From the IMG/VR virus record IMGVR_UViG_3300025098_000044, positions 1 through 59,241 of that record: a stretch of DNA of 59,241 nucleotides. The stretch is one strand, 5' to 3'. The stretch comes from a virus (Duplodnaviria; Caudoviricetes). Numbering within the stretch: the first letter of the stretch is position 1; the number at the start of each line of letters is the position of its first letter. The notes beneath the pieces are model-generated. The model had not been told where the DNA came from. It worked only from the letters and a program-made list of their open reading frames with translations, and ran no database searches. The position numbers were made by a program, and so were the translations under genes. Shown piece by piece: positions 1 through 59,241 of the stretch.

Positions 1-463
1 ATCATGTATGGAGGTGAGGTTTTTTTGTGTGGTATTTAATCGAGTTGCTTCGCAATTGTTAGCGTCTTCAACAAACTTGTAAAAGTTTGATACCGACGGG
101 ATCTTTATCCGTTATTTTAGTCTCTTAAGCTCTGCGATCTTAACAGCCTAAAAACCTCCCCACTAAGCAAAAGCCTTTTTGAATAGGTCTTGGGGTTATA
201 GGGGGTAAGCGACGACTCGAGCCACATGCAGACTATGAGTCCGCACACCAACATGACGCAAGTCGTTGATGCTCAAGCACAACATTGACATTGACATCAG
301 TGTTGACCTTGACTTGACCCTCATCAGTCCTGATCTGACCCAAGACACCACCCCTATCCCCCGAGGTACCAACACTATCATCAGCCTCGATATTGAGTAT
401 ATATAGTATAAGGTAGTAGGTATCCTTTAGGCTTTTGATTACCAGCTCAGATTTTGGATGATA

Positions 464-501
464 TACAACCGATAGACCCCCCTATGGGGATGGGGTACCC
501 T
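464..501 (+). promoter_or_regulatory. Phage late promoter (motif TACAACCGAT + -10 TACCCT) for the terminase operon
   Basis: Same motif and 32-nt offset to a TAnnnT box as seven other sites upstream of virion genes; here followed by a short leader with AGGGA before ATG 534. Confidence 0.65.
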
Positions 502-533
502 AAAACGAAATTAAATGTAATTAGGGAACCCAT

Positions 534-932
534 ATGGCAAAAAAACCTAGCAGAAAATATATGCAAGAAGATATCCACCGTTTTATGGAGGAGGATGACT
601 TCGCAAGTGCAGCTAATGTTCTAAGAACTGGCATGAAAGCCACCCATACCGTCCGTCGGAACCGCGAAGGCGGTGAAAGAGGGGTAGAATATGAGGAAGT
701 TGCCGACCATAGTACAAGATTAGCAGCTGCCCGACTCACATTGGAGTACGGATTCGGGAAACCAGCCACCAGACACGACATTACAATGACCAAAGAGACA
801 ACGACCACCGTAACACCGGCCGAAGTCATGCTCAGATTGAAGGAATCCGGTCAAGATTTGGCCGAAATTATCGATGTTTACTCTGAAGCAGTGAAAGAAG
901 CCCCAATAGAGATCGAAAATGGACGCGAATAG
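534..932 (+). CDS. Probable terminase small subunit
   Basis: 132-aa helical protein at the head of the late operon, upstream of TerL; RLAAARLTLEYGFGKP segment resembles phage TerS-like proteins. Confidence 0.5.
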   Translation: MAKKPSRKYMQEDIHRFMEEDDFASAANVLRTGMKATHTVRRNREGGERGVEYEEVADHSTRLAAARLTLEYGFGKPATRHDITMTKETTTTVTPAEVMLRLKESGQDLAEIIDVYSEAVKEAPIEIENGRE

Positions 933-1428
933 CCTTAAAAATTATTTTGATGTGTTGGAAGAGGCCGGAAAGAGGGGCGATTTTATGGATAAACACGCCC
1001 ATCCACAGCCCTACCAACCTCAAACTGTTCAGCTAAGGCCGGATAGCGAGATGCCCGAACCTTTTCACGGAAAACCCATCGAACTAGACGAATTCGGCTT
1101 AGCACCCCAAATGCTGGCTTTTGAAGGCGGGTTGGAGTTTGAGGATAATTATGTCCCACCATTAGAATTCGAAGACGGGCCAGAAACTCCCGTTTACGAT
1201 GTAGAGCCCCAAGCTCAACCTCAACCCCAAGGTTCATTTAGTATGGGTGGCGTAGATTACAAAATAATCAACGGAAAATGGACCGCTTTAAAACCCGACG
1301 GCACTCCTATGAGTCCAGGCGAGATGTACCAACACACAAGTCAAATGCACAAAAACCCCGGTCATGTAACCGGTAAACCACTTTTACCCTCCAAGCTGTT
1401 TCAAAAACCCACAATAGCACAACGATGA
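919..1428 (+). CDS. Hypothetical protein (Pro/Gln-rich, 169 aa)
   Basis: Overlaps neighbouring genes on both sides in the late operon. Confidence 0.7.
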   Translation: MDANSLKNYFDVLEEAGKRGDFMDKHAHPQPYQPQTVQLRPDSEMPEPFHGKPIELDEFGLAPQMLAFEGGLEFEDNYVPPLEFEDGPETPVYDVEPQAQPQPQGSFSMGGVDYKIINGKWTALKPDGTPMSPGEMYQHTSQMHKNPGHVTGKPLLPSKLFQKPTIAQR

Positions 1429-1616
1429 CTAAAGAAATAAAAACACCCGAAGAGCAGTTTGAGCATGAATTATCTAATGTTTTCGTTCGCTGGTGGGAGG
1501 AATCCGACCTCGACGAGCTTGATATGTCTCAAATTGCAATAGAAGTAGTGGAACGCTTTTGCGACACCACCGTAGAATTCGAATCAGACATCGATCTGAG
1601 CGACATGGAAGAATAA
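1425..1616 (+). CDS. Small acidic hypothetical protein
   Basis: ATGA coupling with upstream gene; 63 aa, very D/E-rich. Confidence 0.7.
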   Translation: MTKEIKTPEEQFEHELSNVFVRWWEESDLDELDMSQIAIEVVERFCDTTVEFESDIDLSDMEE

Positions 1617-1620
1617 GTAG

Positions 1621-1758
1621 ATGCCCGCAAAAAAGAGAAAATCTAGTAAAAAAGACCCTTGTTGGAAGGGGTATAAAGCAATCGGTATGAAAAGTAAGGG
1701 CGGTAGAAAAGTCCCTAACTGCGTACCTAACAAATCAAAAGGGAGGAGTAAACGATGA
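1621..1758 (+). CDS. 45-aa basic protein with CWKGY...PNCVP motif (absent from ORF track)
   Basis: Translated by hand: MPAKKRKSSKKDPCWKGYKAIGMKSKGGRKVPNCVPNKSKGRSKR; motif recalled from aquatic phage proteins. Confidence 0.75.
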   Translation: MPAKKRKSSKKDPCWKGYKAIGMKSKGGRKVPNCVPNKSKGRSKR

Positions 1759-1820
1759 CTCATTGCGGAACAAAGCGAAAGAAGAAAACCAAAAAGAAAA
1801 AAGGTTATGGCAGCAAGTAA
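1755..1820 (+). CDS. 21-aa Lys-rich peptide (absent from ORF track)
   Basis: MTHCGTKRKKKTKKKKGYGSK; GGGAGGAG SD upstream and ATGA overlap with previous stop. Confidence 0.5.
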   Translation: MTHCGTKRKKKTKKKKGYGSK

Positions 1821-2082
1821 AAGAAAGCCCAGTAAGCGCATACCTAAGACCACTAAGGGTAAAGGAGCGAATTACCGCACCGCAAAAGCTGGTGCTGGTA
1901 TGACAAAAAAAGGGGTAGCGGCGTATCGTAAAGCTAATCCCGGTTCCAAGCTAAAAACTGCGGTTACAGGTAAAGTCAAAAAGGGAAGTAAAGCGGCCAA
2001 ACGCCGTAAAGCATTTTGCGCAAGATCTAAGAGTTGGAATGGTGAAAGAGGCAAAGCCGCTCGCCGTCGCTGGAAGTGTTGA
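1807..2082 (+). CDS. Highly basic 91-aa phage protein (DUF6321-like)
   Basis: GMTKKGVAAYRKANPGSKLKTAVT...RRKAFCAR...RRRWKC pattern; almost no acidic residues. Confidence 0.75.
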   Translation: MAASKRKPSKRIPKTTKGKGANYRTAKAGAGMTKKGVAAYRKANPGSKLKTAVTGKVKKGSKAAKRRKAFCARSKSWNGERGKAARRRWKC

Positions 2083-3839
2083 TGACCGAAAAAGAGCACC
2101 AAATTCAGGACTTAATTCGCATAGATCCAGAGGTGTGGTTTTCTACATTTGCGGTTATTAAGGACAAAAGGGGTAAGGATATTAAACCTAAAGCGAACAC
2201 GCTTCAAAAGCGTATGTTTGCTCATTATAGAAAGTGTCAATTAGAGCAAAAACCATGCAAAATGATCATATTAAAGCCTCGTCAGAAGGGGGCGAGCACA
2301 TGCGCTCAAGCTCTGACATACCACCACATGAGGAAGCACGAGAATTTAGCGGGCTCACTGATGGGGGATATAGCGGGAACCTCGGACAAGGTTTTCGAGA
2401 TTTACCGGAGATATGCGGAAAACGACGAGTTCCCCTGGAACGATACAGGAACAAACCTCGAGGACGGTGGAAGTCTCGCAGACGCGATCAAGCTGATCAG
2501 CAAAAGCGTCTACGGAAAAGAAACCGCCGGATCGAAAAACGCAGGTCGAAGTGGAACGATTCAGGTAGGTAACATGACCGAGGTTGCTTTCTGGCCGAAT
2601 ACTGGCCAAAAAGACCCAGCTCTTGGTTATCTACAATCTTTGTACGACGGTGACAATGTATCTTTGGTTGTTGCCGACTCTACACCAAATGGCCCAGCTG
2701 GTTGGTTTTACAATACATGGATTCAAGACAATGAATGGGCGAAGATATTCGCCGCATGGTGGGAGTTCGAAGATTCCGAAATTCCTTTCAAATCCGAAGA
2801 AGAGCTTCAGGATTTCAAGGATACCATGACCGATGATGAAAAGTCCGAAGTCGAGCGTTTCGATGTAAATTGGGAGCAGATGCATTGGAGAAGGAGAACT
2901 CTTCAGGACAAATGTAATGGTGATGTTTCTAAGTTCCGACAGGAGTACCCGTCCGATCCCGAAGAATGTTTCTTAATGTCATCCCGACCTCGCTTTCAAA
3001 TGGAAGTATTAAAGGAAATGGCTGATGCGGCGGAGAAACAGCATTTCAGAACAGGAAATCTGTCCCTACAAGATAACGGGTCAGTTTCATTCAATTTAGA
3101 TAGAGTAGGTGGGTGGAATATTTACGATGAGCCTGAGACCGACTCTAAGTACATAATAGGAGTGGACACTTGCACTGGTGAGGATCAGCAAATGCAGGGT
3201 CTTGCAGCCGATCCCGACTACCATTCCGTTCAGGTTTGGAAAGCTCCTTATGAGGATTGGCACGGTGATTGGCATGTAGCCCGTATGGTAGCTGTACATC
3301 ACTCCCGTGTGGATATCGGAGTATTAGCCGAAGAGATCCAGGCGGCAGCCCAATGGTACGGAGGTGCTTTTGTTGTACCCGAAGTCAACAACAGCGGTCT
3401 TGCTATAATTAAATATCTGCTTGAGGCGGGTGTGCATGTTTACCAAAGGCGAAAAGTAAACAACTCCACCGGTATGGTTGAAAAGTTCTACGGTTGGCAG
3501 ACTGATAAAATCACCCGAAAGACGGTAATTGACCATATGGCATCGGAATTGATGGATAGGAATTTTGATATTCCCGATAAAGGGATACTCCAGGAGATGA
3601 AGGTATTCGTTATTAACGATAAAGGTAAACCCGAAGCCGCTCCTGGTCACCACGACGATCATGTATTAGCCGCCGCACTTTGCTTATATAACATGGAGTC
3701 CGCTTCCACATTCAAAGGCCCGAAGAAGAAACAGATCACAAACCGGATGCTTCGTAAAAACCCAAGTTTGATGTGTCCCGATGGTTTTATGAGGGTTCCT
3801 TTAGGATCTATTAAACATAATTACAAGCGGTTGAGGTAG
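2082..3839 (+). CDS. terL: Terminase large subunit
   Basis: Walker A ILKPRQKGAST, Walker B-like VGNMTEVAFW, coupling motif DSTPNG, FRQEYP, RNase H nuclease IIGVDT...EVNN...HDDHV; start placed at ATG 2082, which overlaps the upstream TGA. Confidence 0.93.
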   Translation: MTEKEHQIQDLIRIDPEVWFSTFAVIKDKRGKDIKPKANTLQKRMFAHYRKCQLEQKPCKMIILKPRQKGASTCAQALTYHHMRKHENLAGSLMGDIAGTSDKVFEIYRRYAENDEFPWNDTGTNLEDGGSLADAIKLISKSVYGKETAGSKNAGRSGTIQVGNMTEVAFWPNTGQKDPALGYLQSLYDGDNVSLVVADSTPNGPAGWFYNTWIQDNEWAKIFAAWWEFEDSEIPFKSEEELQDFKDTMTDDEKSEVERFDVNWEQMHWRRRTLQDKCNGDVSKFRQEYPSDPEECFLMSSRPRFQMEVLKEMADAAEKQHFRTGNLSLQDNGSVSFNLDRVGGWNIYDEPETDSKYIIGVDTCTGEDQQMQGLAADPDYHSVQVWKAPYEDWHGDWHVARMVAVHHSRVDIGVLAEEIQAAAQWYGGAFVVPEVNNSGLAIIKYLLEAGVHVYQRRKVNNSTGMVEKFYGWQTDKITRKTVIDHMASELMDRNFDIPDKGILQEMKVFVINDKGKPEAAPGHHDDHVLAAALCLYNMESASTFKGPKKKQITNRMLRKNPSLMCPDGFMRVPLGSIKHNYKRLR

Positions 3840-3859
3840 TAAATAATTAAAATTAAGGT
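3822..3859 (+). promoter_or_regulatory. Late promoter (TACAAGCGGT ... TAAGGT), leaderless start at 3866
   Basis: Motif 44 nt before ATG; -10 box ends 6 nt before ATG. Confidence 0.7.
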
Positions 3860-3865
3860 AATCCA

Positions 3866-6511
<2,646 letters not shown>

Positions 6512-6516
6512 ATTAA

Positions 6517-9500
6517 ATGGGAGCTCTCGATGATCTAGATCTCGGCAAGGACCAGTACCAACCCGAGAAAGAACAGGACGATTTAGGTTTTAAAAATTAT
6601 CAAAGACCTCTTCGACCACAGCCTTTGCATGGCGAAATTCAGCGTTATGAGGATCCTGTCCCGCAAGAGCTTCCTCAACAACAGAGGCAGGCTTATAAAG
6701 ATATACAAACATTTGAAAACGACCTCAAAACTCTTAGTGACGGTGTCAAACGATACAAAAGTATATCCGAAACAAAAGAGCAGGCTTTAAATGATTTTTA
6801 CTCAACTAAGTTTAGCCCGTATTTCGACGAGAGCTACGCCGAAGATTTTAATGTAGTAGGTGGTGAGACTTTTAAGAGCTCCGACTTCTCTACTACAAAG
6901 TTCGATCAAGTAGACAAAGCATTTGATGCAATAGGCCGTGATTATGCCGATATTGAAGCTAGAGTAGCCGAAGGTGATACTAAATGGTTTGGTGACGATA
7001 CGGCTTTTCTTAGAGCACAGCAAAAACTTAAAGGTAAGAAAAGGTTTGAATTAATAAAAGCAAAGCATGACCGTATGCGTAAAGATTACGACCATGCTTT
7101 TAGAGCTCATGAGAATTCAGTAGCTCGAAAGAAAGGGATGACCGACGCATTTACAAGTTTGCCCCTTGGTATGCGAGAAGCTGCAAATAAGTGGAAGGAA
7201 GAAAACCCGGGAAAGAATCTTTCCGCCGATTCAATTAATAAACTTTTAGATTCCACTAAATTCGAAGATCCGAAGTATTCTCCTATGGGTCTGCTTTTAA
7301 ACCAGGACAAGGTTGATCCTAGAACTAACCTGGTTATGCACAAGGGTAACCGGGAAGAGGAACAACATCAAAAGCTCCAAGGTCGCAGGTTGGCGGCTGT
7401 AAAGAAAGAAGGTAAAGCCGCACTTGCAAGAGATATAAAAACTTTTGACCAGGAGACAAAGTTACGCGATCGGGGTTTAATGTATTCCGTTTTAGGTCGG
7501 TTAGCTAACCACTCAATCTATCTTAGTAAGGCAGAGAAAGAGGCGTTGCATATAGATAAATTAAAGAAAGACGGCTTTAATCAATATAAAGGTGTAGATA
7601 TAGCTAGTGCACAAGAAGCTCTTGGTGGGGAAGATCGTGTAATTGCAGCTAAAGCTATTGAGAATTTCGGTGAGGCTTTTACTAGCTTACAAGAAGCCGA
7701 AGTAAACTACGCTAAAAACAAGGAATCAAAAGGTATATCTAAAGCCAAAGAGATACGCGATCTTGCTCAACTTAATTATGATGAAGCTGTAAAATCCGTA
7801 ACTCAACTTGGGTTTTCAAAAGAGCTTTTAAAAAGGGGTCGCTCTAAGAGTTATTTTGGGCATCTCCGAGATTCTGCTACCAGAGGTAGTCTTTTGGATG
7901 ACGCCTCAGAGTTCGCTTTTGCATTGGACGGCTGGCAGGAATTTGGAACGGATAAAGCTTCCGAATTAATTTCTATAATGGAGCAAATGGAATCTCTCGA
8001 AGGTTCTCACGCTTTTAAAAAATTCGGCATGGCAGAATCCGAAGGACTGCTTGAAGCCTTCGGAAACCTATTTAGTAACTTTGAAGCAATACCCGAGCTT
8101 ATCACCGAAACTATCGTAGGTTTTGGTAGCTCATACTTTGATGCCGAAAGATTAGGGGCTACAGTAGGTGTGGGAGCTGGTACCGGTTTAGCCATAGGAT
8201 CTGCTGGGTTTAACCCGCTTACAGCCGGTGGAGGGGCCGCAACAGGTGCTTTATGGGGTGCCAGAATAAACGCGGGACTTGCTTCATTTGTAATGGAGTA
8301 TGTCGGGGAATTTCTCGGAGAATTAGATAAAGAGGGTGTAGATTGGCGTAATCCAAATGTATTAGTCGCGGCAGTTAACAATCCCGCATTAATGGATAAG
8401 GTCAGAGAGAAAGCTAGGACTAAATCGGGTACGGTTGCATTCTTTGATTTAGTAGCCGCCGGTATAGCTGGTAGGACGAATAGGTTGGTTAAAAAACCGT
8501 CCGCTATGAAAAAACTGCCTAAAGGTATTAAAGCTTTTAGACAAGAATTAGACGGAGCGGCTCATGCAAGTTGGTTTAGAAATTTAGCCGCCGGAGGTGC
8601 TGAGCTTGCCGTTCAGGGATCTCTCGGGGGTATGGGTGAGGGCTTTGGTCAATTACTTACTTTAGACCCAGGTGAAGAGATTGACTGGGATGCTATAGCG
8701 GCTGAAATCGGAATCGAAATGGTTGGCCCAGGTGGTATCGGTTTAGGTATTAATTCAATATCCGCAAAAAGCCGTGGACTGTTCGGCGATTTCGGAATGG
8801 AAGACATTAGTGGCGCAAGTGAGACTGTAATTAATCAAGGTAATACTGAGACCGAATACGGCCGTTTAGAACAAGTCGATAGGGCTGGGTGGAAACATGA
8901 AAGAAGACGGTTTAATACTTCCGAAGGTTTCATGCAAGCCTTGCAGGAGGTAGAAGGTTTTGATCCAAACTCTGCCAGTGGTTGGTTAATATCCCGTATT
9001 GCTGGTTTTGCGTATGGTATGGAAAAAAGAAACCTCGGCTTGGTTATTTCCGATAGAACCCCTTTTAGAAATTCAAAGACCAGGGGTGCTTATCAAGACG
9101 GTGTCGTCTATGTAAATACAAAAGCATTAAAAGACGGAGCTTCAACTAACTTAGTTTTACTACACGAGCTTGGCCACTTCATGCAGGATATGTTCTTCTC
9201 CGATCCCGCAAGTGTCGAGAATTTATACAACAGCCATCACGCCGGTAATGACGAAGTTCAAACCGCCGAAAACAAACTACTATCATGGGCACAGTATGTA
9301 TTAGGTAAAAGAGTCACCGATCTATCTGAACTCTCCCCTAGTGAGTTGAAGATGGCAAAAGACAAATTTCAAAACACTCCCGATAATGTGATTAGGGCAG
9401 AGTGGTTTACTACACAGTTTGGATTAGCTCTTGCGCAGGAATCCGGACTTGCATCGAGTGACAAACTTTCAAAAGAAATAAAGGTAGCCACTAAGAATTT

Positions 9501-12500
9501 CCTTAAAGCTATATTCGAAGGCCAAGATGAGGCTCTAGGACAATTCTTTCCTAACGCAGATGCTAATGTAGCTGGCGTAGAGGCTAGGATGTTAATGCTA
9601 GAAGCGCTCGGTTTTAATCCAAGAGATTTAACACACAACAGAGAAGAGCAATTCAGCAGATCGGGGCCTGATGCGATAGACTTAGACAGTCAAAGAAGCA
9701 CCTTCACAGTCAATATTGCGAACATTAAAAACTGGTCTCAACAGGCTAAGGATTTATATGCCAGACTGCTAGGTTTTGATAACTTTAAATCTCTTCCTAA
9801 TGAGTATAAAAACCCTCGCTATGGTAAAACTCAGGAGGTTATGGAGAAAGGCGGTGTTACCGAAACAACCGCCGATGTCGATCTTTTAGATCCTTCTTTC
9901 CAATCTAAATTTGATCAGGGTAAAGCAACCGAAACTCAGGAGGGTGGCACCGGTTTACGAGAAGCACTGTCTCCCGAAAAGCCCGAAAGCTCAACAACAA
10001 GAGCCGCTAAAGATGCGGCTAAGGTAGCAAGCAAAGCTAGGGTAACTGATGACGAGTTAGAAGAGCTCGGAATGACCCGTAAAGCATACGAAGAGCAAGC
10101 CGCGAAAAACGAGTTAAATCCAGGTAACACAGAGTACGCTAAAGATCTTTTAGAAAGAAGGGGTTTAGCTCCGCCGAGCAAGAAAGAAGTACAAGCCGAG
10201 AAGACCAAGAAATTAGAAGAAACCGCCAAAGAAGGTAAACTTACTAAAGGTGCCGAAAAGGTAATTGCCGATTCTGAAAAAAGCAAAGACAAGGTTAAGC
10301 CCGAAGCTAAGCCCGATCCAGAAGCCGCTGAGAAAGTAAAGAAAGCAAAAGCCAGAAGAGAATCAGCTTCTAAAACAAAAATAGCAATAGGTAAGAATCC
10401 CGAAGAATTAAAGGACACTCCTAAGAAAGAAGAAAGCACCGAAGAGGGGAAGCCCACACCAAGCGGTAAGTTTGACGAAAAGTTCGAAGAAGAGAGTTTA
10501 AAAAAGCTAGATCCACTTATTGAGCCTGCCCCAAAATCGGAAGACCAAGAAGCGAACGAAAAACTTCTCGAAGAAAAGGCGAAGGCTTATAAGGCTAAAA
10601 AAGCCGAAGAAGAAGTCGACGCTAAAACCGAATCTGAGGGATCCGCAAATGACTTCGAACTTAAAGCCAGGGCTAAGCTGGAAGGTCTGTTAAGTAAAAA
10701 CAATGCAGATTTTACTTACGAATATAAAAAAGCATCGAATGCCCTATTAAAAGAAAATAAATACCCAACTGCTTCCAGAATATTCTTTAAGATGTTGTCG
10801 GATATCGCCGGTGACGAGACTGTTCTTATAGATGAAACACCCGCTTTACAGGCCGCTATAAAAGAAGTCATAGGTAGTCCGTTAATAAGGCCAGGCAAAG
10901 AGGCAATTAATAAACTAATTACAATTCTAGAATCAGCGGTAAATGAGGATTTTAATCATTTAGCGAATAAAGAATTAAAAGTAGACGGTGTATTAATGCC
11001 CTTCGGAGTTCACCCTTTAGCAGATGTCGATTACGACAGAATTGAAATGGGTATACCCCGTTTGGCTATGAATTTTAGCACAAAGAATGGAGCTAAAAGA
11101 GACGATGTAAAAGGTGAGACTACGATGGAGTGGATTAAAAACGGTCAAAGAACCGCAACCACAAGAACAGAGGCTCAGGTCAGGGGTGTTAAACAAGGCG
11201 ATATAATTGAGTTTTACGATGGTAAAGAAACCGTATTAGTAAAAGTAACGCACGATCCTTATAGAGTTAATCACGAGACAATTTCCGAGGGTATGTGGAG
11301 TCGTTATGAAGGTTGGCACCAAGACATGTATAAACAAGTCATAAACGCCGATAAACCCAGATTCCAGTTTAGGTATAGACTTTTAAATAAAGAAGAAACT
11401 GAAGCAGCTAGAAAAGCTCCAATAAAATTAGAACTTAAAGAACACATCGGCCAGGAGGGTCAATATGTTAACTTTAGAAGAAGGAGCCAGAAAGCTCATC
11501 AAAGAGACACCTCATCATCTTTATACGCTTATAAAATAGTTAAGAATCGTAAAAGGTATAACGACGAATCAGCTTTTACTTTAGCAGCCGCATTGCAAAG
11601 ACTCATCGGTGAAACTCAAGATATATCAGATTATTTGTACGGTGTTCAAAGCGTAGCTGGTGAGTTTATAGACAAGAAAGATTTAGAATACGACAGCTCC
11701 GTTATAGCCGAAATGGCTGAAGTTTTCGAGTCTCCTCTAAAAGATAAAAACAATCCCGAAGGTACTACTTTAAAGGAAAAACAAGATAAAATTCAGTCAT
11801 TAAATCAAAAATTAACTTCTTTTTCTATACAGTTAGCAAAAGCAGCTTCAGATTGGAAAGAGTCGCACGACCCTAAAAAACCTTCAGAGGTTGCTTATTT
11901 AAAAAGAATGGAGGCAGCTCTTGAAACTCTTAAGAAAGATTACGGGGGGAGTAAAACTGAAAAAGAAGCTAAAGTCAGAATGGCTCAAATAGAGCGAAGT
12001 CTGAAACATATTGAGCTAGCTGAACAAAAATTTCGTAGAGATACTAAAAAAGATCCGTATGAAGTTGAACTAGTTCCTGTAAATAAAGAAGACGCAATAG
12101 AAAACGGTATCAACTGGTTAGATCTACCCGTGGGTTCTTTGCTATCCCGTGATAAGAAAAAAGGTCTTTGGAACCCATTCAGTTTAGATAATGATCTTCA
12201 AACTCTTTTCGGAGGTAAGGTTTACAAAAATAGAAACGGCGAAGTTCAAAGCCAATATATGACCGTACTCGGGGCTATGGTTGGTAAAAAGAAGATGAAA
12301 CTTTCATCCGGTGGTAAATTGGCTCAAGAAGGTAGCCCAAACAGAGAATCAGTCATGATGACCGATTATGTTTCTCTTTCTCAGGAGAACAGACTCGCCG
12401 CCCTCAGAAGAATGTTCGCAAAAGCAAAAGATGGGAAACAGCGTGTAAAACTTAAAAAACAGATTGAAGAGTTACAAAAGAAACAGCGAGAAGCCGACAG

Positions 12501-15500
12501 GGTTGGTTCTTTAAATACTAAATACCCACCTAAGAAAAACGATAACAACGCGCACATGATATCGTGGGAAGATTCTCTTAAAATCTATAACATGATAAAG
12601 CAGAGTTTCGAAACCACCGAAACACCGGCTGGTGCCGCCGTAGCTGCCGCCCAAACAAGATTGAAAGATCTGATGGATAAAGCATTCGAAGACATAGATG
12701 ATCAACGGGGCTTCCACAATACTACTTTAAAATCCGTAAGTCCTCTTGGAGCTTTATTTAAAAAGATCAGAGAACAGACCGAAGCAATAGACACCGATTT
12801 AAAACCACCCGCATTTGGGGACGACATCGGTGATTACATATCCGCCATTATTTCAGACCAACATGAATCACTAGGCTACGAGTATAAACAAAAACTGTAC
12901 CACGATTTCGTAAGAAGGTTGTACGAAGGTGACGCCGCTCAATCAAAGAAATCCTCCGAGCAGTTAGACCGTCTTAAGAACTCTGAGCCTGTCTTCAATA
13001 TGGTTGAGGATGATTCAAAAGAAACCGAGCTAGAAGACCGTAATAAATACGAAACTACGGCTAAAGAAACCGTGTTTTTAGTAGATGAGAAGGGTAGGGG
13101 TTATACAAGGACTAGAGTTATAGCCACCCCCGAACAAACCGATACTATCTGGGAAGATGAAGCTGCTCAAACGGCTATGACTACTGGTCAAGATCCTAAA
13201 GATGTCGGCGGGACTTCAGAAGCTAAATCATGGATATCTAAAAAAGTAGACCGGTTCGCAAAGTACTTCCCATCTTTATTAAAGGTGAGTATAGAAGAGG
13301 CAGAAAATACACCGAAACCTAGAGACGGAACTAAAGAAGATATGTGGTTACACGGGCTTAAACCCGGTAATAAAAAAGTCGGTTATGACTTTGTTGCAAG
13401 GATTCAAGAGTTTATAAGAACAAAATCAAAATCTAAAGTTGATTTAAGAGATGTTACATTTTTAGGTACAATATTAGAAGGTAAGGCTTTCCCCGAGCTT
13501 AACATCAAAGCCGCTTCTCTTTCTCGCGTAAAAGATATGAGACCCTGGCAGGTCCATAACTTATTACCCGTAGTAATCGCTAATATGGTTGAGCGAAATG
13601 GTCTAGATAATATTACCTCATTACCTAGTAAAAATACAATAGGTGAGATTACCGAAGGTGGTCTTGCAGGTGGTTGGATATTTAAATCAGGTATTCTAGG
13701 TGTTGCGGTAAATCACTACGGTGAAGTGTTTAAAGGTACTAATCGTATAGACGCGGGTATCACTGCAAAAGACTTGCTAGAAAGATCCGGAAAACAATTT
13801 GATGACATCGTAGCAAAATACCAGGCTTTAATAAATGATCCAAATGCCGACAATGTTTACGGCAGAAAGAAAGCTCAATCGGACTTAGAAAAATTGTACA
13901 AAATGTTCGGCGGACCGGTTAACCACTCTTTAGGTATGTTTGCCGAGGAGATAAGAAATGGCGAAGCAAGAGAGCGTTACCAAGCAATGTATTTTGCACA
14001 ATGGATAACTAAGAGAGTGGCCGAGATGGGTGGCCTAGAGTCTTCGTTCGGAGCTAAAGTTTTCGAGGATGCTCAAAACCCAGATGTTCTAACAGAAAGC
14101 CAGGAAAGAGACGCATCCGATAAAGCTAATGACGAAAATGATATGACTTCCGCCAGAGATTTAGCGGACGCTATGTCAGGTCTTAATGAAAAGTCAGAAG
14201 CTAAAACTAATGTAACAACATTAGCAGACACCGTATCGGATCCAGCCGAGAAGGTTATGGAGTCCGAAATAAAATCGGGAGCCTGGGAAGATGTTTATTC
14301 CGTAATAACCATGACCAACGAACAGCTTGTCAAAGACCCTCGATTCATGAGGTTGCTCAAAACAGGCGAAGTTACACCGGACATGGTTCGCAGGATGGCA
14401 GAGCTTACATTCGCAGATTCCTTAAATCAGTTAGGAACTGATGCAGAAGTTACGGCGGCATTGGACGCGATAATGGAAGATAACAAAAAGAAGTATGGGA
14501 AACCAACCGCTTTAGGTTCCGATATTTTGCTTGTTTCCGAGATGCCCGCTTTATTTAGCGAAAGATTTTCAGCGGCAACAAGAGCCGCTCTCGCTGGTGG
14601 TTGGAATAAATTACCCGAAGAATGGAAAAACCAGATGGAGAAGATGTGGTATGGGATTCGTGTAAGAATCTACAACCAGCATATTTCTTTAGAAGAGTTG
14701 TCCACACGGCTTAATAAAGAATTAAAACTTGGCTTCGGTGACACCGCCCGAGACTTCTTTGATGTCATGGGTATTATACTGCCAAGCTATGCAAAGGTTA
14801 AGATAGCCTCTCGTGTATTTGACGCTAAGTATAAGAAACCAATTCTTAATATATTAGAAGAGTATGGGGTTTCTGATAAACAGTTTGGTGAGTATGTTCA
14901 GGCGTTATCCGCAGGCGTTAATAATAGACATATCCGCAAACTTCTAAGTGATGAAAGATCTAAGTTAAAAGAAGATCTAAAAGTAGCCGAAGAAAGTTTA
15001 AAAAACGAAGAAAACAAAGATTATAAAAGTAAAAAAGAATCGGATATAAAAAAGCTCAAAGAGGAAATTGAACACTACGACGAAAGTAACTACAACAATG
15101 CAAATGGTGAGTTTGCAGCTTCGGGATACAGCAATGCAGAAGCTATTGTTCAGATAGAAAAATCATTAAGAGATCCACAGCTTAAAAAAGCGTTAGCTGA
15201 TAAAAGAAATCTAATGGGCTTGTTCCAGCAGATGAATGCATCAACTATCATAACAGCATGGCAGACTGGTCAAATTACACAGGAAGCTATGTTTAAAATG
15301 CTAGCCACTAAATCTCGTGCATCTTCAGCCGACAAACTCGTCGACACGATATTTGACATGCTTGCTCTCAATCCCGAAACGGGGGCTCCATTTAACAGAG
15401 AAGACTTTAAGGACGATATAGAAATTATAAAAAAGACTTGGGCTTCCAAATCTTGGGATCAGCAAAGAACAGAGGAAGGTGATGCAATACCCGACGGTTA

Positions 15501-17994
15501 TTACTACGCACCTATGCTTGGATTTGCCGACAACGAAATGCATTTCAAAGAAGAAGAATCTTTAGCTCAACTTACAGGAATGGGAAGTGGTTCAGGATCG
15601 GGTGGATGGAATGCTAGCCCATCTAAAAAACCCGTAGGCCCGTATAGTCAAGGCCGTAGAGGTATAAGCAGGCCCGATCCAAGATCCGCACTCTCTCATT
15701 CATTTTTAAAACATGACGAAATTGTTATGCGTGGTGCTAAACAAGAGCCCGGCAAAAGAGTAAGAGAGTGGTACGAATTGTTTCTCGAAATGAAGCAAAA
15801 CGAAAAAGCTATTCGTGAGCAGAAGCCAGTCGAATGGTCCGAAAACTTTCAGGGTATTATAGAGAACTATAATATGAAAGGTATATTTACCAACCCTTCA
15901 AAAACATCCGTTATATTTAATCAGTTCGATTCAATATTTGAATCTGTGCAAGAGCATCCCGATGGTAAGATGCCCACACAAAATAGAATCGTAGTAGAGC
16001 CTGTCGAGAGGGGTGGTAAACGGTTCGTATCACTTAGGAGAAAGGATGTGAGTCTTAGGACGACGGACAAAGGAATGTTTTTCGTAAAGAAAGAAGGTGA
16101 ATTAGAATTTGTAAAATTCAGACAGGATATTGGCGGTGTAAAAGGAGCTAGAATTTTCAATGAGCTTACCAACAACCAAGTAAATAAACTTCTCGGAGTA
16201 GACTTACAGAATAATTTAGTTCTAAGAACTATTAATTGGGGTACTAGAATGTTGGCTCAAGCATACACATCTTATAACCCCGATTTCATACTTACCAACC
16301 TTGTTAGGGATATGACTACGGCTACCCTAAACTTAGGGGAAGATGATAAAAAACGGATTACTAAAGCCTATACAAAACAGTTTAAAAAATTTCCATCGTA
16401 TATAAATAAAATACGAAAAGCCGAAGCCGCTCTTGATGAAGGTACCCGTTCTTTAAAGTTTAAAAACATGTCCGCAGAAGAGGCTGTTAAAAACATAGCT
16501 GACGATGACATAGCTCAATGGTTCCAGTTCTTTGAAGCTCACGGCATGAGGACTTCTTTTACGAAGCAAGAAAAGCAAACCGAGATGATGTCGGCGTTGC
16601 AGGATGCGATAGGTGATAAGAAGTTTCCAAAAGTTGAAAAAGTAAAAAATATTATAAATAACAAAGGCGTTCGTGGTTTTGTGGATTTTGTTGAAAACGC
16701 CAATGTGGGTGTTGAAAATGTATCCCGTGTTGTTGTAGCAAAAGAAATGCTTAAAAGTGGTAAATTTACCTTACAACAATCCGTAATGGCTGGTAGAAAT
16801 ATATCGGTGGATTTTAACAAAAAGGGTACTTGGAGCTCTGGGATAGGTTCTTTAATGCTGTTCTTTAATGCCGGTGTTCAGGGTAATATCAGATTTGTTA
16901 AATCCGTATTTAGCCACGGTAGTGGTAGAGCACAAAAACTAGCCGTAAGTATTATAGGTGCATCCATACTCCATTCAATGCTTCAAAGAATGTTGTCCGC
17001 CGAGGAGGATGATGAGGAAAACAATCATTATAATAACTTAGGTAGTTACATAAGAAACAACAATTTAGTTATATTCACAGGAGATAAAAAGCACATAACA
17101 ATCCCTCTTCCTTGGGGGTATAATATATTCTGGTCTATCGGTCAGAGAATTGCCCACGCTATGGCGGGAGGTAATATTATCGACGAAGGTGCGGGGATTG
17201 TAAATGATGTGCATAACACTTTAAATCCTTTAGCTGGTGGTATAACCCCCGGTGTCTTTGCTCCAATATCCGCCGTAATAGATAACGAAACCTTTTATGG
17301 AGCTCCATTAACTAAACCTAAAAGAGATTTTGATGTAGAAAAGCCACCAGCTTTTAGAGAGGTAAAAGGAACAAAGCAGGCTTTTATCGACATCTCCCGA
17401 GCTATGAATTCCTTTTTCGGTGGGGACTCGGTAAAACCGGCCACATTAAAAGGTTTGTTTACCGATGAAATACCCGAAGGTGATTTTGACATTAATTTAG
17501 CAATGTCAGGAAGTGCATTGGAACATCTATTCGAAGGCTACACCGGTGGGCCTGGAGCGTTCTTAAGTAGAATACTTTCGGGTGCCGCTTCTCTGGTGGA
17601 TGACGAGCCTATAGATATGAATTGGAATGAGGTTCCCGTAACCCGCCGTTTCTTTAAGGGTGACTATTCCAACTTCGCCATATCAAAAAGATTCTATAAC
17701 TTGAGAGACCGAGTACTAAAAGCGGATACCTATGTTAGAAATCTAAAAAACGGGGTTAGAATCGACGAGGCTAAACAAGGTATGAAGAACAATAAAGAAC
17801 TTCTTAGTATAAAAGCATCACTCGACGGAGCCGAATCACGGAGAAAAGATCTTCAAAGAATGTTAGATAAACTAGAACAATCTAATATACCACCCGCTGA
17901 GAAGAAGTTAAAAAGAGAAAAGTTAGAAAAGCAACGGGTAGACGCTTGGAAGAAAGTTTTATATAAAGCTAAACAGCGGGGCATCGATGTATAA
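6517..17994 (+). CDS. Giant 3825-aa polyvalent/ejection protein: Gly-rich hydrophobic segment, zincin HELGH, ASCH-like domain, C-terminal LPD38-like region
   Basis: GATVGVGAGTGLAIG (~8155); GAY...VYVN...LLHELGH (9163-9177); WIKNGQRTATTR...GDIIEF...EGW (~11125-11380); FFNAGVQG...IPLPWGY...NETFYGAPL near the C-terminus. Confidence 0.75.
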   Translation: MGALDDLDLGKDQYQPEKEQDDLGFKNYQRPLRPQPLHGEIQRYEDPVPQELPQQQRQAYKDIQTFENDLKTLSDGVKRYKSISETKEQALNDFYSTKFSPYFDESYAEDFNVVGGETFKSSDFSTTKFDQVDKAFDAIGRDYADIEARVAEGDTKWFGDDTAFLRAQQKLKGKKRFELIKAKHDRMRKDYDHAFRAHENSVARKKGMTDAFTSLPLGMREAANKWKEENPGKNLSADSINKLLDSTKFEDPKYSPMGLLLNQDKVDPRTNLVMHKGNREEEQHQKLQGRRLAAVKKEGKAALARDIKTFDQETKLRDRGLMYSVLGRLANHSIYLSKAEKEALHIDKLKKDGFNQYKGVDIASAQEALGGEDRVIAAKAIENFGEAFTSLQEAEVNYAKNKESKGISKAKEIRDLAQLNYDEAVKSVTQLGFSKELLKRGRSKSYFGHLRDSATRGSLLDDASEFAFALDGWQEFGTDKASELISIMEQMESLEGSHAFKKFGMAESEGLLEAFGNLFSNFEAIPELITETIVGFGSSYFDAERLGATVGVGAGTGLAIGSAGFNPLTAGGGAATGALWGARINAGLASFVMEYVGEFLGELDKEGVDWRNPNVLVAAVNNPALMDKVREKARTKSGTVAFFDLVAAGIAGRTNRLVKKPSAMKKLPKGIKAFRQELDGAAHASWFRNLAAGGAELAVQGSLGGMGEGFGQLLTLDPGEEIDWDAIAAEIGIEMVGPGGIGLGINSISAKSRGLFGDFGMEDISGASETVINQGNTETEYGRLEQVDRAGWKHERRRFNTSEGFMQALQEVEGFDPNSASGWLISRIAGFAYGMEKRNLGLVISDRTPFRNSKTRGAYQDGVVYVNTKALKDGASTNLVLLHELGHFMQDMFFSDPASVENLYNSHHAGNDEVQTAENKLLSWAQYVLGKRVTDLSELSPSELKMAKDKFQNTPDNVIRAEWFTTQFGLALAQESGLASSDKLSKEIKVATKNFLKAIFEGQDEALGQFFPNADANVAGVEARMLMLEALGFNPRDLTHNREEQFSRSGPDAIDLDSQRSTFTVNIANIKNWSQQAKDLYARLLGFDNFKSLPNEYKNPRYGKTQEVMEKGGVTETTADVDLLDPSFQSKFDQGKATETQEGGTGLREALSPEKPESSTTRAAKDAAKVASKARVTDDELEELGMTRKAYEEQAAKNELNPGNTEYAKDLLERRGLAPPSKKEVQAEKTKKLEETAKEGKLTKGAEKVIADSEKSKDKVKPEAKPDPEAAEKVKKAKARRESASKTKIAIGKNPEELKDTPKKEESTEEGKPTPSGKFDEKFEEESLKKLDPLIEPAPKSEDQEANEKLLEEKAKAYKAKKAEEEVDAKTESEGSANDFELKARAKLEGLLSKNNADFTYEYKKASNALLKENKYPTASRIFFKMLSDIAGDETVLIDETPALQAAIKEVIGSPLIRPGKEAINKLITILESAVNEDFNHLANKELKVDGVLMPFGVHPLADVDYDRIEMGIPRLAMNFSTKNGAKRDDVKGETTMEWIKNGQRTATTRTEAQVRGVKQGDIIEFYDGKETVLVKVTHDPYRVNHETISEGMWSRYEGWHQDMYKQVINADKPRFQFRYRLLNKEETEAARKAPIKLELKEHIGQEGQYVNFRRRSQKAHQRDTSSSLYAYKIVKNRKRYNDESAFTLAAALQRLIGETQDISDYLYGVQSVAGEFIDKKDLEYDSSVIAEMAEVFESPLKDKNNPEGTTLKEKQDKIQSLNQKLTSFSIQLAKAASDWKESHDPKKPSEVAYLKRMEAALETLKKDYGGSKTEKEAKVRMAQIERSLKHIELAEQKFRRDTKKDPYEVELVPVNKEDAIENGINWLDLPVGSLLSRDKKKGLWNPFSLDNDLQTLFGGKVYKNRNGEVQSQYMTVLGAMVGKKKMKLSSGGKLAQEGSPNRESVMMTDYVSLSQENRLAALRRMFAKAKDGKQRVKLKKQIEELQKKQREADRVGSLNTKYPPKKNDNNAHMISWEDSLKIYNMIKQSFETTETPAGAAVAAAQTRLKDLMDKAFEDIDDQRGFHNTTLKSVSPLGALFKKIREQTEAIDTDLKPPAFGDDIGDYISAIISDQHESLGYEYKQKLYHDFVRRLYEGDAAQSKKSSEQLDRLKNSEPVFNMVEDDSKETELEDRNKYETTAKETVFLVDEKGRGYTRTRVIATPEQTDTIWEDEAAQTAMTTGQDPKDVGGTSEAKSWISKKVDRFAKYFPSLLKVSIEEAENTPKPRDGTKEDMWLHGLKPGNKKVGYDFVARIQEFIRTKSKSKVDLRDVTFLGTILEGKAFPELNIKAASLSRVKDMRPWQVHNLLPVVIANMVERNGLDNITSLPSKNTIGEITEGGLAGGWIFKSGILGVAVNHYGEVFKGTNRIDAGITAKDLLERSGKQFDDIVAKYQALINDPNADNVYGRKKAQSDLEKLYKMFGGPVNHSLGMFAEEIRNGEARERYQAMYFAQWITKRVAEMGGLESSFGAKVFEDAQNPDVLTESQERDASDKANDENDMTSARDLADAMSGLNEKSEAKTNVTTLADTVSDPAEKVMESEIKSGAWEDVYSVITMTNEQLVKDPRFMRLLKTGEVTPDMVRRMAELTFADSLNQLGTDAEVTAALDAIMEDNKKKYGKPTALGSDILLVSEMPALFSERFSAATRAALAGGWNKLPEEWKNQMEKMWYGIRVRIYNQHISLEELSTRLNKELKLGFGDTARDFFDVMGIILPSYAKVKIASRVFDAKYKKPILNILEEYGVSDKQFGEYVQALSAGVNNRHIRKLLSDERSKLKEDLKVAEESLKNEENKDYKSKKESDIKKLKEEIEHYDESNYNNANGEFAASGYSNAEAIVQIEKSLRDPQLKKALADKRNLMGLFQQMNASTIITAWQTGQITQEAMFKMLATKSRASSADKLVDTIFDMLALNPETGAPFNREDFKDDIEIIKKTWASKSWDQQRTEEGDAIPDGYYYAPMLGFADNEMHFKEEESLAQLTGMGSGSGSGGWNASPSKKPVGPYSQGRRGISRPDPRSALSHSFLKHDEIVMRGAKQEPGKRVREWYELFLEMKQNEKAIREQKPVEWSENFQGIIENYNMKGIFTNPSKTSVIFNQFDSIFESVQEHPDGKMPTQNRIVVEPVERGGKRFVSLRRKDVSLRTTDKGMFFVKKEGELEFVKFRQDIGGVKGARIFNELTNNQVNKLLGVDLQNNLVLRTINWGTRMLAQAYTSYNPDFILTNLVRDMTTATLNLGEDDKKRITKAYTKQFKKFPSYINKIRKAEAALDEGTRSLKFKNMSAEEAVKNIADDDIAQWFQFFEAHGMRTSFTKQEKQTEMMSALQDAIGDKKFPKVEKVKNIINNKGVRGFVDFVENANVGVENVSRVVVAKEMLKSGKFTLQQSVMAGRNISVDFNKKGTWSSGIGSLMLFFNAGVQGNIRFVKSVFSHGSGRAQKLAVSIIGASILHSMLQRMLSAEEDDEENNHYNNLGSYIRNNNLVIFTGDKKHITIPLPWGYNIFWSIGQRIAHAMAGGNIIDEGAGIVNDVHNTLNPLAGGITPGVFAPISAVIDNETFYGAPLTKPKRDFDVEKPPAFREVKGTKQAFIDISRAMNSFFGGDSVKPATLKGLFTDEIPEGDFDINLAMSGSALEHLFEGYTGGPGAFLSRILSGAASLVDDEPIDMNWNEVPVTRRFFKGDYSNFAISKRFYNLRDRVLKADTYVRNLKNGVRIDEAKQGMKNNKELLSIKASLDGAESRRKDLQRMLDKLEQSNIPPAEKKLKREKLEKQRVDAWKKVLYKAKQRGIDV

Positions 17995-18005
17995 TAATTT
18001 ATAAC

Positions 18006-20045
18006 ATGAAGAGTACAAATCTAATACTTAATCAAGAACAAGAAGAGAAACTCGTAGAGTATGCTTTAGATAGAGTAGAAAGCCTCGCGGCGGACAATAG
18101 GGAGCGCATACTTAGCGATCAGTTAGCTTGGAAAACTTATCAAAATGACAGAAGTGACCGCCAAGATTTAGATTCTATATATTCTCAGTCTAACACCCCC
18201 GTACCATTAACAAGTTTAGTCGTAGACCACTTTTTAGCTAGAGCCGAAGACGAAATAACCGGTACAAGCCCGTATTTTGAATTTAAACCTCAAGGGGTTT
18301 CAGATACACAAGCGGCCGAAGAGTTTAACAGATACTTCCATTGGAAGTTGGAAGATAAAGGCAGAATTCGTGAAAGATTAGAAGAGAGTTTTCTCCATAT
18401 CTTTTTACAAAGAGCAGCTATATTTAAATCAGTTTACGAGGAAAGAAAGTCAACTTGGTATGATATGGAGCGTAATGCATTGTTCGACAATGAAGAACAA
18501 TCTTTCGTACAGCTTTTAGACATTGGACCAGTAATCGAGGGAGAGACTGAAATGATCCCCGAGATGAACCCAGAGACCGGCGAAATGGAGACCCGTTTAG
18601 CTGACGATCCATCTTTTTCAGTTATCCCAGGTAAACACGAATTTAAAGCATTTCCCCAAGGTGTACCGACTCAACAGATAAAGTACAAAGGTCCCAGGTC
18701 GGTGGTCGTAGATACAGACAGGTTTTTAGCACCTAGTAGTGTAGAACATTTAGAATACGCCGATTTTATTGCCGAACTTTACGACAAAGACTTAAATTGG
18801 TGCCGTGAGATATTCTTGGAAAGAGAATGGTTTTCTTACGCTGATTATGCAGAGGCTGCTAAAAAAGACCCAAATCCAAGAACTAAATCACAAAAGAACG
18901 AGGAATCTAAAGACTCTAAAAAGTTCGATAAGGAAAAAATCCCAATGGTTCCTATTGTGGAATGTTGGATTAGTCGTGATGTTTTAGGTACAGGCGAGCC
19001 TCAAGATTTCTGCGTATTCATAGACACGGAAACTAAAAAAGCTATTTATTACGAGTACACCGCAAAACTGACACCCGACAACCGCCCCCCTTATGTAACG
19101 GTTGCTATTGGTAAAATGCAGAACCGTTGGTGGGGGCCGAGTTTACCTGAGAAAATTAGAGTGTATCAGGAGTACATCGACAAACAATTTAATTCCGAAA
19201 GCTATAGAAACGAGCTTGCGGCTAATCCTATTATAGGAGTAAACCCGCAAGCCGTAGAGGACGAACCCGAAGATGTAGAGCTACATGCGGGTAAGTTATT
19301 TCAACTCAAAGATCAGTATGGTATGGAAGACTTTTTGTCTTTCTCAGCTCTACCTAATATGGATCAGAAAACACAGGAGCTCATAGACTTCGTTTTCGGT
19401 ATGGTTCAGTTGTGGCTTGGAGTTTCCAACATGGCTCAAGGAGATTACCAAGCGTTGTCCCCAGCTAACACGGCAACGGGGGTAGAGGCAACTCTTCGTG
19501 AAGCGTCTAAGATTGGTAGGCGTTGGATGCGTAGAATTGTCCGTGGATTTGAAGAGCATTTAACCAAGCTCATAAAACTTTCTATGGCCACTATGGATGA
19601 GGCTGAGATCTATGAGTATATGGAAGGTGAGGTTTCAGCTTTTGCCGAAATGACTCCCGAAAAAATAGCGGACTTAGAAATGAACTGTAAGGTCATAATG
19701 TCGCAGGACCAAGGTCAACGGGCGATAGAGAAGGCTAACTTAGCTCTCCAAGTTCAAGAGAGGTATTTAGAACATCCTCCCGAAATTAGACCATTCAGCC
19801 GACCAATGTTTAAAAGGATTTTAGATGCCCTAGGGTTTGAAAATATAGATGAATTACTTCCCGAAGCAGCGCCACCGAGCCCAAAAGGCGAAGCCGAGAT
19901 TATGAAACTCATGGCCGACGCACAAGGCGGTGGAGGTGGTGGAGGTGAAGTGCCTCAGGCAAACAATCAAATTGACGCTCAAATACAGGGAATGGGTAAC
20001 AGCAACCCTCAGGGCGAAAACCAATATCAACAACAAACAGGATAA
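18006..20045 (+). CDS. Portal (head-tail connector) protein
   Basis: 679 aa, podoviral portal-like layout with WWGPSLPE, QG...TATGV motifs and Gln/Gly-rich tail. Confidence 0.85.
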   Translation: MKSTNLILNQEQEEKLVEYALDRVESLAADNRERILSDQLAWKTYQNDRSDRQDLDSIYSQSNTPVPLTSLVVDHFLARAEDEITGTSPYFEFKPQGVSDTQAAEEFNRYFHWKLEDKGRIRERLEESFLHIFLQRAAIFKSVYEERKSTWYDMERNALFDNEEQSFVQLLDIGPVIEGETEMIPEMNPETGEMETRLADDPSFSVIPGKHEFKAFPQGVPTQQIKYKGPRSVVVDTDRFLAPSSVEHLEYADFIAELYDKDLNWCREIFLEREWFSYADYAEAAKKDPNPRTKSQKNEESKDSKKFDKEKIPMVPIVECWISRDVLGTGEPQDFCVFIDTETKKAIYYEYTAKLTPDNRPPYVTVAIGKMQNRWWGPSLPEKIRVYQEYIDKQFNSESYRNELAANPIIGVNPQAVEDEPEDVELHAGKLFQLKDQYGMEDFLSFSALPNMDQKTQELIDFVFGMVQLWLGVSNMAQGDYQALSPANTATGVEATLREASKIGRRWMRRIVRGFEEHLTKLIKLSMATMDEAEIYEYMEGEVSAFAEMTPEKIADLEMNCKVIMSQDQGQRAIEKANLALQVQERYLEHPPEIRPFSRPMFKRILDALGFENIDELLPEAAPPSPKGEAEIMKLMADAQGGGGGGGEVPQANNQIDAQIQGMGNSNPQGENQYQQQTG

Positions 20046-20050
20046 CTATC

Positions 20051-20254
20051 ATGGCTAATAAATATACACACTCAAAAGCACCTAATGCTTTCAAGCAAAA
20101 TAGAATTAACAATCGTAAAAAAGGAGCTTCTCTAGAAGTAGTTAAGCGCCAACTTGGGGCTAACTTCGGAAGCTACATCCACCCATTGGGAAAAGGGTAT
20201 GCCGTACTTACCGGCGTTATTTCTAAGACCAATAGAGCTCAATCTGTAGCTTAA
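20051..20254 (+). CDS. Small basic hypothetical protein
   Basis: Follows portal; TAATG coupling to next gene. Confidence 0.65.
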   Translation: MANKYTHSKAPNAFKQNRINNRKKGASLEVVKRQLGANFGSYIHPLGKGYAVLTGVISKTNRAQSVA

Positions 20255-20535
20255 TGAGCGACATCGTTCTATTTGATAAACTTTCCGATGTTAAAAGGCT
20301 TACAACGGATGAGGCTTTTGGGCATCTTGAAAAACGGTTTCAGACCGAAAGAGGAAGATACCTCTCCAGGATGCTTGACCGCGAAACAAGTCCCGAGGAA
20401 ACAATTGCTCTCAAGGCCGTCGTTAACGCGTTGGAAAACTTATCGCCGATGGCTCTCGCGGAGACGGTCATCAAAATAGAATCGAAGAATCTTAAGAAAC
20501 ATAACCCCGAAATGTTTAAGGTTAAAAAAGCGTGA
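20254..20535 (+). CDS. Hypothetical helical protein (post-portal)
   Basis: Coupled to both neighbours. Confidence 0.7.
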   Translation: MSDIVLFDKLSDVKRLTTDEAFGHLEKRFQTERGRYLSRMLDRETSPEETIALKAVVNALENLSPMALAETVIKIESKNLKKHNPEMFKVKKA

Positions 20536-22331
20536 GTACTTATTACGAAGAGAAGGTGGTAGACCCACCAGTGGGTGATCCAATACCTTTTAAATTAAAC
20601 TACTCACCCAGAGCTTATGAGTTACCAGGTCAACCTATCTCGGTAGATAAATCGGGTACAGTTGCGGCTAGACAAGTCGGGGGTGGGGTTCCCCGCAAAC
20701 CTTTTAGGGTTACCGCTATAACCGAAGCCGCCAAACCAGCCACAGTAACCGCGGGAGCTTTACCTGAAAAACCATTTAGTATTTCTGTACTTACCAGTGT
20801 TGACGCTCCTGACTCCGTAACCGTAGTCGCCGCTCCTCGTAAACCAAATACAGTTTCAGTCCAAGCTGATCCTATTAAACCCGCAAGCGTAACTGCGGAT
20901 GCGATGCCTTTTGCCCCTACTTCCGTAGTTGCAGAATCAGATCCTAAAAAACCTATATCTGTAGATGCTGATTATATACCTCATGCACCCGCAAGTGTAA
21001 CTGCGGATGCGATACCTTTTGCCCCTACTTCCGTAGTTGCAGAATCAGATCCTAAAAAACCTATATCTGTAGATGCTGATTATATACCTCATGCACCGGC
21101 TATCGTTGAAGTAAACGCAATGCCTATTGCTCCTGTTGGCGTTGCAGCTTTTTCTGATCCCAAAAAACCTATATCTGTAGATGCTGATTATATACCTTAT
21201 GCTCCTTCATCCGTAGATGCCGATTACATCCCCTATGCACCGTCTGTTGTATCCGTTAATGCAGATCCTAAACAACCTTTAACAGTAGACGCCGATTACA
21301 TACCTTACGGCCCAGCATCAGTTTCAGCTGGCCAGGTACCAACCGTTCCTTCTTTAGTAGAAGCCGGCTTAATCCCCGAAGCTCCATCCACAGTTTCCGT
21401 ACTAGCAGCTCCTAGACAACCTAGCCTAGCCTATGCATTTGAGCCGTTTGTTGTAGAAATAATGGAAACAGAAGCTGAGATTAGGGCTAGACCTGCTAGT
21501 ACGCCCGAAGGAACTGTTGCATTTGGAACAGACACTAAGAAACTATATGTGTTCAATCAAACAGGAATGGATTCATGGGGTGCATTTGCAGAAGACGGTT
21601 TCTTTAGAACATCTGCATATGTTCCAATGAAATCCGCAAGATTTGAGGGACATCCAACTAATGATTACGGTATTGCGACTAATATAAATAGATTAAACGG
21701 TAACACATGGACTAAGGAATCCCCCACCACAATGTCAGGGTTTTTAAAGTTTACCGGGTGGGGAGGTGATCCGTCACCTTTTGGTACTAGTGGATTGCAT
21801 CCGGGTACTACATGGAACCCTGCAAGGGGCTCGTATTCTGATGGATTTCATGTAAACTCATCGGGGCGAGCTTATATGTGGTTTGGAGGTGGTCAACGAT
21901 GGATAACTAAAGACTCTGTTGCTCTTTATTTAGTGCAAAACACTTGGTATCACTTTGCATATACTCACGACGGTTCAACTTTAAGATGTTTTTTAAATGG
22001 AGATGAGGTATTCCCATCAACTCCAAACCAAACTTCTAGAAGGATAGCAATTCCTCAAATTTATGTATCAAAAGGTCGTTGGAATCAATCAATGTTTGGA
22101 ATGGTGGATCAAGTAGCATTTTGGGACAGTGTTTTAGATCAAACCACAATACAGAGTATCGCTAGTGGCGACAGAAACACCACCCTTACATACAATCCGT
22201 TAGCTTACTACTCTATGGATACCGAATCCAACGACACAGTCCCTGATACAAGCGGAAACTCTCAGCCTGACATGTACATGATACAAGACAATGCATCGGG
22301 TGCTGATCTTGTAGAAGAGGAGCCTAACTAG
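20532..22331 (+). CDS. Fibre/receptor-binding protein: ~22 x 12-aa P-x-x-P-x-x-V-x-A repeats plus C-terminal LamG/concanavalin-like domain
   Basis: Repeats in residues ~30-302; NTWYHFAYTHDGSTLRCFLNG...GMVDQVAFWD...PLAYYSMD is a LamG signature. Confidence 0.8.
   Translation: MSTYYEEKVVDPPVGDPIPFKLNYSPRAYELPGQPISVDKSGTVAARQVGGGVPRKPFRVTAITEAAKPATVTAGALPEKPFSISVLTSVDAPDSVTVVAAPRKPNTVSVQADPIKPASVTADAMPFAPTSVVAESDPKKPISVDADYIPHAPASVTADAIPFAPTSVVAESDPKKPISVDADYIPHAPAIVEVNAMPIAPVGVAAFSDPKKPISVDADYIPYAPSSVDADYIPYAPSVVSVNADPKQPLTVDADYIPYGPASVSAGQVPTVPSLVEAGLIPEAPSTVSVLAAPRQPSLAYAFEPFVVEIMETEAEIRARPASTPEGTVAFGTDTKKLYVFNQTGMDSWGAFAEDGFFRTSAYVPMKSARFEGHPTNDYGIATNINRLNGNTWTKESPTTMSGFLKFTGWGGDPSPFGTSGLHPGTTWNPARGSYSDGFHVNSSGRAYMWFGGGQRWITKDSVALYLVQNTWYHFAYTHDGSTLRCFLNGDEVFPSTPNQTSRRIAIPQIYVSKGRWNQSMFGMVDQVAFWDSVLDQTTIQSIASGDRNTTLTYNPLAYYSMDTESNDTVPDTSGNSQPDMYMIQDNASGADLVEEEPN
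20880..21097 (+). repeat. 108-bp (36-aa = 3 x 12-aa) near-perfect tandem duplication
   Basis: ccgcaagcgtaactgcggatgcgat... at 20881 and ccgcaagtgtaactgcggatgcgat... at 20989. Confidence 0.92.
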
Positions 22332-22353
22332 TCTTTAATTAAATAATTTTATC

Positions 22354-23442
22354 ATGAGCACAATATCATCAGTTTTATCAACAGCAAAACCTGTAGACCC
22401 CAACCCCGGATCTCTTTTCTATTTCACCGACACCAATCAGATTGGGATATATCAAGGTAACGGTACTTACTATATGTATAATCGAGACACTCTTGCATAC
22501 TCTTCAGGTGGTGAAGAACAATTAAACTATATTGACGGTTTATTTAGCGACTCTAGCTCAGATTATTATGTATCAACTACACCGAAATTTCATTATGATG
22601 CTGAATTTGTAAACGGTATTGAGCCAACCGCTCTAACAGAGGACTTTGACTTTGGGAGTGAATGGGCTTTTTACACATCCGGAAATAAGGGTTGGAGAAA
22701 CCGAGGGTCGTCTGATAGAGAAATAGCCTCGCCACATGTTTCAATTACTCCGCTTGGAAGGATGCAATGGGATAGTGAATTAAGAGCTGTTTACATAGCT
22801 AGTGGTAGTCTTATTTCGGGACCGGGTAATCCGGGGGATCCTGCAAACTCAAGCTATACTTTTAATGCAGATAAAAAGTGGACAATATTCATGGTCGCAA
22901 TTCCTGCCTCTTCAGGTAAGTTCATGGCGTTTGGTCACTCAAGTAATGGCGACTACTCACCTTTCGCTATTGCTCCGGGGGCAGGTCAAACCACTATGGG
23001 TGGTAAAAAAAATTGGGGCTTGGATGCAAACAATACTCAAGCATCAGATACGATAGTAGGAAATCGTTTGTCGCTTTATGTAGCACAGTGCGAAGGAATT
23101 AATGGATATGCTAATTGGTACACTCCTTCAAGCGAATCTGCTACAACTGATTCTGAAGGAAGGCTTAGACCGCATGTCACAATTACTGCAAATAATTATA
23201 CTACACAAACAAATATATTTGGAACCGGACAGGGTCTTTATGCTAATTCTAATAAGTGGTGTGAAATAATTGTATATGACGGAGATATTACTCAGGAAGA
23301 GATGGATGTAACTACTAGGTATTTGTACAATAAATACACTAACCGCATTCACTCAAATTTTGGGGCTACTAATAAAATTATTTATAACGACCCAACCACA
23401 TGGAAACTATTTAAGAAAAATGTGCACTACACCGCGACTTAA
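22354..23442 (+). CDS. Lectin-like (concanavalin A/LamG-type) virion protein
   Basis: FHYDA...W.N...EIIVYD..IT..E......YL..KY pattern; N-terminal PGSLFYFTDTNQIGIY resembles EGTVAFGTDTKKLYVF in 20532..22331. Confidence 0.65.
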   Translation: MSTISSVLSTAKPVDPNPGSLFYFTDTNQIGIYQGNGTYYMYNRDTLAYSSGGEEQLNYIDGLFSDSSSDYYVSTTPKFHYDAEFVNGIEPTALTEDFDFGSEWAFYTSGNKGWRNRGSSDREIASPHVSITPLGRMQWDSELRAVYIASGSLISGPGNPGDPANSSYTFNADKKWTIFMVAIPASSGKFMAFGHSSNGDYSPFAIAPGAGQTTMGGKKNWGLDANNTQASDTIVGNRLSLYVAQCEGINGYANWYTPSSESATTDSEGRLRPHVTITANNYTTQTNIFGTGQGLYANSNKWCEIIVYDGDITQEEMDVTTRYLYNKYTNRIHSNFGATNKIIYNDPTTWKLFKKNVHYTAT

Positions 23443-23444
23443 AA

Positions 23445-23482
23445 TACAACCACTAGAAATTTACCTTATTAACCCTTATTTT
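23445..23482 (+). promoter_or_regulatory. Late promoter (TACAACCACT ... TATTTT), leaderless start at 23490
   Basis: Motif 45 nt before ATG; -10 box at offset 32. Confidence 0.65.
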
Positions 23483-23489
23483 AAAAACT

Positions 23490-23828
23490 ATGGCAACAGT
23501 ACAAATATCATTCACAGATGCTTCTAATAACGAAACATCATTTAAAGTTTTCAGAAGCGACAACGGCGCGAGCGCTCAAAACGACGATACGAAAAAAATC
23601 GGAGATATAACTTATGTTGGATCCGATTGGCAAATCGCAGCAGCGAATAGCTTTGCTTCCGTAACTTTATATAGTAAACCAGCCTCAGGCTCAGGCCCAG
23701 ATGCTCAGGGACAGCAGTTCTCAGTAAGATATGAAGAAAGTGATTCTGGCGATTATAAATACGGAGTAGTAGCCTCAAACGATATCGGAGATTCAGATCT
23801 TACAGAAAGTTCAGTTGTATCGGTTTAA
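23490..23828 (+). CDS. Single fibronectin type III domain lacking strand A
   Basis: Starts at strand B (VQISFTDASNNETSFKVFRS, cf. LSWTDNSSNETGFKIERS) and ends with F/G strands YKYGVVASNDIGDS. Confidence 0.75.
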   Translation: MATVQISFTDASNNETSFKVFRSDNGASAQNDDTKKIGDITYVGSDWQIAAANSFASVTLYSKPASGSGPDAQGQQFSVRYEESDSGDYKYGVVASNDIGDSDLTESSVVSV

Positions 23829-23843
23829 GGGTAAAATCGTGTC

Positions 23844-24050
23844 GTGGCTAACCCAATTAAAGTATTAACAGGGCCACCCGTTCCCGATATAAATCCAAAC
23901 ACCCCCGCTACTGAATCGGTTAAATCTTACATAGACCGGTTACTTAGCTATTATACTACAAAAACGGATTTTTCGGAAAATTCTACTACGACCACTTGCT
24001 ATGTATTAGACGGTGGCGACTCTGGAAGTCAGCCGTGCGATGATTCATGA
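23844..24050 (+). CDS. Small hypothetical virion protein
   Basis: GTG start, ATGA coupling downstream; ends with an LDGG motif. Confidence 0.55.
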   Translation: MANPIKVLTGPPVPDINPNTPATESVKSYIDRLLSYYTTKTDFSENSTTTTCYVLDGGDSGSQPCDDS

Positions 24051-24280
24051 GTGTGTCCATAAGAATTCGTCGGGATACCGAGGCTCGGTGGCTCGAAAAT
24101 GACCCCGTACCCCATCAAGGTGAGCTGTGTATGGACATTACGAATCATAAAATCAAACTAGGCGACGGCTTCAATGAATGGAGCAAACTACCATACATGG
24201 AATCGAGCGGAGTTGACGCACTCAGAGAAGAGTACGGAAATGAAACCGATTTCACTATTAACTACGAACTGTTTAAATAA
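24047..24280 (+). CDS. Stand-alone Mtd_N / hyaluronidase-N-terminal-like fibre domain
   Basis: IRIRRDT...W...DPV...GE...D....KIKLGDG...W..LPY signature. Confidence 0.8.
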   Translation: MSVSIRIRRDTEARWLENDPVPHQGELCMDITNHKIKLGDGFNEWSKLPYMESSGVDALREEYGNETDFTINYELFK

Positions 24281-24288
24281 TAACTATT

Positions 24289-24927
24289 ATGTCAGACCCA
24301 ACAACAATTTTAGGAAAAGTCGGTAAGAAAGTCGGAGAAGAATTAAAAACCTTCCGAACAACTAGCGACAACACATACGCGACGCAAGTATCATTAGGCA
24401 CAACAGCATCGGTAGCATCTAGTAATGCAGAAGCTATTGTTAGTTTATCAAGCAACATAGGTAGTGTTTCTGGTGTAGCTAACGCTACTAAAGTGTCTTT
24501 AGACAACTACCGTACAGGTAGTTATGTTTTCCAACTTTTAAATGCAACAAGAGCTGAGACTACTGGTGATTTAACCGTAGGAGGTGATCTTACTGTTAAT
24601 GGAACAACCACAACGATAAATACTCAGACACTTGAAGTTGAAGATAACATCATCGAAGTTAACTTAGCATCTGATGGAACAGAAACAGCTCAAACCGCCG
24701 GTATTGAAGTTAACCGAGGAGATGGTGAAGATAAAGCTCAAGTACTTTGGAATGACGGAGACGGAGAGTTTCAATTATTAAAAGGATCTTCCGATGCTTC
24801 TCTTGATGTGGGCAGTGTGGATGCCGAAGAAGTATTAATACCATCAGGCGGTAATATTAAAATAAACAGCGTTTCACTTGGAGATTACTCACTATTCGCG
24901 AGTGCCCTCGATACAGCAAAAGCGTAA
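24289..24927 (+). CDS. Fibre protein
   Basis: LTVGGDLTVNGTTTTINT...VEDNII...AGIEVNRG...W motif typical of aquatic phage fibres. Confidence 0.75.
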   Translation: MSDPTTILGKVGKKVGEELKTFRTTSDNTYATQVSLGTTASVASSNAEAIVSLSSNIGSVSGVANATKVSLDNYRTGSYVFQLLNATRAETTGDLTVGGDLTVNGTTTTINTQTLEVEDNIIEVNLASDGTETAQTAGIEVNRGDGEDKAQVLWNDGDGEFQLLKGSSDASLDVGSVDAEEVLIPSGGNIKINSVSLGDYSLFASALDTAKA

Positions 24928-24930
24928 GAT

Positions 24931-25251
24931 GTGGCTTCGATTCTCGCACAGATCGGTACTAAGGTAGGGACTGAGTTAAAGTCCTTATCTACTCGTATTG
25001 ATAATATTGGGGGTGTCAGTTTAACTGACAATTACTCAGAGCTTACATTTGACGAAGGTCTGCTTACAGCATTGACCACATGGACTAATAGTGGAAAAGG
25101 GACAAAGGTTTCTTCAAAAGCGTTTACATATACAGACGGTAATCTGACAAGCGTAGTCGAAAAAGACGGCTCAGATGTCACTACTCTCACCAAGACCTTA
25201 ACATACGACGCAGAGGGTAACCTTGCATCAATTACGAAGGATTACGCATAA
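24931..25251 (+). CDS. Small virion protein with YD-like beta hairpins
   Basis: FTYTDGNLTSV, LTYDAEGNLASI; N-terminus similar to that of 24289..24927. Confidence 0.65.
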   Translation: MASILAQIGTKVGTELKSLSTRIDNIGGVSLTDNYSELTFDEGLLTALTTWTNSGKGTKVSSKAFTYTDGNLTSVVEKDGSDVTTLTKTLTYDAEGNLASITKDYA

Positions 25252-27632
25252 TGGCACTCACAACTCCATATAAATCTGGCTCAATATCTAGTGTAAATGG
25301 AACTAGTCTAGTAGGCACTGGTATTACATTTGCGTCAACGGATGTTGGTAGGCTTATTATCCTCACCAATGGCAATGGAAAACTTCAGCATAGAAAAATT
25401 GTAACCTATACATCAGCAACAGAAGTTGAAGTTGACCATGCATGGAATACGACTCCTTGGCTTGATACTGTCCAAGATGCTGAACCAAGTACAGGGGATT
25501 CATTTGTAGTTTCTTATCTCCAATCTGACTCTGCATTCACTGGAGAAACTCAAGTTACAGATAGTGGCGAGCAGGTAAGAATTGATGGTATTAATCTTAG
25601 TGGGGGTGCGTATGTTCATTTCACGAATAAGCAAGTAGACCTCAACTCAAGCTATATTAGGATTGGTCTAGGTGCTGGAATGATTTTTGGATGGTATAAG
25701 TACATTGCTGGAGAGGATGCACAAGTTACTGATTCGTGTCATATTATTGATGACTCTCTAGGTGTTGTGTCAAATTATCCTCCCTCGTGGGGAACTGGTG
25801 GCACTGAATTTGGTATGCTCGATATTTATGGAGGTACAATTCTCGTAGATGAAGGCCCAGTCTTTTGGCGATTGTATTGCAATGATGGAGCGAATAAAGT
25901 GCAATCACGAATCATTAATGCCCAATCTTTTGGCGAATATGGTATCGGCTGTCGAGTAGATGGAAATCGCTCAATTTTCATAGCAACCATCGTTGGTACT
26001 AACAATGTTAATAGTGCTTGTAATGCTCGGACTGCGGTGAGTAGGATTTCCATAACTGCGATTGACTCACTTCAAGCAGGGTATGTTTGGTTGCATTCTA
26101 CACAAGGAGGAGCAAGCGGACGATTAATTTTCCCACGATTAAACAGCTTAGACAGAGTAATTCGTTCAAACAACAGCGGAAACTCGGGAAATAAAGTAAT
26201 GGAGGTCATTGCTAAAAAGTCAGAAGTAGACCAAATCCCTGTTTTTATCCAAGGCGGAGGCAGCGTAAATGGAACTCACACTTTTAGATATGGAAACTTA
26301 TTGAAACCTAAATATGTGGATGATTCCAATTCTGTAGTTACAGACACAATCAAAACCGCAGTAATTGATTCGACTGACACTATTGTCGATACCGAAAATG
26401 TTACCACAGGTTCTAGGTCTGAATTATTTATTCGTCATTCTGACATAGCCACAAGGGATGGTAACATGGTGCTAGAGAATAGTGATGGAACTTTACCATC
26501 CTATGTTACAAAATATGCTCCCTATGAGTTAAATAGCTTCTTGTTTGGTAAGCAGATAAATTCTGCAATTGTCACGGCTGAAGATTTCTACGGAACAACT
26601 CAGACATTACTAAATGACCTAGTGCTCACCGAAACTGATAAAGCTACTATTGATGCCTATACAGAAATTGATACACCACAGAAGTTTTACGACAGAGCAA
26701 ATGCCTACCTTTATGACAACTATGCAGGCGAGTCTTCAACTTTGGTGTCTAGGGATGGTAACACAATAAATGCAGGCACTTATGATGTAGTGCTGAGTAG
26801 TTCAGCAACTGAAGTGCTTTCTTTAAGTAGTAACACTCTCACCATTAAGTCATCTGCTTTTATTGGAAACATTACAACAAGCGGAGCCGTAACTTTAGAT
26901 AATACAGATTTCGGAGGCACAATTGTTGATATTAATGGCACGAGGTCATTTGGGTCATATCAGATTAAAAACTTAATAAGTGGTAGTCGTGTACAAATTT
27001 ATAATATTACAACAGGCACAGAGGCTTTTAATAGTATAGTTAACAATGTCATTTTAACTAAAAGTTTTAGCACTGAAATGTCTGAAAATGATGCAATTAG
27101 AATAAGAATTACATATCAAAATTCATCAACTGCAAAAGAACCACAAGAAATCTTAGCAACTTGCAAAACACCCTCTTGGGAGGTTTCCGCAAATCAGCAA
27201 GATGCATTGCAATATAACGATTTCCAACTTGATGGGAGCGAAGTTACAGAAGTTTCTTTAGATTTAGCTAATGGAAAAATTGAAATAGATATTACTGATG
27301 ATGATAACGCTACAACGATTCAAAGGATTGGGGCTTTTTACTATTCGGAATTAATGACTAGTGATGGAATTGCTAATTTATTCGGTGCTGTAAATTGGTT
27401 ATCCGCCAATCAAATTTCCATAGATCAAGACAAGGTTGATTTAAAAATCGACAACAAGAAAAGCGCACCACTAATGCTAACAGGTGGAAGACTTTATAGA
27501 CTAGACGGCTCTACAATTATTTCTAGCACTAGTAATTCGGTTCAAATTGATTACTCACCAGTATATATCACTAATGCTCCATTGATTGAGATAATTGATA
27601 AGAACACAAAACTAATCCCAGCCCTGCTATGA
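25251..27632 (+). CDS. 793-aa beta-rich tail spike/fibre-like protein
   Basis: S/T/G/N-rich beta-type composition; N-terminal GSISSVNGTSLVGTGITF fibre-like motif. Confidence 0.6.
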   Translation: MALTTPYKSGSISSVNGTSLVGTGITFASTDVGRLIILTNGNGKLQHRKIVTYTSATEVEVDHAWNTTPWLDTVQDAEPSTGDSFVVSYLQSDSAFTGETQVTDSGEQVRIDGINLSGGAYVHFTNKQVDLNSSYIRIGLGAGMIFGWYKYIAGEDAQVTDSCHIIDDSLGVVSNYPPSWGTGGTEFGMLDIYGGTILVDEGPVFWRLYCNDGANKVQSRIINAQSFGEYGIGCRVDGNRSIFIATIVGTNNVNSACNARTAVSRISITAIDSLQAGYVWLHSTQGGASGRLIFPRLNSLDRVIRSNNSGNSGNKVMEVIAKKSEVDQIPVFIQGGGSVNGTHTFRYGNLLKPKYVDDSNSVVTDTIKTAVIDSTDTIVDTENVTTGSRSELFIRHSDIATRDGNMVLENSDGTLPSYVTKYAPYELNSFLFGKQINSAIVTAEDFYGTTQTLLNDLVLTETDKATIDAYTEIDTPQKFYDRANAYLYDNYAGESSTLVSRDGNTINAGTYDVVLSSSATEVLSLSSNTLTIKSSAFIGNITTSGAVTLDNTDFGGTIVDINGTRSFGSYQIKNLISGSRVQIYNITTGTEAFNSIVNNVILTKSFSTEMSENDAIRIRITYQNSSTAKEPQEILATCKTPSWEVSANQQDALQYNDFQLDGSEVTEVSLDLANGKIEIDITDDDNATTIQRIGAFYYSELMTSDGIANLFGAVNWLSANQISIDQDKVDLKIDNKKSAPLMLTGGRLYRLDGSTIISSTSNSVQIDYSPVYITNAPLIEIIDKNTKLIPALL

Positions 27633-28105
27633 GTAGGGGGTATGTAGCTTTATTCCTAGATGTGTTGCTCATAATAGCGATGATCCTTCTTACGCAATCC
27701 TGCACGATTTCCCAATGGTATCCCGTTGGCGGAGCAGTTATTGGTGGAGCATCAGGCTCAGTTTTAGGACCCGCTGGAGGTGGGATCGGAGCAGGGGTCG
27801 GATATGCAGGCGGAAAAACCGCACAAATGATGTCTGAGAATGAAGATCTCAAAGAAACCGTAGACGCTTTAACTCACGGAGATGTTTCAAAACTTGTTGA
27901 AAAAGGGCTAGAGTCTCAACAGTCGGGTTTTCAAGAATTTACGGGAACTATAAAAAATATACTAACGGTAGCGGGCTCAGTGCTTCTAGCTTACCTTTGT
28001 ATTCCTATTCTACTTGCTAGGAGAAGCGCCCAAAAGGAAGTTCAGAAATGCGTAACCAAGGCACCGTTCCCAGTAAGACCGGTAAGACCATCCGATCACA
28101 AATGA
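27629..28105 (+). CDS. Membrane protein with N-terminal lipoprotein-like signal, glycine zipper and C-terminal TM (u-spanin-like candidate)
   Basis: Hydrophobic N-terminus ending LLTQS-C; GGAVIGGASGSVLG; TM ILTVAGSVLLAYLCIPILLA followed by RR. Confidence 0.5.
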   Translation: MSRGYVALFLDVLLIIAMILLTQSCTISQWYPVGGAVIGGASGSVLGPAGGGIGAGVGYAGGKTAQMMSENEDLKETVDALTHGDVSKLVEKGLESQQSGFQEFTGTIKNILTVAGSVLLAYLCIPILLARRSAQKEVQKCVTKAPFPVRPVRPSDHK

Positions 28106-28218
28106 AAAACTTTAAATTACTCAAAGACTATTACGGAACATTATCATGCAAAGGGAAACTAATTTTCGCAACAGTGGCACTTGTAGCAGTGTATCTAATA
28201 CTGGACACCATATCATGA
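28102..28218 (+). CDS. 38-aa single-TM peptide (absent from ORF track)
   Basis: MKNFKLLKDYYGTLSCKGKLIFATVALVAVYLILDTIS; ATGA overlaps at both ends. Confidence 0.65.
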   Translation: MKNFKLLKDYYGTLSCKGKLIFATVALVAVYLILDTIS

Positions 28219-28370
28219 CGGACAGCACACCAATCATCGGGATGATCGGCACAGGTCTCTCTTTTACATTAGGCCAGTGGAACGATTTAGTCGGGTTAAT
28301 AGCCGGTGTTTTAACATGTGGCTACATGCTTTGGAAACTTTACAGATTTTATAAAAATGAAGAAAAATAA
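28215..28370 (+). CDS. Holin-like small membrane protein (51 aa)
   Basis: Two hydrophobic segments and a charged C-terminus; start reassigned to ATG 28215 (ATGA coupling). Confidence 0.55.
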   Translation: MTDSTPIIGMIGTGLSFTLGQWNDLVGLIAGVLTCGYMLWKLYRFYKNEEK

Positions 28371-28500
28371 AAAAGAAGAGTTTAAAACTTGTGCAAGATG
28401 CCCTTACCCAAAAGATTGTAAAAAAGAAGGTAAGTGTAAGCTAAGTAAACCTAAAAAGAAACCGGCAAAACCGGGTAGTTTGAAATTCTACAACAGGTAA
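28357..28500 (+). CDS. Lys-rich, Cys4 small protein
   Basis: MKKNKKEEFKTCARCPYPKDCKKEGKC...; start reassigned to ATG 28357. Confidence 0.55.
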   Translation: MKKNKKEEFKTCARCPYPKDCKKEGKCKLSKPKKKPAKPGSLKFYNR

Positions 28501-28538
28501 TACAACCGGTTTTCAGACCCGTATAACATTAGTATTGT
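28501..28538 (+). promoter_or_regulatory. Late promoter (TACAACCGGT ... TATTGT) for scaffold/MCP, leaderless start at 28545
   Basis: Motif 44 nt before ATG; -10 box ends 6 nt before ATG. Confidence 0.72.
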
Positions 28539-28544
28539 ACGAGA

Positions 28545-29594
28545 ATGGAAGAACAAACCGAGGTGGTTGATTCCCCTCAACAAAACGAATTAAATCTTGC
28601 GGATGTGTCTACTGACGACCTTCGACAAGCATTATCAACGCAGCAGCTTCCCGAAGCTACAGAACAGATTGAACAAGCCGAACCTGAGGGGCAACCCCAA
28701 GAAGAAGCGCCCGTTCAAGAAGAACCAGTAGCCGAAGAGCCTCAAGCACCCGAGGAAACGCCTGTTCCCGAGGAAAGTGAAGAGGATAGGTTGGCTAAAA
28801 GAAGGATTAGACCTAAGAGCGAATTAGACCAGCAAGTCATAGATCTTTACAGATCTGAAGGCTTTAGCGGGACATTTGCGGATGCGTCTAGGATTATCTA
28901 CGGCCAAGAAGTTGCACCGAATCAACCAAACCCGCAACCCGCTCAACAATCAACTGAGCAACCAATTTCAAATTCGTATGAAGGGTTGGCGGAGACTCTG
29001 AACGCCGAAATAGCCGAACTTGAATCGGAAGTTACTCAAGCCGCCGATGACTTAGACACGGTCAAAGCTTTGCAGTTGCAAAGGGAGATCATGAAAAAGG
29101 AATTGGAAGTTAGAGATTTAAACTTCAGAAAAGAACGAGCACAAGAAAAAGCATATGAGGCGCACAGCTCAAACCAGCGTAGTAAAGCTCAAGAGAGTAG
29201 GGATCGTGCATTTGAATCTTACCCAGATCTGTCAGACAAATCTACCGTCTACAGAAAAGAGTTCGATGATTTTGTATCTCAAGCTCAAAATGATGCAGAC
29301 TACGAAGCGGTTTTTCAGTCACCAAGGTGGCCGGAAATGATGGCACATGATTTTGCTGCTAGAAAAGGCTACCAAGCCCCAGCACAAAACGCTTCAAATC
29401 CAGCTCCCGAAATACCAAGGCAAGTCAGCCCTCAGATGGGTAATCAAGCTAAAGTATTAACGACAGGACAAACTGCGCAACCCGCAAACACTCAAATAAC
29501 ACCGGAGTATGTTTCTAACAACATCGGTCAAATGTCCAACGATCAGCTTTATCAGCTTCTAGGACACGATGACGGTAGAAAATTCCTCCGTTAA
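28545..29594 (+). CDS. Capsid scaffolding protein
   Basis: Acidic disordered N-terminus, coiled coil, directly upstream of MCP. Confidence 0.75.
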   Translation: MEEQTEVVDSPQQNELNLADVSTDDLRQALSTQQLPEATEQIEQAEPEGQPQEEAPVQEEPVAEEPQAPEETPVPEESEEDRLAKRRIRPKSELDQQVIDLYRSEGFSGTFADASRIIYGQEVAPNQPNPQPAQQSTEQPISNSYEGLAETLNAEIAELESEVTQAADDLDTVKALQLQREIMKKELEVRDLNFRKERAQEKAYEAHSSNQRSKAQESRDRAFESYPDLSDKSTVYRKEFDDFVSQAQNDADYEAVFQSPRWPEMMAHDFAARKGYQAPAQNASNPAPEIPRQVSPQMGNQAKVLTTGQTAQPANTQITPEYVSNNIGQMSNDQLYQLLGHDDGRKFLR

Positions 29595-29613
29595 CTATTA
29601 AATATTAATTATC

Positions 29614-31059
29614 ATGGCTAATAAATCATCAGCAGCAGCAGCACAGTCAGCACCCGGAACTTTCGGTAATGTTGACTTAATGAATGTAAATACTAATTAC
29701 TCAGGAGATATCTTCGGAGATTCAAACTTGCGCACCAGACTCTGGTCCGAGCTTGTAACTCGTGACGCTCGTGAGAAAAATGTATTTTCAAAATTTATCG
29801 GATCCGAAGGATCTGGTTCTCCAGTAGTGGAAAAACGCGATCTTAGCGCAGGCGGATCAGACAAGGTAACTTTTACAACAGTTGCTCCAATTCGTGGACA
29901 GGGCGTTCGTGGGGAAGAAATCCTCAAGAACTCAACTGGTAAGCTCAAATTTGGAACATTTAGTGTTGAAGTTGATCTTATCAGACACGCAGTAGCTTGG
30001 ACACAAGTTATCAAACTTATGCGTTTCACAGGTAAAACCATTGACCAGCTTTCAGCTGAAGTCATGTCCGAGTGGGCAGGACGCACTGAGCAGGATCATA
30101 TTCAAATGGTTCTCCGTGATACTTGCTTGAATGTAGCTACTTCTAACCTTATCTCAGGTTATGGTGCAGGGTCTAATCTTCAATACACAGAAGGTCTTAG
30201 TACTGACATCATTCAGGAAGCTAAACAAGCATTGATCGCCCAAGGTGGTGAGCCAATGAATGTTGGCGGTGATGACAAGACTGAAATCCCCGGTTACTTG
30301 TTCTTCGCACCAGACGCAGTTCTTCGCCCACTTCGTTCAGACCCTGACTACCTCGAAGCTATTTTACAAGCTGACGAGCGTAGCGGTTCTAACAAGTTGT
30401 ACAGCGGTAACTACGCAATGTGGGACGGTAATGTAATTGCTAACCATAATGTGTTGATTGACACAGCCGACGGACGCCAAGGTTCTCCTTTGCTTCCAAC
30501 AGCTTTGACAACCGCGTCTTTTTCTCCAGCTAACGGTGGGAATTTAGATCTTGGTAATGATACATTTGCTAATTTCCTAGGTTTTGACGCTAGAATCCCT
30601 GGCGCAGGCGGAGCAGTCTACAATGTATCCTCAGCTGGGCACTTCCTTATCGTAGCGCCTAACGGATCGTACTCATGCTTCGGTTATGGAAGTAACGACG
30701 GAGCTGCTCTTAAAACTCTCGCTTATAATGACATAAGCGGTGGTCAAGGCTCGAATCAGGAAGCTGATGGGACAGCGTTCCCAGCCGGTTCGATGATCTA
30801 TCAGTGTAACGCTGACGGAACCCCAATCGGATATGCATTGGCAATGGGTAAGAGTGCTTTGTACTACGCTAAAGGTGCAGTATCGAACGAGCAGATCTTC
30901 CATTATGACGATTTCGCAAATAGCGGAAACGAAGCTCACTTGTCAGCCGTAGGTATCCAGTCCGTTTACGGAATGGCTGCTTATCAAGACACCAACGGAA
31001 GAATTCCAGGTGTTCAGCTTGTCGAAGCAGTTCGTCAAATCCCCGGATTTAGCTATTAA
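29614..31059 (+). CDS. Major capsid protein (N4-gp56/DUF4043-like)
   Basis: DLSAGGSDKVTF...GQGVRGEEIL...F...VDLIRHAV motif; preceded by scaffold, followed by a strong terminator. Confidence 0.88.
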   Translation: MANKSSAAAAQSAPGTFGNVDLMNVNTNYSGDIFGDSNLRTRLWSELVTRDAREKNVFSKFIGSEGSGSPVVEKRDLSAGGSDKVTFTTVAPIRGQGVRGEEILKNSTGKLKFGTFSVEVDLIRHAVAWTQVIKLMRFTGKTIDQLSAEVMSEWAGRTEQDHIQMVLRDTCLNVATSNLISGYGAGSNLQYTEGLSTDIIQEAKQALIAQGGEPMNVGGDDKTEIPGYLFFAPDAVLRPLRSDPDYLEAILQADERSGSNKLYSGNYAMWDGNVIANHNVLIDTADGRQGSPLLPTALTTASFSPANGGNLDLGNDTFANFLGFDARIPGAGGAVYNVSSAGHFLIVAPNGSYSCFGYGSNDGAALKTLAYNDISGGQGSNQEADGTAFPAGSMIYQCNADGTPIGYALAMGKSALYYAKGAVSNEQIFHYDDFANSGNEAHLSAVGIQSVYGMAAYQDTNGRIPGVQLVEAVRQIPGFSY

Positions 31060-31097
31060 GCTTTTGAGAATATCCACCATATTCCAATCCTAAACAC

Positions 31098-31132
31098 AAC
31101 CTCTCCTCTGCGTAGCGGGGGAGAGGTTTTTT
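31098..31132 (+). terminator. Rho-independent terminator after MCP
   Basis: AACCTCTCCTCTGC-GTA-GCGGGGGAGAGGTT followed by a T-tract. Confidence 0.88.
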
Positions 31133-31142
31133 ATATAAAACT

Positions 31143-31481
31143 ATGAAAATTATAATCATCGGAAAAAGAGACCAAATGGGAACTACTCCCGTAATAAGAG
31201 TTAAAGGAATGAGCCGTCTTCAGTATGTTTTTAACTGGGATAAGGAAAGTAGGCATTATGCTTATGAGCCAAAAGACCAGCGAGAAGCCGACGACATATT
31301 CCGCACTCAAGGTAGGCTTTATAAAAGAATGTTCTTTTCAGTTCTTATGGACGAGAAAAAAGAGCCAGAAGCCGACCATCACTTTGTAAAAGAAAAACCT
31401 GCTCCTAAAAAGAAGCAAAAAGCTAAGGTTGAAAAAATGGATCGTGCTCCCGAATTACAAGCGGTGGTTGAAAAAGATTAA
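31143..31481 (+). CDS. Hypothetical protein
   Basis: 112-aa ORF between MCP and adaptor. Confidence 0.7.
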   Translation: MKIIIIGKRDQMGTTPVIRVKGMSRLQYVFNWDKESRHYAYEPKDQREADDIFRTQGRLYKRMFFSVLMDEKKEPEADHHFVKEKPAPKKKQKAKVEKMDRAPELQAVVEKD

Positions 31482-31493
31482 CTTATGTAAGTT
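31456..31493 (+). promoter_or_regulatory. Late promoter (TACAAGCGGT ... TAAGTT), leaderless start at 31500
   Basis: Motif 44 nt before ATG, embedded in the end of the upstream CDS. Confidence 0.7.
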
Positions 31494-31499
31494 AATGGA

Positions 31500-32465
31500 A
31501 TGTCAACCGTTCCACCAAATGCAAACCAAGCTCCTACGGGTTTAAACAGAACGGGGTCGCCGCAAAACCCTTGTGGATCTATAAGGTTTACGGCGTCTCC
31601 TCAAGAGCAAGTTGCACTATCAAATGTAATTGTTTCTCCTAACCAAAGTCCAACGGGTTTATCAGTTTCCGCCGTGTCACCTACTCAAGCCGAAGCTCCT
31701 TCTGGGATCGTAAGTGAGAGTCTTATAATGTTCACAGACATACTTGATCAAATCGCGAGTATGTTAGGTGCAGACCAGTGGGAAGATCTACCAAAAATAG
31801 ATCGGGAAAGAGTTAAAATAGTTGCTAATCAAGCGTACAGAGAATGTTATGCGCCGATCGACGGTCACAGGCCAAGGTGGGCTTCTCGAAAAATGTCCGT
31901 GTCTTTCTTAGAAGACCAACAGTCAGTACGGCTGCCTAAAGATGTAATCGATATTGAAAAAGTACCCGTATTAGCGGGGCATGGGCCATTATCGCCTATG
32001 AATGCGAGGACTGACGAGATCACCGCAAGAAGTCATTATGCTGGAGATTTTAGACCCGTGGGTGGATATCAGGGAAGTTTCCCATCAATCGATATGGATG
32101 ACCCCGAAAAAGAAAGACCTATATGGTATTACATAGATCAAACGGATGAAGGGTCTGATAATTTTATAGTAGTGCCGAGATTAGTTTTATACCCAATACC
32201 CGACAGAACATACACCGTAGATCTAGTGGCTAATATCATGCCCACTTTATTGAATGAAGGAGACAGTCCAAGGTTACCCGGTGACGCAATTTGGGATATA
32301 ATGCTTCCGATAGCTCAATATAAGCTGTTAACCGACCCTCGGTATAACGGGGATAACCGAGAAGTCATTGTACAATCGGCAAGAGAGGCCAGAAGAAAAT
32401 TAAAACATTTCTCTTCACCGCAGAAACAAAGAACTATTAGAATAGTCAGAAGAAGGGGTTGGTAG
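31500..32465 (+). CDS. Head-tail adaptor-like protein with N-terminal extension of strand-A-like peptides
   Basis: MFTDILDQI...NQAYRE...W...LVLYPIPDRTY core typical of podoviral adaptors; N-terminal QAPTGL, QSPTGL, EAPSGI. Confidence 0.65.
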   Translation: MSTVPPNANQAPTGLNRTGSPQNPCGSIRFTASPQEQVALSNVIVSPNQSPTGLSVSAVSPTQAEAPSGIVSESLIMFTDILDQIASMLGADQWEDLPKIDRERVKIVANQAYRECYAPIDGHRPRWASRKMSVSFLEDQQSVRLPKDVIDIEKVPVLAGHGPLSPMNARTDEITARSHYAGDFRPVGGYQGSFPSIDMDDPEKERPIWYYIDQTDEGSDNFIVVPRLVLYPIPDRTYTVDLVANIMPTLLNEGDSPRLPGDAIWDIMLPIAQYKLLTDPRYNGDNREVIVQSAREARRKLKHFSSPQKQRTIRIVRRRGW

Positions 32466-32466
32466 A

Positions 32467-34284
32467 ATGCCGAACGATTTACGAATTAGGCAAATCGGTA
32501 GGGCTAAGATTGAAAAAGACTCAGCCGCCGGTTTTCAAAAGCTGACCCGTAAATATGCGGTCGAAGGTCCGAAAGCTAGTAAGATTGGTTTAGACGGCTC
32601 TTTAGATGGTGTGGCTTTGTTCAGAGAATACGGCGAACCTGATGAAGAATTCACAGATCACTATTTAATAAATCAAGCAATAGCCCCAGGCACTACTGTA
32701 GATAAAGCCACATTAACCCGTCAGTATGCACAACTAAGAGATACTTGGTACGGGTTGCAAACAAGCGAAAGCGGTCAGCTTAAAAAAATGACCCGTAAAT
32801 TTGTGGTTATTAAAAACAGTAACCATATACTTTCACAGTTGGGCGCTCCTAATTTAGGATACGATACCGAAGCCTGGAGCTTACACCCAAAGACCGGCCA
32901 AAATTCACCCGATGAAGCGGATAACTGGGACATGCTTCCAACTATAGTTAAACAAACCGAACCGGTTAATGTGTCCTATGCCGATGGTGATGCATCTGGA
33001 ACCATACCCCCAATAAAGCAACTATCATCGGAAAATGAGAACACAAGAGTTCTATTCCCCCGAGTTGTAAAAGTTCTCAGTAACACAAATGGGGATGTTG
33101 AACTAGAAGTTGTAGGCTCATCTCCGTGGAAATTGGGAGAACAAGCGTTTGAAAGTACTGAAGGTAAGGCTGAACTAGACACCAAACAAACATTTAATGT
33201 TGATGAAGAGTTTGTAGTTTTAGCGGATCCAAGATCGACTCCTTTTGCAATAGACGACCCGTCGACCTACGATCCATCGGATCTATATACATCTAGCATT
33301 GGTACGCTGGACATCGGCTCGACGCTTACACTTTCGGATTCAAATATAAAACCGGTCAAAGCAAATGTCCCATCCGTTTACTCTCAAACCGATGATGCTG
33401 ATGTTTTATACTCGTTACAAAATGCTACAAGAACTACTAATTTTGTTGAAGATTTAGCGGTACTCGAGAATAGAATTCCCACCCAGGAGGAAGCCACAAA
33501 CACGACGGTTGGAAACTTAATATGGGTAAGAGGAGCGTGTTCAGTAGACACAAGTAACCCAGGTATAGATCTGTGGACTGTCTCTTATGTGGCCCCGATT
33601 GCGTCTTATTGGACAGTTGGTTCTACGAGAGAAAAAGATATAAACCAACCCGTTATTGTGGCTTTTGACCATTTAGGTCTGAAAACATTTAAAACAACTT
33701 CCAAAAGGGTAGGTGGTTCTGCGGTATTTACTTATTTTACAGTTCAGGAACAGGTACCAATTCAGAGCTCTTCTTACACAAAGAACTCCGGATCAGTGTC
33801 TATGGATGTAAAAATCATCGGTATTAATGGAAGTAATGCTACGGCTACATTTAGACAGTCATTTAAAAATGCCGCTATGTATAAAACCGTAAGCGGTGGC
33901 GGAGGTAAGGGCGGTTCCACTGGGGTTCGTATGATGTGGCCTACAAAATACAAAATAATAGGTCTTCAATTTGGTAATTCCGTAGATTACCAACAAGTCG
34001 CCTGTTACGGAAGTGCTTGTTCTGATCAAGATTGGTTAACCGAGCCTCATTCCGACATGACCGATCGATCTTGGAAGTTTCATTGGCAAGCTGATGATAC
34101 TTTAGATACAATGAATCATCCGTGTTTTCAAGGTGAGCCTATTCAGTTAGCCGCGGGTCATATTACTTGGGATTCTACAATTTGGAACACTAGGGTTACA
34201 GCAACACCTTCGAATTTTAAAGTTACACCTATATTTTTCCATAATAAATTAAAAATCTGGAAAGTCGAAGTAACCTATTTTTAA
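32467..34284 (+). CDS. Virion/tail protein, function unknown
   Basis: 605 aa, beta-rich, in tail cluster. Confidence 0.65.
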   Translation: MPNDLRIRQIGRAKIEKDSAAGFQKLTRKYAVEGPKASKIGLDGSLDGVALFREYGEPDEEFTDHYLINQAIAPGTTVDKATLTRQYAQLRDTWYGLQTSESGQLKKMTRKFVVIKNSNHILSQLGAPNLGYDTEAWSLHPKTGQNSPDEADNWDMLPTIVKQTEPVNVSYADGDASGTIPPIKQLSSENENTRVLFPRVVKVLSNTNGDVELEVVGSSPWKLGEQAFESTEGKAELDTKQTFNVDEEFVVLADPRSTPFAIDDPSTYDPSDLYTSSIGTLDIGSTLTLSDSNIKPVKANVPSVYSQTDDADVLYSLQNATRTTNFVEDLAVLENRIPTQEEATNTTVGNLIWVRGACSVDTSNPGIDLWTVSYVAPIASYWTVGSTREKDINQPVIVAFDHLGLKTFKTTSKRVGGSAVFTYFTVQEQVPIQSSSYTKNSGSVSMDVKIIGINGSNATATFRQSFKNAAMYKTVSGGGGKGGSTGVRMMWPTKYKIIGLQFGNSVDYQQVACYGSACSDQDWLTEPHSDMTDRSWKFHWQADDTLDTMNHPCFQGEPIQLAAGHITWDSTIWNTRVTATPSNFKVTPIFFHNKLKIWKVEVTYF

Positions 34285-37200
34285 TGACAAACGAAGATTT
34301 ACAACAGGCTCTCAGAGAACTTGAAGAGCGTATTGACGGTATGGAGATCGATCTGACTCCACCCGAAGACGCTATGAGTAATTTTACCGTCTTTGAAAAT
34401 GAAGCTGGTGATCGTCAGATGATTGTCCACTTTATTGATGTAGCAGATTATGAAGTTGATCTGCCTAAGAGCAGAGAGGAAGCTAGAGCTGTTTTTCTTA
34501 AGGTTATAAAAGAGCATCAGAATCACCAAAATAGAGCGATCACGCATGGCGATTTAATGGTTCTTAATTGCCAGCCTTGTAATTACTATTGCTATGTTGC
34601 TAAGGTCGATAAAACTGGAGGAACCGGGTTTCAGGCTGAAGATAAGCTAGACCCGCCAGCAGCTATTACCGATCAACGCGGAGAGAGAATTTTGCACGAG
34701 CTTGTGATATGGACTGAGACTTACCCAAATGATGGGGGTTCTTCTCCAATATCAAGCTCTCTAATTAATATAACTGACGGAGATACTAATACTTTTAAAG
34801 TAACCGAGCTTTATTTAGAAGAACCAGAACCCTGCCCAGAAGTTACCGTAATCCCCGATATGTGGGATGTATTAGTCGAGTATAATATTGGCGATGAAGT
34901 TGAATACAACGGTAAGTATTATAAATCGAGATCTGTAAATGACGCCAGCCCGCCGGGCGAAGGTCTTGGGGGTGAGTTTCCCGATTGGATAGAAATAGAT
35001 GAGGAAGATTTAACTAAAAAAGAAGATTGCCCAAATCAAGTAGAACTCACAATACCAAAAGTAAAAATAGTTGATTCGGATGACTCCGAAACTAATGCTA
35101 ATTTTAAAGCTCGGTCTTTGGATATAGTTGTAACCCCTGGTACGGCTAAAACAATTGAGCATTATACACCAAATACAACTATCGTTGATTTAGACTGTGA
35201 TAAGGTTTTAACACCTATAATACCAGCTCTTTATACGGGATCAATCAGGTATGAGGCAGGTGATTATGTAAGCTATGCGGGGAAGTATTATAGAGCAAAA
35301 GAAGTCACAATAGACGACCCTCCCGACGATCCTATTGGTGAGGAATACTGGGAAGAAGTAGATGAAGCTGATTTACCTCAGGACACTCAAGATCCGTGTG
35401 TATTTGGTACTGCAAAAATTGATATTGAGCAACAAGCTGATATTAACGGGCCTCAGGAATTTAAGTCTTACAATATAGACACCACACCGGGTAATTTTGT
35501 AAAAGACGGAGCTCCTTTTAATATGCCTACGGTAACAGTTTCCATCGGTAATACGGGTACTCCTCAACCTTTTGACATGTACGCGATTACGCTGGCCCCT
35601 TGCGACCCCGTACCACCACCCGATTGGGATTCTAACACACTATACAACGGGGGTGAGATTGTTGGTTATAATGGTAAATTTTACCAAGCTTCAGACATCA
35701 GTCAGGGTAACTTTCCGGATGATGCAAATAATGCAGATCTTTGGACCGAAATACCTGAAGAGGATGCACAACAACCAGATCCCGAATGTGAATTTGACGA
35801 GACTTTTAATTTTGCAGCTCCTCAACTAAAAGACACAGATACCAAATCTCCAATTAATGTAGTAACTGGACTTCAGTTAGAAGCTAAGTGTAAATATGTA
35901 GACGATGGCTATGTAGAACTTTTATCAAAGTCCGATTTAGCAGAAACTGCCGAGGAATTCGCGGGCGGTACTGTCGATAGCAGTACTCTTAGATTTTTAA
36001 CAAGCCTTACTAAAAAAGATCAAAAGGACGGTGATCAGGAAAATGACGGAAGTCCTCAAAATATAATTACGGGTATAAATAGTTTAGCATTTTCAAATGG
36101 TGATTTCACATCCTCTGGATCACCAAAAAATGTGGTTTCTGAAATATCCAATATAGAAATAGATTCAGGAACACCTACTCCCGATGGTGAGTTTGAGGTA
36201 GTAATATCCGAATCTCAAGGAAGTCCCGATATTACAAACACACCCGTTTTCGAAACTTCGACGGGTTCTGACTGCGGAGGTTGTTTCGTAGTTAAACAAA
36301 CGGGTCAGCTTAAAATTACTAAAGAAACTTTTAAAGAAACTAAAAAAGTTTACGAAGTTGTAGAAACCCCATCTACTTTAAAAATAAATGGTAAAACTAT
36401 ACCTTTAGAACCGGGATACATACCTACCACCGTTTCAGCGGCCTATGCAACAGTGGATGCTCAAGGTAAGAAAAAACCATCTCAACTAACACTGGAAGCG
36501 GGTACTGCTTATTACTCCCCTATAACGGGTACTAAAGAGTTAGTTTTATCTGGTGAGAAAGAAAGAGTCACGGTTACGAACAGTACAAACCAGTTTAAGG
36601 TTAAAGGTACAACAAAAGACATTGTTCAGGTTGATAAGGTTTATGAATACAAAGGTAAACAGCTTTATATAAAAGGAAGTAAGCAGTTTTTAAACGCTAC
36701 AAAATCTACCGTAACATTTACATCCCTAGACTACAATATCGTAGTTTCTGATAACAAAAAACAACTGTATAAGAGAACGGATACCATCTACTTCAATAAT
36801 GGTAACAAACTTACTTTAACGCCTTATTTAACTAAAATAGTCCTCGATTATCAAAGAATGTATAAGCTAGATCGATCTAGCGTTTACATTGGTTGGACTG
36901 GTCATAAAAAGAAACTTACTCCCGAAGAAGCTAACATAACTTTAAGCGAAGAGTATGATGTAACTATTAAAAATGAAGATATTAAAGAAATTCATTTTGA
37001 AGAACTTAAAAAGTTAAAATTAATTCCTAAAACCTATACTTTAAAAAAATATTTACATGACTTAGAATTCACCGCTAAAAACCTTTCAGTAAGTACAACT
37101 AGCGCAAGTTTAGAATCAACAGAGTGTCAGACAGTTAAAGTAGAAACGGGGCCTACATCTAATAACGATTTTCAACTTCAATCGGGAACTGTTAATCTTA

Positions 37201-38432
37201 GTGAAACACCGGTAGAAGATGATTTAAACACTTTAGAAATAGAAGATGAAGGAACCGAACCAGGTGTTATATTTAAATCGTCAAAACTAGAGGCAACTTC
37301 CGAATACACTAAGCCCGCAGATACTAAAAAGATAAACGGTACTAAAGTAGAGGATGACACTCCACCTACACCACCAACTCCTCTAAACCGTAATGTTGCA
37401 GATGTAATAAATACGGAAACAAAGCCTAAAGATGAATACGAGATAAACCATGTAGATGTAGAGCTTGAGCCTTTAGATGACGATTACATAACTATTGAAA
37501 GTTTTAAGCTCGAAGATGAAACGGGTGGCGGTAGTACTCCATACCCAATTCAAAGCAGTTCGGTAAATGTAGGTAGCCCAGTCCCGCAAGCTGCTCAAAG
37601 AATGGATCTATTGGAAGTCGAATATGATGATGATCCAAACGGTGATTTAGGAGATGTTACAAGTACTCAATTAACAACTAATGATGGCACATCTATAGAC
37701 ACTGGCTATATAGATGGTTGTACAAGTTCTAAAGTAGCAATCGAAGATGGCACTGATCCAGAAGATGCAACAGTAACTATTGTAGACAGACATGCGGCTG
37801 TAGGTTTAGATGAGGAAAAAAAAGAGATAACCGTAGATATAGATATCCAATCTTTATCTTTTGAAAACCCAGGCACGACTACTGATTCAGATATAACCGG
37901 ACCAAATATAACCGGCATAACTATTGGAGCTGAATCCGCAACCAAAGAACTAGCCAACACCAGCGGGCCGACTTTTAAGACCATACAATTAAAAAATGCA
38001 GGTGCCGAAAAAACTATAACAAAAGCGACAACTGAGTTTGTAGAATCAGACCCTTCAAGCGTTGACTTGTTTATACCCCAACTGTCTAAATGCCCAGTTA
38101 ATAATGACACAATACATGTCCTGGACGATGACGCAACCGGTTCATCAACTGTAAGTATAAACTCTACCGCAAACATACTGTGCTTAAAAACGCAGATACC
38201 TTTCAAGAATTATACTATTGACTGCGGAGTTCTTTCTGGCGCGGGGGACACCGCAAATTATTCTTTTAACCATTGTTTTAATCTCCAACCATACTGGATG
38301 CATACTCTACAGGTATGTAATGCGAGCGGTCAGCCTGATAATATTACGGTGATGACAACTACGGATCCGTCTGTAGACGGTAATAAGGTTACGCCAGCTG
38401 GCTACACGATTCTTTCAGGAAGCTCGACTTAG
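34284..38432 (+). CDS. 1382-aa tail/fibre protein with three CBM5/12-like modules
   Basis: W/Y...Y..G(D/E).V.Y.GK.Y...W modules at ~34863, ~35232 and ~35625. Confidence 0.7.
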   Translation: MTNEDLQQALRELEERIDGMEIDLTPPEDAMSNFTVFENEAGDRQMIVHFIDVADYEVDLPKSREEARAVFLKVIKEHQNHQNRAITHGDLMVLNCQPCNYYCYVAKVDKTGGTGFQAEDKLDPPAAITDQRGERILHELVIWTETYPNDGGSSPISSSLINITDGDTNTFKVTELYLEEPEPCPEVTVIPDMWDVLVEYNIGDEVEYNGKYYKSRSVNDASPPGEGLGGEFPDWIEIDEEDLTKKEDCPNQVELTIPKVKIVDSDDSETNANFKARSLDIVVTPGTAKTIEHYTPNTTIVDLDCDKVLTPIIPALYTGSIRYEAGDYVSYAGKYYRAKEVTIDDPPDDPIGEEYWEEVDEADLPQDTQDPCVFGTAKIDIEQQADINGPQEFKSYNIDTTPGNFVKDGAPFNMPTVTVSIGNTGTPQPFDMYAITLAPCDPVPPPDWDSNTLYNGGEIVGYNGKFYQASDISQGNFPDDANNADLWTEIPEEDAQQPDPECEFDETFNFAAPQLKDTDTKSPINVVTGLQLEAKCKYVDDGYVELLSKSDLAETAEEFAGGTVDSSTLRFLTSLTKKDQKDGDQENDGSPQNIITGINSLAFSNGDFTSSGSPKNVVSEISNIEIDSGTPTPDGEFEVVISESQGSPDITNTPVFETSTGSDCGGCFVVKQTGQLKITKETFKETKKVYEVVETPSTLKINGKTIPLEPGYIPTTVSAAYATVDAQGKKKPSQLTLEAGTAYYSPITGTKELVLSGEKERVTVTNSTNQFKVKGTTKDIVQVDKVYEYKGKQLYIKGSKQFLNATKSTVTFTSLDYNIVVSDNKKQLYKRTDTIYFNNGNKLTLTPYLTKIVLDYQRMYKLDRSSVYIGWTGHKKKLTPEEANITLSEEYDVTIKNEDIKEIHFEELKKLKLIPKTYTLKKYLHDLEFTAKNLSVSTTSASLESTECQTVKVETGPTSNNDFQLQSGTVNLSETPVEDDLNTLEIEDEGTEPGVIFKSSKLEATSEYTKPADTKKINGTKVEDDTPPTPPTPLNRNVADVINTETKPKDEYEINHVDVELEPLDDDYITIESFKLEDETGGGSTPYPIQSSSVNVGSPVPQAAQRMDLLEVEYDDDPNGDLGDVTSTQLTTNDGTSIDTGYIDGCTSSKVAIEDGTDPEDATVTIVDRHAAVGLDEEKKEITVDIDIQSLSFENPGTTTDSDITGPNITGITIGAESATKELANTSGPTFKTIQLKNAGAEKTITKATTEFVESDPSSVDLFIPQLSKCPVNNDTIHVLDDDATGSSTVSINSTANILCLKTQIPFKNYTIDCGVLSGAGDTANYSFNHCFNLQPYWMHTLQVCNASGQPDNITVMTTTDPSVDGNKVTPAGYTILSGSST

Positions 38433-39119
38433 ATGGCTACATATAGTTTACCCAATTCAGCTGACTGCTGTGAAAGCGATGGTACTTTAAAGTGCCCCGA
38501 TACCCCGTGCGGGAAATGTACTAATTGTACACCTCTTTATTGCGTAACAATACCCCCATATCCTACTCTCTACAACACCGTCTTAGCTACTGACATAAAT
38601 GGAAACCCAGCTATGGGTGGGCCTCCAGATTCGCAGGAATGTTTGCATATCCCATATCAAATGGGAACACCCCCGCCTACTGATAGATGGGTAGACTCGC
38701 CTAATGTTTCAGCTTCTTTGGAAAGTATATTTACGCCAGGCTCTTCTTTTGATTGCGACCCTAACTATTGCGAAAATAACCCATACGATCCCGATTGTAG
38801 CTGCCACCCAGAAGAAGATTTTAAATGGAACGGGCAGGAAAGTGTAGTAATAAGTCGTTACGGGTGGGACTACATGGTTACTGGTGATCATTACCTGGAT
38901 TACACCTTCACTCTGCCCTGGGATAAAGAGCTCTGTGGTTATATCTCGGATACCGACGAATGGCCCAGCGTGAATTACTTTTTATATTACACAGAACTTA
39001 CCGGTTGGGTTCTTGAAAGTGGGATAACATGGCAGCTTCCGTATCAAAATCCTAATAATAATATTTTCACATATGTGGGCAGAGACCCCAGCATTAGCGA
39101 CTACTATGAAATATCTTAA
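38433..39119 (+). CDS. Cys/Pro-rich virion-associated protein
   Basis: About a dozen Cys, acidic; directly follows the fibre gene. Confidence 0.6.
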   Translation: MATYSLPNSADCCESDGTLKCPDTPCGKCTNCTPLYCVTIPPYPTLYNTVLATDINGNPAMGGPPDSQECLHIPYQMGTPPPTDRWVDSPNVSASLESIFTPGSSFDCDPNYCENNPYDPDCSCHPEEDFKWNGQESVVISRYGWDYMVTGDHYLDYTFTLPWDKELCGYISDTDEWPSVNYFLYYTELTGWVLESGITWQLPYQNPNNNIFTYVGRDPSISDYYEIS

Positions 39120-39125
39120 ATTATT

Positions 39126-39422
39126 ATGAAAACTAAAGAAGAATTAGCTAAAGAAATTATGAATATTAAGCGTTCTATGGTCTCTAATAGAAAATCTAAG
39201 GACTTTTGTACGCATAAAGAGAAAGCATTGCAGCGAGAATTAGTGACTAAAGGTTTAGAATTACAGAAAATTCAACCTGATAACAAAAGCAAAGGCTTAG
39301 GTGATACCGTTAAAAAAGTAACGGAAAAGCTAGGAATAAAACAGTGTGGAGGTTGTAAAAGGCGCCAAGAAAAACTCAACCGGTTGTTTCCTTACGGTAA
39401 AGACGGTAAAAAAGAAGGGTGA
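39126..39422 (+). CDS. Small conserved phage protein (GLGDTV...CGGCKRRQEKLN motif)
   Basis: Motif recalled from uncultured phage tail regions; function unknown. Confidence 0.7.
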   Translation: MKTKEELAKEIMNIKRSMVSNRKSKDFCTHKEKALQRELVTKGLELQKIQPDNKSKGLGDTVKKVTEKLGIKQCGGCKRRQEKLNRLFPYGKDGKKEG

Positions 39423-41659
39423 GGTACTTCCGGATTCCAAACTTCACCGGGATCGAGGCTCATCGTGATGACGCCGATCGCGGTTCCCTTCGCGTTGTCG
39501 AGGGTTGCTTGCCCCAAGGGCCGGGGGGCGTGAGCAGCGGTCCCGTGTGGAAAAAAGTAGGAGATGTAGATTCTACACTACTATCCACGGACAAAAACTT
39601 AGCCGTAACATCTTCCGCTGATAAGAATGGTAACGCCTTTATTTTTGCATCCAGACATAGTGAAGTCCACGACATCCATTTTATGCCCGAACCAAACACG
39701 GTTTTAGGTGAGCTTGAGGATGATGTAGAAGTTTACAAGTCAAGCGGGGAGATGGATCAAAGAAAAGCCTATTTTAACTCAATAGGGAATAGAACTTTAA
39801 TGATCGGAGAGGGTTCCACTGACCCGTTGGCCGTAGGTAAAGGGCCGCCGAGAGAGGAAGAGCAGAAAGTAGCATATGACGGTCGTATATACAGCTTAGA
39901 GTGGTCTGTTTTTAAAAGATGTAAATATTTCGTAGTTGGGCCGAATAAAACTATTTTTGCAGCTGGGTCGTGTCTTGAACCGTTGACGGTTTATGTATCG
40001 GAACCCGCGGGTCTAACAACTCCATTTAGAGACTCTCCTTATTCAAATAATGATATCAGCAAGGTAGACATCCTCATGTCGAACGCTACTATCATAACGG
40101 GGCTTTCCGTACTTAATAATCAGGTAGTAGTTCATACGGATGACGGATGCCATATTCTTTATGAACCTAAACCCGACCAAGCTGAAACGGGTTACAGAGT
40201 AGAACAAAAACCATCGTCGGTATTTAGTGCCGCCGTAACAAATGCAGTTGTAAATCGAGCTTGTGGATCCAGTCCTTTTTGGCTCGGTCATGACAAATCA
40301 ATTTATAAGGATGAAAGCTCAAAGCGTGGGCAAGATGAGAAAAATGAAAACACAGATCGTGACCAAGCATCTTATAAATCCAAAGGTGCGTGGGAGCACG
40401 AGCTACCACAGAATTTAGAAAACTCATTTGGTGTGTACGACCCTTTCTCGGGATCTTATATCGTATATGTAGAATCCAGGGAACACTTAGCTTGGAAAAA
40501 AGCTAACAACAAAACTATAATCGAAGAGGATGATTTTATATGTCCCGCTGACGAGGATGTGCCAAATTCCGATCCTATTATTTTAGAACACCCCGAGCCA
40601 AACCCCGAACCAGATCCAGTAAAAGTTCAACCACCAGAAGAACCCACAATACCCGGTGACCCTGTTATGGCTGAACCTTGTGGGTCTGGCGAGGTTGTCC
40701 ATTCGGGTGGTAAAAGTTACCCAGAACCGCATGTAATAGAATTTGATCTCGGCCCTGAAACCGGTGAGGTAACTTTAGAAGTAGATCCAATTGTAGATCC
40801 CGACAGGTTTGTAGTGGAATTTGATGGGGAAGAGGTAATCGACACAGGTTTCTTAAGTAAAAACCCAGCCGTAGGTGCATCTCGAATGGGCGAAGCCGAG
40901 GGAGAAGAAATTATCGACTGGGAAGAAAGTGGTGGTATTTTTAGATTTAATAAGAAAAGCAGAAATGCGATAGCCAAAATCAAAGTATACGCACCTGGAG
41001 AAAAAACTCGGTGGACTGTTAAAATGAGCTGTCCCGATCCTGATACAAGTGCACCAGCTTCTTGCCCTTTAGAAGATATAACGGAAAACTTTGTAGTATT
41101 TAATACATTTTATTTAAGGGCGGGTAGGCTAACTAAAGAAACTTTAGACTGTTTAATAGATTACTTTGACCGTGATGATCTCAGAGATGAGCTTCACGAA
41201 TTATTCGACCAATCTGAAGAATGGGGCATACCTGTCTGGATCGGTAATCCATCAGCTACAGACGCTCATGCTTTTTACGGCCCAGGTCCGTCGTCGGTTA
41301 GTGGTTTGCAAAACCAAGTATTAATAGCTATGGGTGGTGAAAAAGGTTTAATCATGGTACACGGGCATACATTACCCGCTGATGGAGTAAACAAACCATT
41401 AGAACAATTTACGGAATCATTTAGACACGAAATGGTTCACGCCGCACAAGATGTAGAAGCCGGGATAAATAACACAACTCTTGAAACCGTAAGTACGGAC
41501 AATAGAAAAGTATTTAACCAACACGGTCAAAAAGAAGTAGATACATTTTACTCAACAAAGAGCCCCCTAATTCAAGCTTTAGAGTTAGAGGCTAACTCGG
41601 CTGAAATTGATATGGACTTAGTAAGATTAGCTTTTGAATTATCGGAGGACGGGGTATGA
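39419..41659 (+). CDS. Tail nozzle (tubular protein B-like) N-terminal part fused to a Pro linker, a beta-sandwich and a HEXXH zincin-like domain
   Basis: FRIPNFTG N-terminus, propeller-like strands (VYVSEP, ITGLSV), HEMVH at 41426-41440. Confidence 0.55.
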   Translation: MRYFRIPNFTGIEAHRDDADRGSLRVVEGCLPQGPGGVSSGPVWKKVGDVDSTLLSTDKNLAVTSSADKNGNAFIFASRHSEVHDIHFMPEPNTVLGELEDDVEVYKSSGEMDQRKAYFNSIGNRTLMIGEGSTDPLAVGKGPPREEEQKVAYDGRIYSLEWSVFKRCKYFVVGPNKTIFAAGSCLEPLTVYVSEPAGLTTPFRDSPYSNNDISKVDILMSNATIITGLSVLNNQVVVHTDDGCHILYEPKPDQAETGYRVEQKPSSVFSAAVTNAVVNRACGSSPFWLGHDKSIYKDESSKRGQDEKNENTDRDQASYKSKGAWEHELPQNLENSFGVYDPFSGSYIVYVESREHLAWKKANNKTIIEEDDFICPADEDVPNSDPIILEHPEPNPEPDPVKVQPPEEPTIPGDPVMAEPCGSGEVVHSGGKSYPEPHVIEFDLGPETGEVTLEVDPIVDPDRFVVEFDGEEVIDTGFLSKNPAVGASRMGEAEGEEIIDWEESGGIFRFNKKSRNAIAKIKVYAPGEKTRWTVKMSCPDPDTSAPASCPLEDITENFVVFNTFYLRAGRLTKETLDCLIDYFDRDDLRDELHELFDQSEEWGIPVWIGNPSATDAHAFYGPGPSSVSGLQNQVLIAMGGEKGLIMVHGHTLPADGVNKPLEQFTESFRHEMVHAAQDVEAGINNTTLETVSTDNRKVFNQHGQKEVDTFYSTKSPLIQALELEANSAEIDMDLVRLAFELSEDGV

Positions 41660-42396
41660 TCGAAGATATAACAGCTCAAACAACTAAGGAAATATTAGTC
41701 GAAGGTAAAAGACCCGACTTTTTAGGTTGGGCAAGACCTCCTAAATATAAAGGATATATTTTTAGCGAGAACAATAGCTCACTTGCCGGGCCTATATCTC
41801 AACACAATTTAACAACTATAACTTCCGATCAAAAAGCGGGTAATATGTATGGAGTTAATGAGTCAAATGAGCTCCTGGAATCTAACATAAAAGAAATAAA
41901 CGATCAGGTGTTTTCTAAAGCACCTGATGATTTATGGTGGGATATCGAGTACCCACTCGGTATAGATGAACACGGTATAGTTGGTTCCGAAACGGACGGG
42001 GCTTTTGCGTACAGAGGTAAAGCTTTGCAGGCTCCTTTCCACGAGCCAATGACCGGCGAAGCATACATTACAGATCCATTATATTTTAGAAACTCGTACC
42101 TTTCTATTATAGAAACAAACTGGGTTCACTTGGGTGACGAGCATAATGAAAAACAGTTGCACCGAATAGATCTTTCTTTTCATAAAAACTCCACGGGTCA
42201 CTTGTGGGGTTATGGTAAATCGGACGACGGGTTGGTTAAGGGTCAATATAAAGGGCTTATCCAAGAGCATATGAAAGTATTTATGAATCTTCGAGGTCGT
42301 CGGTTTAAATTTAAATTATTCGTAGCTACTCATAACAACTACCCGTGGGCACTTAGGGAAATGTCAATAGGGCACCTTTTTGGAAAGTCTTTTTAA
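41656..42396 (+). CDS. Probable C-terminal part of the tail nozzle
   Basis: IETNWVHLGD...K.L.RI.L.F...NLRGRRFKFKL resembles nozzle C-termini. Confidence 0.5.
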   Translation: MIEDITAQTTKEILVEGKRPDFLGWARPPKYKGYIFSENNSSLAGPISQHNLTTITSDQKAGNMYGVNESNELLESNIKEINDQVFSKAPDDLWWDIEYPLGIDEHGIVGSETDGAFAYRGKALQAPFHEPMTGEAYITDPLYFRNSYLSIIETNWVHLGDEHNEKQLHRIDLSFHKNSTGHLWGYGKSDDGLVKGQYKGLIQEHMKVFMNLRGRRFKFKLFVATHNNYPWALREMSIGHLFGKSF

Positions 42397-42950
42397 TGAG
42401 TGAATTAATTACTAAAGCGGAAGTTAACGAGAATATAGAAATATTACTCGGGCTTCCTCGTAAAATAGAAGCTGGTGTACAAACATCTATTAATTATGTT
42501 GTAATTTGCACTCATGCTGGAACACCCGAGCTTGTGTCTAGTGAGAATGATTTAATCATTGTACGAGACGAAGAAGGTAGAGATGTTACGGGTTATTATT
42601 GGTGGGCTAGGCCGGGCAAATATACCGTAGATGTTGTTAGTTTTGCAATATGCCCAGCTATTGGGCCTGAAAAAGCTCCACGAGATCTTACATATTTAAC
42701 AAACCCACCACCTGTGTCGGGGTTAAAGAGTTACGATTATGATAAACTAAGAGCGGCTTTAGATGCCAACCCTCCGTCTAGCCTTAAAGCCGAGGATAAA
42801 TCGTTCACCCACAGATCGAGCCCTTTTAATGCAAAATTAATTAATTTAAGATTGGATATAGAACCATCAAACGCGACGGTATCGAATTTAGATTTTAACA
42901 GTAATTCAAAGTCTCAACCTACAGATGTTCAATTACAAACGCTTACCTAG
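42396..42950 (+). CDS. Virion protein whose C-terminal half is ~6 strand-A-like peptides
   Basis: KAPRDLTY, PPVSGLKS, NPPSSLKA, SSPFNAKL, IEPSNATV, SQPTDVQL. Confidence 0.65.
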   Translation: MSELITKAEVNENIEILLGLPRKIEAGVQTSINYVVICTHAGTPELVSSENDLIIVRDEEGRDVTGYYWWARPGKYTVDVVSFAICPAIGPEKAPRDLTYLTNPPPVSGLKSYDYDKLRAALDANPPSSLKAEDKSFTHRSSPFNAKLINLRLDIEPSNATVSNLDFNSNSKSQPTDVQLQTLT

Positions 42951-42970
42951 GATTAACTCTAAACTATATT
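42934..42970 (+). promoter_or_regulatory. Late promoter (TACAAACGCT ... TATATT), leaderless start at 42977
   Basis: Motif 43 nt before ATG; -10 box ends 6 nt before ATG. Confidence 0.68.
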
Positions 42971-42976
42971 TAAAAT

Positions 42977-45178
42977 ATGGCTGACATAAGAATTAACTGG
43001 GAACCTCCCATAGACAAATCAATAGTAGATTCGATATCAATTTATAGATATGCGGGGGAAACATCCGATTGTAATATAATCCTTAGTGACGGGGTTTTAG
43101 TTGTTGAAAATTTAGCTGCCGACTCAAATAATTATGATGATCTAGGTATAGTTGATTCAAACCACTATAGTTACGGTGTGTTTTCTAAAAATGTTACAGG
43201 CTTCTCACCTTGTGCTCATGCTAGTCTTTCTTTAGTTCCTACGGTAGACGGGGCTCCAACTGATTTAACAGCCGTTTATGTTGCAGCCGCACCGGTAGAA
43301 GGGCCAACTAATATAATCCCCACACTTGAGGTAGCGCCGAAATATGGGATTGATACGGGTGTTTTTGTTTACCCATTATTTTTAACTGAAGCGGAGTCTA
43401 AGTATTACGATTCTCAAAACGGTGGAACTGGAACAGGTCATACAATGACTTATAATTCCGTGACTTATTATATGCCGGACAATGGTAGCACTCACGCCGG
43501 TACGGTGGCACCTGTAGGGGTGGCTATAAATGGTATTGAATTTAATTATGCTCAGATCGTAACTGGGTTTGAATATGGCCGTAAACCAACCAATAATCAA
43601 GGGCCGACATCACTTACTCTCAAAGTCGATATGGACGAAGATGGGTTTTATGCTGATGTCGACCTCGATGACAATGATAATTCGGTAAATGTTGCACCCG
43701 ATGCAAACAGTGCTCCTACCGATTTAACATCCACAGAACAAGCAACCGCCCCAGCGAGTGGGCCATCCGATTTAGGAACCGTCGCGAGCCCTAATGAAGC
43801 TCCTTCTGCTTTGGGGACAACGGCGAGCCCTAATGAAGCTCCTTCGGATTTAAGCACCACCGCAAGTCCTAGTGAAACACCTTCGGATTTAAGCACCATT
43901 GCAAACCCATCGCACAGCCCTATTAATTTAACTTCTGTTGAAGAAATATTAGCTCCAACTTTCGGACCGACTGATTTAATTACCACAACTTCTCCGGGGT
44001 CTCAATCTTCGGCGGATTCTTTTTCAGACTTACTTTATCCAATACCTGGGGGAATTATAAACGGGTTTTATGAAATGTACACGGGTCAAGGGGTGTTAGA
44101 AATTACGGCAACCACCGCTACCTGGGATGATGGTCTAGGGACGAATGTAGTTATCTGGAGTCAAAGTGGTGGGGATAGCCTTGCAACTACGACTAACTTT
44201 CTCGCGGGTTGGAATATTACAGCTTCAAACTACTTAAATGGTGCCTATCAGGATGTAACTATTTCCTACACCGCTACAAACCCTGAAGCTCCTTCCGGTT
44301 TAAGTACCCTTCTCGACGCCGATGAGGATGGTCACTATGCTGATGTAGACCTGGATGACAACGACAGTAGTACGGGCTTATACCCCGATAATGTCGAGCT
44401 TACTTATAATGGTGCTTTTACCTCAACTACGCCCGAGCTTCGTTACATACAAGGATATGGCCGTATAAAGAAAAATGGCGATACCCCGATGAATGGTGGA
44501 ACCTATATTTATATTATACAAGGTCAGACGGTTACTTTTACAAATGACACGACCAGTATGTTTTATCTCAGAAAACAAAACGATAGCGAAAATTTACTTT
44601 CAATAATGGGCCGACTCGCTCCTTCGAACACAGGCAGTTATACTTTCAACGAATTGGGTGACCACGGGTTCTCTACATCTAGTGTTGGGTCAATAACCCC
44701 AAGATTTAGGGTTGTACCGGAAACCGCCTTACTCGACACATTCGATGTTTTAGACCAGGGAGCAGCAGCCGGTCAAAATTTCGCGGGTAACTATAATTGG
44801 GATAATTACGAAAATAACCCTTCATCAATTGGTTGGTTACAAGGCATAGTGGATCACGGTAATACTGCAGGTCTTACCATTGTAGGAACAGTACCGTCGG
44901 GTTATTCAACTACACACGGGGCTATCATCTATAGAAAATCGGGTACAGATACATCCTCAAACGATGCAGATGCTGGTTTATTTAGATTTGAAACTATTAG
45001 CAACGGACAAGACACTAAGAAGTATCTTTATGCTTCTTTCGGGAGTGGGTCTTATAATAATCAGAAATTTTTTATTTACGAAATCACCGATCAAAGACCC
45101 TACACATATGGAGAGGCTCTTCCGAGTTGGTTCATAAGTGAACTAGCGGCAGAAGGTTACCATATATCATACACCTAA
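42977..45178 (+). CDS. Mosaic fibre: N-terminal FN3 lacking strand A, ~11 P(S/T)xL(S/T) peptides, two DxDEDG-x-YADVDLDDND motifs, C-terminal beta domains
   Basis: IRINWEPP...YSYGVFSKNVTGFS; 13-aa repeats at ~43712-43990; acidic motifs at ~43625 and ~44312. Confidence 0.72.
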   Translation: MADIRINWEPPIDKSIVDSISIYRYAGETSDCNIILSDGVLVVENLAADSNNYDDLGIVDSNHYSYGVFSKNVTGFSPCAHASLSLVPTVDGAPTDLTAVYVAAAPVEGPTNIIPTLEVAPKYGIDTGVFVYPLFLTEAESKYYDSQNGGTGTGHTMTYNSVTYYMPDNGSTHAGTVAPVGVAINGIEFNYAQIVTGFEYGRKPTNNQGPTSLTLKVDMDEDGFYADVDLDDNDNSVNVAPDANSAPTDLTSTEQATAPASGPSDLGTVASPNEAPSALGTTASPNEAPSDLSTTASPSETPSDLSTIANPSHSPINLTSVEEILAPTFGPTDLITTTSPGSQSSADSFSDLLYPIPGGIINGFYEMYTGQGVLEITATTATWDDGLGTNVVIWSQSGGDSLATTTNFLAGWNITASNYLNGAYQDVTISYTATNPEAPSGLSTLLDADEDGHYADVDLDDNDSSTGLYPDNVELTYNGAFTSTTPELRYIQGYGRIKKNGDTPMNGGTYIYIIQGQTVTFTNDTTSMFYLRKQNDSENLLSIMGRLAPSNTGSYTFNELGDHGFSTSSVGSITPRFRVVPETALLDTFDVLDQGAAAGQNFAGNYNWDNYENNPSSIGWLQGIVDHGNTAGLTIVGTVPSGYSTTHGAIIYRKSGTDTSSNDADAGLFRFETISNGQDTKKYLYASFGSGSYNNQKFFIYEITDQRPYTYGEALPSWFISELAAEGYHISYT

Positions 45179-45204
45179 AGACCAACTGATTCGCCAGCAG
45201 ATAT

Positions 45205-45242
45205 TACAACCGCTTTAAACTAACCTTAAACTCAAATATATT
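45205..45242 (+). promoter_or_regulatory. Late promoter (TACAACCGCT ... TATATT), leaderless start at 45249
   Basis: Motif 44 nt before ATG; -10 box ends 6 nt before ATG. Confidence 0.72.
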
Positions 45243-45248
45243 CAAATC

Positions 45249-45590
45249 ATGGCAAATGTACTATTAAATTGGACAGCTCCCGCGGATACATCTAATATCA
45301 CGGGCATCGTAATCTTAAAAAAATCCGTATCAGCGGGCTCATCCGTTCCATCATGTGGCGATTTTATTCCAGATGAAAAAATTAGAGGTGCCAACACGGC
45401 AGCCGACTTAACGGATAGCACTGTTTCTCAAGTAGGCTCGGATATTACCGACCCGGCTACTGTCGCGGCAAATGGTTCCGTTACTGAAACTGGTGTAACG
45501 GCTGGGAGCTACTATTACGCAGCATTTTCTTACAACGCGGCGGGATATTCCCCTTGCGATGTGACGAATTCCGAGCTTGTAATTTCTTAA
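45249..45590 (+). CDS. Single fibronectin type III domain lacking strand A
   Basis: Starts VLLNWTAP (strand B); ends YYYAAFSYNAAGYS (F/G strands). Confidence 0.78.
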   Translation: MANVLLNWTAPADTSNITGIVILKKSVSAGSSVPSCGDFIPDEKIRGANTAADLTDSTVSQVGSDITDPATVAANGSVTETGVTAGSYYYAAFSYNAAGYSPCDVTNSELVIS

Positions 45591-46741
45591 GCTACCCACA
45601 ATGCCAGCATATCTTTGCTTGGCATTAATTTGGCGTAGTATTTTGAAGTAACTTGAGGGCTTGTGTGTCTTAGATAACTCTGGGCTACATACAAGCCCTT
45701 AGTTGTTGCTAGATAAGATCCGTATAGCTTTCTTAACTCGTGCAAAGGGCTTTGTCGTGTCCAGCCGATATCTCTTAAAGAGTCAGTGACAACTTTCATC
45801 GTTTTTTCGGCAGTCCTAGCACGATCCGTTACAAGATAATCAAACCCCTCTGATTTATCTAAAATCTTTGAACCCCACGCGGCACTACCTGCCGTGTAAC
45901 CATCCATACCTCCTTTCGGTTTAAACTTACCTTCGGATTTAATACAGATAGCACAGCGATCGTCGTCAATATCTAACCAGTTCCGCTTAGCAAAAAAGAT
46001 CTCTTTCCGCCTCATACCAAAATGCAAGGCTAAAGCCATGATTACAAAATGATCACCGTCCACTTCATTCATTAATTTAAAAGTATCTTCGATTAACGAT
46101 GTCTCCGGTAATGTATAATCCTTCTTAACTCGGTTGAAAAATATCTCTTTCTTTAGGTAACTAAGACCTTCAAAACTCCAGCTCTCAGGATAATATGCCA
46201 TAGCGGTCTCGGAAAATACCGATTTAGCATTTCTAAGAAGAGTATTATATGATCTTTTCTTCTCACCTAGGGTAACTAAATCTTTAATACCCTCGACCCT
46301 ACGCTTTTTTTCTTCACGAAGCATCTTCTTAGTCAACTTCTTTAAAGGCAGTCCCATCGCTTCTTCGTCCGATAAACCTGTGACTCTATATAAACCTCTA
46401 CGATAACACTGAACCGTACGATCGCTTATACCGACTAAATTTTTATTTTCCTTAAGCATGTCGACAATCAACCCTAAGGTCGGCTGTATTCGGTCGTCGG
46501 GCTTAGGTGTTGGAGCGGGTTTACCTTGTTGTTTTTGTGGTGAATATTTTAATAAGGTTTCGGACACCGTATTAAAAACTAAGTAGGCATCGATCTCATC
46601 AGCCATCTCTTTAGCAATGTTTAAATCTTTTCCTAAATTAAAATACAGAGTTTTTTTATCTCTAACTATTCTGTAAGTCCAGTTTTTAGAACTTTGATTT
46701 CTTTTATATACGCGATTACCGCGTTTCGTTGTATACTTCAT
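45587..46741 (-). CDS. int: Tyrosine integrase
   Basis: FGMRRKEI (R), LHELRK (HxxR), LRHTS...TSKYY (H,Y); start reassigned to ATG 46741 with AAGGT upstream. Confidence 0.92.
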   Translation of the reverse strand: MKYTTKRGNRVYKRNQSSKNWTYRIVRDKKTLYFNLGKDLNIAKEMADEIDAYLVFNTVSETLLKYSPQKQQGKPAPTPKPDDRIQPTLGLIVDMLKENKNLVGISDRTVQCYRRGLYRVTGLSDEEAMGLPLKKLTKKMLREEKKRRVEGIKDLVTLGEKKRSYNTLLRNAKSVFSETAMAYYPESWSFEGLSYLKKEIFFNRVKKDYTLPETSLIEDTFKLMNEVDGDHFVIMALALHFGMRRKEIFFAKRNWLDIDDDRCAICIKSEGKFKPKGGMDGYTAGSAAWGSKILDKSEGFDYLVTDRARTAEKTMKVVTDSLRDIGWTRQSPLHELRKLYGSYLATTKGLYVAQSYLRHTSPQVTSKYYAKLMPSKDMLALWVA

Positions 46742-46779
46742 GTTGTACCTTTTTTTGACCCTTTTATGTTGATGTTTAA

Positions 46780-46846
46780 ACACCACATATTGTGTAAGTG
46801 TCATTTAAAAGCCAGTAGTGGTGCGGATAACTACCACATGTTGTGG
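46780..46846. promoter_or_regulatory. Two palindromic NrdR-box-like sites (or integrase arm sites) upstream of int
   Basis: ACACCACATATTGTGT (46780-46795) and CTACCACATGTTGTGG (46831-46846), 51 bp apart. Confidence 0.55.
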
Positions 46847-46857
46847 TTTTTGCTAAA

Positions 46858-46897
46858 ATTTACAGTCCGCATCCTTTAGCCACTTGGATACCCTACC
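46858..46897 (-). tRNA. 5'-half tRNA-Tyr(GTA) fragment, probable attP core (not a complete tRNA)
   Basis: GGTAGGG-TA-TCCAAGTGGCTAAAGGA-T-GCGGA-CTGTAAA-T: acceptor 5' strand, D arm and anticodon loop; no T arm follows; adjacent to int. Confidence 0.85.
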
Positions 46898-46907
46898 AGG
46901 CAGTTGA

Positions 46908-46936
46908 TTGACAATGCTTTACAAAAATGTGATATT
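46908..46936 (+). promoter_or_regulatory. Sigma70-type promoter for 46970/47211
   Basis: TTGACA-17 nt-GATATT with TGn extension. Confidence 0.6.
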
Positions 46937-46969
46937 TATATTGGAAATGCGTGACCCTCTTTTGAACTT

Positions 46970-47218
46970 ATGGATTGGTTAAAAAATAGTGGAGAATTAG
47001 AAAAGCCTTTAATTAAAACGATTGGTGAAAGTGTAGAAGCTCTTGTGGATGAGTTGATACCTGAGCTGAAACTTGCCGCCTATGAAAATGATTCTACGGC
47101 TAATGTCGAGTGTAAAATAAATGTGACATTTAAAGACGACACTTTTGAAGTAGAAACCATTGGTCAAGTCGAGTTCCCGGCTAGGATAATAAAAATCAAC
47201 GCGGTAGAAGATGCTTGA
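46970..47218 (+). CDS. Hypothetical acidic protein
   Basis: 82-aa ORF downstream of a promoter, overlapping the next gene. Confidence 0.65.
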   Translation: MDWLKNSGELEKPLIKTIGESVEALVDELIPELKLAAYENDSTANVECKINVTFKDDTFEVETIGQVEFPARIIKINAVEDA

Positions 47219-47519
47219 AGAGCTCGGCTTAACTAAAGATTTTGTTCAAAACTCATTTGGGGTTCTACCCAATGAAGTAAAGGTAGAGGAAAAAAATTAC
47301 CTTGATGTCGAAGATCAGAAACGAATTCGAAGGAGACTTAAGCAATATTCTAATTTTATTATAGCAAGATTTGAGCAAGGTTATGCTCCTTGTATAATCG
47401 CACAATTGCTAGGAGTGTCCGAAGAGTCTATCAGGTCGAGACTTAGGAAGGCGGGTTTGTTTAATTCAGAAGGACCTGGTCGTCCGAAGAAAAACCGAAG
47501 TATTTCCAACGGTCTCTAA
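47211..47519 (+). CDS. HTH DNA-binding protein
   Basis: FEQGYAPCIIAQLLGVSEESIRSRLRKAG. Confidence 0.7.
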   Translation: MLEELGLTKDFVQNSFGVLPNEVKVEEKNYLDVEDQKRIRRRLKQYSNFIIARFEQGYAPCIIAQLLGVSEESIRSRLRKAGLFNSEGPGRPKKNRSISNGL

Positions 47520-47919
47520 ATTTTTCGTACTGGCCTCTTGAATTTCTTTTGTGTGGGTACACATGTACAATAGTAGCACTTATATCTTTAACGGGTACCA
47601 TATACCAAGCATCTAGCTCGGCTATGTAAATCACTAAATACTGCACATTAGTATCTCGAAGATGTACACGGTCGCCCATACATGTCGCCTTTGCTTGATA
47701 TCGAATAGACTCTTCAGATAATCCGTGGTCTAGCTTACTCCCCGTTCTAACTTGAGTGATAATAGGCTTTCCGGTTTTTTTATTGATGATAACAATGTCA
47801 AAACAAGCGGGGTCGCCCCATGGAACACAAGGACACAAACCCCTATTGTAAGCTTCAAAACAAAAACGCAGTTCCCCCGCTGTACCTCGCTCGGAATTTA
47901 TTCCCGTTTTATAATCCAT
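47461..47919 (-). CDS. PD-(D/E)XK endonuclease-like protein (I-Ssp6803I/PDDEXK_5-like)
   Basis: RGTAGE...G..P..P.GD...FD.V......QVRT...WY.VP pattern. Confidence 0.7.
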   Translation of the reverse strand: MDYKTGINSERGTAGELRFCFEAYNRGLCPCVPWGDPACFDIVIINKKTGKPIITQVRTGSKLDHGLSEESIRYQAKATCMGDRVHLRDTNVQYLVIYIAELDAWYMVPVKDISATIVHVYPHKRNSRGQYEKFRDRWKYFGFSSDDQVLLN

Positions 47920-50009
47920 CTATACACACCTTTTTTATCATCCCTTTTTAACCAAGGAAGACCCTTGGAAACCATGTGCTTTAAACCCCAACCCAATTTC
48001 TTAGGGTTCACATCACGAAGTAGTATCTCAACGCCTGTCACCTTACTCAGATGCTTCAAAAGTTCGGAACAGGTGCCAACCCACTCTTCCCCTTTCTCAA
48101 GTTGAGAATCTCTAAATATTTCCAAAAGTTCTACAATATGAGAATACCTGCCGTCAGCGTGAGAAAGAGCTTCAATCACAGGTGACAAATACGCTTTTAC
48201 TCCAAACCTAAAGTCTTTGTGCTCTTCGGGAACTTTATAATCGCGTAACCAAGCACAGAAGTGGGGTAACTCTTTTAACATGACATCAAGCCAACCTTCG
48301 TAAAAACCTGTAAATTTTTCACAGTTAAACACCATCAACTTATCGCGGGTCGACATATCTAAGTCGGGCAACATACGCATCGACATTGGATCGTTATTAC
48401 ATGTGATACTCAACCTACCACACCAAAACACACGACCTGATTTTTTGAATTTTGCATTAACAACAAAGGTATCGTTGGCTACAAACTCCTTAATCTTCGA
48501 TGAGAATTTAACATGTGACTCACCACTAGCTCCAGCCTCGTCATCCACAGTCCATAAACCACTTTCAAAAAGATGGTCATTGAACTCGGTTCTGCCTACT
48601 AAGTATTCTGAACACTTAATATGGCCGCCAAAAATTGAAGCCAGCAGTTTCGTGTTCCACATAGTCTTACCGCAGTTGCTCGGGCCTACCAGAATGTGGC
48701 AGTGGCCTTTCTTTGGTATGCCTTTTAAAAAACCTTGATATGCGTATGCCAACCAAGACTGCTCCCAAGGGAGTTGTTCTTTCCCGAACATACCTTCAGC
48801 CCACTCGGCTATAAAAGGAAAGTCTTCACCCCACTTTTTAGATTTTTCAACGGGATGTAGTGGTGCAATTCGAGAAGTGTTAAAGTAACGCTTACCTTCA
48901 AAGTTAACTATTACATTTTTATCAAATACAAAAGGTACTGCGGATTCAACACGCTTAACCGTTTGCACTTGATGCAATGCTTTATTCGCTTCGGATAAAA
49001 CATCACCACGCAGCCTCTGATTACTTAAATTATGACGAGCTTGAAGATCTAAAAACGCTTCTTCTTTAGCGGCCGTTATAAAGTTACCGGTGTCTTGCTC
49101 AATGTGGTAATTCTTACCATCGTACCAATACTTTTCAATACACTGACCGATCCTACCGATTTCAAACTGAGACACAAAACGGGATCCTAATATATCAGCC
49201 CAAGTATAGAATGGTTTGTCGGCAGAAAAACACTGCATCCCTTCAGCTCTTACTATACACGCGGTGGGGTTCCAATTGGGGTTAGCTCCTGGCCCCCAAA
49301 ACCAAATACCCCGTGAGCCTTCTTGAAAAGCCCCATTCCATAAATTTGGAAACTGTTTTTTAACTTCTTCATAGACGAGGTCTAGAGGTATAATAGTTCC
49401 ACGACCGTCAAAGTCATCCGCCCGACTAGTTTCGTATTGCCAATAATGTAAGGTACTTGAAGGGATTTTGATATCGCTAACCTTCTTCCAATCAATGCCT
49501 AGATTATAGTAAGTATGAGGGTTGGAAAATGCCGGTTTATCAAAACCACGACACAGCTTATCAAGTTCTAGCTCGGCTGAGATCCTTTGAAGCAACCTCT
49601 TAGTGGCTTTAGATCCGTGAAGCATAATTGGTTTTTCAAATTCCCATGTAGCGTGAACACCACCGGAATAAGATCGTGAGACGCGGGTACACGGGTATTG
49701 TAAATCGATCATCCGTTTCATTACATCCGTGAACTCATCATCACTTAACTTGGCATCCCAATCAGCGGTCACTGAGTGTAGGTACATCGGAGGGTTCTGA
49801 GAAGTAACCCGTTGGCTAGGGTCGACACCTTCGGAACCGCAGTACAATAAATACTTAGTTGTCGGGAAAGCTATCCACTGGCGAAACTTAGCTTTAGATT
49901 CAAATTTAGGAAGCTCGATCTCCTCATTCCAAGGTTCTTTTTCCTCGACTATATGAGCGGAAACATTAGGGATGCAAAAATACTTAGTAGACATTAGACA
50001 TCCTTCCAA
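47898..50009 (-). CDS. Primase-helicase (N-terminal primase-like domain, C-terminal SF3-type helicase)
   Basis: ADWD and SYSGGVHATW primase motifs; LVGPSNCGKT Walker A, WTVDDE Walker B, ITCN motif C. Confidence 0.85.
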   Translation of the reverse strand: MEGCLMSTKYFCIPNVSAHIVEEKEPWNEEIELPKFESKAKFRQWIAFPTTKYLLYCGSEGVDPSQRVTSQNPPMYLHSVTADWDAKLSDDEFTDVMKRMIDLQYPCTRVSRSYSGGVHATWEFEKPIMLHGSKATKRLLQRISAELELDKLCRGFDKPAFSNPHTYYNLGIDWKKVSDIKIPSSTLHYWQYETSRADDFDGRGTIIPLDLVYEEVKKQFPNLWNGAFQEGSRGIWFWGPGANPNWNPTACIVRAEGMQCFSADKPFYTWADILGSRFVSQFEIGRIGQCIEKYWYDGKNYHIEQDTGNFITAAKEEAFLDLQARHNLSNQRLRGDVLSEANKALHQVQTVKRVESAVPFVFDKNVIVNFEGKRYFNTSRIAPLHPVEKSKKWGEDFPFIAEWAEGMFGKEQLPWEQSWLAYAYQGFLKGIPKKGHCHILVGPSNCGKTMWNTKLLASIFGGHIKCSEYLVGRTEFNDHLFESGLWTVDDEAGASGESHVKFSSKIKEFVANDTFVVNAKFKKSGRVFWCGRLSITCNNDPMSMRMLPDLDMSTRDKLMVFNCEKFTGFYEGWLDVMLKELPHFCAWLRDYKVPEEHKDFRFGVKAYLSPVIEALSHADGRYSHIVELLEIFRDSQLEKGEEWVGTCSELLKHLSKVTGVEILLRDVNPKKLGWGLKHMVSKGLPWLKRDDKKGVYRWIIKRE

Positions 50010-50544
50010 CTTCGAGTTTATGTATCAATGCCTCGACTGCTAAAACAAGATCGCTCTCATAGCATGAAACATTTTTAAATTGATAATCAATCAAATGCTC
50101 AGCTATTCCTTGCTCAGAAGGGTGGGGGTCTTTTTCAGCATAGTATGATTCATCCCTGACAACCTCTACTATCACTCCTCCCTCTTCTTGAATAGCCTCA
50201 GCCTCGTTGTTAAAGCGTACATCATCAATGATTACATTGTCCATAGCATCGCCTCGGAAACGCTCTATTAAATGGTCAATCCATATTGTCTGCGACACAC
50301 ATTCTCTACCCCATGCCGTACCCAAACTCTGGAGTAACTGTCTTGGCGTTTTATATCCGAACACCCAATTAGTACCATTTTCTTTAAGTTTCGGGTCGTT
50401 AAGCATGTCTTTGGGGATGCCTAATGCGTTTAACATATCTCTAAGAGGGTCTGCAAAACTCATGGTATTATAACCATAAGGCTCCCCCGCTTTTGCCACG
50501 GATGATTTTCCGCAACCTTTTCTACCACACAATCCTATTATCAT
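49984..50544 (-). CDS. Deoxynucleoside monophosphate kinase
   Basis: IIGLCGRKGCGKS, SFADPLR, TPRQLLQSLGT, IIDDVRFNNE. Confidence 0.9.
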   Translation of the reverse strand: MIIGLCGRKGCGKSSVAKAGEPYGYNTMSFADPLRDMLNALGIPKDMLNDPKLKENGTNWVFGYKTPRQLLQSLGTAWGRECVSQTIWIDHLIERFRGDAMDNVIIDDVRFNNEAEAIQEEGGVIVEVVRDESYYAEKDPHPSEQGIAEHLIDYQFKNVSCYESDLVLAVEALIHKLEVGRMSNVY

Positions 50545-50553
50545 ATCTCGCCT

Positions 50554-52476
50554 TTACTTTGTATACCTCTCCATAATCACGGTGTCCGAATCAAGTGGGA
50601 TATCGCACCATGTCGGAGGGGTAGTCATTATTCTTTTTATGTCTTTTTTGGCTTGGTGAAGTTTTTCATTTTCAACTTCAACAACAACCTCGTCGTGAAC
50701 AGTCATGACGATTTTGTAACCAAGCCTATCAATTTCAATCATGTGCTCCGAAAACAGATTCCGAGCGTTTGCTTGAACTTCATTTTGAAATAAGTTAGCC
50801 CCGTAATAGTTACTCCTACGGCCTCCGCCTTTTTGTAGCTTCGCTTTAGTCTGATCTTTTTCCTCGCGGATGTTCCAGAAATTAATCAAGCGACCATTCA
50901 TCAACTCAATTTGCATATCGTCACCATCATTTCGTGACTTATACTCCGAATCGTACTCACGCCATTTTTTGACAATTTTCGGGTTTTTATCACGGTAATC
51001 CATGACTTGAATAAATGCGTTTACCCAATGTTTTTTCGTAATAGAGTCGGCGGCATTAAACCATGCTAAATACTTTTTCTGATAAGAGTCTAAAAAGTTA
51101 GTAAATCTTTTCTTATCACCGAGGGCATACTCGCCTTCTAAGATTTTTAATTGCCCGAAAGATTGAACCGTCTCGTAAAATTTGTGCCAACCACAACCGT
51201 ATCCAAGTTGAAGGACACGGGTCTTAGCTAGCAAGTAGAGATCGGGGTCTTCATCTTTAAGTTTACCACCCGTCCACCCCATAGTATTTATAGCATGAGC
51301 CTCATACGGGTTGTAACCTTTGCGAACAAGATCAAGAGACTCAGTGTCGCCAACACACGCCCAAATTAAACGGGCTTCAATTTGACTAAGGTCACTTACA
51401 ATAAATGAATGACCATCGGGTGCTTTTATGCAGTTTCTGATATTAACACCGAACTTTGTGTCCCGTGGTAAATTCTGCATATTAAATCCACCAGCTCCAC
51501 TCCATCGGCCGGTGACTTCTGCACCGAAATACATTAAAGAGTAGGGCATCCTACCATGTATGTTGATACGGTCGTGCATCGTCTTTAAAGTCTTCAGATG
51601 CTTGTTGATGCGATTGTAGTTCTGCATATCCGCAACAAAATTTAATTTGTCTTTATACTTAGCCACCCACTTCTCCGTTTCCTTGTCTCCCTGGGCGAGG
51701 GACTTAGGTGGAGGGATACCTCTTTTGCGACATTCTAATGCCAAGGCTTTCTTGGAATATACTACATAAGGTTTTTTAGTGTCGGGGTCGATTTGATCGT
51801 ACCAAGGAAGATTTCTTTTAGCCTCCCATAAAGCCTTTTCCAGTTTATCAATTCCCGCCTCGACGGTGGGCTCGCATATTTTAACACCCTCCTCGCCCAT
51901 TCTTATTGTTAAATCTTCAAGCTCAAGTTCGATCTCGGGAATCTGTGGGTACAAATGTTCTAACAGTCTCCACTCGAGAACTGCATCTTGTTTCGCGTAA
52001 TTTACTACATCATCCCATTTACCTTCCGCTTTTATATCTTCGGGAGTCTTACCTTTCATGTAATCTCTTACTTCTTTTGACATGTCCTCATCAAATGCAC
52101 CCCGCATCGCATCTTGAAGACTACGACCAAGCTGCAAATAACAAGACATTGCGGAAGTATCGTGCCATCCTTTGATTTCGATATCGGGCATAAGACCCAT
52201 CTCGATTGCTTTAAGGGTGACGGGATAATCGAATCCTCTATTATGGGCTACGGCAATCCTACCTTCGAGCCTACCCCAATCAAACTCTCGGGGGTCACCC
52301 GCCCAAGATTCGTCTTTCCCGCCACCCCAAGCTAATCCCACGAGATAAGGATGAAATCGTTCGTGCTTACAGTACTCCCAAGTAGTTGTACCTTTTATTG
52401 TACAGTCTTTGTCATAGTAGGTTTCCCAGTCTATGACGAAATAGTTATCTTTTAAAAATTGTCTTCTCGTGGTCAT
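50554..52476 (-). CDS. polA: DNA polymerase family A with 3'-5' exonuclease
   Basis: Exo DWET, AHNRGFD, YAKQD; TGRWS, NMQNLPR, motif A DLSQIEAR, motif B AKTRVLQLGYG, motif C VHDE. Confidence 0.95.
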   Translation of the reverse strand: MTTRRQFLKDNYFVIDWETYYDKDCTIKGTTTWEYCKHERFHPYLVGLAWGGGKDESWAGDPREFDWGRLEGRIAVAHNRGFDYPVTLKAIEMGLMPDIEIKGWHDTSAMSCYLQLGRSLQDAMRGAFDEDMSKEVRDYMKGKTPEDIKAEGKWDDVVNYAKQDAVLEWRLLEHLYPQIPEIELELEDLTIRMGEEGVKICEPTVEAGIDKLEKALWEAKRNLPWYDQIDPDTKKPYVVYSKKALALECRKRGIPPPKSLAQGDKETEKWVAKYKDKLNFVADMQNYNRINKHLKTLKTMHDRINIHGRMPYSLMYFGAEVTGRWSGAGGFNMQNLPRDTKFGVNIRNCIKAPDGHSFIVSDLSQIEARLIWACVGDTESLDLVRKGYNPYEAHAINTMGWTGGKLKDEDPDLYLLAKTRVLQLGYGCGWHKFYETVQSFGQLKILEGEYALGDKKRFTNFLDSYQKKYLAWFNAADSITKKHWVNAFIQVMDYRDKNPKIVKKWREYDSEYKSRNDGDDMQIELMNGRLINFWNIREEKDQTKAKLQKGGGRRSNYYGANLFQNEVQANARNLFSEHMIEIDRLGYKIVMTVHDEVVVEVENEKLHQAKKDIKRIMTTPPTWCDIPLDSDTVIMERYTK

Positions 52477-52488
52477 TTTTATTAGGGG

Positions 52489-52534
52489 AAAAAGGCGGGG
52501 CGCTGGAGAGAAAGGAAAAAACCCCCAGCGCCCC
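52489..52534 (-). terminator. GC-rich hairpin (terminator or processing site) between SSB-like gene and polA
   Basis: GGGGCGCTGG (52497-52506) / CCAGCGCCCC (52525-52534); GCCTTTTT follows on the - strand. Confidence 0.6.
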
Positions 52535-52567
52535 TATGGTATAACTAATATTACAATTCTAGTGGAA

Positions 52568-53233
52568 CTACATGAATTCCCCTAAAAATGTTTGAAACTC
52601 CTCGGAGTTAGCTCCGGATCGCTTCAAAGTGTTCACCCAATATGAACCTTTTGATCCGTCCACTTTCTTAGGCTCCATAGTGAAACTTCCACCACGGATA
52701 TTGTTTTTAAGAAAGGTACTATCAGCGGTCACAATAGGTTTCGCGGCTGTTGCGTAACTTGTACCTTTAATTCTCCAAGCGCAGAACATGAAGTTGTTAC
52801 CTTCAAATTCATATGGGAACTGTTGTGGGTCTGCATTTTCAGGCCCATGCACACAGATCATAGTGTCCATAAGTGCGTTGGCCGATGGTCGTTGGTTGTC
52901 TACCCACTTGAGGCTAAGACCAGCTTCTAATAACTCTTCTTCAGTATCAAAGAATCGAGATGTTTCGTCAGCCCCAAAAGGGATGTACTCCACATACGAT
53001 TTCTTATAACTCATCACGGTTACAATCGCCGGCTTATCTATCTCGAACTCGTTATCAACCACAAGTTTACCCTTTTGCCAATCACCCCATGCTCCTGCCC
53101 CTTGGGCTAGTCGAAGCTCGGGCATAATTATATCGGAGGCTTGGAAGTCCCCTTGTGCATAAGAGCCGGTTGCGATAGCAACTTCATTCGTTTCTGTTTC
53201 TGTTTCTTTTGGTTTTTCTGCTGTTTTTGGCAT
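52568..53233 (-). CDS. Putative ssDNA-binding/replication accessory protein
   Basis: SDIIMPELRLAQ motif; acidic; between exonuclease and polA, the usual SSB slot. Confidence 0.55.
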   Translation of the reverse strand: MPKTAEKPKETETETNEVAIATGSYAQGDFQASDIIMPELRLAQGAGAWGDWQKGKLVVDNEFEIDKPAIVTVMSYKKSYVEYIPFGADETSRFFDTEEELLEAGLSLKWVDNQRPSANALMDTMICVHGPENADPQQFPYEFEGNNFMFCAWRIKGTSYATAAKPIVTADSTFLKNNIRGGSFTMEPKKVDGSKGSYWVNTLKRSGANSEEFQTFLGEFM

Positions 53234-53337
53234 AACTTAGTTGGTTTTTAGGTTTGTTTGTTTCAGTAGCGTATAAAAAAATTATACACTCTAGTTAAAA
53301 CTTAATATGCGTTGAAAGTCGCGGGGTGTGACAAATT

Positions 53338-54186
53338 TCATGATTTTGTTTTTGTTAAGTAAGGTGTTCTTGAGTCTTGCTCATCATCATCGCTGGCAAT
53401 GACTCCACTCTTTAATAAGGCTAATTCAATTTTGGCTCGGGCATCTTTCTTCTCACCCCGTGGAAGTTTAGATGCGTAGGCTTTCGATAAAGCGGGTAGG
53501 GTGACCTTACACGCTTTGACAAATTCCTCCGGTGCTAGAAGTTGCTCCAAGGCATCAAACGCGTCCTGTGCATCATTGATCTTTGCCGCTGGTGATCGGT
53601 ATCTAAGATCGAAACCTGGAATATCATACCCCTCATCGGTGGCTAGCTCTAGAGCCCTAGCATTTACGGCTGAAGTCCAACGGTCGAGCACCATAGACAC
53701 AATCTTCATCTGTCCGATGGTCGCAGGATCGTCGATAAGTGCGGGATCCATCTTATCTAAAAGAGAAATCTCAAACTCATCAACCTTGTCGGCGTACTTC
53801 TTAGCGATTGGCAAGAGCTTATCAGATAGGGCGGGGCAGGTAATCCTTTCCCCACAAAATCTACAAGCCTCGGTATCGGGGTTCAACTGCTTCTTATCAG
53901 AAATTGCTCTCTCGATAATAAGTCTAATCCGAGCAACCTTTTCCAAAACCTCTTCCCGTGTAAAAATGTGGGATAATACTTCGTTACGCCTTGGGCATAC
54001 AAAATATATCTCCACAGTCTCCACCCACTCGTATCTTTGCAGGAGTCCGATAGCATAGGCCAATGACTGCGGGTTAATGTCCGCAGGCTCGATAGCCCCG
54101 TATCCAAACTTATAGTCAACTAACTTAGCTAACTTAAGCTGCTTGAATAGTATTATTTCGTCTGCTGTCCCGAATATTGAACGCAT
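53338..54186 (-). CDS. Cas4/DUF2800-like PD-(D/E)XK exonuclease, C-terminal part
   Basis: FGTAD, VDYKFG, Q...Y, CRFC-x5-CP. Confidence 0.85.
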   Translation of the reverse strand: MRSIFGTADEIILFKQLKLAKLVDYKFGYGAIEPADINPQSLAYAIGLLQRYEWVETVEIYFVCPRRNEVLSHIFTREEVLEKVARIRLIIERAISDKKQLNPDTEACRFCGERITCPALSDKLLPIAKKYADKVDEFEISLLDKMDPALIDDPATIGQMKIVSMVLDRWTSAVNARALELATDEGYDIPGFDLRYRSPAAKINDAQDAFDALEQLLAPEEFVKACKVTLPALSKAYASKLPRGEKKDARAKIELALLKSGVIASDDDEQDSRTPYLTKTKS

Positions 54187-54340
54187 TGCAAAAATTTAAG
54201 AATTGGGCGTCGCAAGTGAACTCGGCAAGTTGGTACAGCATTCCGTCTGCGCCTTTAACTTTGTAAACTCCGTCGTGTTGTTGAACATATTTAACAGGCA
54301 CTTGTTTGCGCCTCATAGTGGTAGTAAGAGTATGGGTCAT
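54134..54340 (-). CDS. 68-aa ORF inserted between the two exonuclease halves
   Basis: ATGA-coupled to the N-half stop; overlaps the C-half start by 53 nt. Confidence 0.5.
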   Translation of the reverse strand: MTHTLTTTMRRKQVPVKYVQQHDGVYKVKGADGMLYQLAEFTCDAQFLNFCNAFNIRDSRRNNTIQAA

Positions 54341-54603
54341 GTTATATCTATGGTTAGCTTTGTTTCTTTAATGACCTCATCCGCACCCTCTCGTAATGGG
54401 CGCACTACATCTAAGACTTTATTAACAAGAGCTATCTGATCTTCTGTAAGACCTTCAAAGTTCTCAGTCTCGGTAGCATGGTGAAGAAGTGTGCCTTCCT
54501 CAGCCGCTGGATTAGTCTCCCCCGAATTCCTAAAGCCTGGACAAATTTCCAGATGCTTTAAAGTACTCGGGCCAAATTTGTGGTGATCAATCGGACTTGC
54601 CAT
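54337..54603 (-). CDS. Cas4/DUF2800-like exonuclease, N-terminal part
   Basis: HHKFGPSTL...ICPG...AAEEGTLLH...KETKL then TGA. Confidence 0.82.
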   Translation of the reverse strand: MASPIDHHKFGPSTLKHLEICPGFRNSGETNPAAEEGTLLHHATETENFEGLTEDQIALVNKVLDVVRPLREGADEVIKETKLTIDIT

Positions 54604-54910
54604 CCGATAACTCTGCGACCTTAGTCGATAACGCGGCTATGTTAATCTTAAGATAAGCCAACTCCATTACAAAAGGAGTCAGTATTGCCGCTAATTGATC
54701 AATGTCCTCACCTTTAGTCTCCAAATCTTTAACTGCCCTATCCGCGCCATCTTGAAGAGACTGAGAAAGGTGCGCGGCATTAATGCTCACTAACTCTTTC
54801 ATGTCTTCGGGTAGGTCTTCGACATTCTTTAAAGAAAGCAAAAGGTTAGTTTCAGAGGCTTCCGGCTCTTCGGGTTTTTCGGGACTTTCGTCGTCAATTT
54901 TATATCTCAT
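54587..54910 (-). CDS. Hypothetical acidic helical protein
   Basis: 107-aa ORF overlapping the downstream gene. Confidence 0.65.
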   Translation of the reverse strand: MRYKIDDESPEKPEEPEASETNLLLSLKNVEDLPEDMKELVSINAAHLSQSLQDGADRAVKDLETKGEDIDQLAAILTPFVMELAYLKINIAALSTKVAELSDGKSD

Positions 54911-55061
54911 ATTTTATGTGGGTTTATTTGTTACTTAGAGCCTAGGTGGCTTGGTTAATTTCCCCTCTCGAGGCCAAGGCTTATCCACCTCCTGCTTGGA
55001 AAGTCTACCTTGCATGTATTTTTTTACTTTGTCAAACAAAATATAAAATTGTTTTACAATG

Positions 55062-56411
55062 TTATACAAAAATTGGATTAAGTTCGTCATCGTTTATTAA
55101 ATCTAAATGGTTAAGTTTCTTTTTAACGGCTGCACAGACACGCATCTCAATGCTTCCGGCTGCAAATATTATTTTCTGAATGGCGGGACTCTTGGAGCCT
55201 GCTCTGTGAATTCTACCCAAGGTCTGTCTAAGCTCAATCGCACTGAAACCTGGACTTATTAATGAGACTCTTGGATGATTGCCATGAGTGTCATGTAAGC
55301 TGATACCAACACCGCCCGCTTGAATCATACAAATAATAATCCTAGCCTCGTCCCGCTGAAATCTGTTTATATGCACTTCCCTTACATCGTCCGCCTGACC
55401 ACCCTCTATTATGGAAACCATACAAAGGTCGCTGATACGCTGGGCGATGGCCTCAAGAGTGGCTTTGAAATTTACAAATATAGCAACACTACTTCCCTCA
55501 GCATAAGCATCATGAGCCAGCTCTACAAAAGTTGGTACCTTCATTAGCTCAATCTGCTGACGAGCCCTTAGCTGAACGGTTAATGGATTCTCATCCTCAT
55601 CCTGATCAACCTTTTCCTGTAAAGCCTCAAGCTCTGCCGCCATGTTGTGGTAAATAGAATCTATATCCTCATCCAAACTATAACCATCGGGGATAATTAA
55701 ATTTTCGGGAAAAGTCCCCTTGGGCAAATCCGCAATCCGGATACGGGAACCATACCCCTCATAGATATGTTTATGAAATCTCTTTAGCACCGGCTTAGGG
55801 TTTCGGAACTCTAGGGAGAAGCGGCCTTTCTTACACCCATTTTTCTGACACCAGTTCCACCAGTCCTTACCGCTATGCATGTCGAGGGCATAACCCATCG
55901 CCCGCATCTCCAACGGATTTGAGCAACTAGTGGCTCCGAGTAGGAGTATCCGAAACCCTAAGGCTTTGGCACTAATGAGTATCTTAGAATTTAGAGACTT
56001 ATGCCCTTTCATCCTATGATCCTCATCAAAAATAATTAACATCTTATCGGGATCCAATGTCTTCCACCGAAAGAATCCACGCTTGGGTATCCAACCCCAA
56101 TCAGTCTTACCACCACGCAACTTCTCATAATTAATTACATAGTTTATATTCTGATTAAAATTTAACATCCATTCCTGCCACGCGGGAATAACACTCTTCG
56201 GGCAAACAACAAAAGGTTCAAGCCCAAGTCGCCTCGCAACTTCCATCGCAATCACAGTCTTCCCGGTCCCGGTATCACTACCATCCTTAGCCACACCATG
56301 TGCCTTAATACTTTGAGTAAGATTATCGCAATGATCCTTCTGCCAATCGTAAAGCTCAGGAACAAGCTTGTTCTTAGTACTCTGCCTAATCATACCTTCT
56401 ATAGTGCTCAA
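55062..56411 (-). CDS. SF2 (SNF2-like) helicase
   Basis: DTGTGKT, IIFDEDH, LGAT, AGGVGISL, QTLGRIHRAG. Confidence 0.92.
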   Translation of the reverse strand: MSTIEGMIRQSTKNKLVPELYDWQKDHCDNLTQSIKAHGVAKDGSDTGTGKTVIAMEVARRLGLEPFVVCPKSVIPAWQEWMLNFNQNINYVINYEKLRGGKTDWGWIPKRGFFRWKTLDPDKMLIIFDEDHRMKGHKSLNSKILISAKALGFRILLLGATSCSNPLEMRAMGYALDMHSGKDWWNWCQKNGCKKGRFSLEFRNPKPVLKRFHKHIYEGYGSRIRIADLPKGTFPENLIIPDGYSLDEDIDSIYHNMAAELEALQEKVDQDEDENPLTVQLRARQQIELMKVPTFVELAHDAYAEGSSVAIFVNFKATLEAIAQRISDLCMVSIIEGGQADDVREVHINRFQRDEARIIICMIQAGGVGISLHDTHGNHPRVSLISPGFSAIELRQTLGRIHRAGSKSPAIQKIIFAAGSIEMRVCAAVKKKLNHLDLINDDELNPIFV

Positions 56412-56584
56412 TATTGAAACTCCTCTAAATCTATTTTGTCGTCTTTTGCTATCTTGTGCATCTTACACCTTAACTTTCTAATCGCTACTTCCTCGATCTG
56501 ACGAATCCGCTCACGACTAACACCAACAAAGTCAGCTATCTCCTGCAATGTATGAGGATTCCCCGGCTTAGCTTCCATTACCAT
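56408..56584 (-). CDS. Stand-alone sigma70 region-4 HTH protein (start uncertain)
   Basis: TLQEIADFVGVSRERIRQIEEVAIRKLR, close to RpoD region 4.2; the 144-aa ORF's N-terminal part overlaps the NrdR-like gene in another frame. Confidence 0.8.
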   Translation of the reverse strand: MVMEAKPGNPHTLQEIADFVGVSRERIRQIEEVAIRKLRCKMHKIAKDDKIDLEEFQY

Positions 56585-56600
56585 TTGTCTTAGCTTGATA

Positions 56601-56858
56601 TCAACCAGCGTTAACTTCTTCGCGGACTTCTGCTTCGAGTGAATGTTGATCGATTCCGAGGGCTTTTTCGAAGACTTGGGTCTTTTTTCTAAGCGTTTTG
56701 TTTTCGAGGATGAGGTTGTGGATGAAGTCTCCCTCGATTTCGCGGGTCGTGAACCGATGGCCGCAAGTAAAACAGCTACGGCGTCTTCTCCAACTAGCCC
56801 CAGGTCCTTGGCGAGAGTCTTTGACGGATGTTCTTTTCTCACACTTAGGACACTTCAT
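56601..56858 (-). CDS. NrdR-like N-terminal zinc ribbon plus coiled coil, no ATP cone
   Basis: MKCPKC...T.VKDSR......RRRRSCFTCGHRFTTRE. Confidence 0.85.
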   Translation of the reverse strand: MKCPKCEKRTSVKDSRQGPGASWRRRRSCFTCGHRFTTREIEGDFIHNLILENKTLRKKTQVFEKALGIDQHSLEAEVREEVNAG

Positions 56859-57042
56859 GGGATACTAGAGACTTCGACTTCCTCAATCGCTCGGAAAAAG
56901 CTAAAGCCGCATTCTTGGCAACAGCCTCACGCTCCTTTAACTTTTTCTCCAAAGTTGCGACTCGATCGACTAGGCCATCAAGGGTGTGCTCCATTATATT
57001 AAGCTGATTTTCTATTCTATTTAGATCTATATTTAATGTCAT
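56845..57042 (-). CDS. Small coiled-coil protein
   Basis: Heptad pattern; first gene after promoter at 57049-57076. Confidence 0.65.
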   Translation of the reverse strand: MTLNIDLNRIENQLNIMEHTLDGLVDRVATLEKKLKEREAVAKNAALAFSERLRKSKSLVSHEVS

Positions 57043-57048
57043 TCCTTC

Positions 57049-57076
57049 ATCGTATGCATTTGTTATACATTGTCAA
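57049..57076 (-). promoter_or_regulatory. Sigma70-type early promoter, leaderless start at 57042
   Basis: TTGACA-16 nt-TACGAT-6 nt-ATG. Confidence 0.65.
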
Positions 57077-57140
57077 ATAAATTATAAAAAAAATATACGG
57101 AAGGTCGAAAAACCGGTGTTCAACAAAGGTTTAAAAAGAT

Positions 57141-57167
57141 AAAACCTGGTTCGGAGGTCTCCTCCGA
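57141..57167 (-). terminator. Possible terminator hairpin
   Basis: TCGGAGG-3 nt-CCTCCGA just after the stop of 57171..57392; weak U-tract. Confidence 0.4.
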
Positions 57168-57170
57168 CTC

Positions 57171-57392
57171 CTATTCCGATTTATCGACTGATTTTTTTAA
57201 ATCTAAAATCTTACCACCAAGGTGAGTATCTCGCAATATATGACGAACACCAACTTCAAAAAAGTCTCGATCACCAGCTACCTCCTGGCCAAGCTCGACA
57301 ACTTGCTCATAAAGCATGTCGTTTACATTTAAATCCACGGACACGCAGTTATAAGCCTCTTCGTGAGTTTCAGGTTGGTCTAAATTTGACAT
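57171..57392 (-). CDS. Hypothetical protein
   Basis: 73-aa ORF in the early operon. Confidence 0.6.
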   Translation of the reverse strand: MSNLDQPETHEEAYNCVSVDLNVNDMLYEQVVELGQEVAGDRDFFEVGVRHILRDTHLGGKILDLKKSVDKSE

Positions 57393-57429
57393 AATTTACG
57401 ATGGTTTATCTTAATTTTAATACTTTAAG

Positions 57430-57870
57430 TCAATTATGTTTTACGGTTTTAGCATAATTTAATACTAACAAAGCATCACATGTAGCATTTGTAATACCTT
57501 TCAATGCGGGATACATACGAATCGCATTATCCTTTAAAATCCTTTTCCTTTGAGCGTAACTCAATTTGGGACGGATCCCCGACAAACCCTTCTGCCATTT
57601 CTTAGGCGATACGAGCTCCACCGGAAAGGCAAAAGCCCGGCAAGCACCCATTATAAATCCAAAGTTATAACCTAGCTTAAAAGAAGAAGAATTACTTGTT
57701 GCAGAGCTAACAAATACGGGAACATCTTCCACAAATATGCGAGTCTTGCGGTCAAAATTTTCTATGATTTTCAGATAATCAGATTCAGTTGTAAATTTAT
57801 CAAGGTAGATATCCTCACCATCGTAGTAAGCAACACCACCACCCTTCCCTGGATCAAATGCAGCTATCAT
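57430..57870 (-). CDS. RuvC-like Holliday junction resolvase
   Basis: AFDPGKGGG, FVEDV, F..G...G, VSPKKWQK, DALL. Confidence 0.85.
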   Translation of the reverse strand: MIAAFDPGKGGGVAYYDGEDIYLDKFTTESDYLKIIENFDRKTRIFVEDVPVFVSSATSNSSSFKLGYNFGFIMGACRAFAFPVELVSPKKWQKGLSGIRPKLSYAQRKRILKDNAIRMYPALKGITNATCDALLVLNYAKTVKHN

Positions 57871-58049
57871 TTCCCTATGATCTCTAGCTGACGCTCGAGC
57901 TTCTTATTACGCTCCCGTCGCTCCAACTCCCTACGAATAGCCTCTCTAGCTATCTGAGAACGCGTTGTCCCAGCATCCTCTGCCTCTTTAGAGAGCTTGC
58001 CGTCCGTATCGTCGTCAAGACGAATGTTGAGTTGTGTTACCCATCTCAT
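57867..58049 (-). CDS. Ribbon-helix-helix regulator (CopG-like)
   Basis: QLNIRLDD...L...A...G.TRSQIAREAI; start reassigned to ATG 58049, 5 nt after TGn-TACTAT. Confidence 0.8.
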   Translation of the reverse strand: MRWVTQLNIRLDDDTDGKLSKEAEDAGTTRSQIAREAIRRELERRERNKKLERQLEIIGK

Positions 58050-58177
58050 AGGCCATAGTATCATTGGTCGTCGGTCGTAGGGCAAAGAAAAGTTTGATAA
58101 ACACAATATTTTGTATATCAATAGTTGACATATGTATAAACTATGGTGTAAAAGATGATACAAAAGGAAAAATATAT

Positions 58178-58471
58178 ATGAAAAAGACAATTAATTCAAA
58201 GGACGAGACGGCCGCTAAGGATATTACCTGTGCGGTTCGATTCAACCACAGCATGTATGAGCGCTTGAAAGAGACTGCTCATGACATGAACCTTTCCTTG
58301 TCCGATGTTATTCGGCAAGCGTTAGTAGACTACATGGAATCACACAGCAAATCATTACTGGAGAAAAAACTCGAGGAAATCGAGTTAAGAAAGAAAGTCA
58401 CTGAAGCGACGGCTAATGAAGATCAAAGTCTAAGAGACACTTTATTAGAATTGCTTAATAAGGCAAGCTAG
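58178..58471 (+). CDS. Ribbon-helix-helix regulator (repressor candidate)
   Basis: CAVRF...MYERL...A....LSLSDVIRQAL; start reassigned to ATG 58178 (AAGGA upstream); TTGACA at 58125. Confidence 0.78.
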   Translation: MKKTINSKDETAAKDITCAVRFNHSMYERLKETAHDMNLSLSDVIRQALVDYMESHSKSLLEKKLEEIELRKKVTEATANEDQSLRDTLLELLNKAS

Positions 58472-58551
58472 CAGTAGAATAAGTCAGAAAGGTGGCTTGG
58501 CGGCTTAACCAACGCGCTGTTGGAGGCAATTTCTTTGAATTATTGCGAATT

Positions 58552-58836
58552 ATGGTTTAAAATGAAGAGTTTATGGTTTCTTAAAAAAAAACCATATTTC
58601 ATAAGTCGTTGATAATTCCTTATCTTATATTCCTATTTATTATTATATTGTTTATATATATATATTAATAGTAAAAGAAGAGAAGAGAAGAAAAAGAGGG
58701 TAGGATAAAAAGAAGATAAGAGGGATATAGAAGAGAGACTAAGAAAACAAAACCATAAAACCATATTTCTCCCTTAAATCGTTGCTTGACAACATGTTAG
58801 TTTCCAAATGGTTTCCATGGTTTTAAAAAAAACCAT
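58552..58836. other. Probable replication origin with ATGGTTT/AAACCAT iterons, AT-rich core and IHF-consensus site
   Basis: Eight heptamers (58552, 58573, 58589, 58750, 58758, 58808, 58817, 58830); TAAGTCGTTGATA at 58602-58614 matches WATCAANNNNTTR on the - strand. Confidence 0.7.
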
Positions 58837-58859
58837 AAAGTCGATGTGGTGCGCTGGAT

Positions 58860-59132
58860 TTAACCCTTTTTTCGCTTAAAACTTCTATTCTTAGATTTAC
58901 TAACCGCTCTTAAGTTTTTCCTACTATTATCGGCCGTATTTCTATTTTTGTGGTCGACATCCTTGCCATCACCCTTGCGTACAACACCCGCTTTCGTCAT
59001 CTTGCGCCTTGCGGCGTTTCTTTGGGCCCTCCTCTTCTTCTGTCGAGGCTTCTTATGGTACTTGTCGTACTCGGATCTGTAGTTCCTTTTAGCAGGCTTC
59101 CTGCGCTTCGGTGCTTTTTTTCTTACTGGCAT
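58860..59132 (-). CDS. Basic HNH-like (H-N-N) protein
   Basis: GDGKDVDHK......N...NLR.VS...NR; very Arg/Lys-rich. Confidence 0.75.
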   Translation of the reverse strand: MPVRKKAPKRRKPAKRNYRSEYDKYHKKPRQKKRRAQRNAARRKMTKAGVVRKGDGKDVDHKNRNTADNSRKNLRAVSKSKNRSFKRKKG

Positions 59133-59138
59133 GTTTAT

Positions 59139-59175
59139 ATTTTAGTTAAATACCGGCATGTTTCTACCGCTTGCA
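59139..59175 (-). promoter_or_regulatory. Late promoter (TGCAAGCGGT ... TAAAAT), leaderless start at 59132
   Basis: Motif 43 nt before ATG; -10 box ends 6 nt before ATG. Confidence 0.68.
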
Positions 59176-59241
59176 TTGGCTAGGGCTTATCATTTGGCTA
59201 GCTACTATCATTTAAAGTGAGTATGTACTGTATCTGTAGTG

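Follow-up and report, generated by a model that had tools for sequence, protein, structure and literature searches.

A putative split-FN3 system in a marine phage: tandem strand-A-like units and stand-alone domains that begin at strand B

In donor-strand complementation, as found in chaperone-usher pili and also in type V pili, TasA and archaeal threads, an Ig-like sandwich is made without one of its strands; in chaperone-usher pili an amphipathic strand from another polypeptide completes it, which yields a beaded beta-sandwich fibre. The tandem beta-zipper formed by fibronectin-binding proteins and F1 modules relies on a repetitive, probably unstructured string that provides one strand per module. 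In SpyTag/SpyCatcher (a split CnaB2 domain) and in FN3 fragment complementation, a peptide of ~13 residues represents one strand of the fold, with the remainder of the domain supplied as a second protein. Phages carry accessory Ig-like and FN3 domains (e.g., Hoc-type decoration proteins and frameshift-appended domains), which are virion proteins, probably surface-exposed, with adhesive or stabilising roles; to our knowledge, the known ones are complete domains that are either fused in cis or bind through other surfaces. Triple beta-spiral and triple beta-helix shafts, for their part, combine a short repeat having Pro or Gly at the turns with a globular tip.

The locus described here lies in a window of 59,241 nt, the whole stretch of DNA analysed (IMG/VR record IMGVR_UViG_3300025098_000044), from an uncultured marine phage, and it shares traits with all these systems (Table 1). 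It encodes a 599-aa protein with a tract of twelve-residue units resembling the FN3 strand A and a 112-aa FN3-like protein that starts at strand B, probably also a surface-exposed, adhesive or stabilising virion protein. As in donor-strand complementation, one strand is missing from an Ig-like sandwich, namely the N-terminal A in the phage protein instead of the C-terminal G of chaperone-usher pili, and completion by a second polypeptide into a beaded fibre is what we propose. Whereas each pilus subunit has one donor extension, which inserts physically, the phage would have 21-22 tandem donors on one separate scaffold, the match holding at the level of sequence pattern and length. A chaperone and an usher are not expected in a phage, and searches of Pfam and PHROGs gave no such family for 10 ORFs of module 1 and its surroundings at 18006-25251, the ORF at 45249-45590 and 10 further ORFs at 25251-45178. 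The string is repetitive and probably unstructured and would give one strand to each module, as in the beta-zipper; however, beta-zipper modules are covalently linked, complete host domains bound by a pathogen adhesin, whereas the phage modules are free and incomplete, and string and modules are encoded by one genome. The peptide-sized strand and the separate remainder recall SpyTag/SpyCatcher. Both of these engineered systems are laboratory constructs, and SpyTag forms an isopeptide bond, whereas the phage pair shows no sign of a covalent link and would be a natural, multivalent version of engineered split domains. In literature searches we found neither a description of such a split-FN3 assembly nor a case of systematic strand-A loss paired with orphan strand-A arrays.

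Table 1 Features of the two modules and of a further carrier of strand-A-like motifs.
Feature	Position (nt)	Strand	Basis or remark
599-aa fibre protein	20532..22331	+	ORF listing; homologues of 807-838 aa with equal layout
Repeat tract: 1 unit at aa 32-43 and 21 units at aa 54-305	20625..21446	+	
Neck, aa 297-355, most conserved segment	21420..21596	+	Invariant alignment columns
Laminin_G_3 / concanavalin-A-like domain, aa 393-541	21708..22154	+	Pfam PF13385
362-aa ORF between fibre gene and small FN3 gene	22354..23442	+	Conserved in L001
ATACAACC motif, 46 nt upstream of small FN3 gene	23444..23451	+	Promoter-like
112-aa stand-alone FN3-like / Ig-like protein, starts at strand B	23490..23828	+	AF2, structural alignments
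N-terminal extension of 321-aa ORF (31500-32465), three orphan strand-A-like motifs	31524..31724	+	
733-aa protein (module 2), strand-A-less FN3 at aa 1-~88, then strand-A-like motifs	42977..45178	+	
TTACAACC motif, 45 nt upstream of second small FN3 gene (45249)	45204..45211	+	
113-aa stand-alone FN3-like protein, second family, starts at strand B	45249..45590	+	

The AF2 model of the 112-aa protein is an Ig-like sandwich (mean pLDDT 92.8). A preliminary description of this DNA had taken it for an FN3 domain beginning at strand B, and this identification was upheld, the start by the model and structural alignments and the FN3 kinship by a profile search. In the VIA-align rows used, whose targets were single V-type domains with numbering from 1, the first model residue pairs with target residues 13-19, past strand A; instead of a seven-strand fn3 sandwich including strand A, the model has as its first strand the B of V-type domains. 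The fold identifies the protein as Ig-like in general and no more specifically (best Z 9.3; E 2.6e-3 in Foldseek), and no Pfam family was hit at E ≤ 0.1, the threshold of fn3 (PF00041) not being reached. A profile of 11 homologues retrieved 558 proteins at E ≤ 1e-3, mostly multi-copy arrays, two of which score Pfam fn3 at E 2.5e-62 and 1.9e-43, and we base the FN3 kinship on this reach into tandem fn3 arrays; a weak match was also obtained to strands F-G of titin FN3 (E 0.0048). Ten homologues of 112-116 aa all start with MATVQI. This conserved N-terminus, partly conserved as nucleotides, is the signature block of the entire fn3 subfamily and therefore no special evidence of an interface.

The absence of strand A is a family trait of the stand-alone proteins. 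In 12 related fn3 arrays, a strand-A segment directly precedes the Met1-equivalent residue in 80/80 valid internal copies; 71 of these segments match P..P..[LIVA]; in the remaining 9 the strand is of the AP..L type, with a single Pro or with an extended A-B loop. All 24 representatives that are small or N-terminal domains begin within 5 residues of strand B, and in IMG/VR strand A is missing from 21/21 stand-alone relatives and present in the 7/7 embedded copies of the same scan. A sandwich deprived of one edge strand may be stable alone, a point against completion in trans. The piece missing from the 112-aa protein comprises 12-13 residues, the length and pattern of the repeat unit of the 599-aa protein. 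Scored with a matrix from 76 canonical strand-A segments, 18 of the 17,345 twelve-mers of the proteome reach at least 8 bits, 11 of them within the 599-aa and 733-aa proteins.

Programmed frameshifting or stop readthrough has been described for Ig-like domains of some phages, and the small FN3 might likewise be joined to an upstream structural protein whose end supplies strand A. In one locus (L002) the upstream ORF indeed has a strand-A-like motif at its very end, and TAA plus seven in-frame codons separate this motif from the ATG. We nevertheless judge such a fusion highly improbable. The ORF preceding the small gene of the window is read in a different frame and lacks a strand-A motif at its end; the 47-nt spacer, which holds the conserved promoter-like motif, also has an in-frame stop 3 codons ahead of the ATG. 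Moreover, in 21/21 IMG/VR loci a stop precedes the gene in frame by 1-18 codons, the interval being free of strand-A motifs, and the ATG and Met-Ala start are invariant among homologues.

The 599-aa ORF most likely encodes a receptor-binding virion fibre. After ~30 N-terminal aa come the strand-A-like repeats, a conserved neck and the LamG tip. The ~22 tandem units claimed previously were recovered as 21 in exact 12-aa register (nt 20691-21446) plus one upstream, at aa 32, two residues off register. Their consensus is P-x-x-P-x-S-V-x-A-x-x-x, with P4 and A/V9 in all 21 units and P1 and V7 in 19/21 each. The motif P..P..[VLI].[AVS] occurs two or more times in this ORF alone among all six-frame ORFs of at least 90 aa, which excludes a chance origin of the repeats. 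Positions 5, 7, 9 and 11 are small or hydrophobic and positions 6, 8 and 10 polar, an amphipathic pattern expected of an edge strand. The tip was earlier called a LamG lectin: the Laminin_G_3 domain is clear (E 8.5e-12, 45.9 bits for a cut-off of 27.6; same family in homologues), and lectin activity is its putative role. Variant tips part ways directly behind the neck, with loose ends at 21587-21590 in 4 runs. In the AF2 model, only the neck reaches a pLDDT of 59-76. Its assignment as an Mtd_N-type domain was rejected: it gave no match to PF18454, just a sub-threshold one to Collagen_trimer (E 0.16, aa 297-373), and no similarity was found to the window's own Mtd_N-positive 77-aa ORF.

Two earlier ideas about the history of the tract fared less well. 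TRF detects a period of 108 (3.0 copies, 20879-21202), but the stretch identical between two neighbouring 108-nt units is just 82 nt long, and no gaps are needed to align the tract with homologues at 64-65% and 39% alignment identity, the unit count being equal in homologues down to 38% identity. These equal counts favour gene conversion over the recent 108-bp duplication suggested before, which would have added units. The proposal that repeat number sets fibre length is also weak, as three homologues have the identical count and one is 36 aa (three units) shorter.

We propose, as a possibility that we rate somewhat short of probable, that the strand-A units bind the small protein in trans to build a bead-on-string stalk. 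The stalk, with a short N-terminal anchor and with the neck and an exchangeable LamG tip at its far end, would display 21-22 twelve-residue units, each equivalent in sequence to FN3 strand A plus the A-B turn. The 112-aa protein, made without strand A and apparently transcribed from its own promoter-like element, would supply the beads, and each orphan unit would dock antiparallel to strand B of one copy, the V7 and A9 side chains of the unit shutting the open edge of the sandwich. The proline-punctuated string would thereby become coated with FN3 'beads'. Twelve extended residues measure ~4 nm, roughly one FN3 length. In the wider and doubtful tag-and-module reading given below, the number of tags would set fibre length, stiffness and surface valency at ~36 bp instead of ~280 bp per domain. 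Docking would also mean a very cheap encoding of long fibres, with one scaffold chain templating a defined number of identical beta-sandwich beads. The binding, geometry and stoichiometry of this pairing are what we infer from strandless small proteins, matching orphan units and their recurrent pairing, which make trans strand complementation a coherent reading. That each repeat is the missing strand A, as the preliminary description held, gains from the match in length and pattern and from the 80/80 internal copies, and loses from the array not being obligatory in the family. Should the docking prove real, we would know of no earlier donor-strand-type assembly in a phage virion, and the pair would be a natural counterpart of engineered peptide-tag/catcher pairs.

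Phage fibres are usually trimers, and three bare strings with 21 beads each would be an unusual picture, which counts against the beaded stalk. Alternatively, the tract could be self-sufficient, forming a trimeric beta-structure or a stiff proline/beta stalk, possibly with trimer chains that come back to the same face every three units, while the small FN3s serve as accessories or decoration of the capsid, fibre or tail and bind elsewhere; their gene linkage would then reflect a common late structural role and an FN3-rich ancestry. We find this rather unlikely. A 36-aa super-repeat of three units (PKKP / PxAP / PxAP types) is kept in position across homologues and the sole length difference observed among their tracts is 36 aa, which a shaft with a threefold structural period of its own would explain as well; Ig-like domains are, in addition, common accessory modules on phage virions. 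However, such a shaft does not explain why stand-alone copies always lack strand A and internal copies always have it, nor why unit and missing piece agree exactly in length and pattern. In fact, the 12-aa unit differs from the repeats of known triple beta-spiral and triple beta-helix shafts, which have periods of 8 or 15-20 residues, do not resemble FN3 strand A and are not known to be paired with a gene for a strandless protein, even though short repeats, Pro/Gly turns and a globular tip are common to both. The inward-facing residues of the unit are also small (V, A, A), and the AF2 fold of the tract is of low confidence (pLDDT 22-37), although a monomer with an alignment of 5 rows says little about the fold. 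Should binding fail, the orphan arrays and the consistent absence of strand A from stand-alone copies would still be unexplained regularities that deserve structural study.

The distribution of arrays among related viruses bears on both views. In 6/21 related viral loci, an array of strand-A units is carried by one of the two genes that precede the small gene, and the same architecture is found in diverged phages (L003, 42% identity in an otherwise different genome; for the second family, L034). Proline-periodic arrays were flagged in 7/34 of the two nearest upstream large ORFs against 0/49 other large ORFs (20 loci; Fisher p 0.0013); the control ORFs flagged (2/38) have a PPxP tail and a collagen-like tract and no strand-A array. 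Conversely, 14/20 non-redundant stand-alone loci (15/21 with a duplicate), 3 of them cut short upstream, have no array within 8 kb, as a self-sufficient shaft would allow, and the array is thus not obligatory for the small-protein family. Many array-less loci contain scattered single strand-A-like motifs, which may belong to complete domains.

In L003/L011, L014, L020, L024 and module 2 the small gene is directly downstream of the repeat-bearing gene, the classical place of fibre assembly genes. This arrangement would suit a chaperone that caps the strand-A units by beta-augmentation during folding or mounting of the fibre and then leaves the virion, in the manner of pilus chaperones or of tail-fibre assembly proteins, whose genes directly follow those of the fibres, and all the sequence complementarity cited for the beaded stalk applies to it equally. 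We consider it decidedly unlikely, since the small protein matches no assembly-protein family in Pfam or PHROGs and, in module 1 of the window, the 362-aa gene, itself without family match in both databases, intervenes between the fibre gene and the small gene. Furthermore, the 733-aa virion-type protein itself begins with the same strandless domain, which speaks for a structural role.

The small gene had also been credited with its own late promoter. The 8-mer motif is not over-represented (3 matches vs 1.78 expected), and a sigma-70 scan gave fewer sites than shuffled sequences; what stands is the recurrence of (A/T)TACAACC, which precedes 23490, 28545 and 45249 by 45-46 nt and 534 by 71 nt, so that we treat the element as a putative promoter. 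The copy 45 nt upstream of 28545, the ORF directly preceding the major capsid gene, is the same as that at 23490, which would equally suit an abundant decoration protein beside a self-sufficient shaft; the copy at 45249 is a one-base variant. Among the 23 related loci listed, five (L001, L004, L005, L006 and L020) have the motif upstream of the small gene.

The beaded reading would extend by equal logic to the 733-aa/113-aa pair and to three strand-A tags of the 321-aa protein. The 113-aa protein has 25 homologues of 103-113 aa, which start with MANV or MSNV in 15/15 aligned cases, and a profile-profile comparison aligns its family end-to-end from residue 1 with that of the 112-aa protein (probability 93%, E 2.5e-7). 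The N-terminal domain of the 733-aa protein is its paralogue, aligned from residue 1 (E 1e-7), and the protein carries 9 strand-A-like motifs, seven of them spaced 13-16 aa within aa 244-341. With two families in one genome, the tag/domain pairs would, if they do dock, form a modular and possibly orthogonal set, and the three carriers together suggest general tag-and-module docking in this phage group. That a marine-phage clade uses natural split-FN3 tags in any virion protein, with one strandless copy recruited per tag, seems doubtful to us; the tags would number 21-22 in the stalk of the fibre, 9 in the 733-aa protein and 3 in the 321-aa protein. If true, this would account for a recurrent, unannotated small gene family of marine viromes. 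In the 321-aa protein, encoded after the capsid gene, the motifs are at aa 9-20, 48-59 and 64-75, in an extension absent from the L005 homologue. Natural fusions in the order strands B-G followed by orphan A units are found in P0016, P0073 and the 733-aa ORF.

The small protein encoded downstream of the repeat gene begins at strand B of the FN3-like fold, as the preliminary description had proposed. AF2 predicted it as a beta-sandwich (pLDDT 92.8) with residues 2–9 as the first strand. Its best matches among solved structures were V-type Ig domains (Z ≤9.3, barely above the tool's stated background of 7–8), and in those alignments whose target is one domain numbered from 1, residue 1 of the model paired with target residues 13–19, past strand A. 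Other family members start likewise: the 10 homologues of 112–116 aa all open with MATVQI, and the 24 small or residue-1-domain proteins that we fetched all start at most 5 residues from strand B. Pfam named no family for the 112-aa protein. The profile of its family matched 558 proteins at E ≤1e-3; among the 150 matches listed, 22 were small stand-alone proteins, 4 were longer with the domain at residue 1, and the remainder were multi-copy arrays. Two of the multi-copy arrays matched by the profile reach E values of 2.5e-62 and 1.9e-43 against Pfam fn3, so the small protein is clearly kin to fn3 domains, yet it falls below the Pfam threshold for membership. The conserved N-terminus was also considered as the signal of an interface, an idea that we dropped because this block is a signature of the whole subfamily.

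When 12 fn3 arrays were searched by hmmsearch with the small-protein profile, 81 domain matches began at or before profile position 6; 80 of them were valid and one was an artefact at a cut N-terminus. The motif P..P..[LIVA] occurs within the 16 residues preceding the equivalent of Met1 in 71 of the 80 valid copies; the other 9 have an AP..L-type strand A with one proline or a longer A–B loop. The canonical strand-A segment, P-A-A-P-S-N-L-T-A-T-A-V(-S), comprises 12–13 residues with P1, P4, L7 and A9, and is equal in length and spacing to the repeat unit of the 599-aa protein (P-x-x-P-x-S-V-x-A, 12 aa). When a strand-A position matrix built from 76 distinct canonical segments was applied with a cut-off of 8 bits, 18 of the 17,345 twelve-mers of the proteome reached it, five of them within the 599-aa repeat protein and another six within the 733-aa protein of a second module. 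Under trans strand complementation, each unit would supply the edge strand that one small protein lacks.

The 599-aa protein carries 21 units in exact 12-residue register (aa 54–305) and one additional unit at aa 32, in agreement with the ~22 tandem units initially counted. P4 and an A or V at position 9 are present in all 21 units, P1 and V7 in 19 each, with polar residues at positions 6, 8 and 10. Elsewhere in the genome, no ORF contains two or more such motifs. Downstream of the tract, a strongly conserved neck (aa 297–355) is followed by a Laminin_G_3 domain (Pfam, E 8.5e-12). A suspected likeness of the neck to Mtd_N was unsupported on testing. The same layout is common to four full-length homologues (807–838 aa; identity 38–66%), three of which align gap-free along the repeat tract, with invariant prolines, the fourth being shorter by exactly 36 aa, or three units. 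Two adjacent 108-nt units share 82 identical nt, which had been interpreted as a recent 108-bp duplication; because the unit count is the same as in the homologues, this identity looks more like gene conversion than a new duplication. With a 5-row alignment, AF2 did not fold the tract confidently as a monomer (pLDDT 22–37; mean of the whole protein 34), and an atlas search with aa 30–310 returned no usable match. In all homologues three unit types, PKKP and then two PxAP-type units, recur every 36 aa. This conserved super-period keeps alive the alternative of a self-sufficient shaft, independent of the small proteins, which would be unrelated decorations.

L001, a related viral locus, has the gene order of the window, with the second small gene (see below) immediately upstream of the module. 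In L003, from an otherwise different genome, the small protein is 42% identical and its gene comes directly after that of a 937-aa protein in which roughly a dozen P-x-A-P-x-Q-L units are spaced 12 aa apart. In IMG/VR, neither the 112-aa nor the 599-aa protein matched a relative when scanned as a single sequence; a scan with a 25-row alignment recovered 28 loci, 21 stand-alone and 7 embedded. The embedded copies have a normal strand A, and in all 21 stand-alone loci an in-frame stop lies 1–18 codons upstream of the ATG. Such a stop also precedes the small-gene ATG of the window, for which joining to the upstream protein by frameshift or readthrough was therefore rejected, and read-through fusion is a highly improbable explanation overall. 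For 6 of these 21 (L011, L013, L014, L020, L022, L024), a proline-periodic array is found in one of the two large ORFs closest upstream. Among the 20 non-redundant loci, arrays were present in 7/34 nearest-upstream ORFs versus 0/49 other large ORFs (Fisher p 0.0013); in 7 control loci, 2/38 ORFs were flagged, owing to a PPxP tail and a collagen-like tract. The expected co-occurrence of arrays and A-less genes was thus seen as an enrichment beside the small gene, but 14 of the 20 non-redundant loci (15 of 21 counting a duplicate) had no array within 8 kb, the upstream sequence being truncated in three. Scattered single strand-A-like motifs occur in many array-less loci (44 in 64,953 aa). The array-less loci count against a strict dependence of the small gene on an array and also speak for the independent shaft, which we nevertheless consider somewhat unlikely.

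In L002, another related locus, a strand-A-like motif closes the upstream ORF, and TAA, seven codons and the small-gene ATG come after it, all in one frame (1050–1110). The arrangement may be a relic left when a complete FN3 was split, or it may allow read-through.

The second module pairs a repeat-bearing protein with another small family. Its 733-aa protein has a strandless FN3 from residue 1 and nine strand-A-like motifs, seven of them at 13–16-aa spacing (aa 244–341), and it is followed by the 113-aa ORF, which represents a second stand-alone strandless FN3 family with 25 homologues of 103–113 aa (15 aligned, all with a MANV or MSNV start). In hhalign (probability 93%), the two small families match over their full length, beginning at residue 1. 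The 733-aa protein's N-terminal domain is likewise a paralogue of the 113-aa protein from the first residue on. In L034 (3529–8655), the sole relative of this second family in IMG/VR, a tandem pair of small strandless genes lies behind the gene for a 658-aa protein with a strandless FN3 at its start; the preceding 753-aa ORF contains 11 strand-A-like motifs. Elsewhere in the window, three orphan strand-A motifs lie in an N-terminal extension of the 321-aa protein, and this extension is missing in its L005 homologue. Two related proteins combine both elements in a single chain: P0016 consists of the C-terminal half of an FN3 directly followed by ~12 units, and P0073 of a strandless FN3 at residue 1 and then two units. 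These two proteins and the 733-aa ORF share a common order, with orphan units right behind strand G and without a B–G body afterwards, so that the units occupy exactly the place of the next-domain strand A of a tandem array.

Trans strand complementation fits the amphipathic unit, its identical length, the lack of strand A in any free copy, the pairing of genes in both families and across several lineages, and the order found in the fusions. Of the readings that account for all these regularities it is the simplest, and docking of the small proteins as beads on a string, as originally proposed, is the possibility that we tentatively favour from sequence comparison. The position of the small gene would also suit a chaperone, a role that we consider distinctly unlikely; the remaining probability falls to some other explanation. 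A complex prediction combining repeat aa 112–171 (4-row alignment) with the 112-aa protein (11-row), run without controls, scored 0.01 and 0.00 and was counted for neither side. In mechanism the proposed phage system would be akin to donor-strand complementation in pili, to the tandem beta-zipper formed with fibronectin-binding proteins and to split-domain tags made by engineering. It would differ from them in the identity of the missing strand, in carrying many donors on one scaffold chain and in its virion setting. It does not belong to the chaperone-usher family, since neither chaperone nor usher is present among the ORFs scanned with Pfam and PHROGs. Among the titles and abstract openings retrieved by full-text literature search, donor-strand or strand complementation or augmentation was not found together with phage FN3 or Ig-like proteins.

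The word (A/T)TACAACC precedes three start codons (23490, 28545 and 45249) by 45–46 nt and that of 534 by 71 nt. The small genes of L001, L004, L005, L006 and L020 also have it upstream, other lineages having different conserved words. The count of the 8-mer is not above chance (3 versus 1.78) and a sigma-70 consensus scan gave 14 sites versus 21.5 expected, leaving a classical promoter unsupported. A dedicated promoter, as first claimed for the small gene, is plausible.

The window is a complete contig of 59,241 bp with a structural block on the plus strand and a replication block, including a family-A DNA polymerase and helicases, on the minus strand. The fibre/small-FN3 module is flanked by the portal gene on one side and the capsid genes on the other, and the ORFs downstream of the small gene suggest further fibre parts divided into small genes.

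Main features of the phage contig
Feature	Position	Strand	Remarks
3825-aa ORF	6517-17994	+	sole domain LPD38, near C-terminus
SU10-type portal	18006-20045	+	structural block
599-aa repeat protein	20532-22331		repeat tract, neck, LamG tip
112-aa small protein	23490-23828		strandless FN3
77-aa ORF	within 24047-24280 / 24289-25251 region		Mtd_N domain, E 1.2e-11; downstream of small gene
212-aa ORF	within 24047-24280 / 24289-25251 region		fibre-like; downstream of small gene
106-aa ORF	within 24047-24280 / 24289-25251 region		sub-threshold RHS-repeat match; downstream of small gene
Major capsid protein, 481 aa	29614-31059	+	structural block
321-aa protein	31500-32465
1382-aa ORF	34284-38432	+	CBM_5_12 carbohydrate-binding module; structural block
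733-aa protein	42977-45178		second module
113-aa small protein	45249-45590		second module; strandless FN3

The sequence is present in marine metagenome runs. No close relative was found among 50,697 deposited phage genomes, the portal had no tblastn match in these records, and the capsid protein matched only Ralstonia phages, at 20–23% coverage. The Phage_capsid_3 match of the major capsid protein is confined to aa 64–288, and the top-scoring strand-A-like twelve-mer of the whole proteome lies at its aa 292, where the C-terminal part outside this match begins; it may belong to an extra Ig-like domain or be another tag.

Contigs from four metagenome runs leave the window sequence directly after the neck (21587–21590); therefore, co-occurring strains swap the LamG tip and retain stalk and neck, which we infer to be the usual mosaic of a receptor-binding fibre. 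One contig of metagenome run X6 omits exactly 108 nt (three units) at 20906>21015. It may represent a real shorter allele or an assembler collapse of the identical repeat, since 83 nt fit either side of the joint, and was not counted as a length variant. At the small FN3 gene (window 23490–23534; L001–L006), seven loci share the first 24 nt exactly or with a single base changed, their proteins being only ~40–50% identical. In three runs, variant contigs part from the window immediately after 23534. The pattern could reflect either constraint on the nucleotide sequence or a junction left by recombination.

Follow-up and report, generated by a model that had tools for sequence, protein, structure and literature searches.

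Three adjacent genes of a phage sequence (IMG/VR record IMGVR_UViG_3300025098_000044; Duplodnaviria; Caudoviricetes; all 59,241 nt analysed as one stretch, here called the window) encode FN3-like domains that lack their first beta-strand, together with peptides that resemble this strand. The best candidate for a domain divided between two genes is the C-terminal tail of P0001 with the N-terminal domain of P0002, a pair that a preliminary description of the region had not singled out. The reading that we put forward tentatively, at a little short of an even chance, is that P0002 is a mosaic fibre with cassette joints whose N-terminal domain is completed by the P0001 tail, P0003 being a free copy of the acceptor. 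The anatomy is real and unusual; strand complementation as the mechanism behind it is plausible but unproven.

Results

Gene layout

Region 42396-45590 (Table 1) is best explained as the distal fibre or adhesin module of a temperate, uncultured marine podovirus-like phage. The structural neighbourhood in the window comprises a terminase, an SU10-type portal, a capsid protein, a CBM5/12 fibre and an integrase, and P0002 stands at the end of the late structural block. The spacer between P0001 and P0002 has the same length, 26 nt, in the related locus L004, and P0003 is preceded by an AT-rich spacer of 70 nt. The preliminary description had given P0002 and P0003 a late promoter each, a claim that finds no support here: sigma-70-like sites number 11 where 10.9 are expected by chance, a shared TAAACT...ATAT pattern shows no enrichment (13 against 8.7 expected), and what precedes each of the two genes is an AT-rich spacer.

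Table 1. Features of the fibre module, in window coordinates.
Feature	Position	Strand	Size or residues	Remark
P0001 ORF	42396..42950	+	184 aa	Putative adaptor; several conserved P..L segments in C-terminal half
P0001 tail SQPTDVQLQTLT	42912..42947	+		Strand-A-like, candidate donor strand; from translation
P0001 TAG stop and AT-rich spacer	42948..42976	+	26-nt spacer	P0002 follows in a different reading frame
P0002 ORF	42977..45178	+	733 aa	
P0002 N-terminal FN3-like domain	42977..43240	+	1-88	Without strand A; constant anchor of the family
P0002 conserved second region	43241..43705	+	89-243	Invariant columns through residue 213
Tandem array of strand-A-like units	43706..44005	+	244-343	Seven units
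Cassette	44012..44281	+	346-435 (~90 residues)	C-terminal in the L004 orthologue
Isolated unit PEAPSGLSTLL, then second acidic DADEDGHYADVDLDDND motif	44282..44374	+		
P0002 C-terminal domain(s) and TAA stop	44375..45178	+	467-733	No known family
Relic unit RPTDSPADITTALN-stop	45179..45223	+		In P0002 frame, past the P0002 stop codon; from translation
P0003 ORF	45249..45590	+	113 aa	Stand-alone, FN3-like, without strand A; conserved cysteine pair; AF2 model and structure matches

Two FN3-like domains without strand A

P0003 and the N-terminal domain of P0002 are acceptor-like, that is, incomplete Ig-like folds without the N-terminal strand. In an HMM of the intact fold, built from 11 natural FN3 repeats, P0003 residue 3 falls on position 16 and P0002 residue 5 on position 18, which leaves positions 1-13/15, strand A included, without a counterpart. 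From Met1 onwards the N-terminus of P0002 aligns in register with the P0003 family, to which it is homologous (hhalign 98.7%, E 1.6e-16, residues 1-90), and in the structure alignment residue 1 of the P0003 model falls at about residue 14-19 of isolated FN3 chains. The earlier claim that both proteins begin at FN3 strand B is thus borne out by the HMM, by hhalign and by the structure matches of P0003. Each ORF is listed from its first start codon behind a stop, and, read directly, the DNA offers neither gene an upstream in-frame start that could supply a strand A; in-frame stops lie just 5' of both.

On its own, P0003 gives a confident AF2 model (mean pLDDT 91). All 50 matches listed by VIA for this model are FN3 domains, with 74-95 residues aligned at an rmsd of 2.0-3.3 A and Z of 7.2-8.4, where the tool's own note calls values below 8 middling; the top rows of Foldseek are FN3 as well, yet with E-values of just 0.01-0.2. 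The model's confidence also suggests that a six-stranded domain may be self-sufficient. At the level of sequence the relationship is distant: Pfam returns no family for P0003 at E <= 1, the gathering score of fn3 (PF00041) is not reached, and the family profile finds PDB FN3 chains only at E 0.002-0.05. The hallmark residues of the fold are nevertheless in place in the family (30 sequences), with W8, G86, N96 and G99 invariant and Y90 nearly so, and the family aligns to the FN3 motifs of titin and MyBP-C through the strand-B Trp and the strand-F Tyr ('..LsW..P' and 'Y.Y.v.a.N..G').

P0003 belongs to a family of ~100-aa phage proteins that match nothing in PHROGs or Pfam. Its close relatives form 26 clusters (103-113 aa, 98-100% query coverage), the wider stand-alone family counts at least 27 clusters at 50% identity, and a third member lies in the window itself, in the module at 20.5-23.8 kb. 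The strand-B start is kept in the 24 close relatives that were aligned, and all 30 aligned stand-alone relatives match M[AS]..[VIL].[LIVM].W. A pair of cysteines covaries strictly (both in 18 of the 30 sequences, neither in 12, a single one in none), and judged by this pattern the domain is probably an exposed part of the virion, even if no strand is exchanged. In the P0002 family, all 12 sequences have M1, A2, D3, I4, R5, I6 and W8 in common, and ESMFold2 models the P0002 domain at pLDDT 78-79.

P0002 and its strand-A-like units

From its sequence and those of its relatives, P0002 is a mosaic fibre or adhesin, with a constant N-terminal anchor followed by variable cassettes. Among relatives the N-terminal ~230 residues are constant and the cassettes vary, including FGE-sulfatase (PF03781), RCC1 (PF00415) and unknown domains; Pfam returns nothing for P0002 itself except a stray RXT2_N row. 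The conserved second region holds units at about 91-103 and 207-219, a fibre-like domain and an acidic DxDEDGxYADVDLDDND motif, and its residues 128-196 resemble the 'fiber Ig/hemolysin' of cyanophage PSS2 (E 1e-7, 43% identity) and also S-B68. With its constant anchor, variable distal domains and place in the late structural block, P0002 sits among the mosaic phage fibres.

The strand-A-like motif occurs nine times in P0002 and twice across the 25 other plus-strand ORFs scanned, one of these two matches being the C-terminus of P0001; a looser P-[TS]-x-L pattern finds ten units in P0002, seven of them in tandem. The preliminary description had counted about 11 such peptides here at a 13-residue period. 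Their concentration in P0002 stands, and so does the 13-residue spacing, but a 16-residue spacing also occurs (the tandem units are 16, 13, 13, 13, 13 and 16 residues apart). Tandem Repeats Finder detects no DNA repeat in the array, identity between units is 42% for residues and 51% for bases, and of 115 positions with an identical residue only 59 have the same codon; the units are therefore kept by selection on the peptide and not by recent DNA duplication.

Comparison with L004 places the units at the joints between cassettes, with recombination breakpoints inside units. A blastn match pairs window 44148-44259 with L004 8583-8694, within the cassette that is C-terminal in the L004 orthologue, and collinearity breaks at about window 45203, in the relic unit past the P0002 stop codon, where the same frame in L004 continues as KRPIDSPANITAVEE... 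into more cassettes. Among other relatives, P0034 has the same C-terminus as P0002 (...GYHISYT), and P0029 ends in ...GYHITTALN. To judge from these sequences, service as joints of exchangeable cassettes is a simpler role for the units than that of strand donors.

The P0001 tail as a candidate donor strand

P0001 has no match in Pfam or PHROGs and four homologues at 67-91% identity. All five members of the family end in P[TS][DN]V[QT]LQT[LI]T-stop, including one that lacks the preceding 15 residues. With just these five members at >= 67% identity, the family is too shallow for covariation. The tail ends 26 nt before the MADIRINW of P0002, and its ten residues from the Pro together with MADIRINW make 18 residues from Pro to Trp, a stretch of about 19-20 residues in the intact repeats of P0052 and P0060. 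The HMM of the intact fold leaves the tail unaligned to its strand-A positions, so the likeness to strand A rests on the short motif and on length. Of the six strand-like peptides earlier assigned to the end of P0001, only the last fits the motif; the rest are P..L segments of looser form and irregular spacing. Endings upstream of P0003 relatives are not consistently strand-like (...HISYT, ...IVEYTHP, ...FYNPNTY).

Co-folding P0001 with P0002 residues 1-100 gives a median ipSAE of 0.55 (runs 0.45, 0.56 and 0.55) against 0.00 for the best of three controls, a result that the tool grades as 'weak support' and for which it returned no interface. Partner pLDDT is at least 78 and at least 68% of contacts are common between runs; pLDDT of P0001 is 39-52. 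In the tool's calibration, 58 of 80 solved complexes and 2 of 110 mismatched pairs score high enough to pass, and scores of 0.60 or less come from 7 of the 80 solved complexes and from both passing mismatches, so that, for a pair with no strong prior case, a weak pass of this kind will more often mislead than not. These models lend partial support to a possible completion of the acceptor in trans.

Discussion

We propose that the conserved C-terminal tail of P0001 would fill the strand-A slot of the P0002 N-terminal domain in trans, and that this donor-strand type of fold complementation would fasten a variable fibre to a constant adaptor. Both the binding and its strand-A geometry are what we infer. 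P0003 would then be a free copy of the acceptor domain that may dock on a similar strand, either a P0001 segment or a P0002 unit, with less certainty than attaches to the pairing of P0001 with P0002.

A serious alternative, somewhat improbable in our view, is that nothing is split at all: the units would be Pro/Ser/Thr-rich linkers and recombination joints, perhaps descended from FN3 N-termini, the domains without strand A would be autonomous six-stranded sandwiches, and partners would be bound via other surfaces. Units indeed stand at every cassette boundary, the collinearity with L004 breaks inside them, and their number differs from 4 to 13 among relatives; P0003 is modelled confidently alone, and the array is coil in the AF2 model of P0002 residues 1-360, which is itself unusable (mean pLDDT 31.7). 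Three related loci, L013, L015 and L016, speak for it as well: each has its small FN3 gene at the portal stop codon, and no array lies within the flanks examined, so that the pairing of array and domain appears not to be obligatory. Of the 10 loci of this distant subfamily, 6 have arrays and FN3 genes without strand A together, and the fourth locus that shows no array, L012, is cut close to the gene. On the other side, flexible spacers rarely hold a fixed P-[TS]-D-L-[TS] core or a spacing quantised at 13 and 16 residues under codon drift, and the absence of any split leaves unexplained the strand-B start in 30 of 30 relatives, the conserved P0001 tail and a weak co-fold pass beside controls at 0.00.

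In a model along the lines of the preliminary description, which we regard as unlikely, each 13- or 16-residue unit would dock a free FN3 domain such as P0003, with the array as a beads-on-a-string shaft and Leu and Val flavours as orthogonal pairs. Self-complementation of P0002, also raised in that description, draws no support from the AF2 model of residues 1-360. The earlier observation that strand arrays and FN3 genes without strand A are paired in both modules of the window is correct and recurs in relatives, in the six loci above, and on geometric grounds 13-16 extended residues (~44-54 A) would come near the long axis of an FN3 domain, making head-to-tail packing conceivable. The four loci without an array count against it, a single gene copy would have to supply up to 13 sites, and by inspection the 16-residue flavour TSVEEIL, with hydrophobics at i, i+3, i+6 and i+7, looks more helical than strand-like. 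A wider reading, distinctly unlikely, is that in marine phages of this lineage ~100-aa FN3 domains without strand A and strand-A peptides (C-termini and 13/16-residue arrays) assemble in trans as a natural non-covalent tag/catcher system. Such a system would attach fibres to adaptors, FN3 beads on arrays would build a shaft at the price of a single small gene and inexpensive repeats, and Leu and Val flavours would separate the different modules of one virion; the tag/catcher reading of the array is speculative. The analogy drawn in the preliminary description with SpyTag/SpyCatcher holds as far as a short peptide and a truncated beta-sandwich. SpyCatcher, derived from CnaB, makes an isopeptide bond through a Lys/Asp(Asn)/Glu triad, whereas the structural matches of P0003 are FN3, not CnaB, and there is no sign of covalent chemistry here.

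Only a slim chance goes to the units being a structured trimeric shaft (a beta-spiral or beta-helix) of a homotrimeric fibre, in which the free edge left by the missing strand would serve homo-oligomerisation. Short periodic repeats with fixed Pro or Gly positions are typical of fibre shafts and the 16-residue units hold about five hydrophobic residues, but the 13-residue units, with one Leu and a few Ala, appear too polar for a buried trimer core, and no shaft-like family or structure is matched. Translation of P0001 with P0002, or of P0002 with P0003, into a single chain through read-through, frameshift or ribosome hopping, restoring an intact FN3 domain, has a negligible chance despite the mere 26 nt between tail and start and a joined length that suits FN3, since the spacer stops the P0001 frame with TAG and one codon later TAA, P0002 lies in another frame with a TAA two codons 5' of its ATG, and all family members retain a Met-Ala start of their own. 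Moreover, a search of proteins of 403-1283 aa, a range that includes the 917 aa of a P0001-P0002 fusion, gave 11 matches to P0002 residues 1-100 that contain no fused homologue and all cover 97-100% of the query with Met1 invariant.

Completion of P0002 by the P0001 tail has parallels in known systems. In chaperone-usher and type V pili, as proposed here, an incomplete Ig-like sandwich is completed by the terminal strand of another subunit. According to one account of the type V pili of Bacteroidia (PMC13655056), loss of an N-terminal strand opens a groove that a C-terminal donor strand then occupies, the same polarity as a P0001 C-terminal tail entering the N-terminal strand-A slot of P0002. 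The pili differ in having a pilin or transthyretin-like fold where we find an FN3-like one, and in forming a polymer where we propose a hetero-pair; in type V pili a protease removes the strand, whereas here it is absent at the level of the gene and the groove would be open from synthesis. Engineered FN3 domains can be rebuilt from pieces, and their N-terminal strand can be exchanged between molecules, as Dutta et al. indicate; one of the structures matched by P0003 is PDB 4m6a, 'N-terminal beta-strand swapping in a consensus derived alternative scaffold'. Those splits are laboratory constructs, whereas the present one would occur in nature, conserved and at the border between two genes. P0002 shares with mosaic tail fibres and receptor-binding proteins of phages a conserved N-terminal anchor with exchangeable distal domains, and differs from them in that its anchor is an FN3 domain without strand A and its joints are a fixed, repeated strand-A-like peptide and not arbitrary linkers.

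A full-text literature search finds no description of such strand complementation between phage fibre proteins. If the P0001 tail does complete P0002, this would be a case of it, one FN3 domain being shared out between two neighbouring genes. Freely exchangeable fibres could then be held by a constant adaptor, and a sizeable group of ~100-aa phage proteins would gain a function. Protein engineering might also draw small natural peptide/domain pairs from the module. Even without strand exchange, fixed peptide joints between cassettes make it a clear case of modular fibre evolution.

Genomic setting

The window is a linear virus record of 59,241 bp with an estimated completeness of 87%, and we consider three successive ORFs in it, namely a putative adaptor (P0001), the large protein that follows it (P0002) and a small protein (P0003), for which Pfam and PHROGs scans returned no meaningful match. 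The integration module directly adjoins the fibre module, the stop of P0003 overlapping by 4 nt with that of the convergent integrase gene. A search of a phage collection with the DNA of the region, P0003, protein P0057, the capsid protein and the portal found no cultured relative, and the related contigs are metagenome-derived. A metagenome scan gave four loci, only one of which (L004) extends to the upstream genes; a viral-contig search with P0003, protein P0053 and alignments A1 and A3 found no locus, and the single partial match from a genome-contig search was spurious. It had been proposed that P0002 and P0003 each have their own late promoter, a claim that did not hold up: sigma-70-like promoter sites are at chance level (11 found, 10.9 expected), and the shared promoter motif was found 13 times where 8.7 were expected.

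Coordinates in the window of the features discussed
Feature	Position	Strand	Basis or remark
Terminase	2076-3839		Family scan
3825-aa single ORF, LPD38 'large polyvalent protein' domain at residues 3503-3708	6517-17994		Family scan
SU10-type portal	18006-20045		Family scan
DNA repeat in ORF 20532	20879-21202		Tandem Repeats Finder
Capsid protein	29614-31059		Family scan
1382-aa protein with CBM5/12 module	34284-38432		Family scan
P0001	42396-42950		ORF, 184 aa
P0001 residues 59-72	42570-42611		EEGRDVTGYYWWAR
P0002	42977-45178		ORF, 733 aa
P0002 C32/C79	43070-43072, 43211-43213		Cysteine pair, aligned with that of P0003
P0002 residues 128-196	43358-43564		Cyanophage fibre match
P0002 acidic motifs	43625-43681, 44318-44374		D.DEDG.YADVDLDDND
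P0003	45249-45590		ORF, 113 aa
P0003 C36/C103	45354-45356, 45555-45557		Cysteine pair
P0003/integrase stop overlap	45587-45590		Convergent genes
Integrase	45587-46804	Opposite to fibre genes	Family scan
Primase/helicase-like protein, family A DNA polymerase, helicase		As integrase	Family scan

FN3-like domains that begin at strand B

The model of P0003, based on 24 aligned relatives, is confident, with a mean pLDDT of 91 and a pTM of 0.83. The best PDB rows in Foldseek are FN3 domains, at E values of only 0.01-0.2, and all 50 entries listed by VIA are FN3 domains, with 74-95 residues aligned at an rmsd of 2.0-3.3 Å and Z from 7.2 to 8.4, where values below 8 are middling by the tool's own note. 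We assign the FN3 fold because the VIA list is uniform and the sequence evidence agrees with it. A BFVD fold search returns FN3 domains of tail proteins (E of at least 0.018), and the FN3 and tail-tip Ig-like clusters found in the Atlas serve as leads only.

The preliminary description had both P0003 and the N-terminus of P0002 starting at FN3 strand B, and this is borne out. Residue 1 of the P0003 model matches residues 14-19 of isolated FN3 chains such as 8bw6, 8oty, 3b83, 4m6a and 6o03, and positions 3-29 of the family profile align to the strand-B motif '..LtWt.P' of MyBP-C and titin FN3. Against an HMM of 98 positions, made from two database matches with 11 intact FN3 repeats between them, residue 3 of P0003 falls at position 16 and residue 5 of P0002 at position 18. 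The N-terminus of P0002 is homologous to the stand-alone family and in register with it from Met1 (hhalign 98.7%, E 1.6e-16, residues 1-106 against 1-90). Inspection of each ORF and its upstream sequence found no upstream in-frame start able to supply a strand A to either protein. It is because of these fold matches, the HMM and hhalign alignments and the lack of such a start that we place the beginning of both domains at strand B. A truncated FN3 domain had also been described in the first module (20532-23828), and rightly so, since ORF 23490 there is a third member of the family without strand A (hhalign 94.3%, E 1e-7).

Conservation of the strand-B start and of a cysteine pair

Relatives of P0003 form 26 clusters of 103-113 aa at 98-100% query coverage, and M1, N3, V4, L6, W8, A10 and P11 are common to the 24 relatives in the alignment. 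Searched with a profile, 1.84 billion representatives yielded 56 matches, 28 of which were retrieved; the same-strand start is found in 27 retrieved proteins of 89-154 aa and in one of 265 aa. P0045 (190 aa) is extended at its N-terminus, with room for a strand A, and most of the other matches are long proteins of several domains, in many cases with FN3 arrays of the ordinary kind (three examined). The pattern M[AS]..[VIL].[LIVM].W is matched by all 30 aligned stand-alone members, and M1, A2, D3, I4, R5, I6 and W8 are kept in 12 of 12 proteins of the P0002 family. Judged from these alignments, the strand-B start is conserved and no accident of one genome.

The same 30 members carry a cysteine after strand C and another at the start of strand G either together (18) or not at all (12), never singly, and P0002 has its pair at positions aligned with those of P0003. 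This covariation suggests a disulfide, and with it an exposed, extracellular role for the domain in a virion protein.

The P0001-P0002 gene boundary

P0001 ends in SQPTDVQLQTLT, and 26 nt after its TAG P0002 begins in another frame with MADIRINWEPP. The ending P[TS][DN]V[QT]LQT[LI]T-stop closes five of five P0001-family proteins; in the most distant homologue (67% identity) a stretch of 15 residues immediately preceding the tail is lost, and the tail itself is kept. If the two proteins were joined, 18 residues would separate the tail proline from the P0002 tryptophan, a spacing that is about 19-20 in the intact FN3 repeats of P0052 and P0060. The gene boundary would then fall at the A-B turn of an FN3 domain, and the tail of P0001 would complete the N-terminal domain of P0002 as its strand A. 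Production of P0001 and P0002 as one fused or recoded product is unlikely, since the spacer contains stops and none of 11 matches is fused, even though the length range searched (403-1283 aa) takes in that of a 917-aa fusion.

When P0001 was co-folded with residues 1-100 of P0002, the runs scored 0.45, 0.56 and 0.55 (median 0.55) and each of three controls 0.00, a result that the tool rates 'weak support'; in the calibration of the tool, 58 of 80 solved complexes reach its mark, as do 2 of 110 mismatched pairs, and scores of 0.60 or less hold only 7 of the 80 complexes plus both mismatches that passed. The partner had a pLDDT of at least 78, and the runs agreed in at least 68% of their contacts; no interface was returned. 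Because the two genes are adjacent, the anchor domain is constant and the tail is conserved, binding of P0001 to P0002 is fairly likely beforehand, and from this together with the weak co-fold pass we infer that it is more likely still. Strand complementation at this joint is plausible, at a little short of an even chance.

An Atlas search with P0001 gave no match. Its residues 59-72 show a weak alignment with strand C and the preceding B-C loop in the intact-FN3 HMM, at a score of 2.8 that is not significant; by sequence, the N-terminal half of P0001 may itself be Ig/FN3-like.

Strand-A-like units and proposed docking in trans

P0002 had been described as carrying an array of strand-A-like peptides spaced by 13 residues. 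These P-[TS]-x-L units are indeed concentrated there, with nine matches to the core motif in P0002 and two in the other 25 plus-strand ORFs, and a looser pattern finds ten, seven of them in tandem at residues 244-343; the spacing is both 13 and 16 (16, 13, 13, 13, 13 and 16 residues). The six further peptides said to end P0001 reduce to one, as only the last fits the motif. Between units, residue identity is 42% and base identity 51%, and of 115 positions with agreeing residues only 59 have the same codon. This low codon identity, and the fact that Tandem Repeats Finder reports no DNA repeat at the array, indicate that the repeat is old and maintained at the peptide level. Two near-identical acidic motifs, which we take to resemble calcium-binding loops, each stand directly after a unit. 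In the first module, ORF 20532 (599 aa) combines 12-residue P..P.SV units with a Laminin_G_3 domain and a DNA repeat of period 108 nt in 3.0 copies, and ORF 22354 ends in ...NVHYTAT-stop, 47 nt before ORF 23490 (MATVQISF...).

How, then, are the units to be read? The intact-FN3 HMM aligned neither the P0001 tail nor any unit to strand A, and an AF2 model of P0002 residues 1-360, in which docking in cis was sought with a 12-row alignment, was unusable (mean pLDDT 31.7). That the units are plain linkers is a fair possibility, though short of probable. The preliminary description had P0003 docking on the array units in trans. Bead-like packing of this kind is sterically conceivable, because 13-16 extended residues approach the length of an FN3 domain; against it, the 16-residue flavour (..TSVEEIL..) has on inspection a helix-like, not strand-like, hydrophobic spacing. 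For P0003 and the arrays strand complementation is speculative: we consider this full model unlikely, and its boldest version, a tag/catcher system used throughout the lineage, somewhat less likely still.

Related loci bear on the proposed pairing of array and domain. Those of a distant subfamily of the small protein are syntenic with the first module, the portal being followed by a 93-aa MSDIVxFD protein, and at six of ten the pairing is seen, with arrays of GP[QS]NL[ST]S-type units, spaced by 12-15 residues, in the proteins next to it. The other four show no array: L012 is truncated close to the gene, and in L013 (5004), L015 (2893) and L016 (5004) the small FN3 gene begins at the portal stop codon with no array within the available flanks. 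Since four of ten loci show no array and the proteins upstream of P0003 relatives have varied endings, an obligatory pairing is not supported, but an occasional one is conceivable. The start at the portal stop points to translational coupling and, less surely, to an association with the head or neck. In L008-L012 and L017 an intergenic DNA element is conserved some 50-70 nt before the small FN3 gene; it reads KPTD-stop-stop, SQPIDN or ANRLIT by frame and is probably regulatory, and a search for it in the window found none.

Comparison with known systems

FN3 domains have been rebuilt from fragments, and in engineered proteins their N-terminal strand can be swapped; Dutta et al. 2005 is reportedly a source for the reconstitution. 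PDB 4m6a, an engineered scaffold with such a swap, is among the structural matches of P0003. Full-text searches of the main texts of openly available papers returned no account of phage fibres or receptor-binding proteins that are completed by strand complementation. Donor-strand complementation in pili is the closest working analogy: in type V pili an N-terminal strand is removed, and a C-terminal donor strand enters the groove so formed (PMC13655056). The systems differ in that the fold here is FN3-like, the missing strand is absent from the gene and not cleaved off, no chaperone or protease is known here, and a hetero-pair is proposed in place of a polymer.

P0002 as a mosaic fibre

The first 100 residues of P0002 are common to 11 database proteins of 449-1062 aa at 52-97% identity, and conservation in the family extends over the first ~230 residues. 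What follows is a changing set of cassettes, including FGE-sulfatase (PF03781), RCC1 repeats (PF00415) and beta-rich domains of unknown kind, with one or more units at every cassette boundary; all 12 family proteins carry between 4 and 13 units, at spacings of 13, 16 and occasionally 14, 17 or 18. The FGE-sulfatase and RCC1 cassettes occur in P0002 orthologues (L004 5576-8731; P0030-P0039) and are absent from the window. Diversity-generating retroelements often have targets built on FGE-like folds.

L004 is 86% identical to the window across the collinear part, and its P0002 orthologue has 1051 aa. A cassette of about 90 residues that is internal in P0002 of the window is C-terminal in that orthologue, and DNA collinearity breaks within units. 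The TAA stop of P0002 is a lysine at the same place in L004, and a relic, RPTDSPADITTALN-stop, follows it in the same frame. We read the stop as an established variant and no error, because P0034 ends as P0002 does (...GYHISYT) and P0029 ends in ...GYHITTALN.

Residues 128-196 of P0002 give the sole match to cultured phages, namely to a cyanophage PSS2 'fiber Ig/hemolysin' and to Synechococcus phage S-B68 (43-47% identity, E 1e-7 to 5e-7), and form a small conserved domain shared with these two; a PDB sequence search with P0002 had no match. Given the constant anchor, the exchangeable cassettes and these fibre-like residues, P0002 is, on sequence grounds, a fibre or adhesin of mosaic build whose heads can be exchanged. 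At the least, the units serve as its joints, and the anatomy of the region is real, conserved and unusual.

Follow-up and report, generated by a model that had tools for sequence, protein, structure and literature searches.

tRNA genes serve as targets of integrases, the interrupted gene being rebuilt by a fragment borne on the incoming element. Conventional tRNA-integrating elements carry the 3′ part of the gene, and the host promoter keeps driving the rebuilt copy. In islands of the reverse orientation the element carries a 5′ fragment, and their published description reportedly includes a promoter supplied by the element. Among 3919 islands, the Islander paper (PMC4383910) counted 3760 with a 3′ tDNA fragment and only 159 with a 5′ one. 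In a further arrangement, tRNA-dependent lysogeny of actinobacteriophages, Guerrero-Bustamante and Hatfull 2024 (PMC10865867) describe a core of approximately 10 bp, a tRNA that is not rebuilt and a phage-encoded tRNA that complements it.

In this study, a virus record from IMG/VR of 59,241 nt, classed as linear and approximately 87% complete, was analyzed over its whole length (the window). It encodes a terminase, a portal protein, a major head protein, a DNA polymerase of the family-A type, helicases, an exonuclease and a dNMP kinase. With these structural and replication genes, the window therefore represents a tailed phage in free form, and the site described below is flanked by phage genes to its left and right. 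Other coding features of the window include a single 3825-aa ORF (6517-17994, plus strand) between the terminase/881-aa genes and the portal gene, four 108-nt in-frame tandem repeat units (20793-21316) within a 599-aa ORF, and 39-nt in-frame repeat units of a Pro/Ser/Thr-rich motif (43763-43912) within a 733-aa ORF just before the integrase region.

The tyrosine integrase gene (int) occupies 45587-46741 on the minus strand and encodes 384 aa from an ATG at 46741, a start codon backed by 384-aa homologues. The protein matched the phrog_1 integrase (E 4.7e-16), and its match to Pfam PF00589 (Phage_integrase; E 0.0017, 18.6 bits) was below the 27.1-bit cut-off. Residues R245, K276, H334, R337, H359 and Y369, which make up the full catalytic set (R, K, H-x-x-R, H/W, Y), were invariant in 17 homologues; 31 homologues, of 374-413 aa, were identified. 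Searches with the protein gave no match in the PDB (by sequence) or in GenBank phages.

Positions 46858-46897 on the minus strand were identical, letter for letter, to nt 1-40 of a host tRNA-Tyr(GUA) gene. Read from 46897 down to 46858, this 40-mer is GGTAGGG...CTGTAAAT and covers the 5′ strands of the acceptor and anticodon stems, the D arm, the loop CTGTAAA and a single base on the 3′ side of the anticodon stem; phage-host identity ends at tRNA position 40. The start of int is 116 nt downstream, both elements being on the minus strand and in the same direction. With the block ending 116 nt upstream of the start codon, the attP is not inside the int coding sequence as in the SSV type. The 40-mer is unique within the window, also with 3 mismatches permitted, and none of 100 shuffles gave a match. 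ARAGORN detected no complete tRNA in the window, which is approximately 87% of the genome, and an Rfam scan of 46700-47050 with E values up to 10 returned no tRNA match and two chance matches only; half a tRNA escapes a covariance model. An earlier note on this DNA, made from its letters, had read here an attP with the 5′ half of tRNA-Tyr, instead of the usual 3′ part, pointing toward int; the exact identity to nt 1-40, the 116-nt distance to int and the invariance of the block in 8 diverged attPs all uphold that reading.

The same note had called the 40-mer the best handle on the host and proposed to search it against tRNA databases and MAGs. When genome records were scanned, one genome per species, exact matches were found in 65 stretches, and by their titles all 65 records are marine Opitutales, Opitutia, Puniceicoccaceae or Verrucomicrobiota MAGs or SAGs; two named Candidatus species among them are Opitutales. 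The 40-mer thus identifies the host group as marine Opitutales. The host tRNA 3′ part (ccgcccgcttcg...) followed the 40-mer in every one of these loci, with at least 12 nt of it visible before any contig end, and none of the 65 had phage flank on either side of the 40-mer. The complete host gene was identified as tRNA-Tyr(gta) by ARAGORN in both loci tested (n = 2). BLAST searches showed tRNA-Tyr to be single-copy in 5/5 host genomes, two of which had only 38 and 35 tRNA genes; the block must therefore rebuild a working gene. Several host contigs (L012, L028, L032-L034, L039, and L049) were observed to end 12-15 nt past the 40-mer, with upstream overlap, 40-mer and tail together measuring 55 nt. 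Integration junctions were considered for these breaks and rejected, since the breaks appear to fit 55-nt assembly words starting where the species' upstream regions converge on the shared tRNA.

The phage is very probably a temperate tailed phage of approximately 68 kb infecting marine Opitutales, a judgment that belongs with the integration model set out below. Marine Opitutales are abundant polysaccharide degraders. A few word searches of the literature found nothing on Opitutales phages with such sites.

The attP layout of the window was also found in the IMG/VR phages L067 and L068 and in the metagenome contigs L089, L090, L094, L095, and L096. In each of these, small divergent ORFs are followed by a conserved left block that leads into the 40-mer; a variable stretch of 7 nt then separates the 40-mer from a conserved right block, and int comes last. 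Mean pairwise identity among the 8 attPs was 100% for the 40-mer (tRNA positions 1-40, same orientation as int), 44% for +1 to +7, 96% for +8 to +27, a value partly owed to the search pattern, 91% for -1 to -23 and 63% for -24 to -60. L067 and L068 had been sought with the complete 40-mer, the others with a pattern that prescribed 13 nt at the end of the block and another 13 nt in the right block; block positions 1-27 were outside the pattern for 5 of the 8 attPs, yet were invariant.

Within the 40-mer, the copy of the anticodon loop, CTGTAAA (tRNA positions 32-38; 46860-46866, minus strand), is the putative crossover or overlap region. Located 8-27 nt past the core, the conserved right-arm block (46831-46850, minus strand; AAAACCACAACATG..GTAG) is a candidate integrase-binding site. 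On the plus strand, a hairpin with a 6-pair stem followed by TTTTGCTAAA (46833-46856) ends just before the core and resembles a terminator for transcription antisense to int; by eye, it is kept in the other attPs with the stem letters changed. The conserved left-arm block (46898-46920, minus strand; TTTGTAAAGCATTGTCAATCAAC...) abuts tRNA position 1 and holds the -35 box of a divergent sigma-70-like promoter, TTGACA-17-GATATT with a TG (46908-46936, plus strand; score 10/12), which points away from the attP toward small early ORFs. The first gene of this divergent unit is a conserved 82-aa ORF (46970-47218, plus strand) with 83-aa homologues in L067 and L068 and no Pfam or PHROG match. It is followed by a 102-aa helix-turn-helix ORF (47211-47519, plus strand), also conserved in L067 and L068, with weak Sigma70_r4 and HTH_23 matches below the cut-offs; its product is a candidate regulator or excisionase. 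Only in the window and L090 does the right flank on the int side of the block (46742-46857, minus strand) contain UCCGC and ACCACUAC, segments that could base-pair with the 5′ half in its anticodon-stem and acceptor strands. A tRNA-like fold of an attL transcript by way of this flank gave a z-score of -1.68, and the pairing was not conserved in the other six attPs; it is probably due to chance.

The site resembles those of classical anticodon-loop tRNA-integrating phages and islands in that a block runs from the loop to one end of the gene, the attP is beside int, and the tRNA would be rebuilt on integration. It differs from them in that their block is the 3′ part and that of the window the 5′ part. 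With tRNA-dependent lysogeny, as described in PMC10865867, it has in common a tyrosine integrase that targets an essential host tRNA gene and a lysogen whose survival depends on what the phage brings; unlike that system, the window has a 40-nt block predicted to rebuild the gene, and 0 tRNA genes. Islands of the reverse orientation share with this locus a tyrosine integrase, an attP with the 5′ tRNA part and an anticodon-centered site.

The 40-mer is very likely the attP core with which the phage rebuilds the host tRNA-Tyr in mirror image of the usual case. The tyrosine integrase would recombine the attP with the single host tRNA-Tyr(GUA) gene, the crossover falling in or right beside the anticodon loop. 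Since it is a 5′ half that the phage carries, and one that runs in the direction of int, the gene would be split in mirror image to the textbook case. At attL, int would be preceded by the host promoter and by the original 5′ half of the host gene, now a dead fragment. At attR, the working tRNA would consist of the phage 5′ half joined to the host 3′ half and terminator, with phage DNA upstream. In the lysogen, int would be read from the host tRNA promoter.

Integrase relatives were used to examine how general this arrangement is. An alignment of integrase homologues retrieved, by protein similarity alone, 39 viral loci, a single-protein search having given only one close relative, and the upstream regions of these loci were compared with 64 distinct tRNAs from Opitutales loci. 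In 27 of the 39 loci (2 Tyr, 20 Leu-CAA, 2 Leu-AAG, and 3 Ser-CGA), the block comprised tRNA positions 1-40/41, ran in the same direction as int and matched Opitutales tRNAs at 100% identity. In loci L127 and L128, the block (approximately 1326-1387 in locus coordinates) is opposite to int and is a 100% match to the same Opitutales tRNA-Tyr, from position 31/32 as far as the 3′ end. Locus L116 carries the 3′ part of a tRNA-Cys (91%), also in the opposite orientation, and weaker 3′-type matches were seen in L135 (22 nt) and L138 (by eye only). Four of the 39 had no recognizable block, and upstream sequence was lacking for 3. The tRNA-Leu 40-mer, with at most 1 mismatch, occurred in 38 of 401 Opitutales genomes, Tyr hosts included; the whole phage family therefore appears to infect Opitutales.

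L127 and L128 are thus sister phages to compare with the window: they use the same host tRNA-Tyr and the same loop, have the same distance from the loop end to int and possess sister integrases, and unlike the window they have the conventional polarity. Judged by the block sequences, both polarities exist for one target loop, that of tRNA-Tyr. In the integrase tree, the 5′-Tyr clade was sister to the 3′-Tyr pair L127/L128 (support 89/90), and the 3′-Cys locus was placed beside the 5′-Leu clade (99/98). Grouping all 24 5′-type rows against the five 3′-type rows cost 59.5 log-likelihood units (p-AU 2e-81), in a test where the grouping was named after the tree had been seen and long branches were present. 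By this test against a single 5′-type group, polarity changed at least twice. In L102, L111, L171, and other tRNA-Leu loci, the 8-11 nt upstream of the block (…aacaactt, …atcaacacttt) resemble some host tRNA-Leu leaders, which hints that the captured tRNA-Leu segment may once have included host upstream sequence. At host locus L158 (G211), the phage-like 'atcaacacttt' just upstream of tRNA-Leu was read as the host promoter region, as the surrounding 39 kb held no phage genes.

Junctions with host DNA were sought for the tRNA-Tyr clade. The metagenome contig L091, which came up as the eighth match of the attP pattern search and is not an attP, is identical at 99.7% over 2516 nt to host locus L029, a locus of the same species as a published MAG, with the host promoter and the 40-mer included. 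Past the 40-mer, L091 continues for approximately 20-23 nt with phage int-side flank (AAAACCACAACATCTT; tcgattcAAAACCACAACATCTT) up to the contig end. It looks as an attL-type junction of the tRNA-Tyr clade would look; with only those 20-23 nt of phage sequence visible, an assembly chimera through the 40-nt repeat is possible. The predicted attR pattern (left flank, 40-mer and CCGCC), which covers only the ...TCAACTGC variant of the left flank, had 0 matches in viral and metagenome contigs, and the conserved left-flank 22-mer had 0 matches in 76 host-family genomes. No integrase was found in 10 host genomes (5 + 5), and no close integrase homologue in 401 sampled Opitutales genomes, where the best identity was 27-35%; close homologues were likewise absent from 75 of the 76 host-family genomes.

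In Logan contigs of 21 sequencing runs, phage contigs aligned to the window stop inside the 40-mer, and in runs X7 and X8 host tRNA contigs of much higher depth were present, with the host 3′ half and the upstream region as loose ends. The word length of Logan contigs is 31, and because the 40-nt repeat is longer than this, junctions are unresolvable in them; the contigs show co-occurrence of phage and host, not integration.

The exception among the 76 host-family genomes was G427:C27, the sole strong match in the integrase alignment search (E 1e-112). This 32-kb contig (L233) contains the tRNA-Leu 40-mer twice, in the same direction. The attL copy (2261-2300) has a host-type promoter before it and the phage right flank and the full int gene after it, the segment through int spanning 2261-3528. 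At attR, ARAGORN identified an intact tRNA-Leu(CAA) at 16526-16612, preceded by a phage-type left flank that holds the divergent promoter and the start of a small leftward ORF. Host genes lie outside the island, an FGE-sulfatase gene on one side and MotA_N and malate dehydrogenase genes on the other. The island itself (2261-16612, 14.3 kb) has only int and one small ORF in common with the window, and its cargo includes a 931-aa Kelch/LamG protein, MORN, TPR and ankyrin repeat proteins and a GP88-like protein. The element is an island with non-phage cargo, not a phage like that of the window, and it has both reversed junctions on one molecule. The complete tRNA-Leu junction pattern had 0 matches in viral contigs.

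A second attL-type remnant was found at G395:C21:39104-39260 (L151, approximately 1501-1660). It consists of a host promoter, tRNA-Leu nt 1-40 and 157 nt of phage flank that includes the first int codons, followed by unrelated DNA with an FGE-sulfatase-like ORF; this copy is the only tRNA-Leu 40-mer of its kind found in the G395 MAG. As in reverse-orientation islands, the element has the displaced host 5′ fragment on its upstream side and the rebuilt gene on its downstream side, so far as these are seen in L091, G427:C27 and G395:C21. The earlier note had predicted such a topology, with int downstream of the host tRNA promoter and the intact tRNA behind phage sequence. The attL-type junction in L091 and both junctions in the Leu-clade G427:C27 agree with the prediction; no attR or full prophage was found for the window phage itself.

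By eye, host tRNA-Tyr genes have a TTGCCA-type -35 and a CATAAT-type -10 upstream. No sigma-70-like promoter in the tRNA sense was found upstream of the block in the window. Among 27 distinct 5′-type left flanks of the family, such a site was present in 2 and it was absent at the G427 attR, in a scan that scored only 30 of 62 host tRNA-Tyr upstream regions as promoter-like. The scan is thus a weak test that misses about half of the real host tRNA-Tyr promoters. An equivalent of the divergent promoter TTGACA-17-GATATT at 46908 scored in 16 of the same 27 flanks. The remark in the earlier note that no convincing minus-strand promoter lies upstream of the fragment was borne out in two scans, that of the window and that of the 27 left flanks. 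The attR copy of tRNA-Tyr is nevertheless expected to be expressed, because tRNA-Tyr is single-copy and the phage 5′ half has been kept perfect. It would be transcribed from phage DNA, possibly from a promoter that is weak or departs from the canonical form, with low-level divergent initiation at the AT-rich -10 of the divergent promoter; read-through of minus-strand replication-gene transcripts across two small convergent ORFs may be an alternative source. A single 151-nt record from an oligo-dT RNA run covers 46889-47039 (left flank and first 9 nt of the block); it is without strand information, may be DNA and was not used as evidence. No terminator in the tRNA sense was recognizable between the host promoter with its dead 5′ half and int, the T-run of the hairpin at 46833-46856 being on the other strand. 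In a lysogen, the host tRNA promoter is therefore likely to drive transcription of int.

The lack of a recognizable tRNA-sense promoter also speaks for another reading, in which the attP is real and the rebuilt attR tRNA-Tyr is unexpressed or too weak, so that integration is rare, transient or costly and stable lysogens hardly exist. This is improbable, and of the rival explanations it survives best. In its favor, too, tRNA-Tyr is single-copy in 5/5 hosts, and no Tyr-clade prophage was found in 65 + 401 + 76 genome records; the targets Leu-CAA, Leu-AAG and Ser-CGA are isoacceptors, whose codons other tRNAs presumably may read. Against it, the absence of prophages is weak evidence, as MAGs commonly lose prophages, and int and attP have been kept in at least 8 diverged phages. 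Moreover, invariance among diverged phages extends over all 40 nt, also over positions 1-27, which are remote from the crossover, and this is hard to explain unless the phage copy works in a tRNA.

The crossover might also lie elsewhere in the block, e.g. at its 5′ end, in which case the phage 5′ half would not be part of the working tRNA. This is very unlikely, even if attL and attR cannot place the exchange within 40 identical nt and variability is seen in the 7 nt that follow the loop on its right, the expected place of a second core-type integrase site. The block boundary is the anticodon loop in 27/27 5′-type and 3/3 well-matched 3′-type loci. Throughout the family, approximately 115-120 nt separate this end of the block from int, and the rest of the block lies on the side facing away from int. 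The 5′- and 3′-type tRNA-Tyr blocks, those of the window and of L127/L128 among them, overlap only at positions 31/32-40, and because the two types share nothing else, the crossover is placed in the loop. A block to the right of the crossover would in addition have no reason to stay identical to the tRNA. That the 40-mer is a decayed phage tRNA gene, a chance match or an assembly artefact and no attachment site at all can practically be dismissed, for although phages often carry tRNA genes and neither ARAGORN nor Rfam reported a tRNA here, the block matches the host gene exactly, breaks off sharply at the anticodon loop, occupies the same place next to int in all relatives, has junctions with host DNA and is matched by no shuffle.

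Recombination in the anticodon loop that restores the host tRNA-Tyr with a phage-borne 5′ half therefore remains the favored explanation. A more far-reaching version of it is speculative and rather unlikely to hold in full. According to this version, integration would cut the host's only tRNA-Tyr from its strong promoter, tie the supply of an essential tRNA to prophage DNA without a canonical promoter, and rewire the host tRNA promoter into int, and polarity would have flipped repeatedly in one integrase family, even on the same tRNA-Tyr loop. If true, the family would be a natural experiment on the choice and evolution of orientation at a symmetric anticodon stem-loop site.

Reversed tRNA integration is already known and rare, and the arrangement is not unprecedented. 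The differences from reverse-orientation islands are that the elements here belong to a large marine phage family of the lytic type with an uncultured host group, in which most loci (27 of 39) are reversed, that one and the same tRNA-Tyr loop serves sister lineages in both polarities, and that no element-borne promoter is recognizable. Four points are new: the membership, a whole marine phage family dominated by reversed sites, the flips of polarity on one tRNA loop and the promoter question for an essential single-copy tRNA.

Exact tRNA matches and integration junctions tie an uncultured family of 60-70-kb phages to marine Opitutales. Annotation pipelines that seek only 3′ tRNA fragments miss attP sites such as these. 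The family indicates that a rare, reversed mode of integration can dominate a whole phage family and that sister lineages switch between it and the usual mode. Should the single-copy tRNA-Tyr, once rebuilt, indeed rely on phage-borne transcription, these phages would offer a simple system for studying the supply of promoters to essential host genes by mobile elements and the effect that wiring int to a tRNA promoter has on the stability of the lysogen.

Follow-up and report, generated by a model that had tools for sequence, protein, structure and literature searches.

The marine phage genome analysed here appears to carry an ancient gene in pieces. A nuclease of the DUF2800/Cas4-like type is divided over an N-terminal open reading frame (N-part) and a C-terminal one (C-part), and a small gene is inserted between the two. 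We consider it probable, at roughly 75%, that the N and C chains come together again as one Cas4/AddB-like nuclease. Because the arrangement is by comparison of relatives old, conserved and selected, it most likely encodes a working enzyme of separate chains and not a dead gene. An earlier note on this DNA had put forward a two-chain enzyme with divided cysteine ligands, and the comparative sequence evidence from 37 split loci makes this the best reading.

The window, i.e. the whole stretch of 59,241 bases that was analysed, is a record of a virus genome estimated to be 87% complete. The features of the locus and of its neighbourhood are listed in Table 1. A check of the ORFs showed that the coordinates in the earlier note were all correct, with the N-part stop at 54337, the C-part ATG at 54186 and a spacing of 417 nt between the two start codons. 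Because of this spacing N-part and C-part stand in the same frame. The distance from the N-part stop to the C-part ATG is exactly 150 nt, and the frame that leads from N to C carries three stops in between (TGA, TGA and TAA); both these stops and the 68-aa ORF that had been described in the gap are present. A 672-nt contig from a sequencing run of a different study (X6) spans positions 54074-54745 and covers both junctions with one letter different. This contig and the 36 further loci with the same arrangement answered the question of read and assembly support that had been raised before, and the split is no artefact.

Table 1. Features of the split nuclease locus and its neighbours in the window
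Feature	Position	Strand	Remarks
N-part of DUF2800/Cas4-like nuclease	54337..54603	(-)	88 aa + TGA stop (54339..54337), ends ...KLTIDIT
N-part residues	Cys21 54543..54541; AEEGT.LH motif (E35/E36) 54501..54496	(-)	
Small inserted gene	54134..54340	(-)	68 aa + TAA stop, reading frame differs from N/C
C-part of nuclease	53338..54186	(-)	282 aa + stop, starts MRSIFGTAD
C-part residues	Asp9 (motif II) 54162..54160; Asp24 + Lys26 54117..54109	(-)	
C-part cysteines	Cys108 53865..53863; Cys111 53856..53854; Cys117 53838..53836	(-)	
ATGA overlap	54337..54340	(-)	small-ORF start codon / N-part stop codon
53-nt overlap	54134..54186	(-)	small-ORF 3' end / C-part start
Conserved downstream neighbour	52568..53233	(-)	221 aa, without Pfam match; adjoins C-part in relatives too
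DNA polymerase A	52476..50554		after 221-aa neighbour
SNF2-like helicase	55062..56411	(-)	449 aa, conserved upstream

The C-part matched Pfam DUF2800 (PF10926) with an E-value of 2.9e-19 over profile positions 117-334 of 368, and its score of 69.9 bits passes the gathering cut-off of 21. It also matched PHROG 69 (exonuclease) with an E-value of 1.3e-22. For the N-part alone no Pfam family was found at E<=1; with the N-termini of fused DUF2800 relatives it shares 52-58% identity. In the fused relative P0021 the Pfam DUF2800 match (residues 70-345) runs across the split point, and the ...KLTIDIT and MRSIFGTAD of the window align with ...KVNIELGVADVLFGSID of this protein. Since fused relatives align over both parts, the halves in the window miss nothing. 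DUF2800 has a table entry among the RecB-like PD-(D/E)XK families (PMC3424549). A sequence search of the PDB with the nuclease found no detectable relative and returned a single row at E 0.18.

The residues expected of such a nuclease are distributed over the two parts. The conserved Asp is known as motif II, (D/E)xK as motif III, and QxxxY is a further named motif. An alignment of 24 N-part sequences contained 32 invariant columns, including Cys21 and the AEEGT.LH motif (24/24). In the alignment of 30 sequences over the C-part, D9, D24, K26 and Y44 as well as Cys108, Cys111 and Cys117 were invariant (30/30), and Q40 was kept in at least 90%. The catalytic motifs of PD-(D/E)XK nucleases were thus found across N-part and C-part, with the acidic motif I on the N chain and motifs II and III on the C chain. 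A 4Fe-4S cluster is bound in Cas4 and AddB through a single N-terminal Cys together with a C-x2-C-x5-C triplet, and the same pattern is present here. The assignment of one Cys to the N-part and three to the C-part, already made in the earlier note, holds for the 24 N-parts and the 30 sequences aligned over the C-part. With Cys21 on N and Cys108, Cys111 and Cys117 on C, a putative Fe-S cluster would bridge the chains. Judged by these invariant positions, neither chain by itself provides a full active site or the full set of Cys.

An AF2 model of fused P0021 (pLDDT 81.7) showed two strands, 92-102 and 108-119, with a five-residue loop between them. By alignment the split point falls in this loop, where the N-part ends and the C-part begins. 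Since the cut is predicted to lie in a beta-hairpin turn beside the catalytic GxxD strand, a chain break at this place should be tolerated. A fold search with this model, which represents the fused relative and not the chains of the window, returned 18 chains at E<=0.001, and its matches comprised nuclease domains of AdnA (E 1.7e-6), Cas4 SSO0001 (E 2.6e-5), Exo5, ACE1, RecE and AddAB.

Split as well as fused forms were found among the relatives, for which a search had been proposed in the earlier note. A protein search with the C-part gave 59 homologues, 48 of them 178-306 aa long (the size of the C-part or shorter) and 11 of 368-404 aa (fused). A distant fused relative, P0059, carries Ser instead of the first Cys. 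A profile scan of IMG/VR yielded 74 loci, and matches to both N and C were present in 48; in the remaining 26 the sequence either starts within the gene or has diverged too far to be reached with the N-part. Among the 48 viral loci 33 were split exactly at the site of the window, 11 were fused and 4 were split elsewhere. In the latter (L039, L040, L045 and L046) the division lies closer to the start of the gene, the stop and start codons overlap there and no ORF is inserted. Three additional loci, L076 (C-part 97% identical), L077 and L078, were split as in the window. In total this architecture was found in 37 genomes or contigs, i.e. the window and 36 marine viral or metagenome loci whose C-parts are 41-97% identical to that of the window. 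A nucleotide search of cultured phages found no match; the protein search of cultured phages gave 211 matching records, all below 60%, and the best matches listed were 25-30% identical. A first viral locus scan with a single protein confirmed no relatives, a single-protein metagenome scan found one locus, and locus scans with P0088 and P0086 found none. Among the papers listed for DUF2800, none deals with a split form as judged by title and abstract opening.

The ORF that had been noticed in the gap proved to be a real conserved gene. It was present in every split locus examined (37/37), where a gap of 150-245 nt is filled with an ORF of about 60-100 aa in a third frame. Most loci share the core G..V.RRGD.VYI.T....IPIYAFKMN..L..L....W, and the small protein of the window reads VYKVKGADGMLYQLAEFTCDAQFLNFC. 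An HMM built from the small ORFs of the other lineages reached only E 0.63 with the small ORF of the window. In an HMM search of all libraries, bridging members (P0086-P0090, P0080, P0082 and P0084) joined the form of the window to that of the other lineages, and this established the homology of the diverged small ORF. The search gave 29 matches at E<=0.001, nearly all of them 46-97 aa long, and a nuclease fused to the small-ORF domain was not among these 29. The long library matches P0079, P0081 and P0091 were repeat, TPR or ankyrin proteins, which we judged unrelated or merely similar beta-hairpin repeats. When 9471 six-frame pieces were searched, the family HMM matched one place per split locus and all 39 matches (E below 1e-16) lay between the halves, with nothing found in fused loci, flanks or the rest of the window. 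A word-based homologue search with the small ORF retrieved four proteins, the window's own and three at 80-82% identity.

For six small ORFs compared with Pfam and PHROG no family was found at E<=0.01, and HNH, GIY-YIG, LAGLIDADG or similar endonuclease domains were not found in them. The AF2 model of the small protein (pLDDT 84.5) predicts four strands, which form a small beta-barrel, and a helix at the C-terminus. Its best VIA match had a Z score of 4.6, and the matches were generic SH3, chromo and Tudor-like barrels. Foldseek gave no match at E<=0.001 in PDB or BFVD, and a usable match was not found in the ESM Atlas. As these fold matches are generic, they carry no information on function. 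By the family searches taken here, the small protein is a new, undescribed family, seen here only between two nuclease halves.

The history of the split was followed in a quick maximum-likelihood tree of 67 C-part rows, in which 44 split and 10 fused rows formed one clade (SH-aLRT 100). One fused group, P0021 and relatives, was the sister of the window's group with a support of 90, and another one, P0030/P0031/L003, stood in a basal polytomy. The minimum number of changes between split and fused states on this tree was 3. Forcing all split rows into one clade cost 36.9 log-likelihood units with an AU p of 0.060, so that a single ancient insertion without later loss is not rejected. The best tree points to a precise loss of the insert on one or two occasions. 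Homologous recombination with an unsplit relative could yield such a precise loss with no endonuclease needed. The two fused clades inside the split clade of the best tree would mean that the split is dispensable, and also that the nuclease family in general can do without the small protein.

In relatives the order of genes is conserved as helicase, about 1 kb, N, small ORF, C and 221-aa ORF. Further downstream in the window are genes for a dNMP kinase, a DUF5906 primase-helicase-like protein and a PD-(D/E)XK endonuclease, and a protein with sigma-70 region 4 is also encoded upstream. The nuclease thus belongs to a replication/recombination module of helicase, nuclease, 221-aa neighbour and DNA polymerase A. 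An N-terminal peptide, (S/T)IEGxIRQST(E/D)N, opens the small ORF in most lineages, whereas the window's lineage has it at the head of the SNF2-like helicase, whose first 16 residues are similar to this extension of the small ORFs in other lineages.

We propose that in the ancestor of an uncultured marine phage clade a cassette of about 150-250 nt with one small gene entered a DUF2800 nuclease gene. The landing site would have been the loop of the beta1-beta2 hairpin, directly before the catalytic IFGTxD strand. Since then the locus would have been kept as three tightly packed cistrons (88, 68 and 282 aa in the window) with their own starts and stops, and translation is probably coupled across the overlapping codons at both junctions. 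The N and C chains would reassemble non-covalently into one nuclease, whose active site would need the AEEGT.LH motif of the N chain plus Asp9 and Asp24-x-Lys26 of the C chain. The small protein might be an accessory or assembly subunit that acts with the split nuclease; this is the weakest step of the scheme, and we advance it tentatively, as somewhat short of an even chance.

Several other explanations have to be weighed against this scheme. A broken reading frame, together with the known fused homologues, might point to a pseudogene decaying after the insertion or to an assembly or sequencing artefact. We determined dN/dS by the method of Nei-Gojobori for 19 pairs, leaving pairs with saturated dS undefined, and obtained 0.01-0.11 for the N-part and likewise 0.01-0.11 for the C-part, with synonymous sites near saturation. 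For the small ORF, in the portion that overlaps neither neighbour, dN/dS was 0.06-0.47, with one pair at 0.47. By these ratios all three ORFs are under purifying selection. Low dN/dS and invariant residues indicate that both halves are working genes, and the dN/dS of the small ORF indicates that it is also a working gene, though a faster-evolving one (mean pairwise identity 37%, compared to 73% for N and 66% for C). The intactness of both halves, from which the earlier note had argued against decay, was therefore borne out, and so was selection on both halves when relaxed selection was looked for in the 19 pairs. Taken with the 32 invariant N-part columns, the same architecture in 36 other loci with C-parts of 41-97% identity and the independent X6 contig over the junctions, this makes a pseudogene or an artefact scarcely credible. 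A different kind of explanation holds that the halves are rejoined into one chain, by a small intron bearing the ORF, by bypassing of the gene 60 type or by a double frameshift. The insert does lie just before the most conserved catalytic motif, which is a typical site of introns and homing elements, and N and C are in frame in the window. Compared with the other loci, however, N and C share a frame in the window by coincidence: an N-to-C offset of 2 was found in 30 of 33 viral loci and, from their coordinates, also in L077 and L078, and besides the window just L076, L001, L012 and L029 have an offset of 0. The frame relation by itself decides nothing on intron or bypass. Relative to N, the frame of the small ORF is +2 in the window, L001 and L012 but +1 in the other loci, and since the frame order varies by lineage a common frameshift signal is unlikely. 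No Rfam family was found at E<=1 over positions 53000-55200, and the RNA fold of the insert was less stable than that of shuffles (z = +1.5; 192 of 200 shuffles at least as stable). As the gap of 150-245 nt is nearly all coding and its coding sequence has a high synonymous divergence (pS 0.15-0.86), a conserved ribozyme core could not be accommodated. In the window, the part of the open C frame that precedes IFG contains no codon identical to the last N sense codon; such a codon was found in only 6 of 37 loci, and there in inconsistent places. The tails of the N-part are variable, ending 0-3 residues past the hairpin Gly in most loci, and the C-part starts 3-14 codons before IFG. Intein sequence was not found at the ends of the halves, where there are only a few extra residues, and three stops stand in frame. 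The two routes to rejoining that the earlier note had considered, ribosomal bypassing and an unusually small intron, thus found no support. The layout of the junctions also argues against rejoining. In each of the 35 tabulated loci the small ORF has an in-frame ATG at -11 to +5 nt from the N stop, and the C-part starts 1-50 nt before the small ORF reaches its stop; both junctions of L077 and L078 have the same stop/start arrangement, and own stop and start codons are kept at both junctions in every tabulated locus. We therefore regard rejoining as very unlikely. Translationally coupled cistrons classically show such overlaps of stop and start codons, and their presence at both junctions makes it probable that translation is coupled. 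A Shine-Dalgarno-like sequence is absent before the small ORF and the C-part in the window, so that translation of these two would rest on the proposed coupling. An RNA run (X20) contained two 151-nt pieces, both inside the C-part and covering neither junction, for which DNA carry-over is possible; joined pieces were not seen among them. The same run also contained five short pieces of 31-48 nt near positions 53190-53230, which were less than 90% alike.

The remaining explanations share the reassembly of N and C and differ in the role of the small protein. It could be a passenger, either a selfish or morons-type gene or a surviving DNA-binding remnant of a lost homing endonuclease, and any function it has would then be unrelated to the nuclease. 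Free-standing endonuclease genes are known to split phage genes (PMC2988022), the small ORF evolves faster than the host gene, and the fused clades retain the nuclease without it. Moreover, the four loci L039, L040, L045 and L046, which are split without an ORF, indicate that the family tolerates two chains with no helper. On the other hand, Pfam and PHROG revealed no endonuclease or other family in the small ORF, its 39 HMM matches are confined to the space between the halves, and the 29 library matches include no fusion with a nuclease. It was never lost from a split locus (37/37) and is under purifying selection. In addition, its distances track those of the nuclease, with a Spearman coefficient of 0.69 between small-ORF and C-part distances and 0 of 999 Mantel permutations as high. 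This correlation fits an inheritance of the small ORF along with the host gene, not independent mobility. We lean towards an accessory of the split nuclease and consider a mere passenger unlikely, though a serious rival. Going further in the opposite direction, the small barrel might be an obligatory subunit or an assembly/docking factor of a three-chain Fe-S nuclease, with its peptide as a docking motif. This appears improbable to us. If it were true, a movable peptide could couple nuclease and helicase to one partner, and an AddAB/AdnAB-like helicase-nuclease machine could be built from separate phage proteins.

The locus lends itself as a natural test of whether the two polypeptides of a Cas4/AddB-type nuclease can be kept together by an Fe-S "staple". 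New here is a tiny non-endonuclease insert of an undescribed family, together with a split that is kept under selection across an abundant marine phage clade. This adds a new family of small proteins that is known solely from within another gene. Since gene callers output three unrelated "hypothetical proteins" for such a locus, counts of the nuclease family in viromes are wrong.

The usual explanation for a split phage gene is that a homing endonuclease gene has invaded it recently. The insert described here differs from such a recent and sporadic arrival in that it is clade-wide and co-diverges with its host gene. A coding gap in a phage gene that opens with a stop codon is also found in T4 gene 60, where ribosomes bypass 50 nt between matched take-off and landing codons. 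Such matched codons are missing in the window and in 31 of 37 loci, and the gap here is three to five times longer and encodes a selected protein. With the Cas4, AddB, AdnA and Exo5 nucleases the split enzyme shares the fold, as modelled for the fused relative, and the C...C-x2-C-x5-C pattern. In those nucleases all four Cys are on one chain, whereas here a separate polypeptide carries the first of them.

The neighbourhood resembles the duf2800-gp2.5-polA module that has been described for phages (PMC8093625), with the same order of nuclease, 221-aa neighbour and DNA polymerase A. Compared to the module as described there, the nuclease is in pieces here, and the 221-aa ORF is a gp2.5-like candidate by position only. 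Fractured genes that carry split inteins, with a homing endonuclease gene lying between the two pieces (PMC2677866), are likewise environmental, mostly marine, and consist of two ORFs with another one between them. In the locus presented here there is, unlike in the fractured genes of that account, no room for intein halves and the middle ORF is no endonuclease. The closest precedents described are nrdA of the Aeromonas phage Aeh1, which is split by mobE, and the T4 topoisomerase gene, which is split with mobA inserted at gene 60; in both cases the products reassemble (PMC2988022). As in these two cases, an insertion in a critical region makes two cistrons of one enzyme. Also, the inserted ORF overlaps the upstream stop, with UAAUGA reported for mobE (PMC2988022) and ATGA here, which suggests translational coupling. 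Different from mobE and mobA, the insert of the nuclease gene comprises 150-245 nt, and its product of 60-100 aa is without an endonuclease signature.

Among relatives of the split DUF2800 nuclease we found a second lineage in which the gene is divided at another site (loci L039, L040, L045 and L046). Here the split falls earlier than in the window, after the helix carrying the AEEGT.LH motif of the N-part, the stop of one piece overlaps the start of the next, and an inserted ORF is absent at the split of all four. The frame offset between the pieces is not the same in the pair L039/L040 as in the pair L045/L046. In L044, a detected DUF2800 relative, a single frame stays open across the gene. 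Two chains thus seem to have been tolerated more than once in the DUF2800 family. In locus L029 the N and C parts lie in the same frame and are separated by one TAA followed by 82 open codons, with the small ORF still intact in the +1 frame; among the loci, it is the only one where reading through a single stop would give a fused, though longer, chain.

Positions of features in the window and in relative loci
Feature	Sequence	Position	Strand	Remark
Helicase N-terminal peptide, first 16 residues STIEGMIRQSTKNKL	window	56364..56408	(-)	resembles N-terminal extension of small ORFs in other lineages (L023, L029-L035, L004-L006, L010, L013, L016, L019, L027)
Phage-integrase match	window	45587..46804	(-)	weak, E 0.0017, below Pfam's cut-off
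PD-(D/E)XK endonuclease	window	47461..47919	(-)	PDDEXK_5, E 1.4e-7
In-frame N/C split	L029	2761..3010
Second split DUF2800 lineage	L039, L040, L045, L046	about 2690-3000

Within the insert of one sub-clade (L002, L011, L015, L017, L018, L020, L025, L026) there is a hydrophobic ORF of 45-48 aa (e.g. ...SLIEVLCWLLGLYGAVTGFILILLTMCYLCTHSKWKKN), which is in the frame of the C-part and lies over its whole length inside the small ORF, itself in a different frame. It could encode an overlapping membrane peptide, or could be a mere by-product of codon constraints on the small ORF.

Upstream of the N-part, one contig of sequencing run X7 carried a 9-nt insertion behind window position 54868, within a 107-aa ORF, which looks like an in-frame strain variant. 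The integrase match and the endonuclease listed in the table lie at the end of the replication module.

The beginning of the window's SNF2-like helicase was identical to the small-ORF extension of L023 in 12 of 16 residues (BLASTP E 7e-6), and the extension also matched the helicase in an HMM search against the window's six frames (E 0.005). The window's own small ORF is without this extension, and in lineages whose small ORF carries it the IEGxIR part is missing from the helicase. Third-codon positions are unlike between the helicase peptide and the extensions, and the likeness is therefore not that of a recent DNA copy. The shared peptide may be a movable docking peptide.
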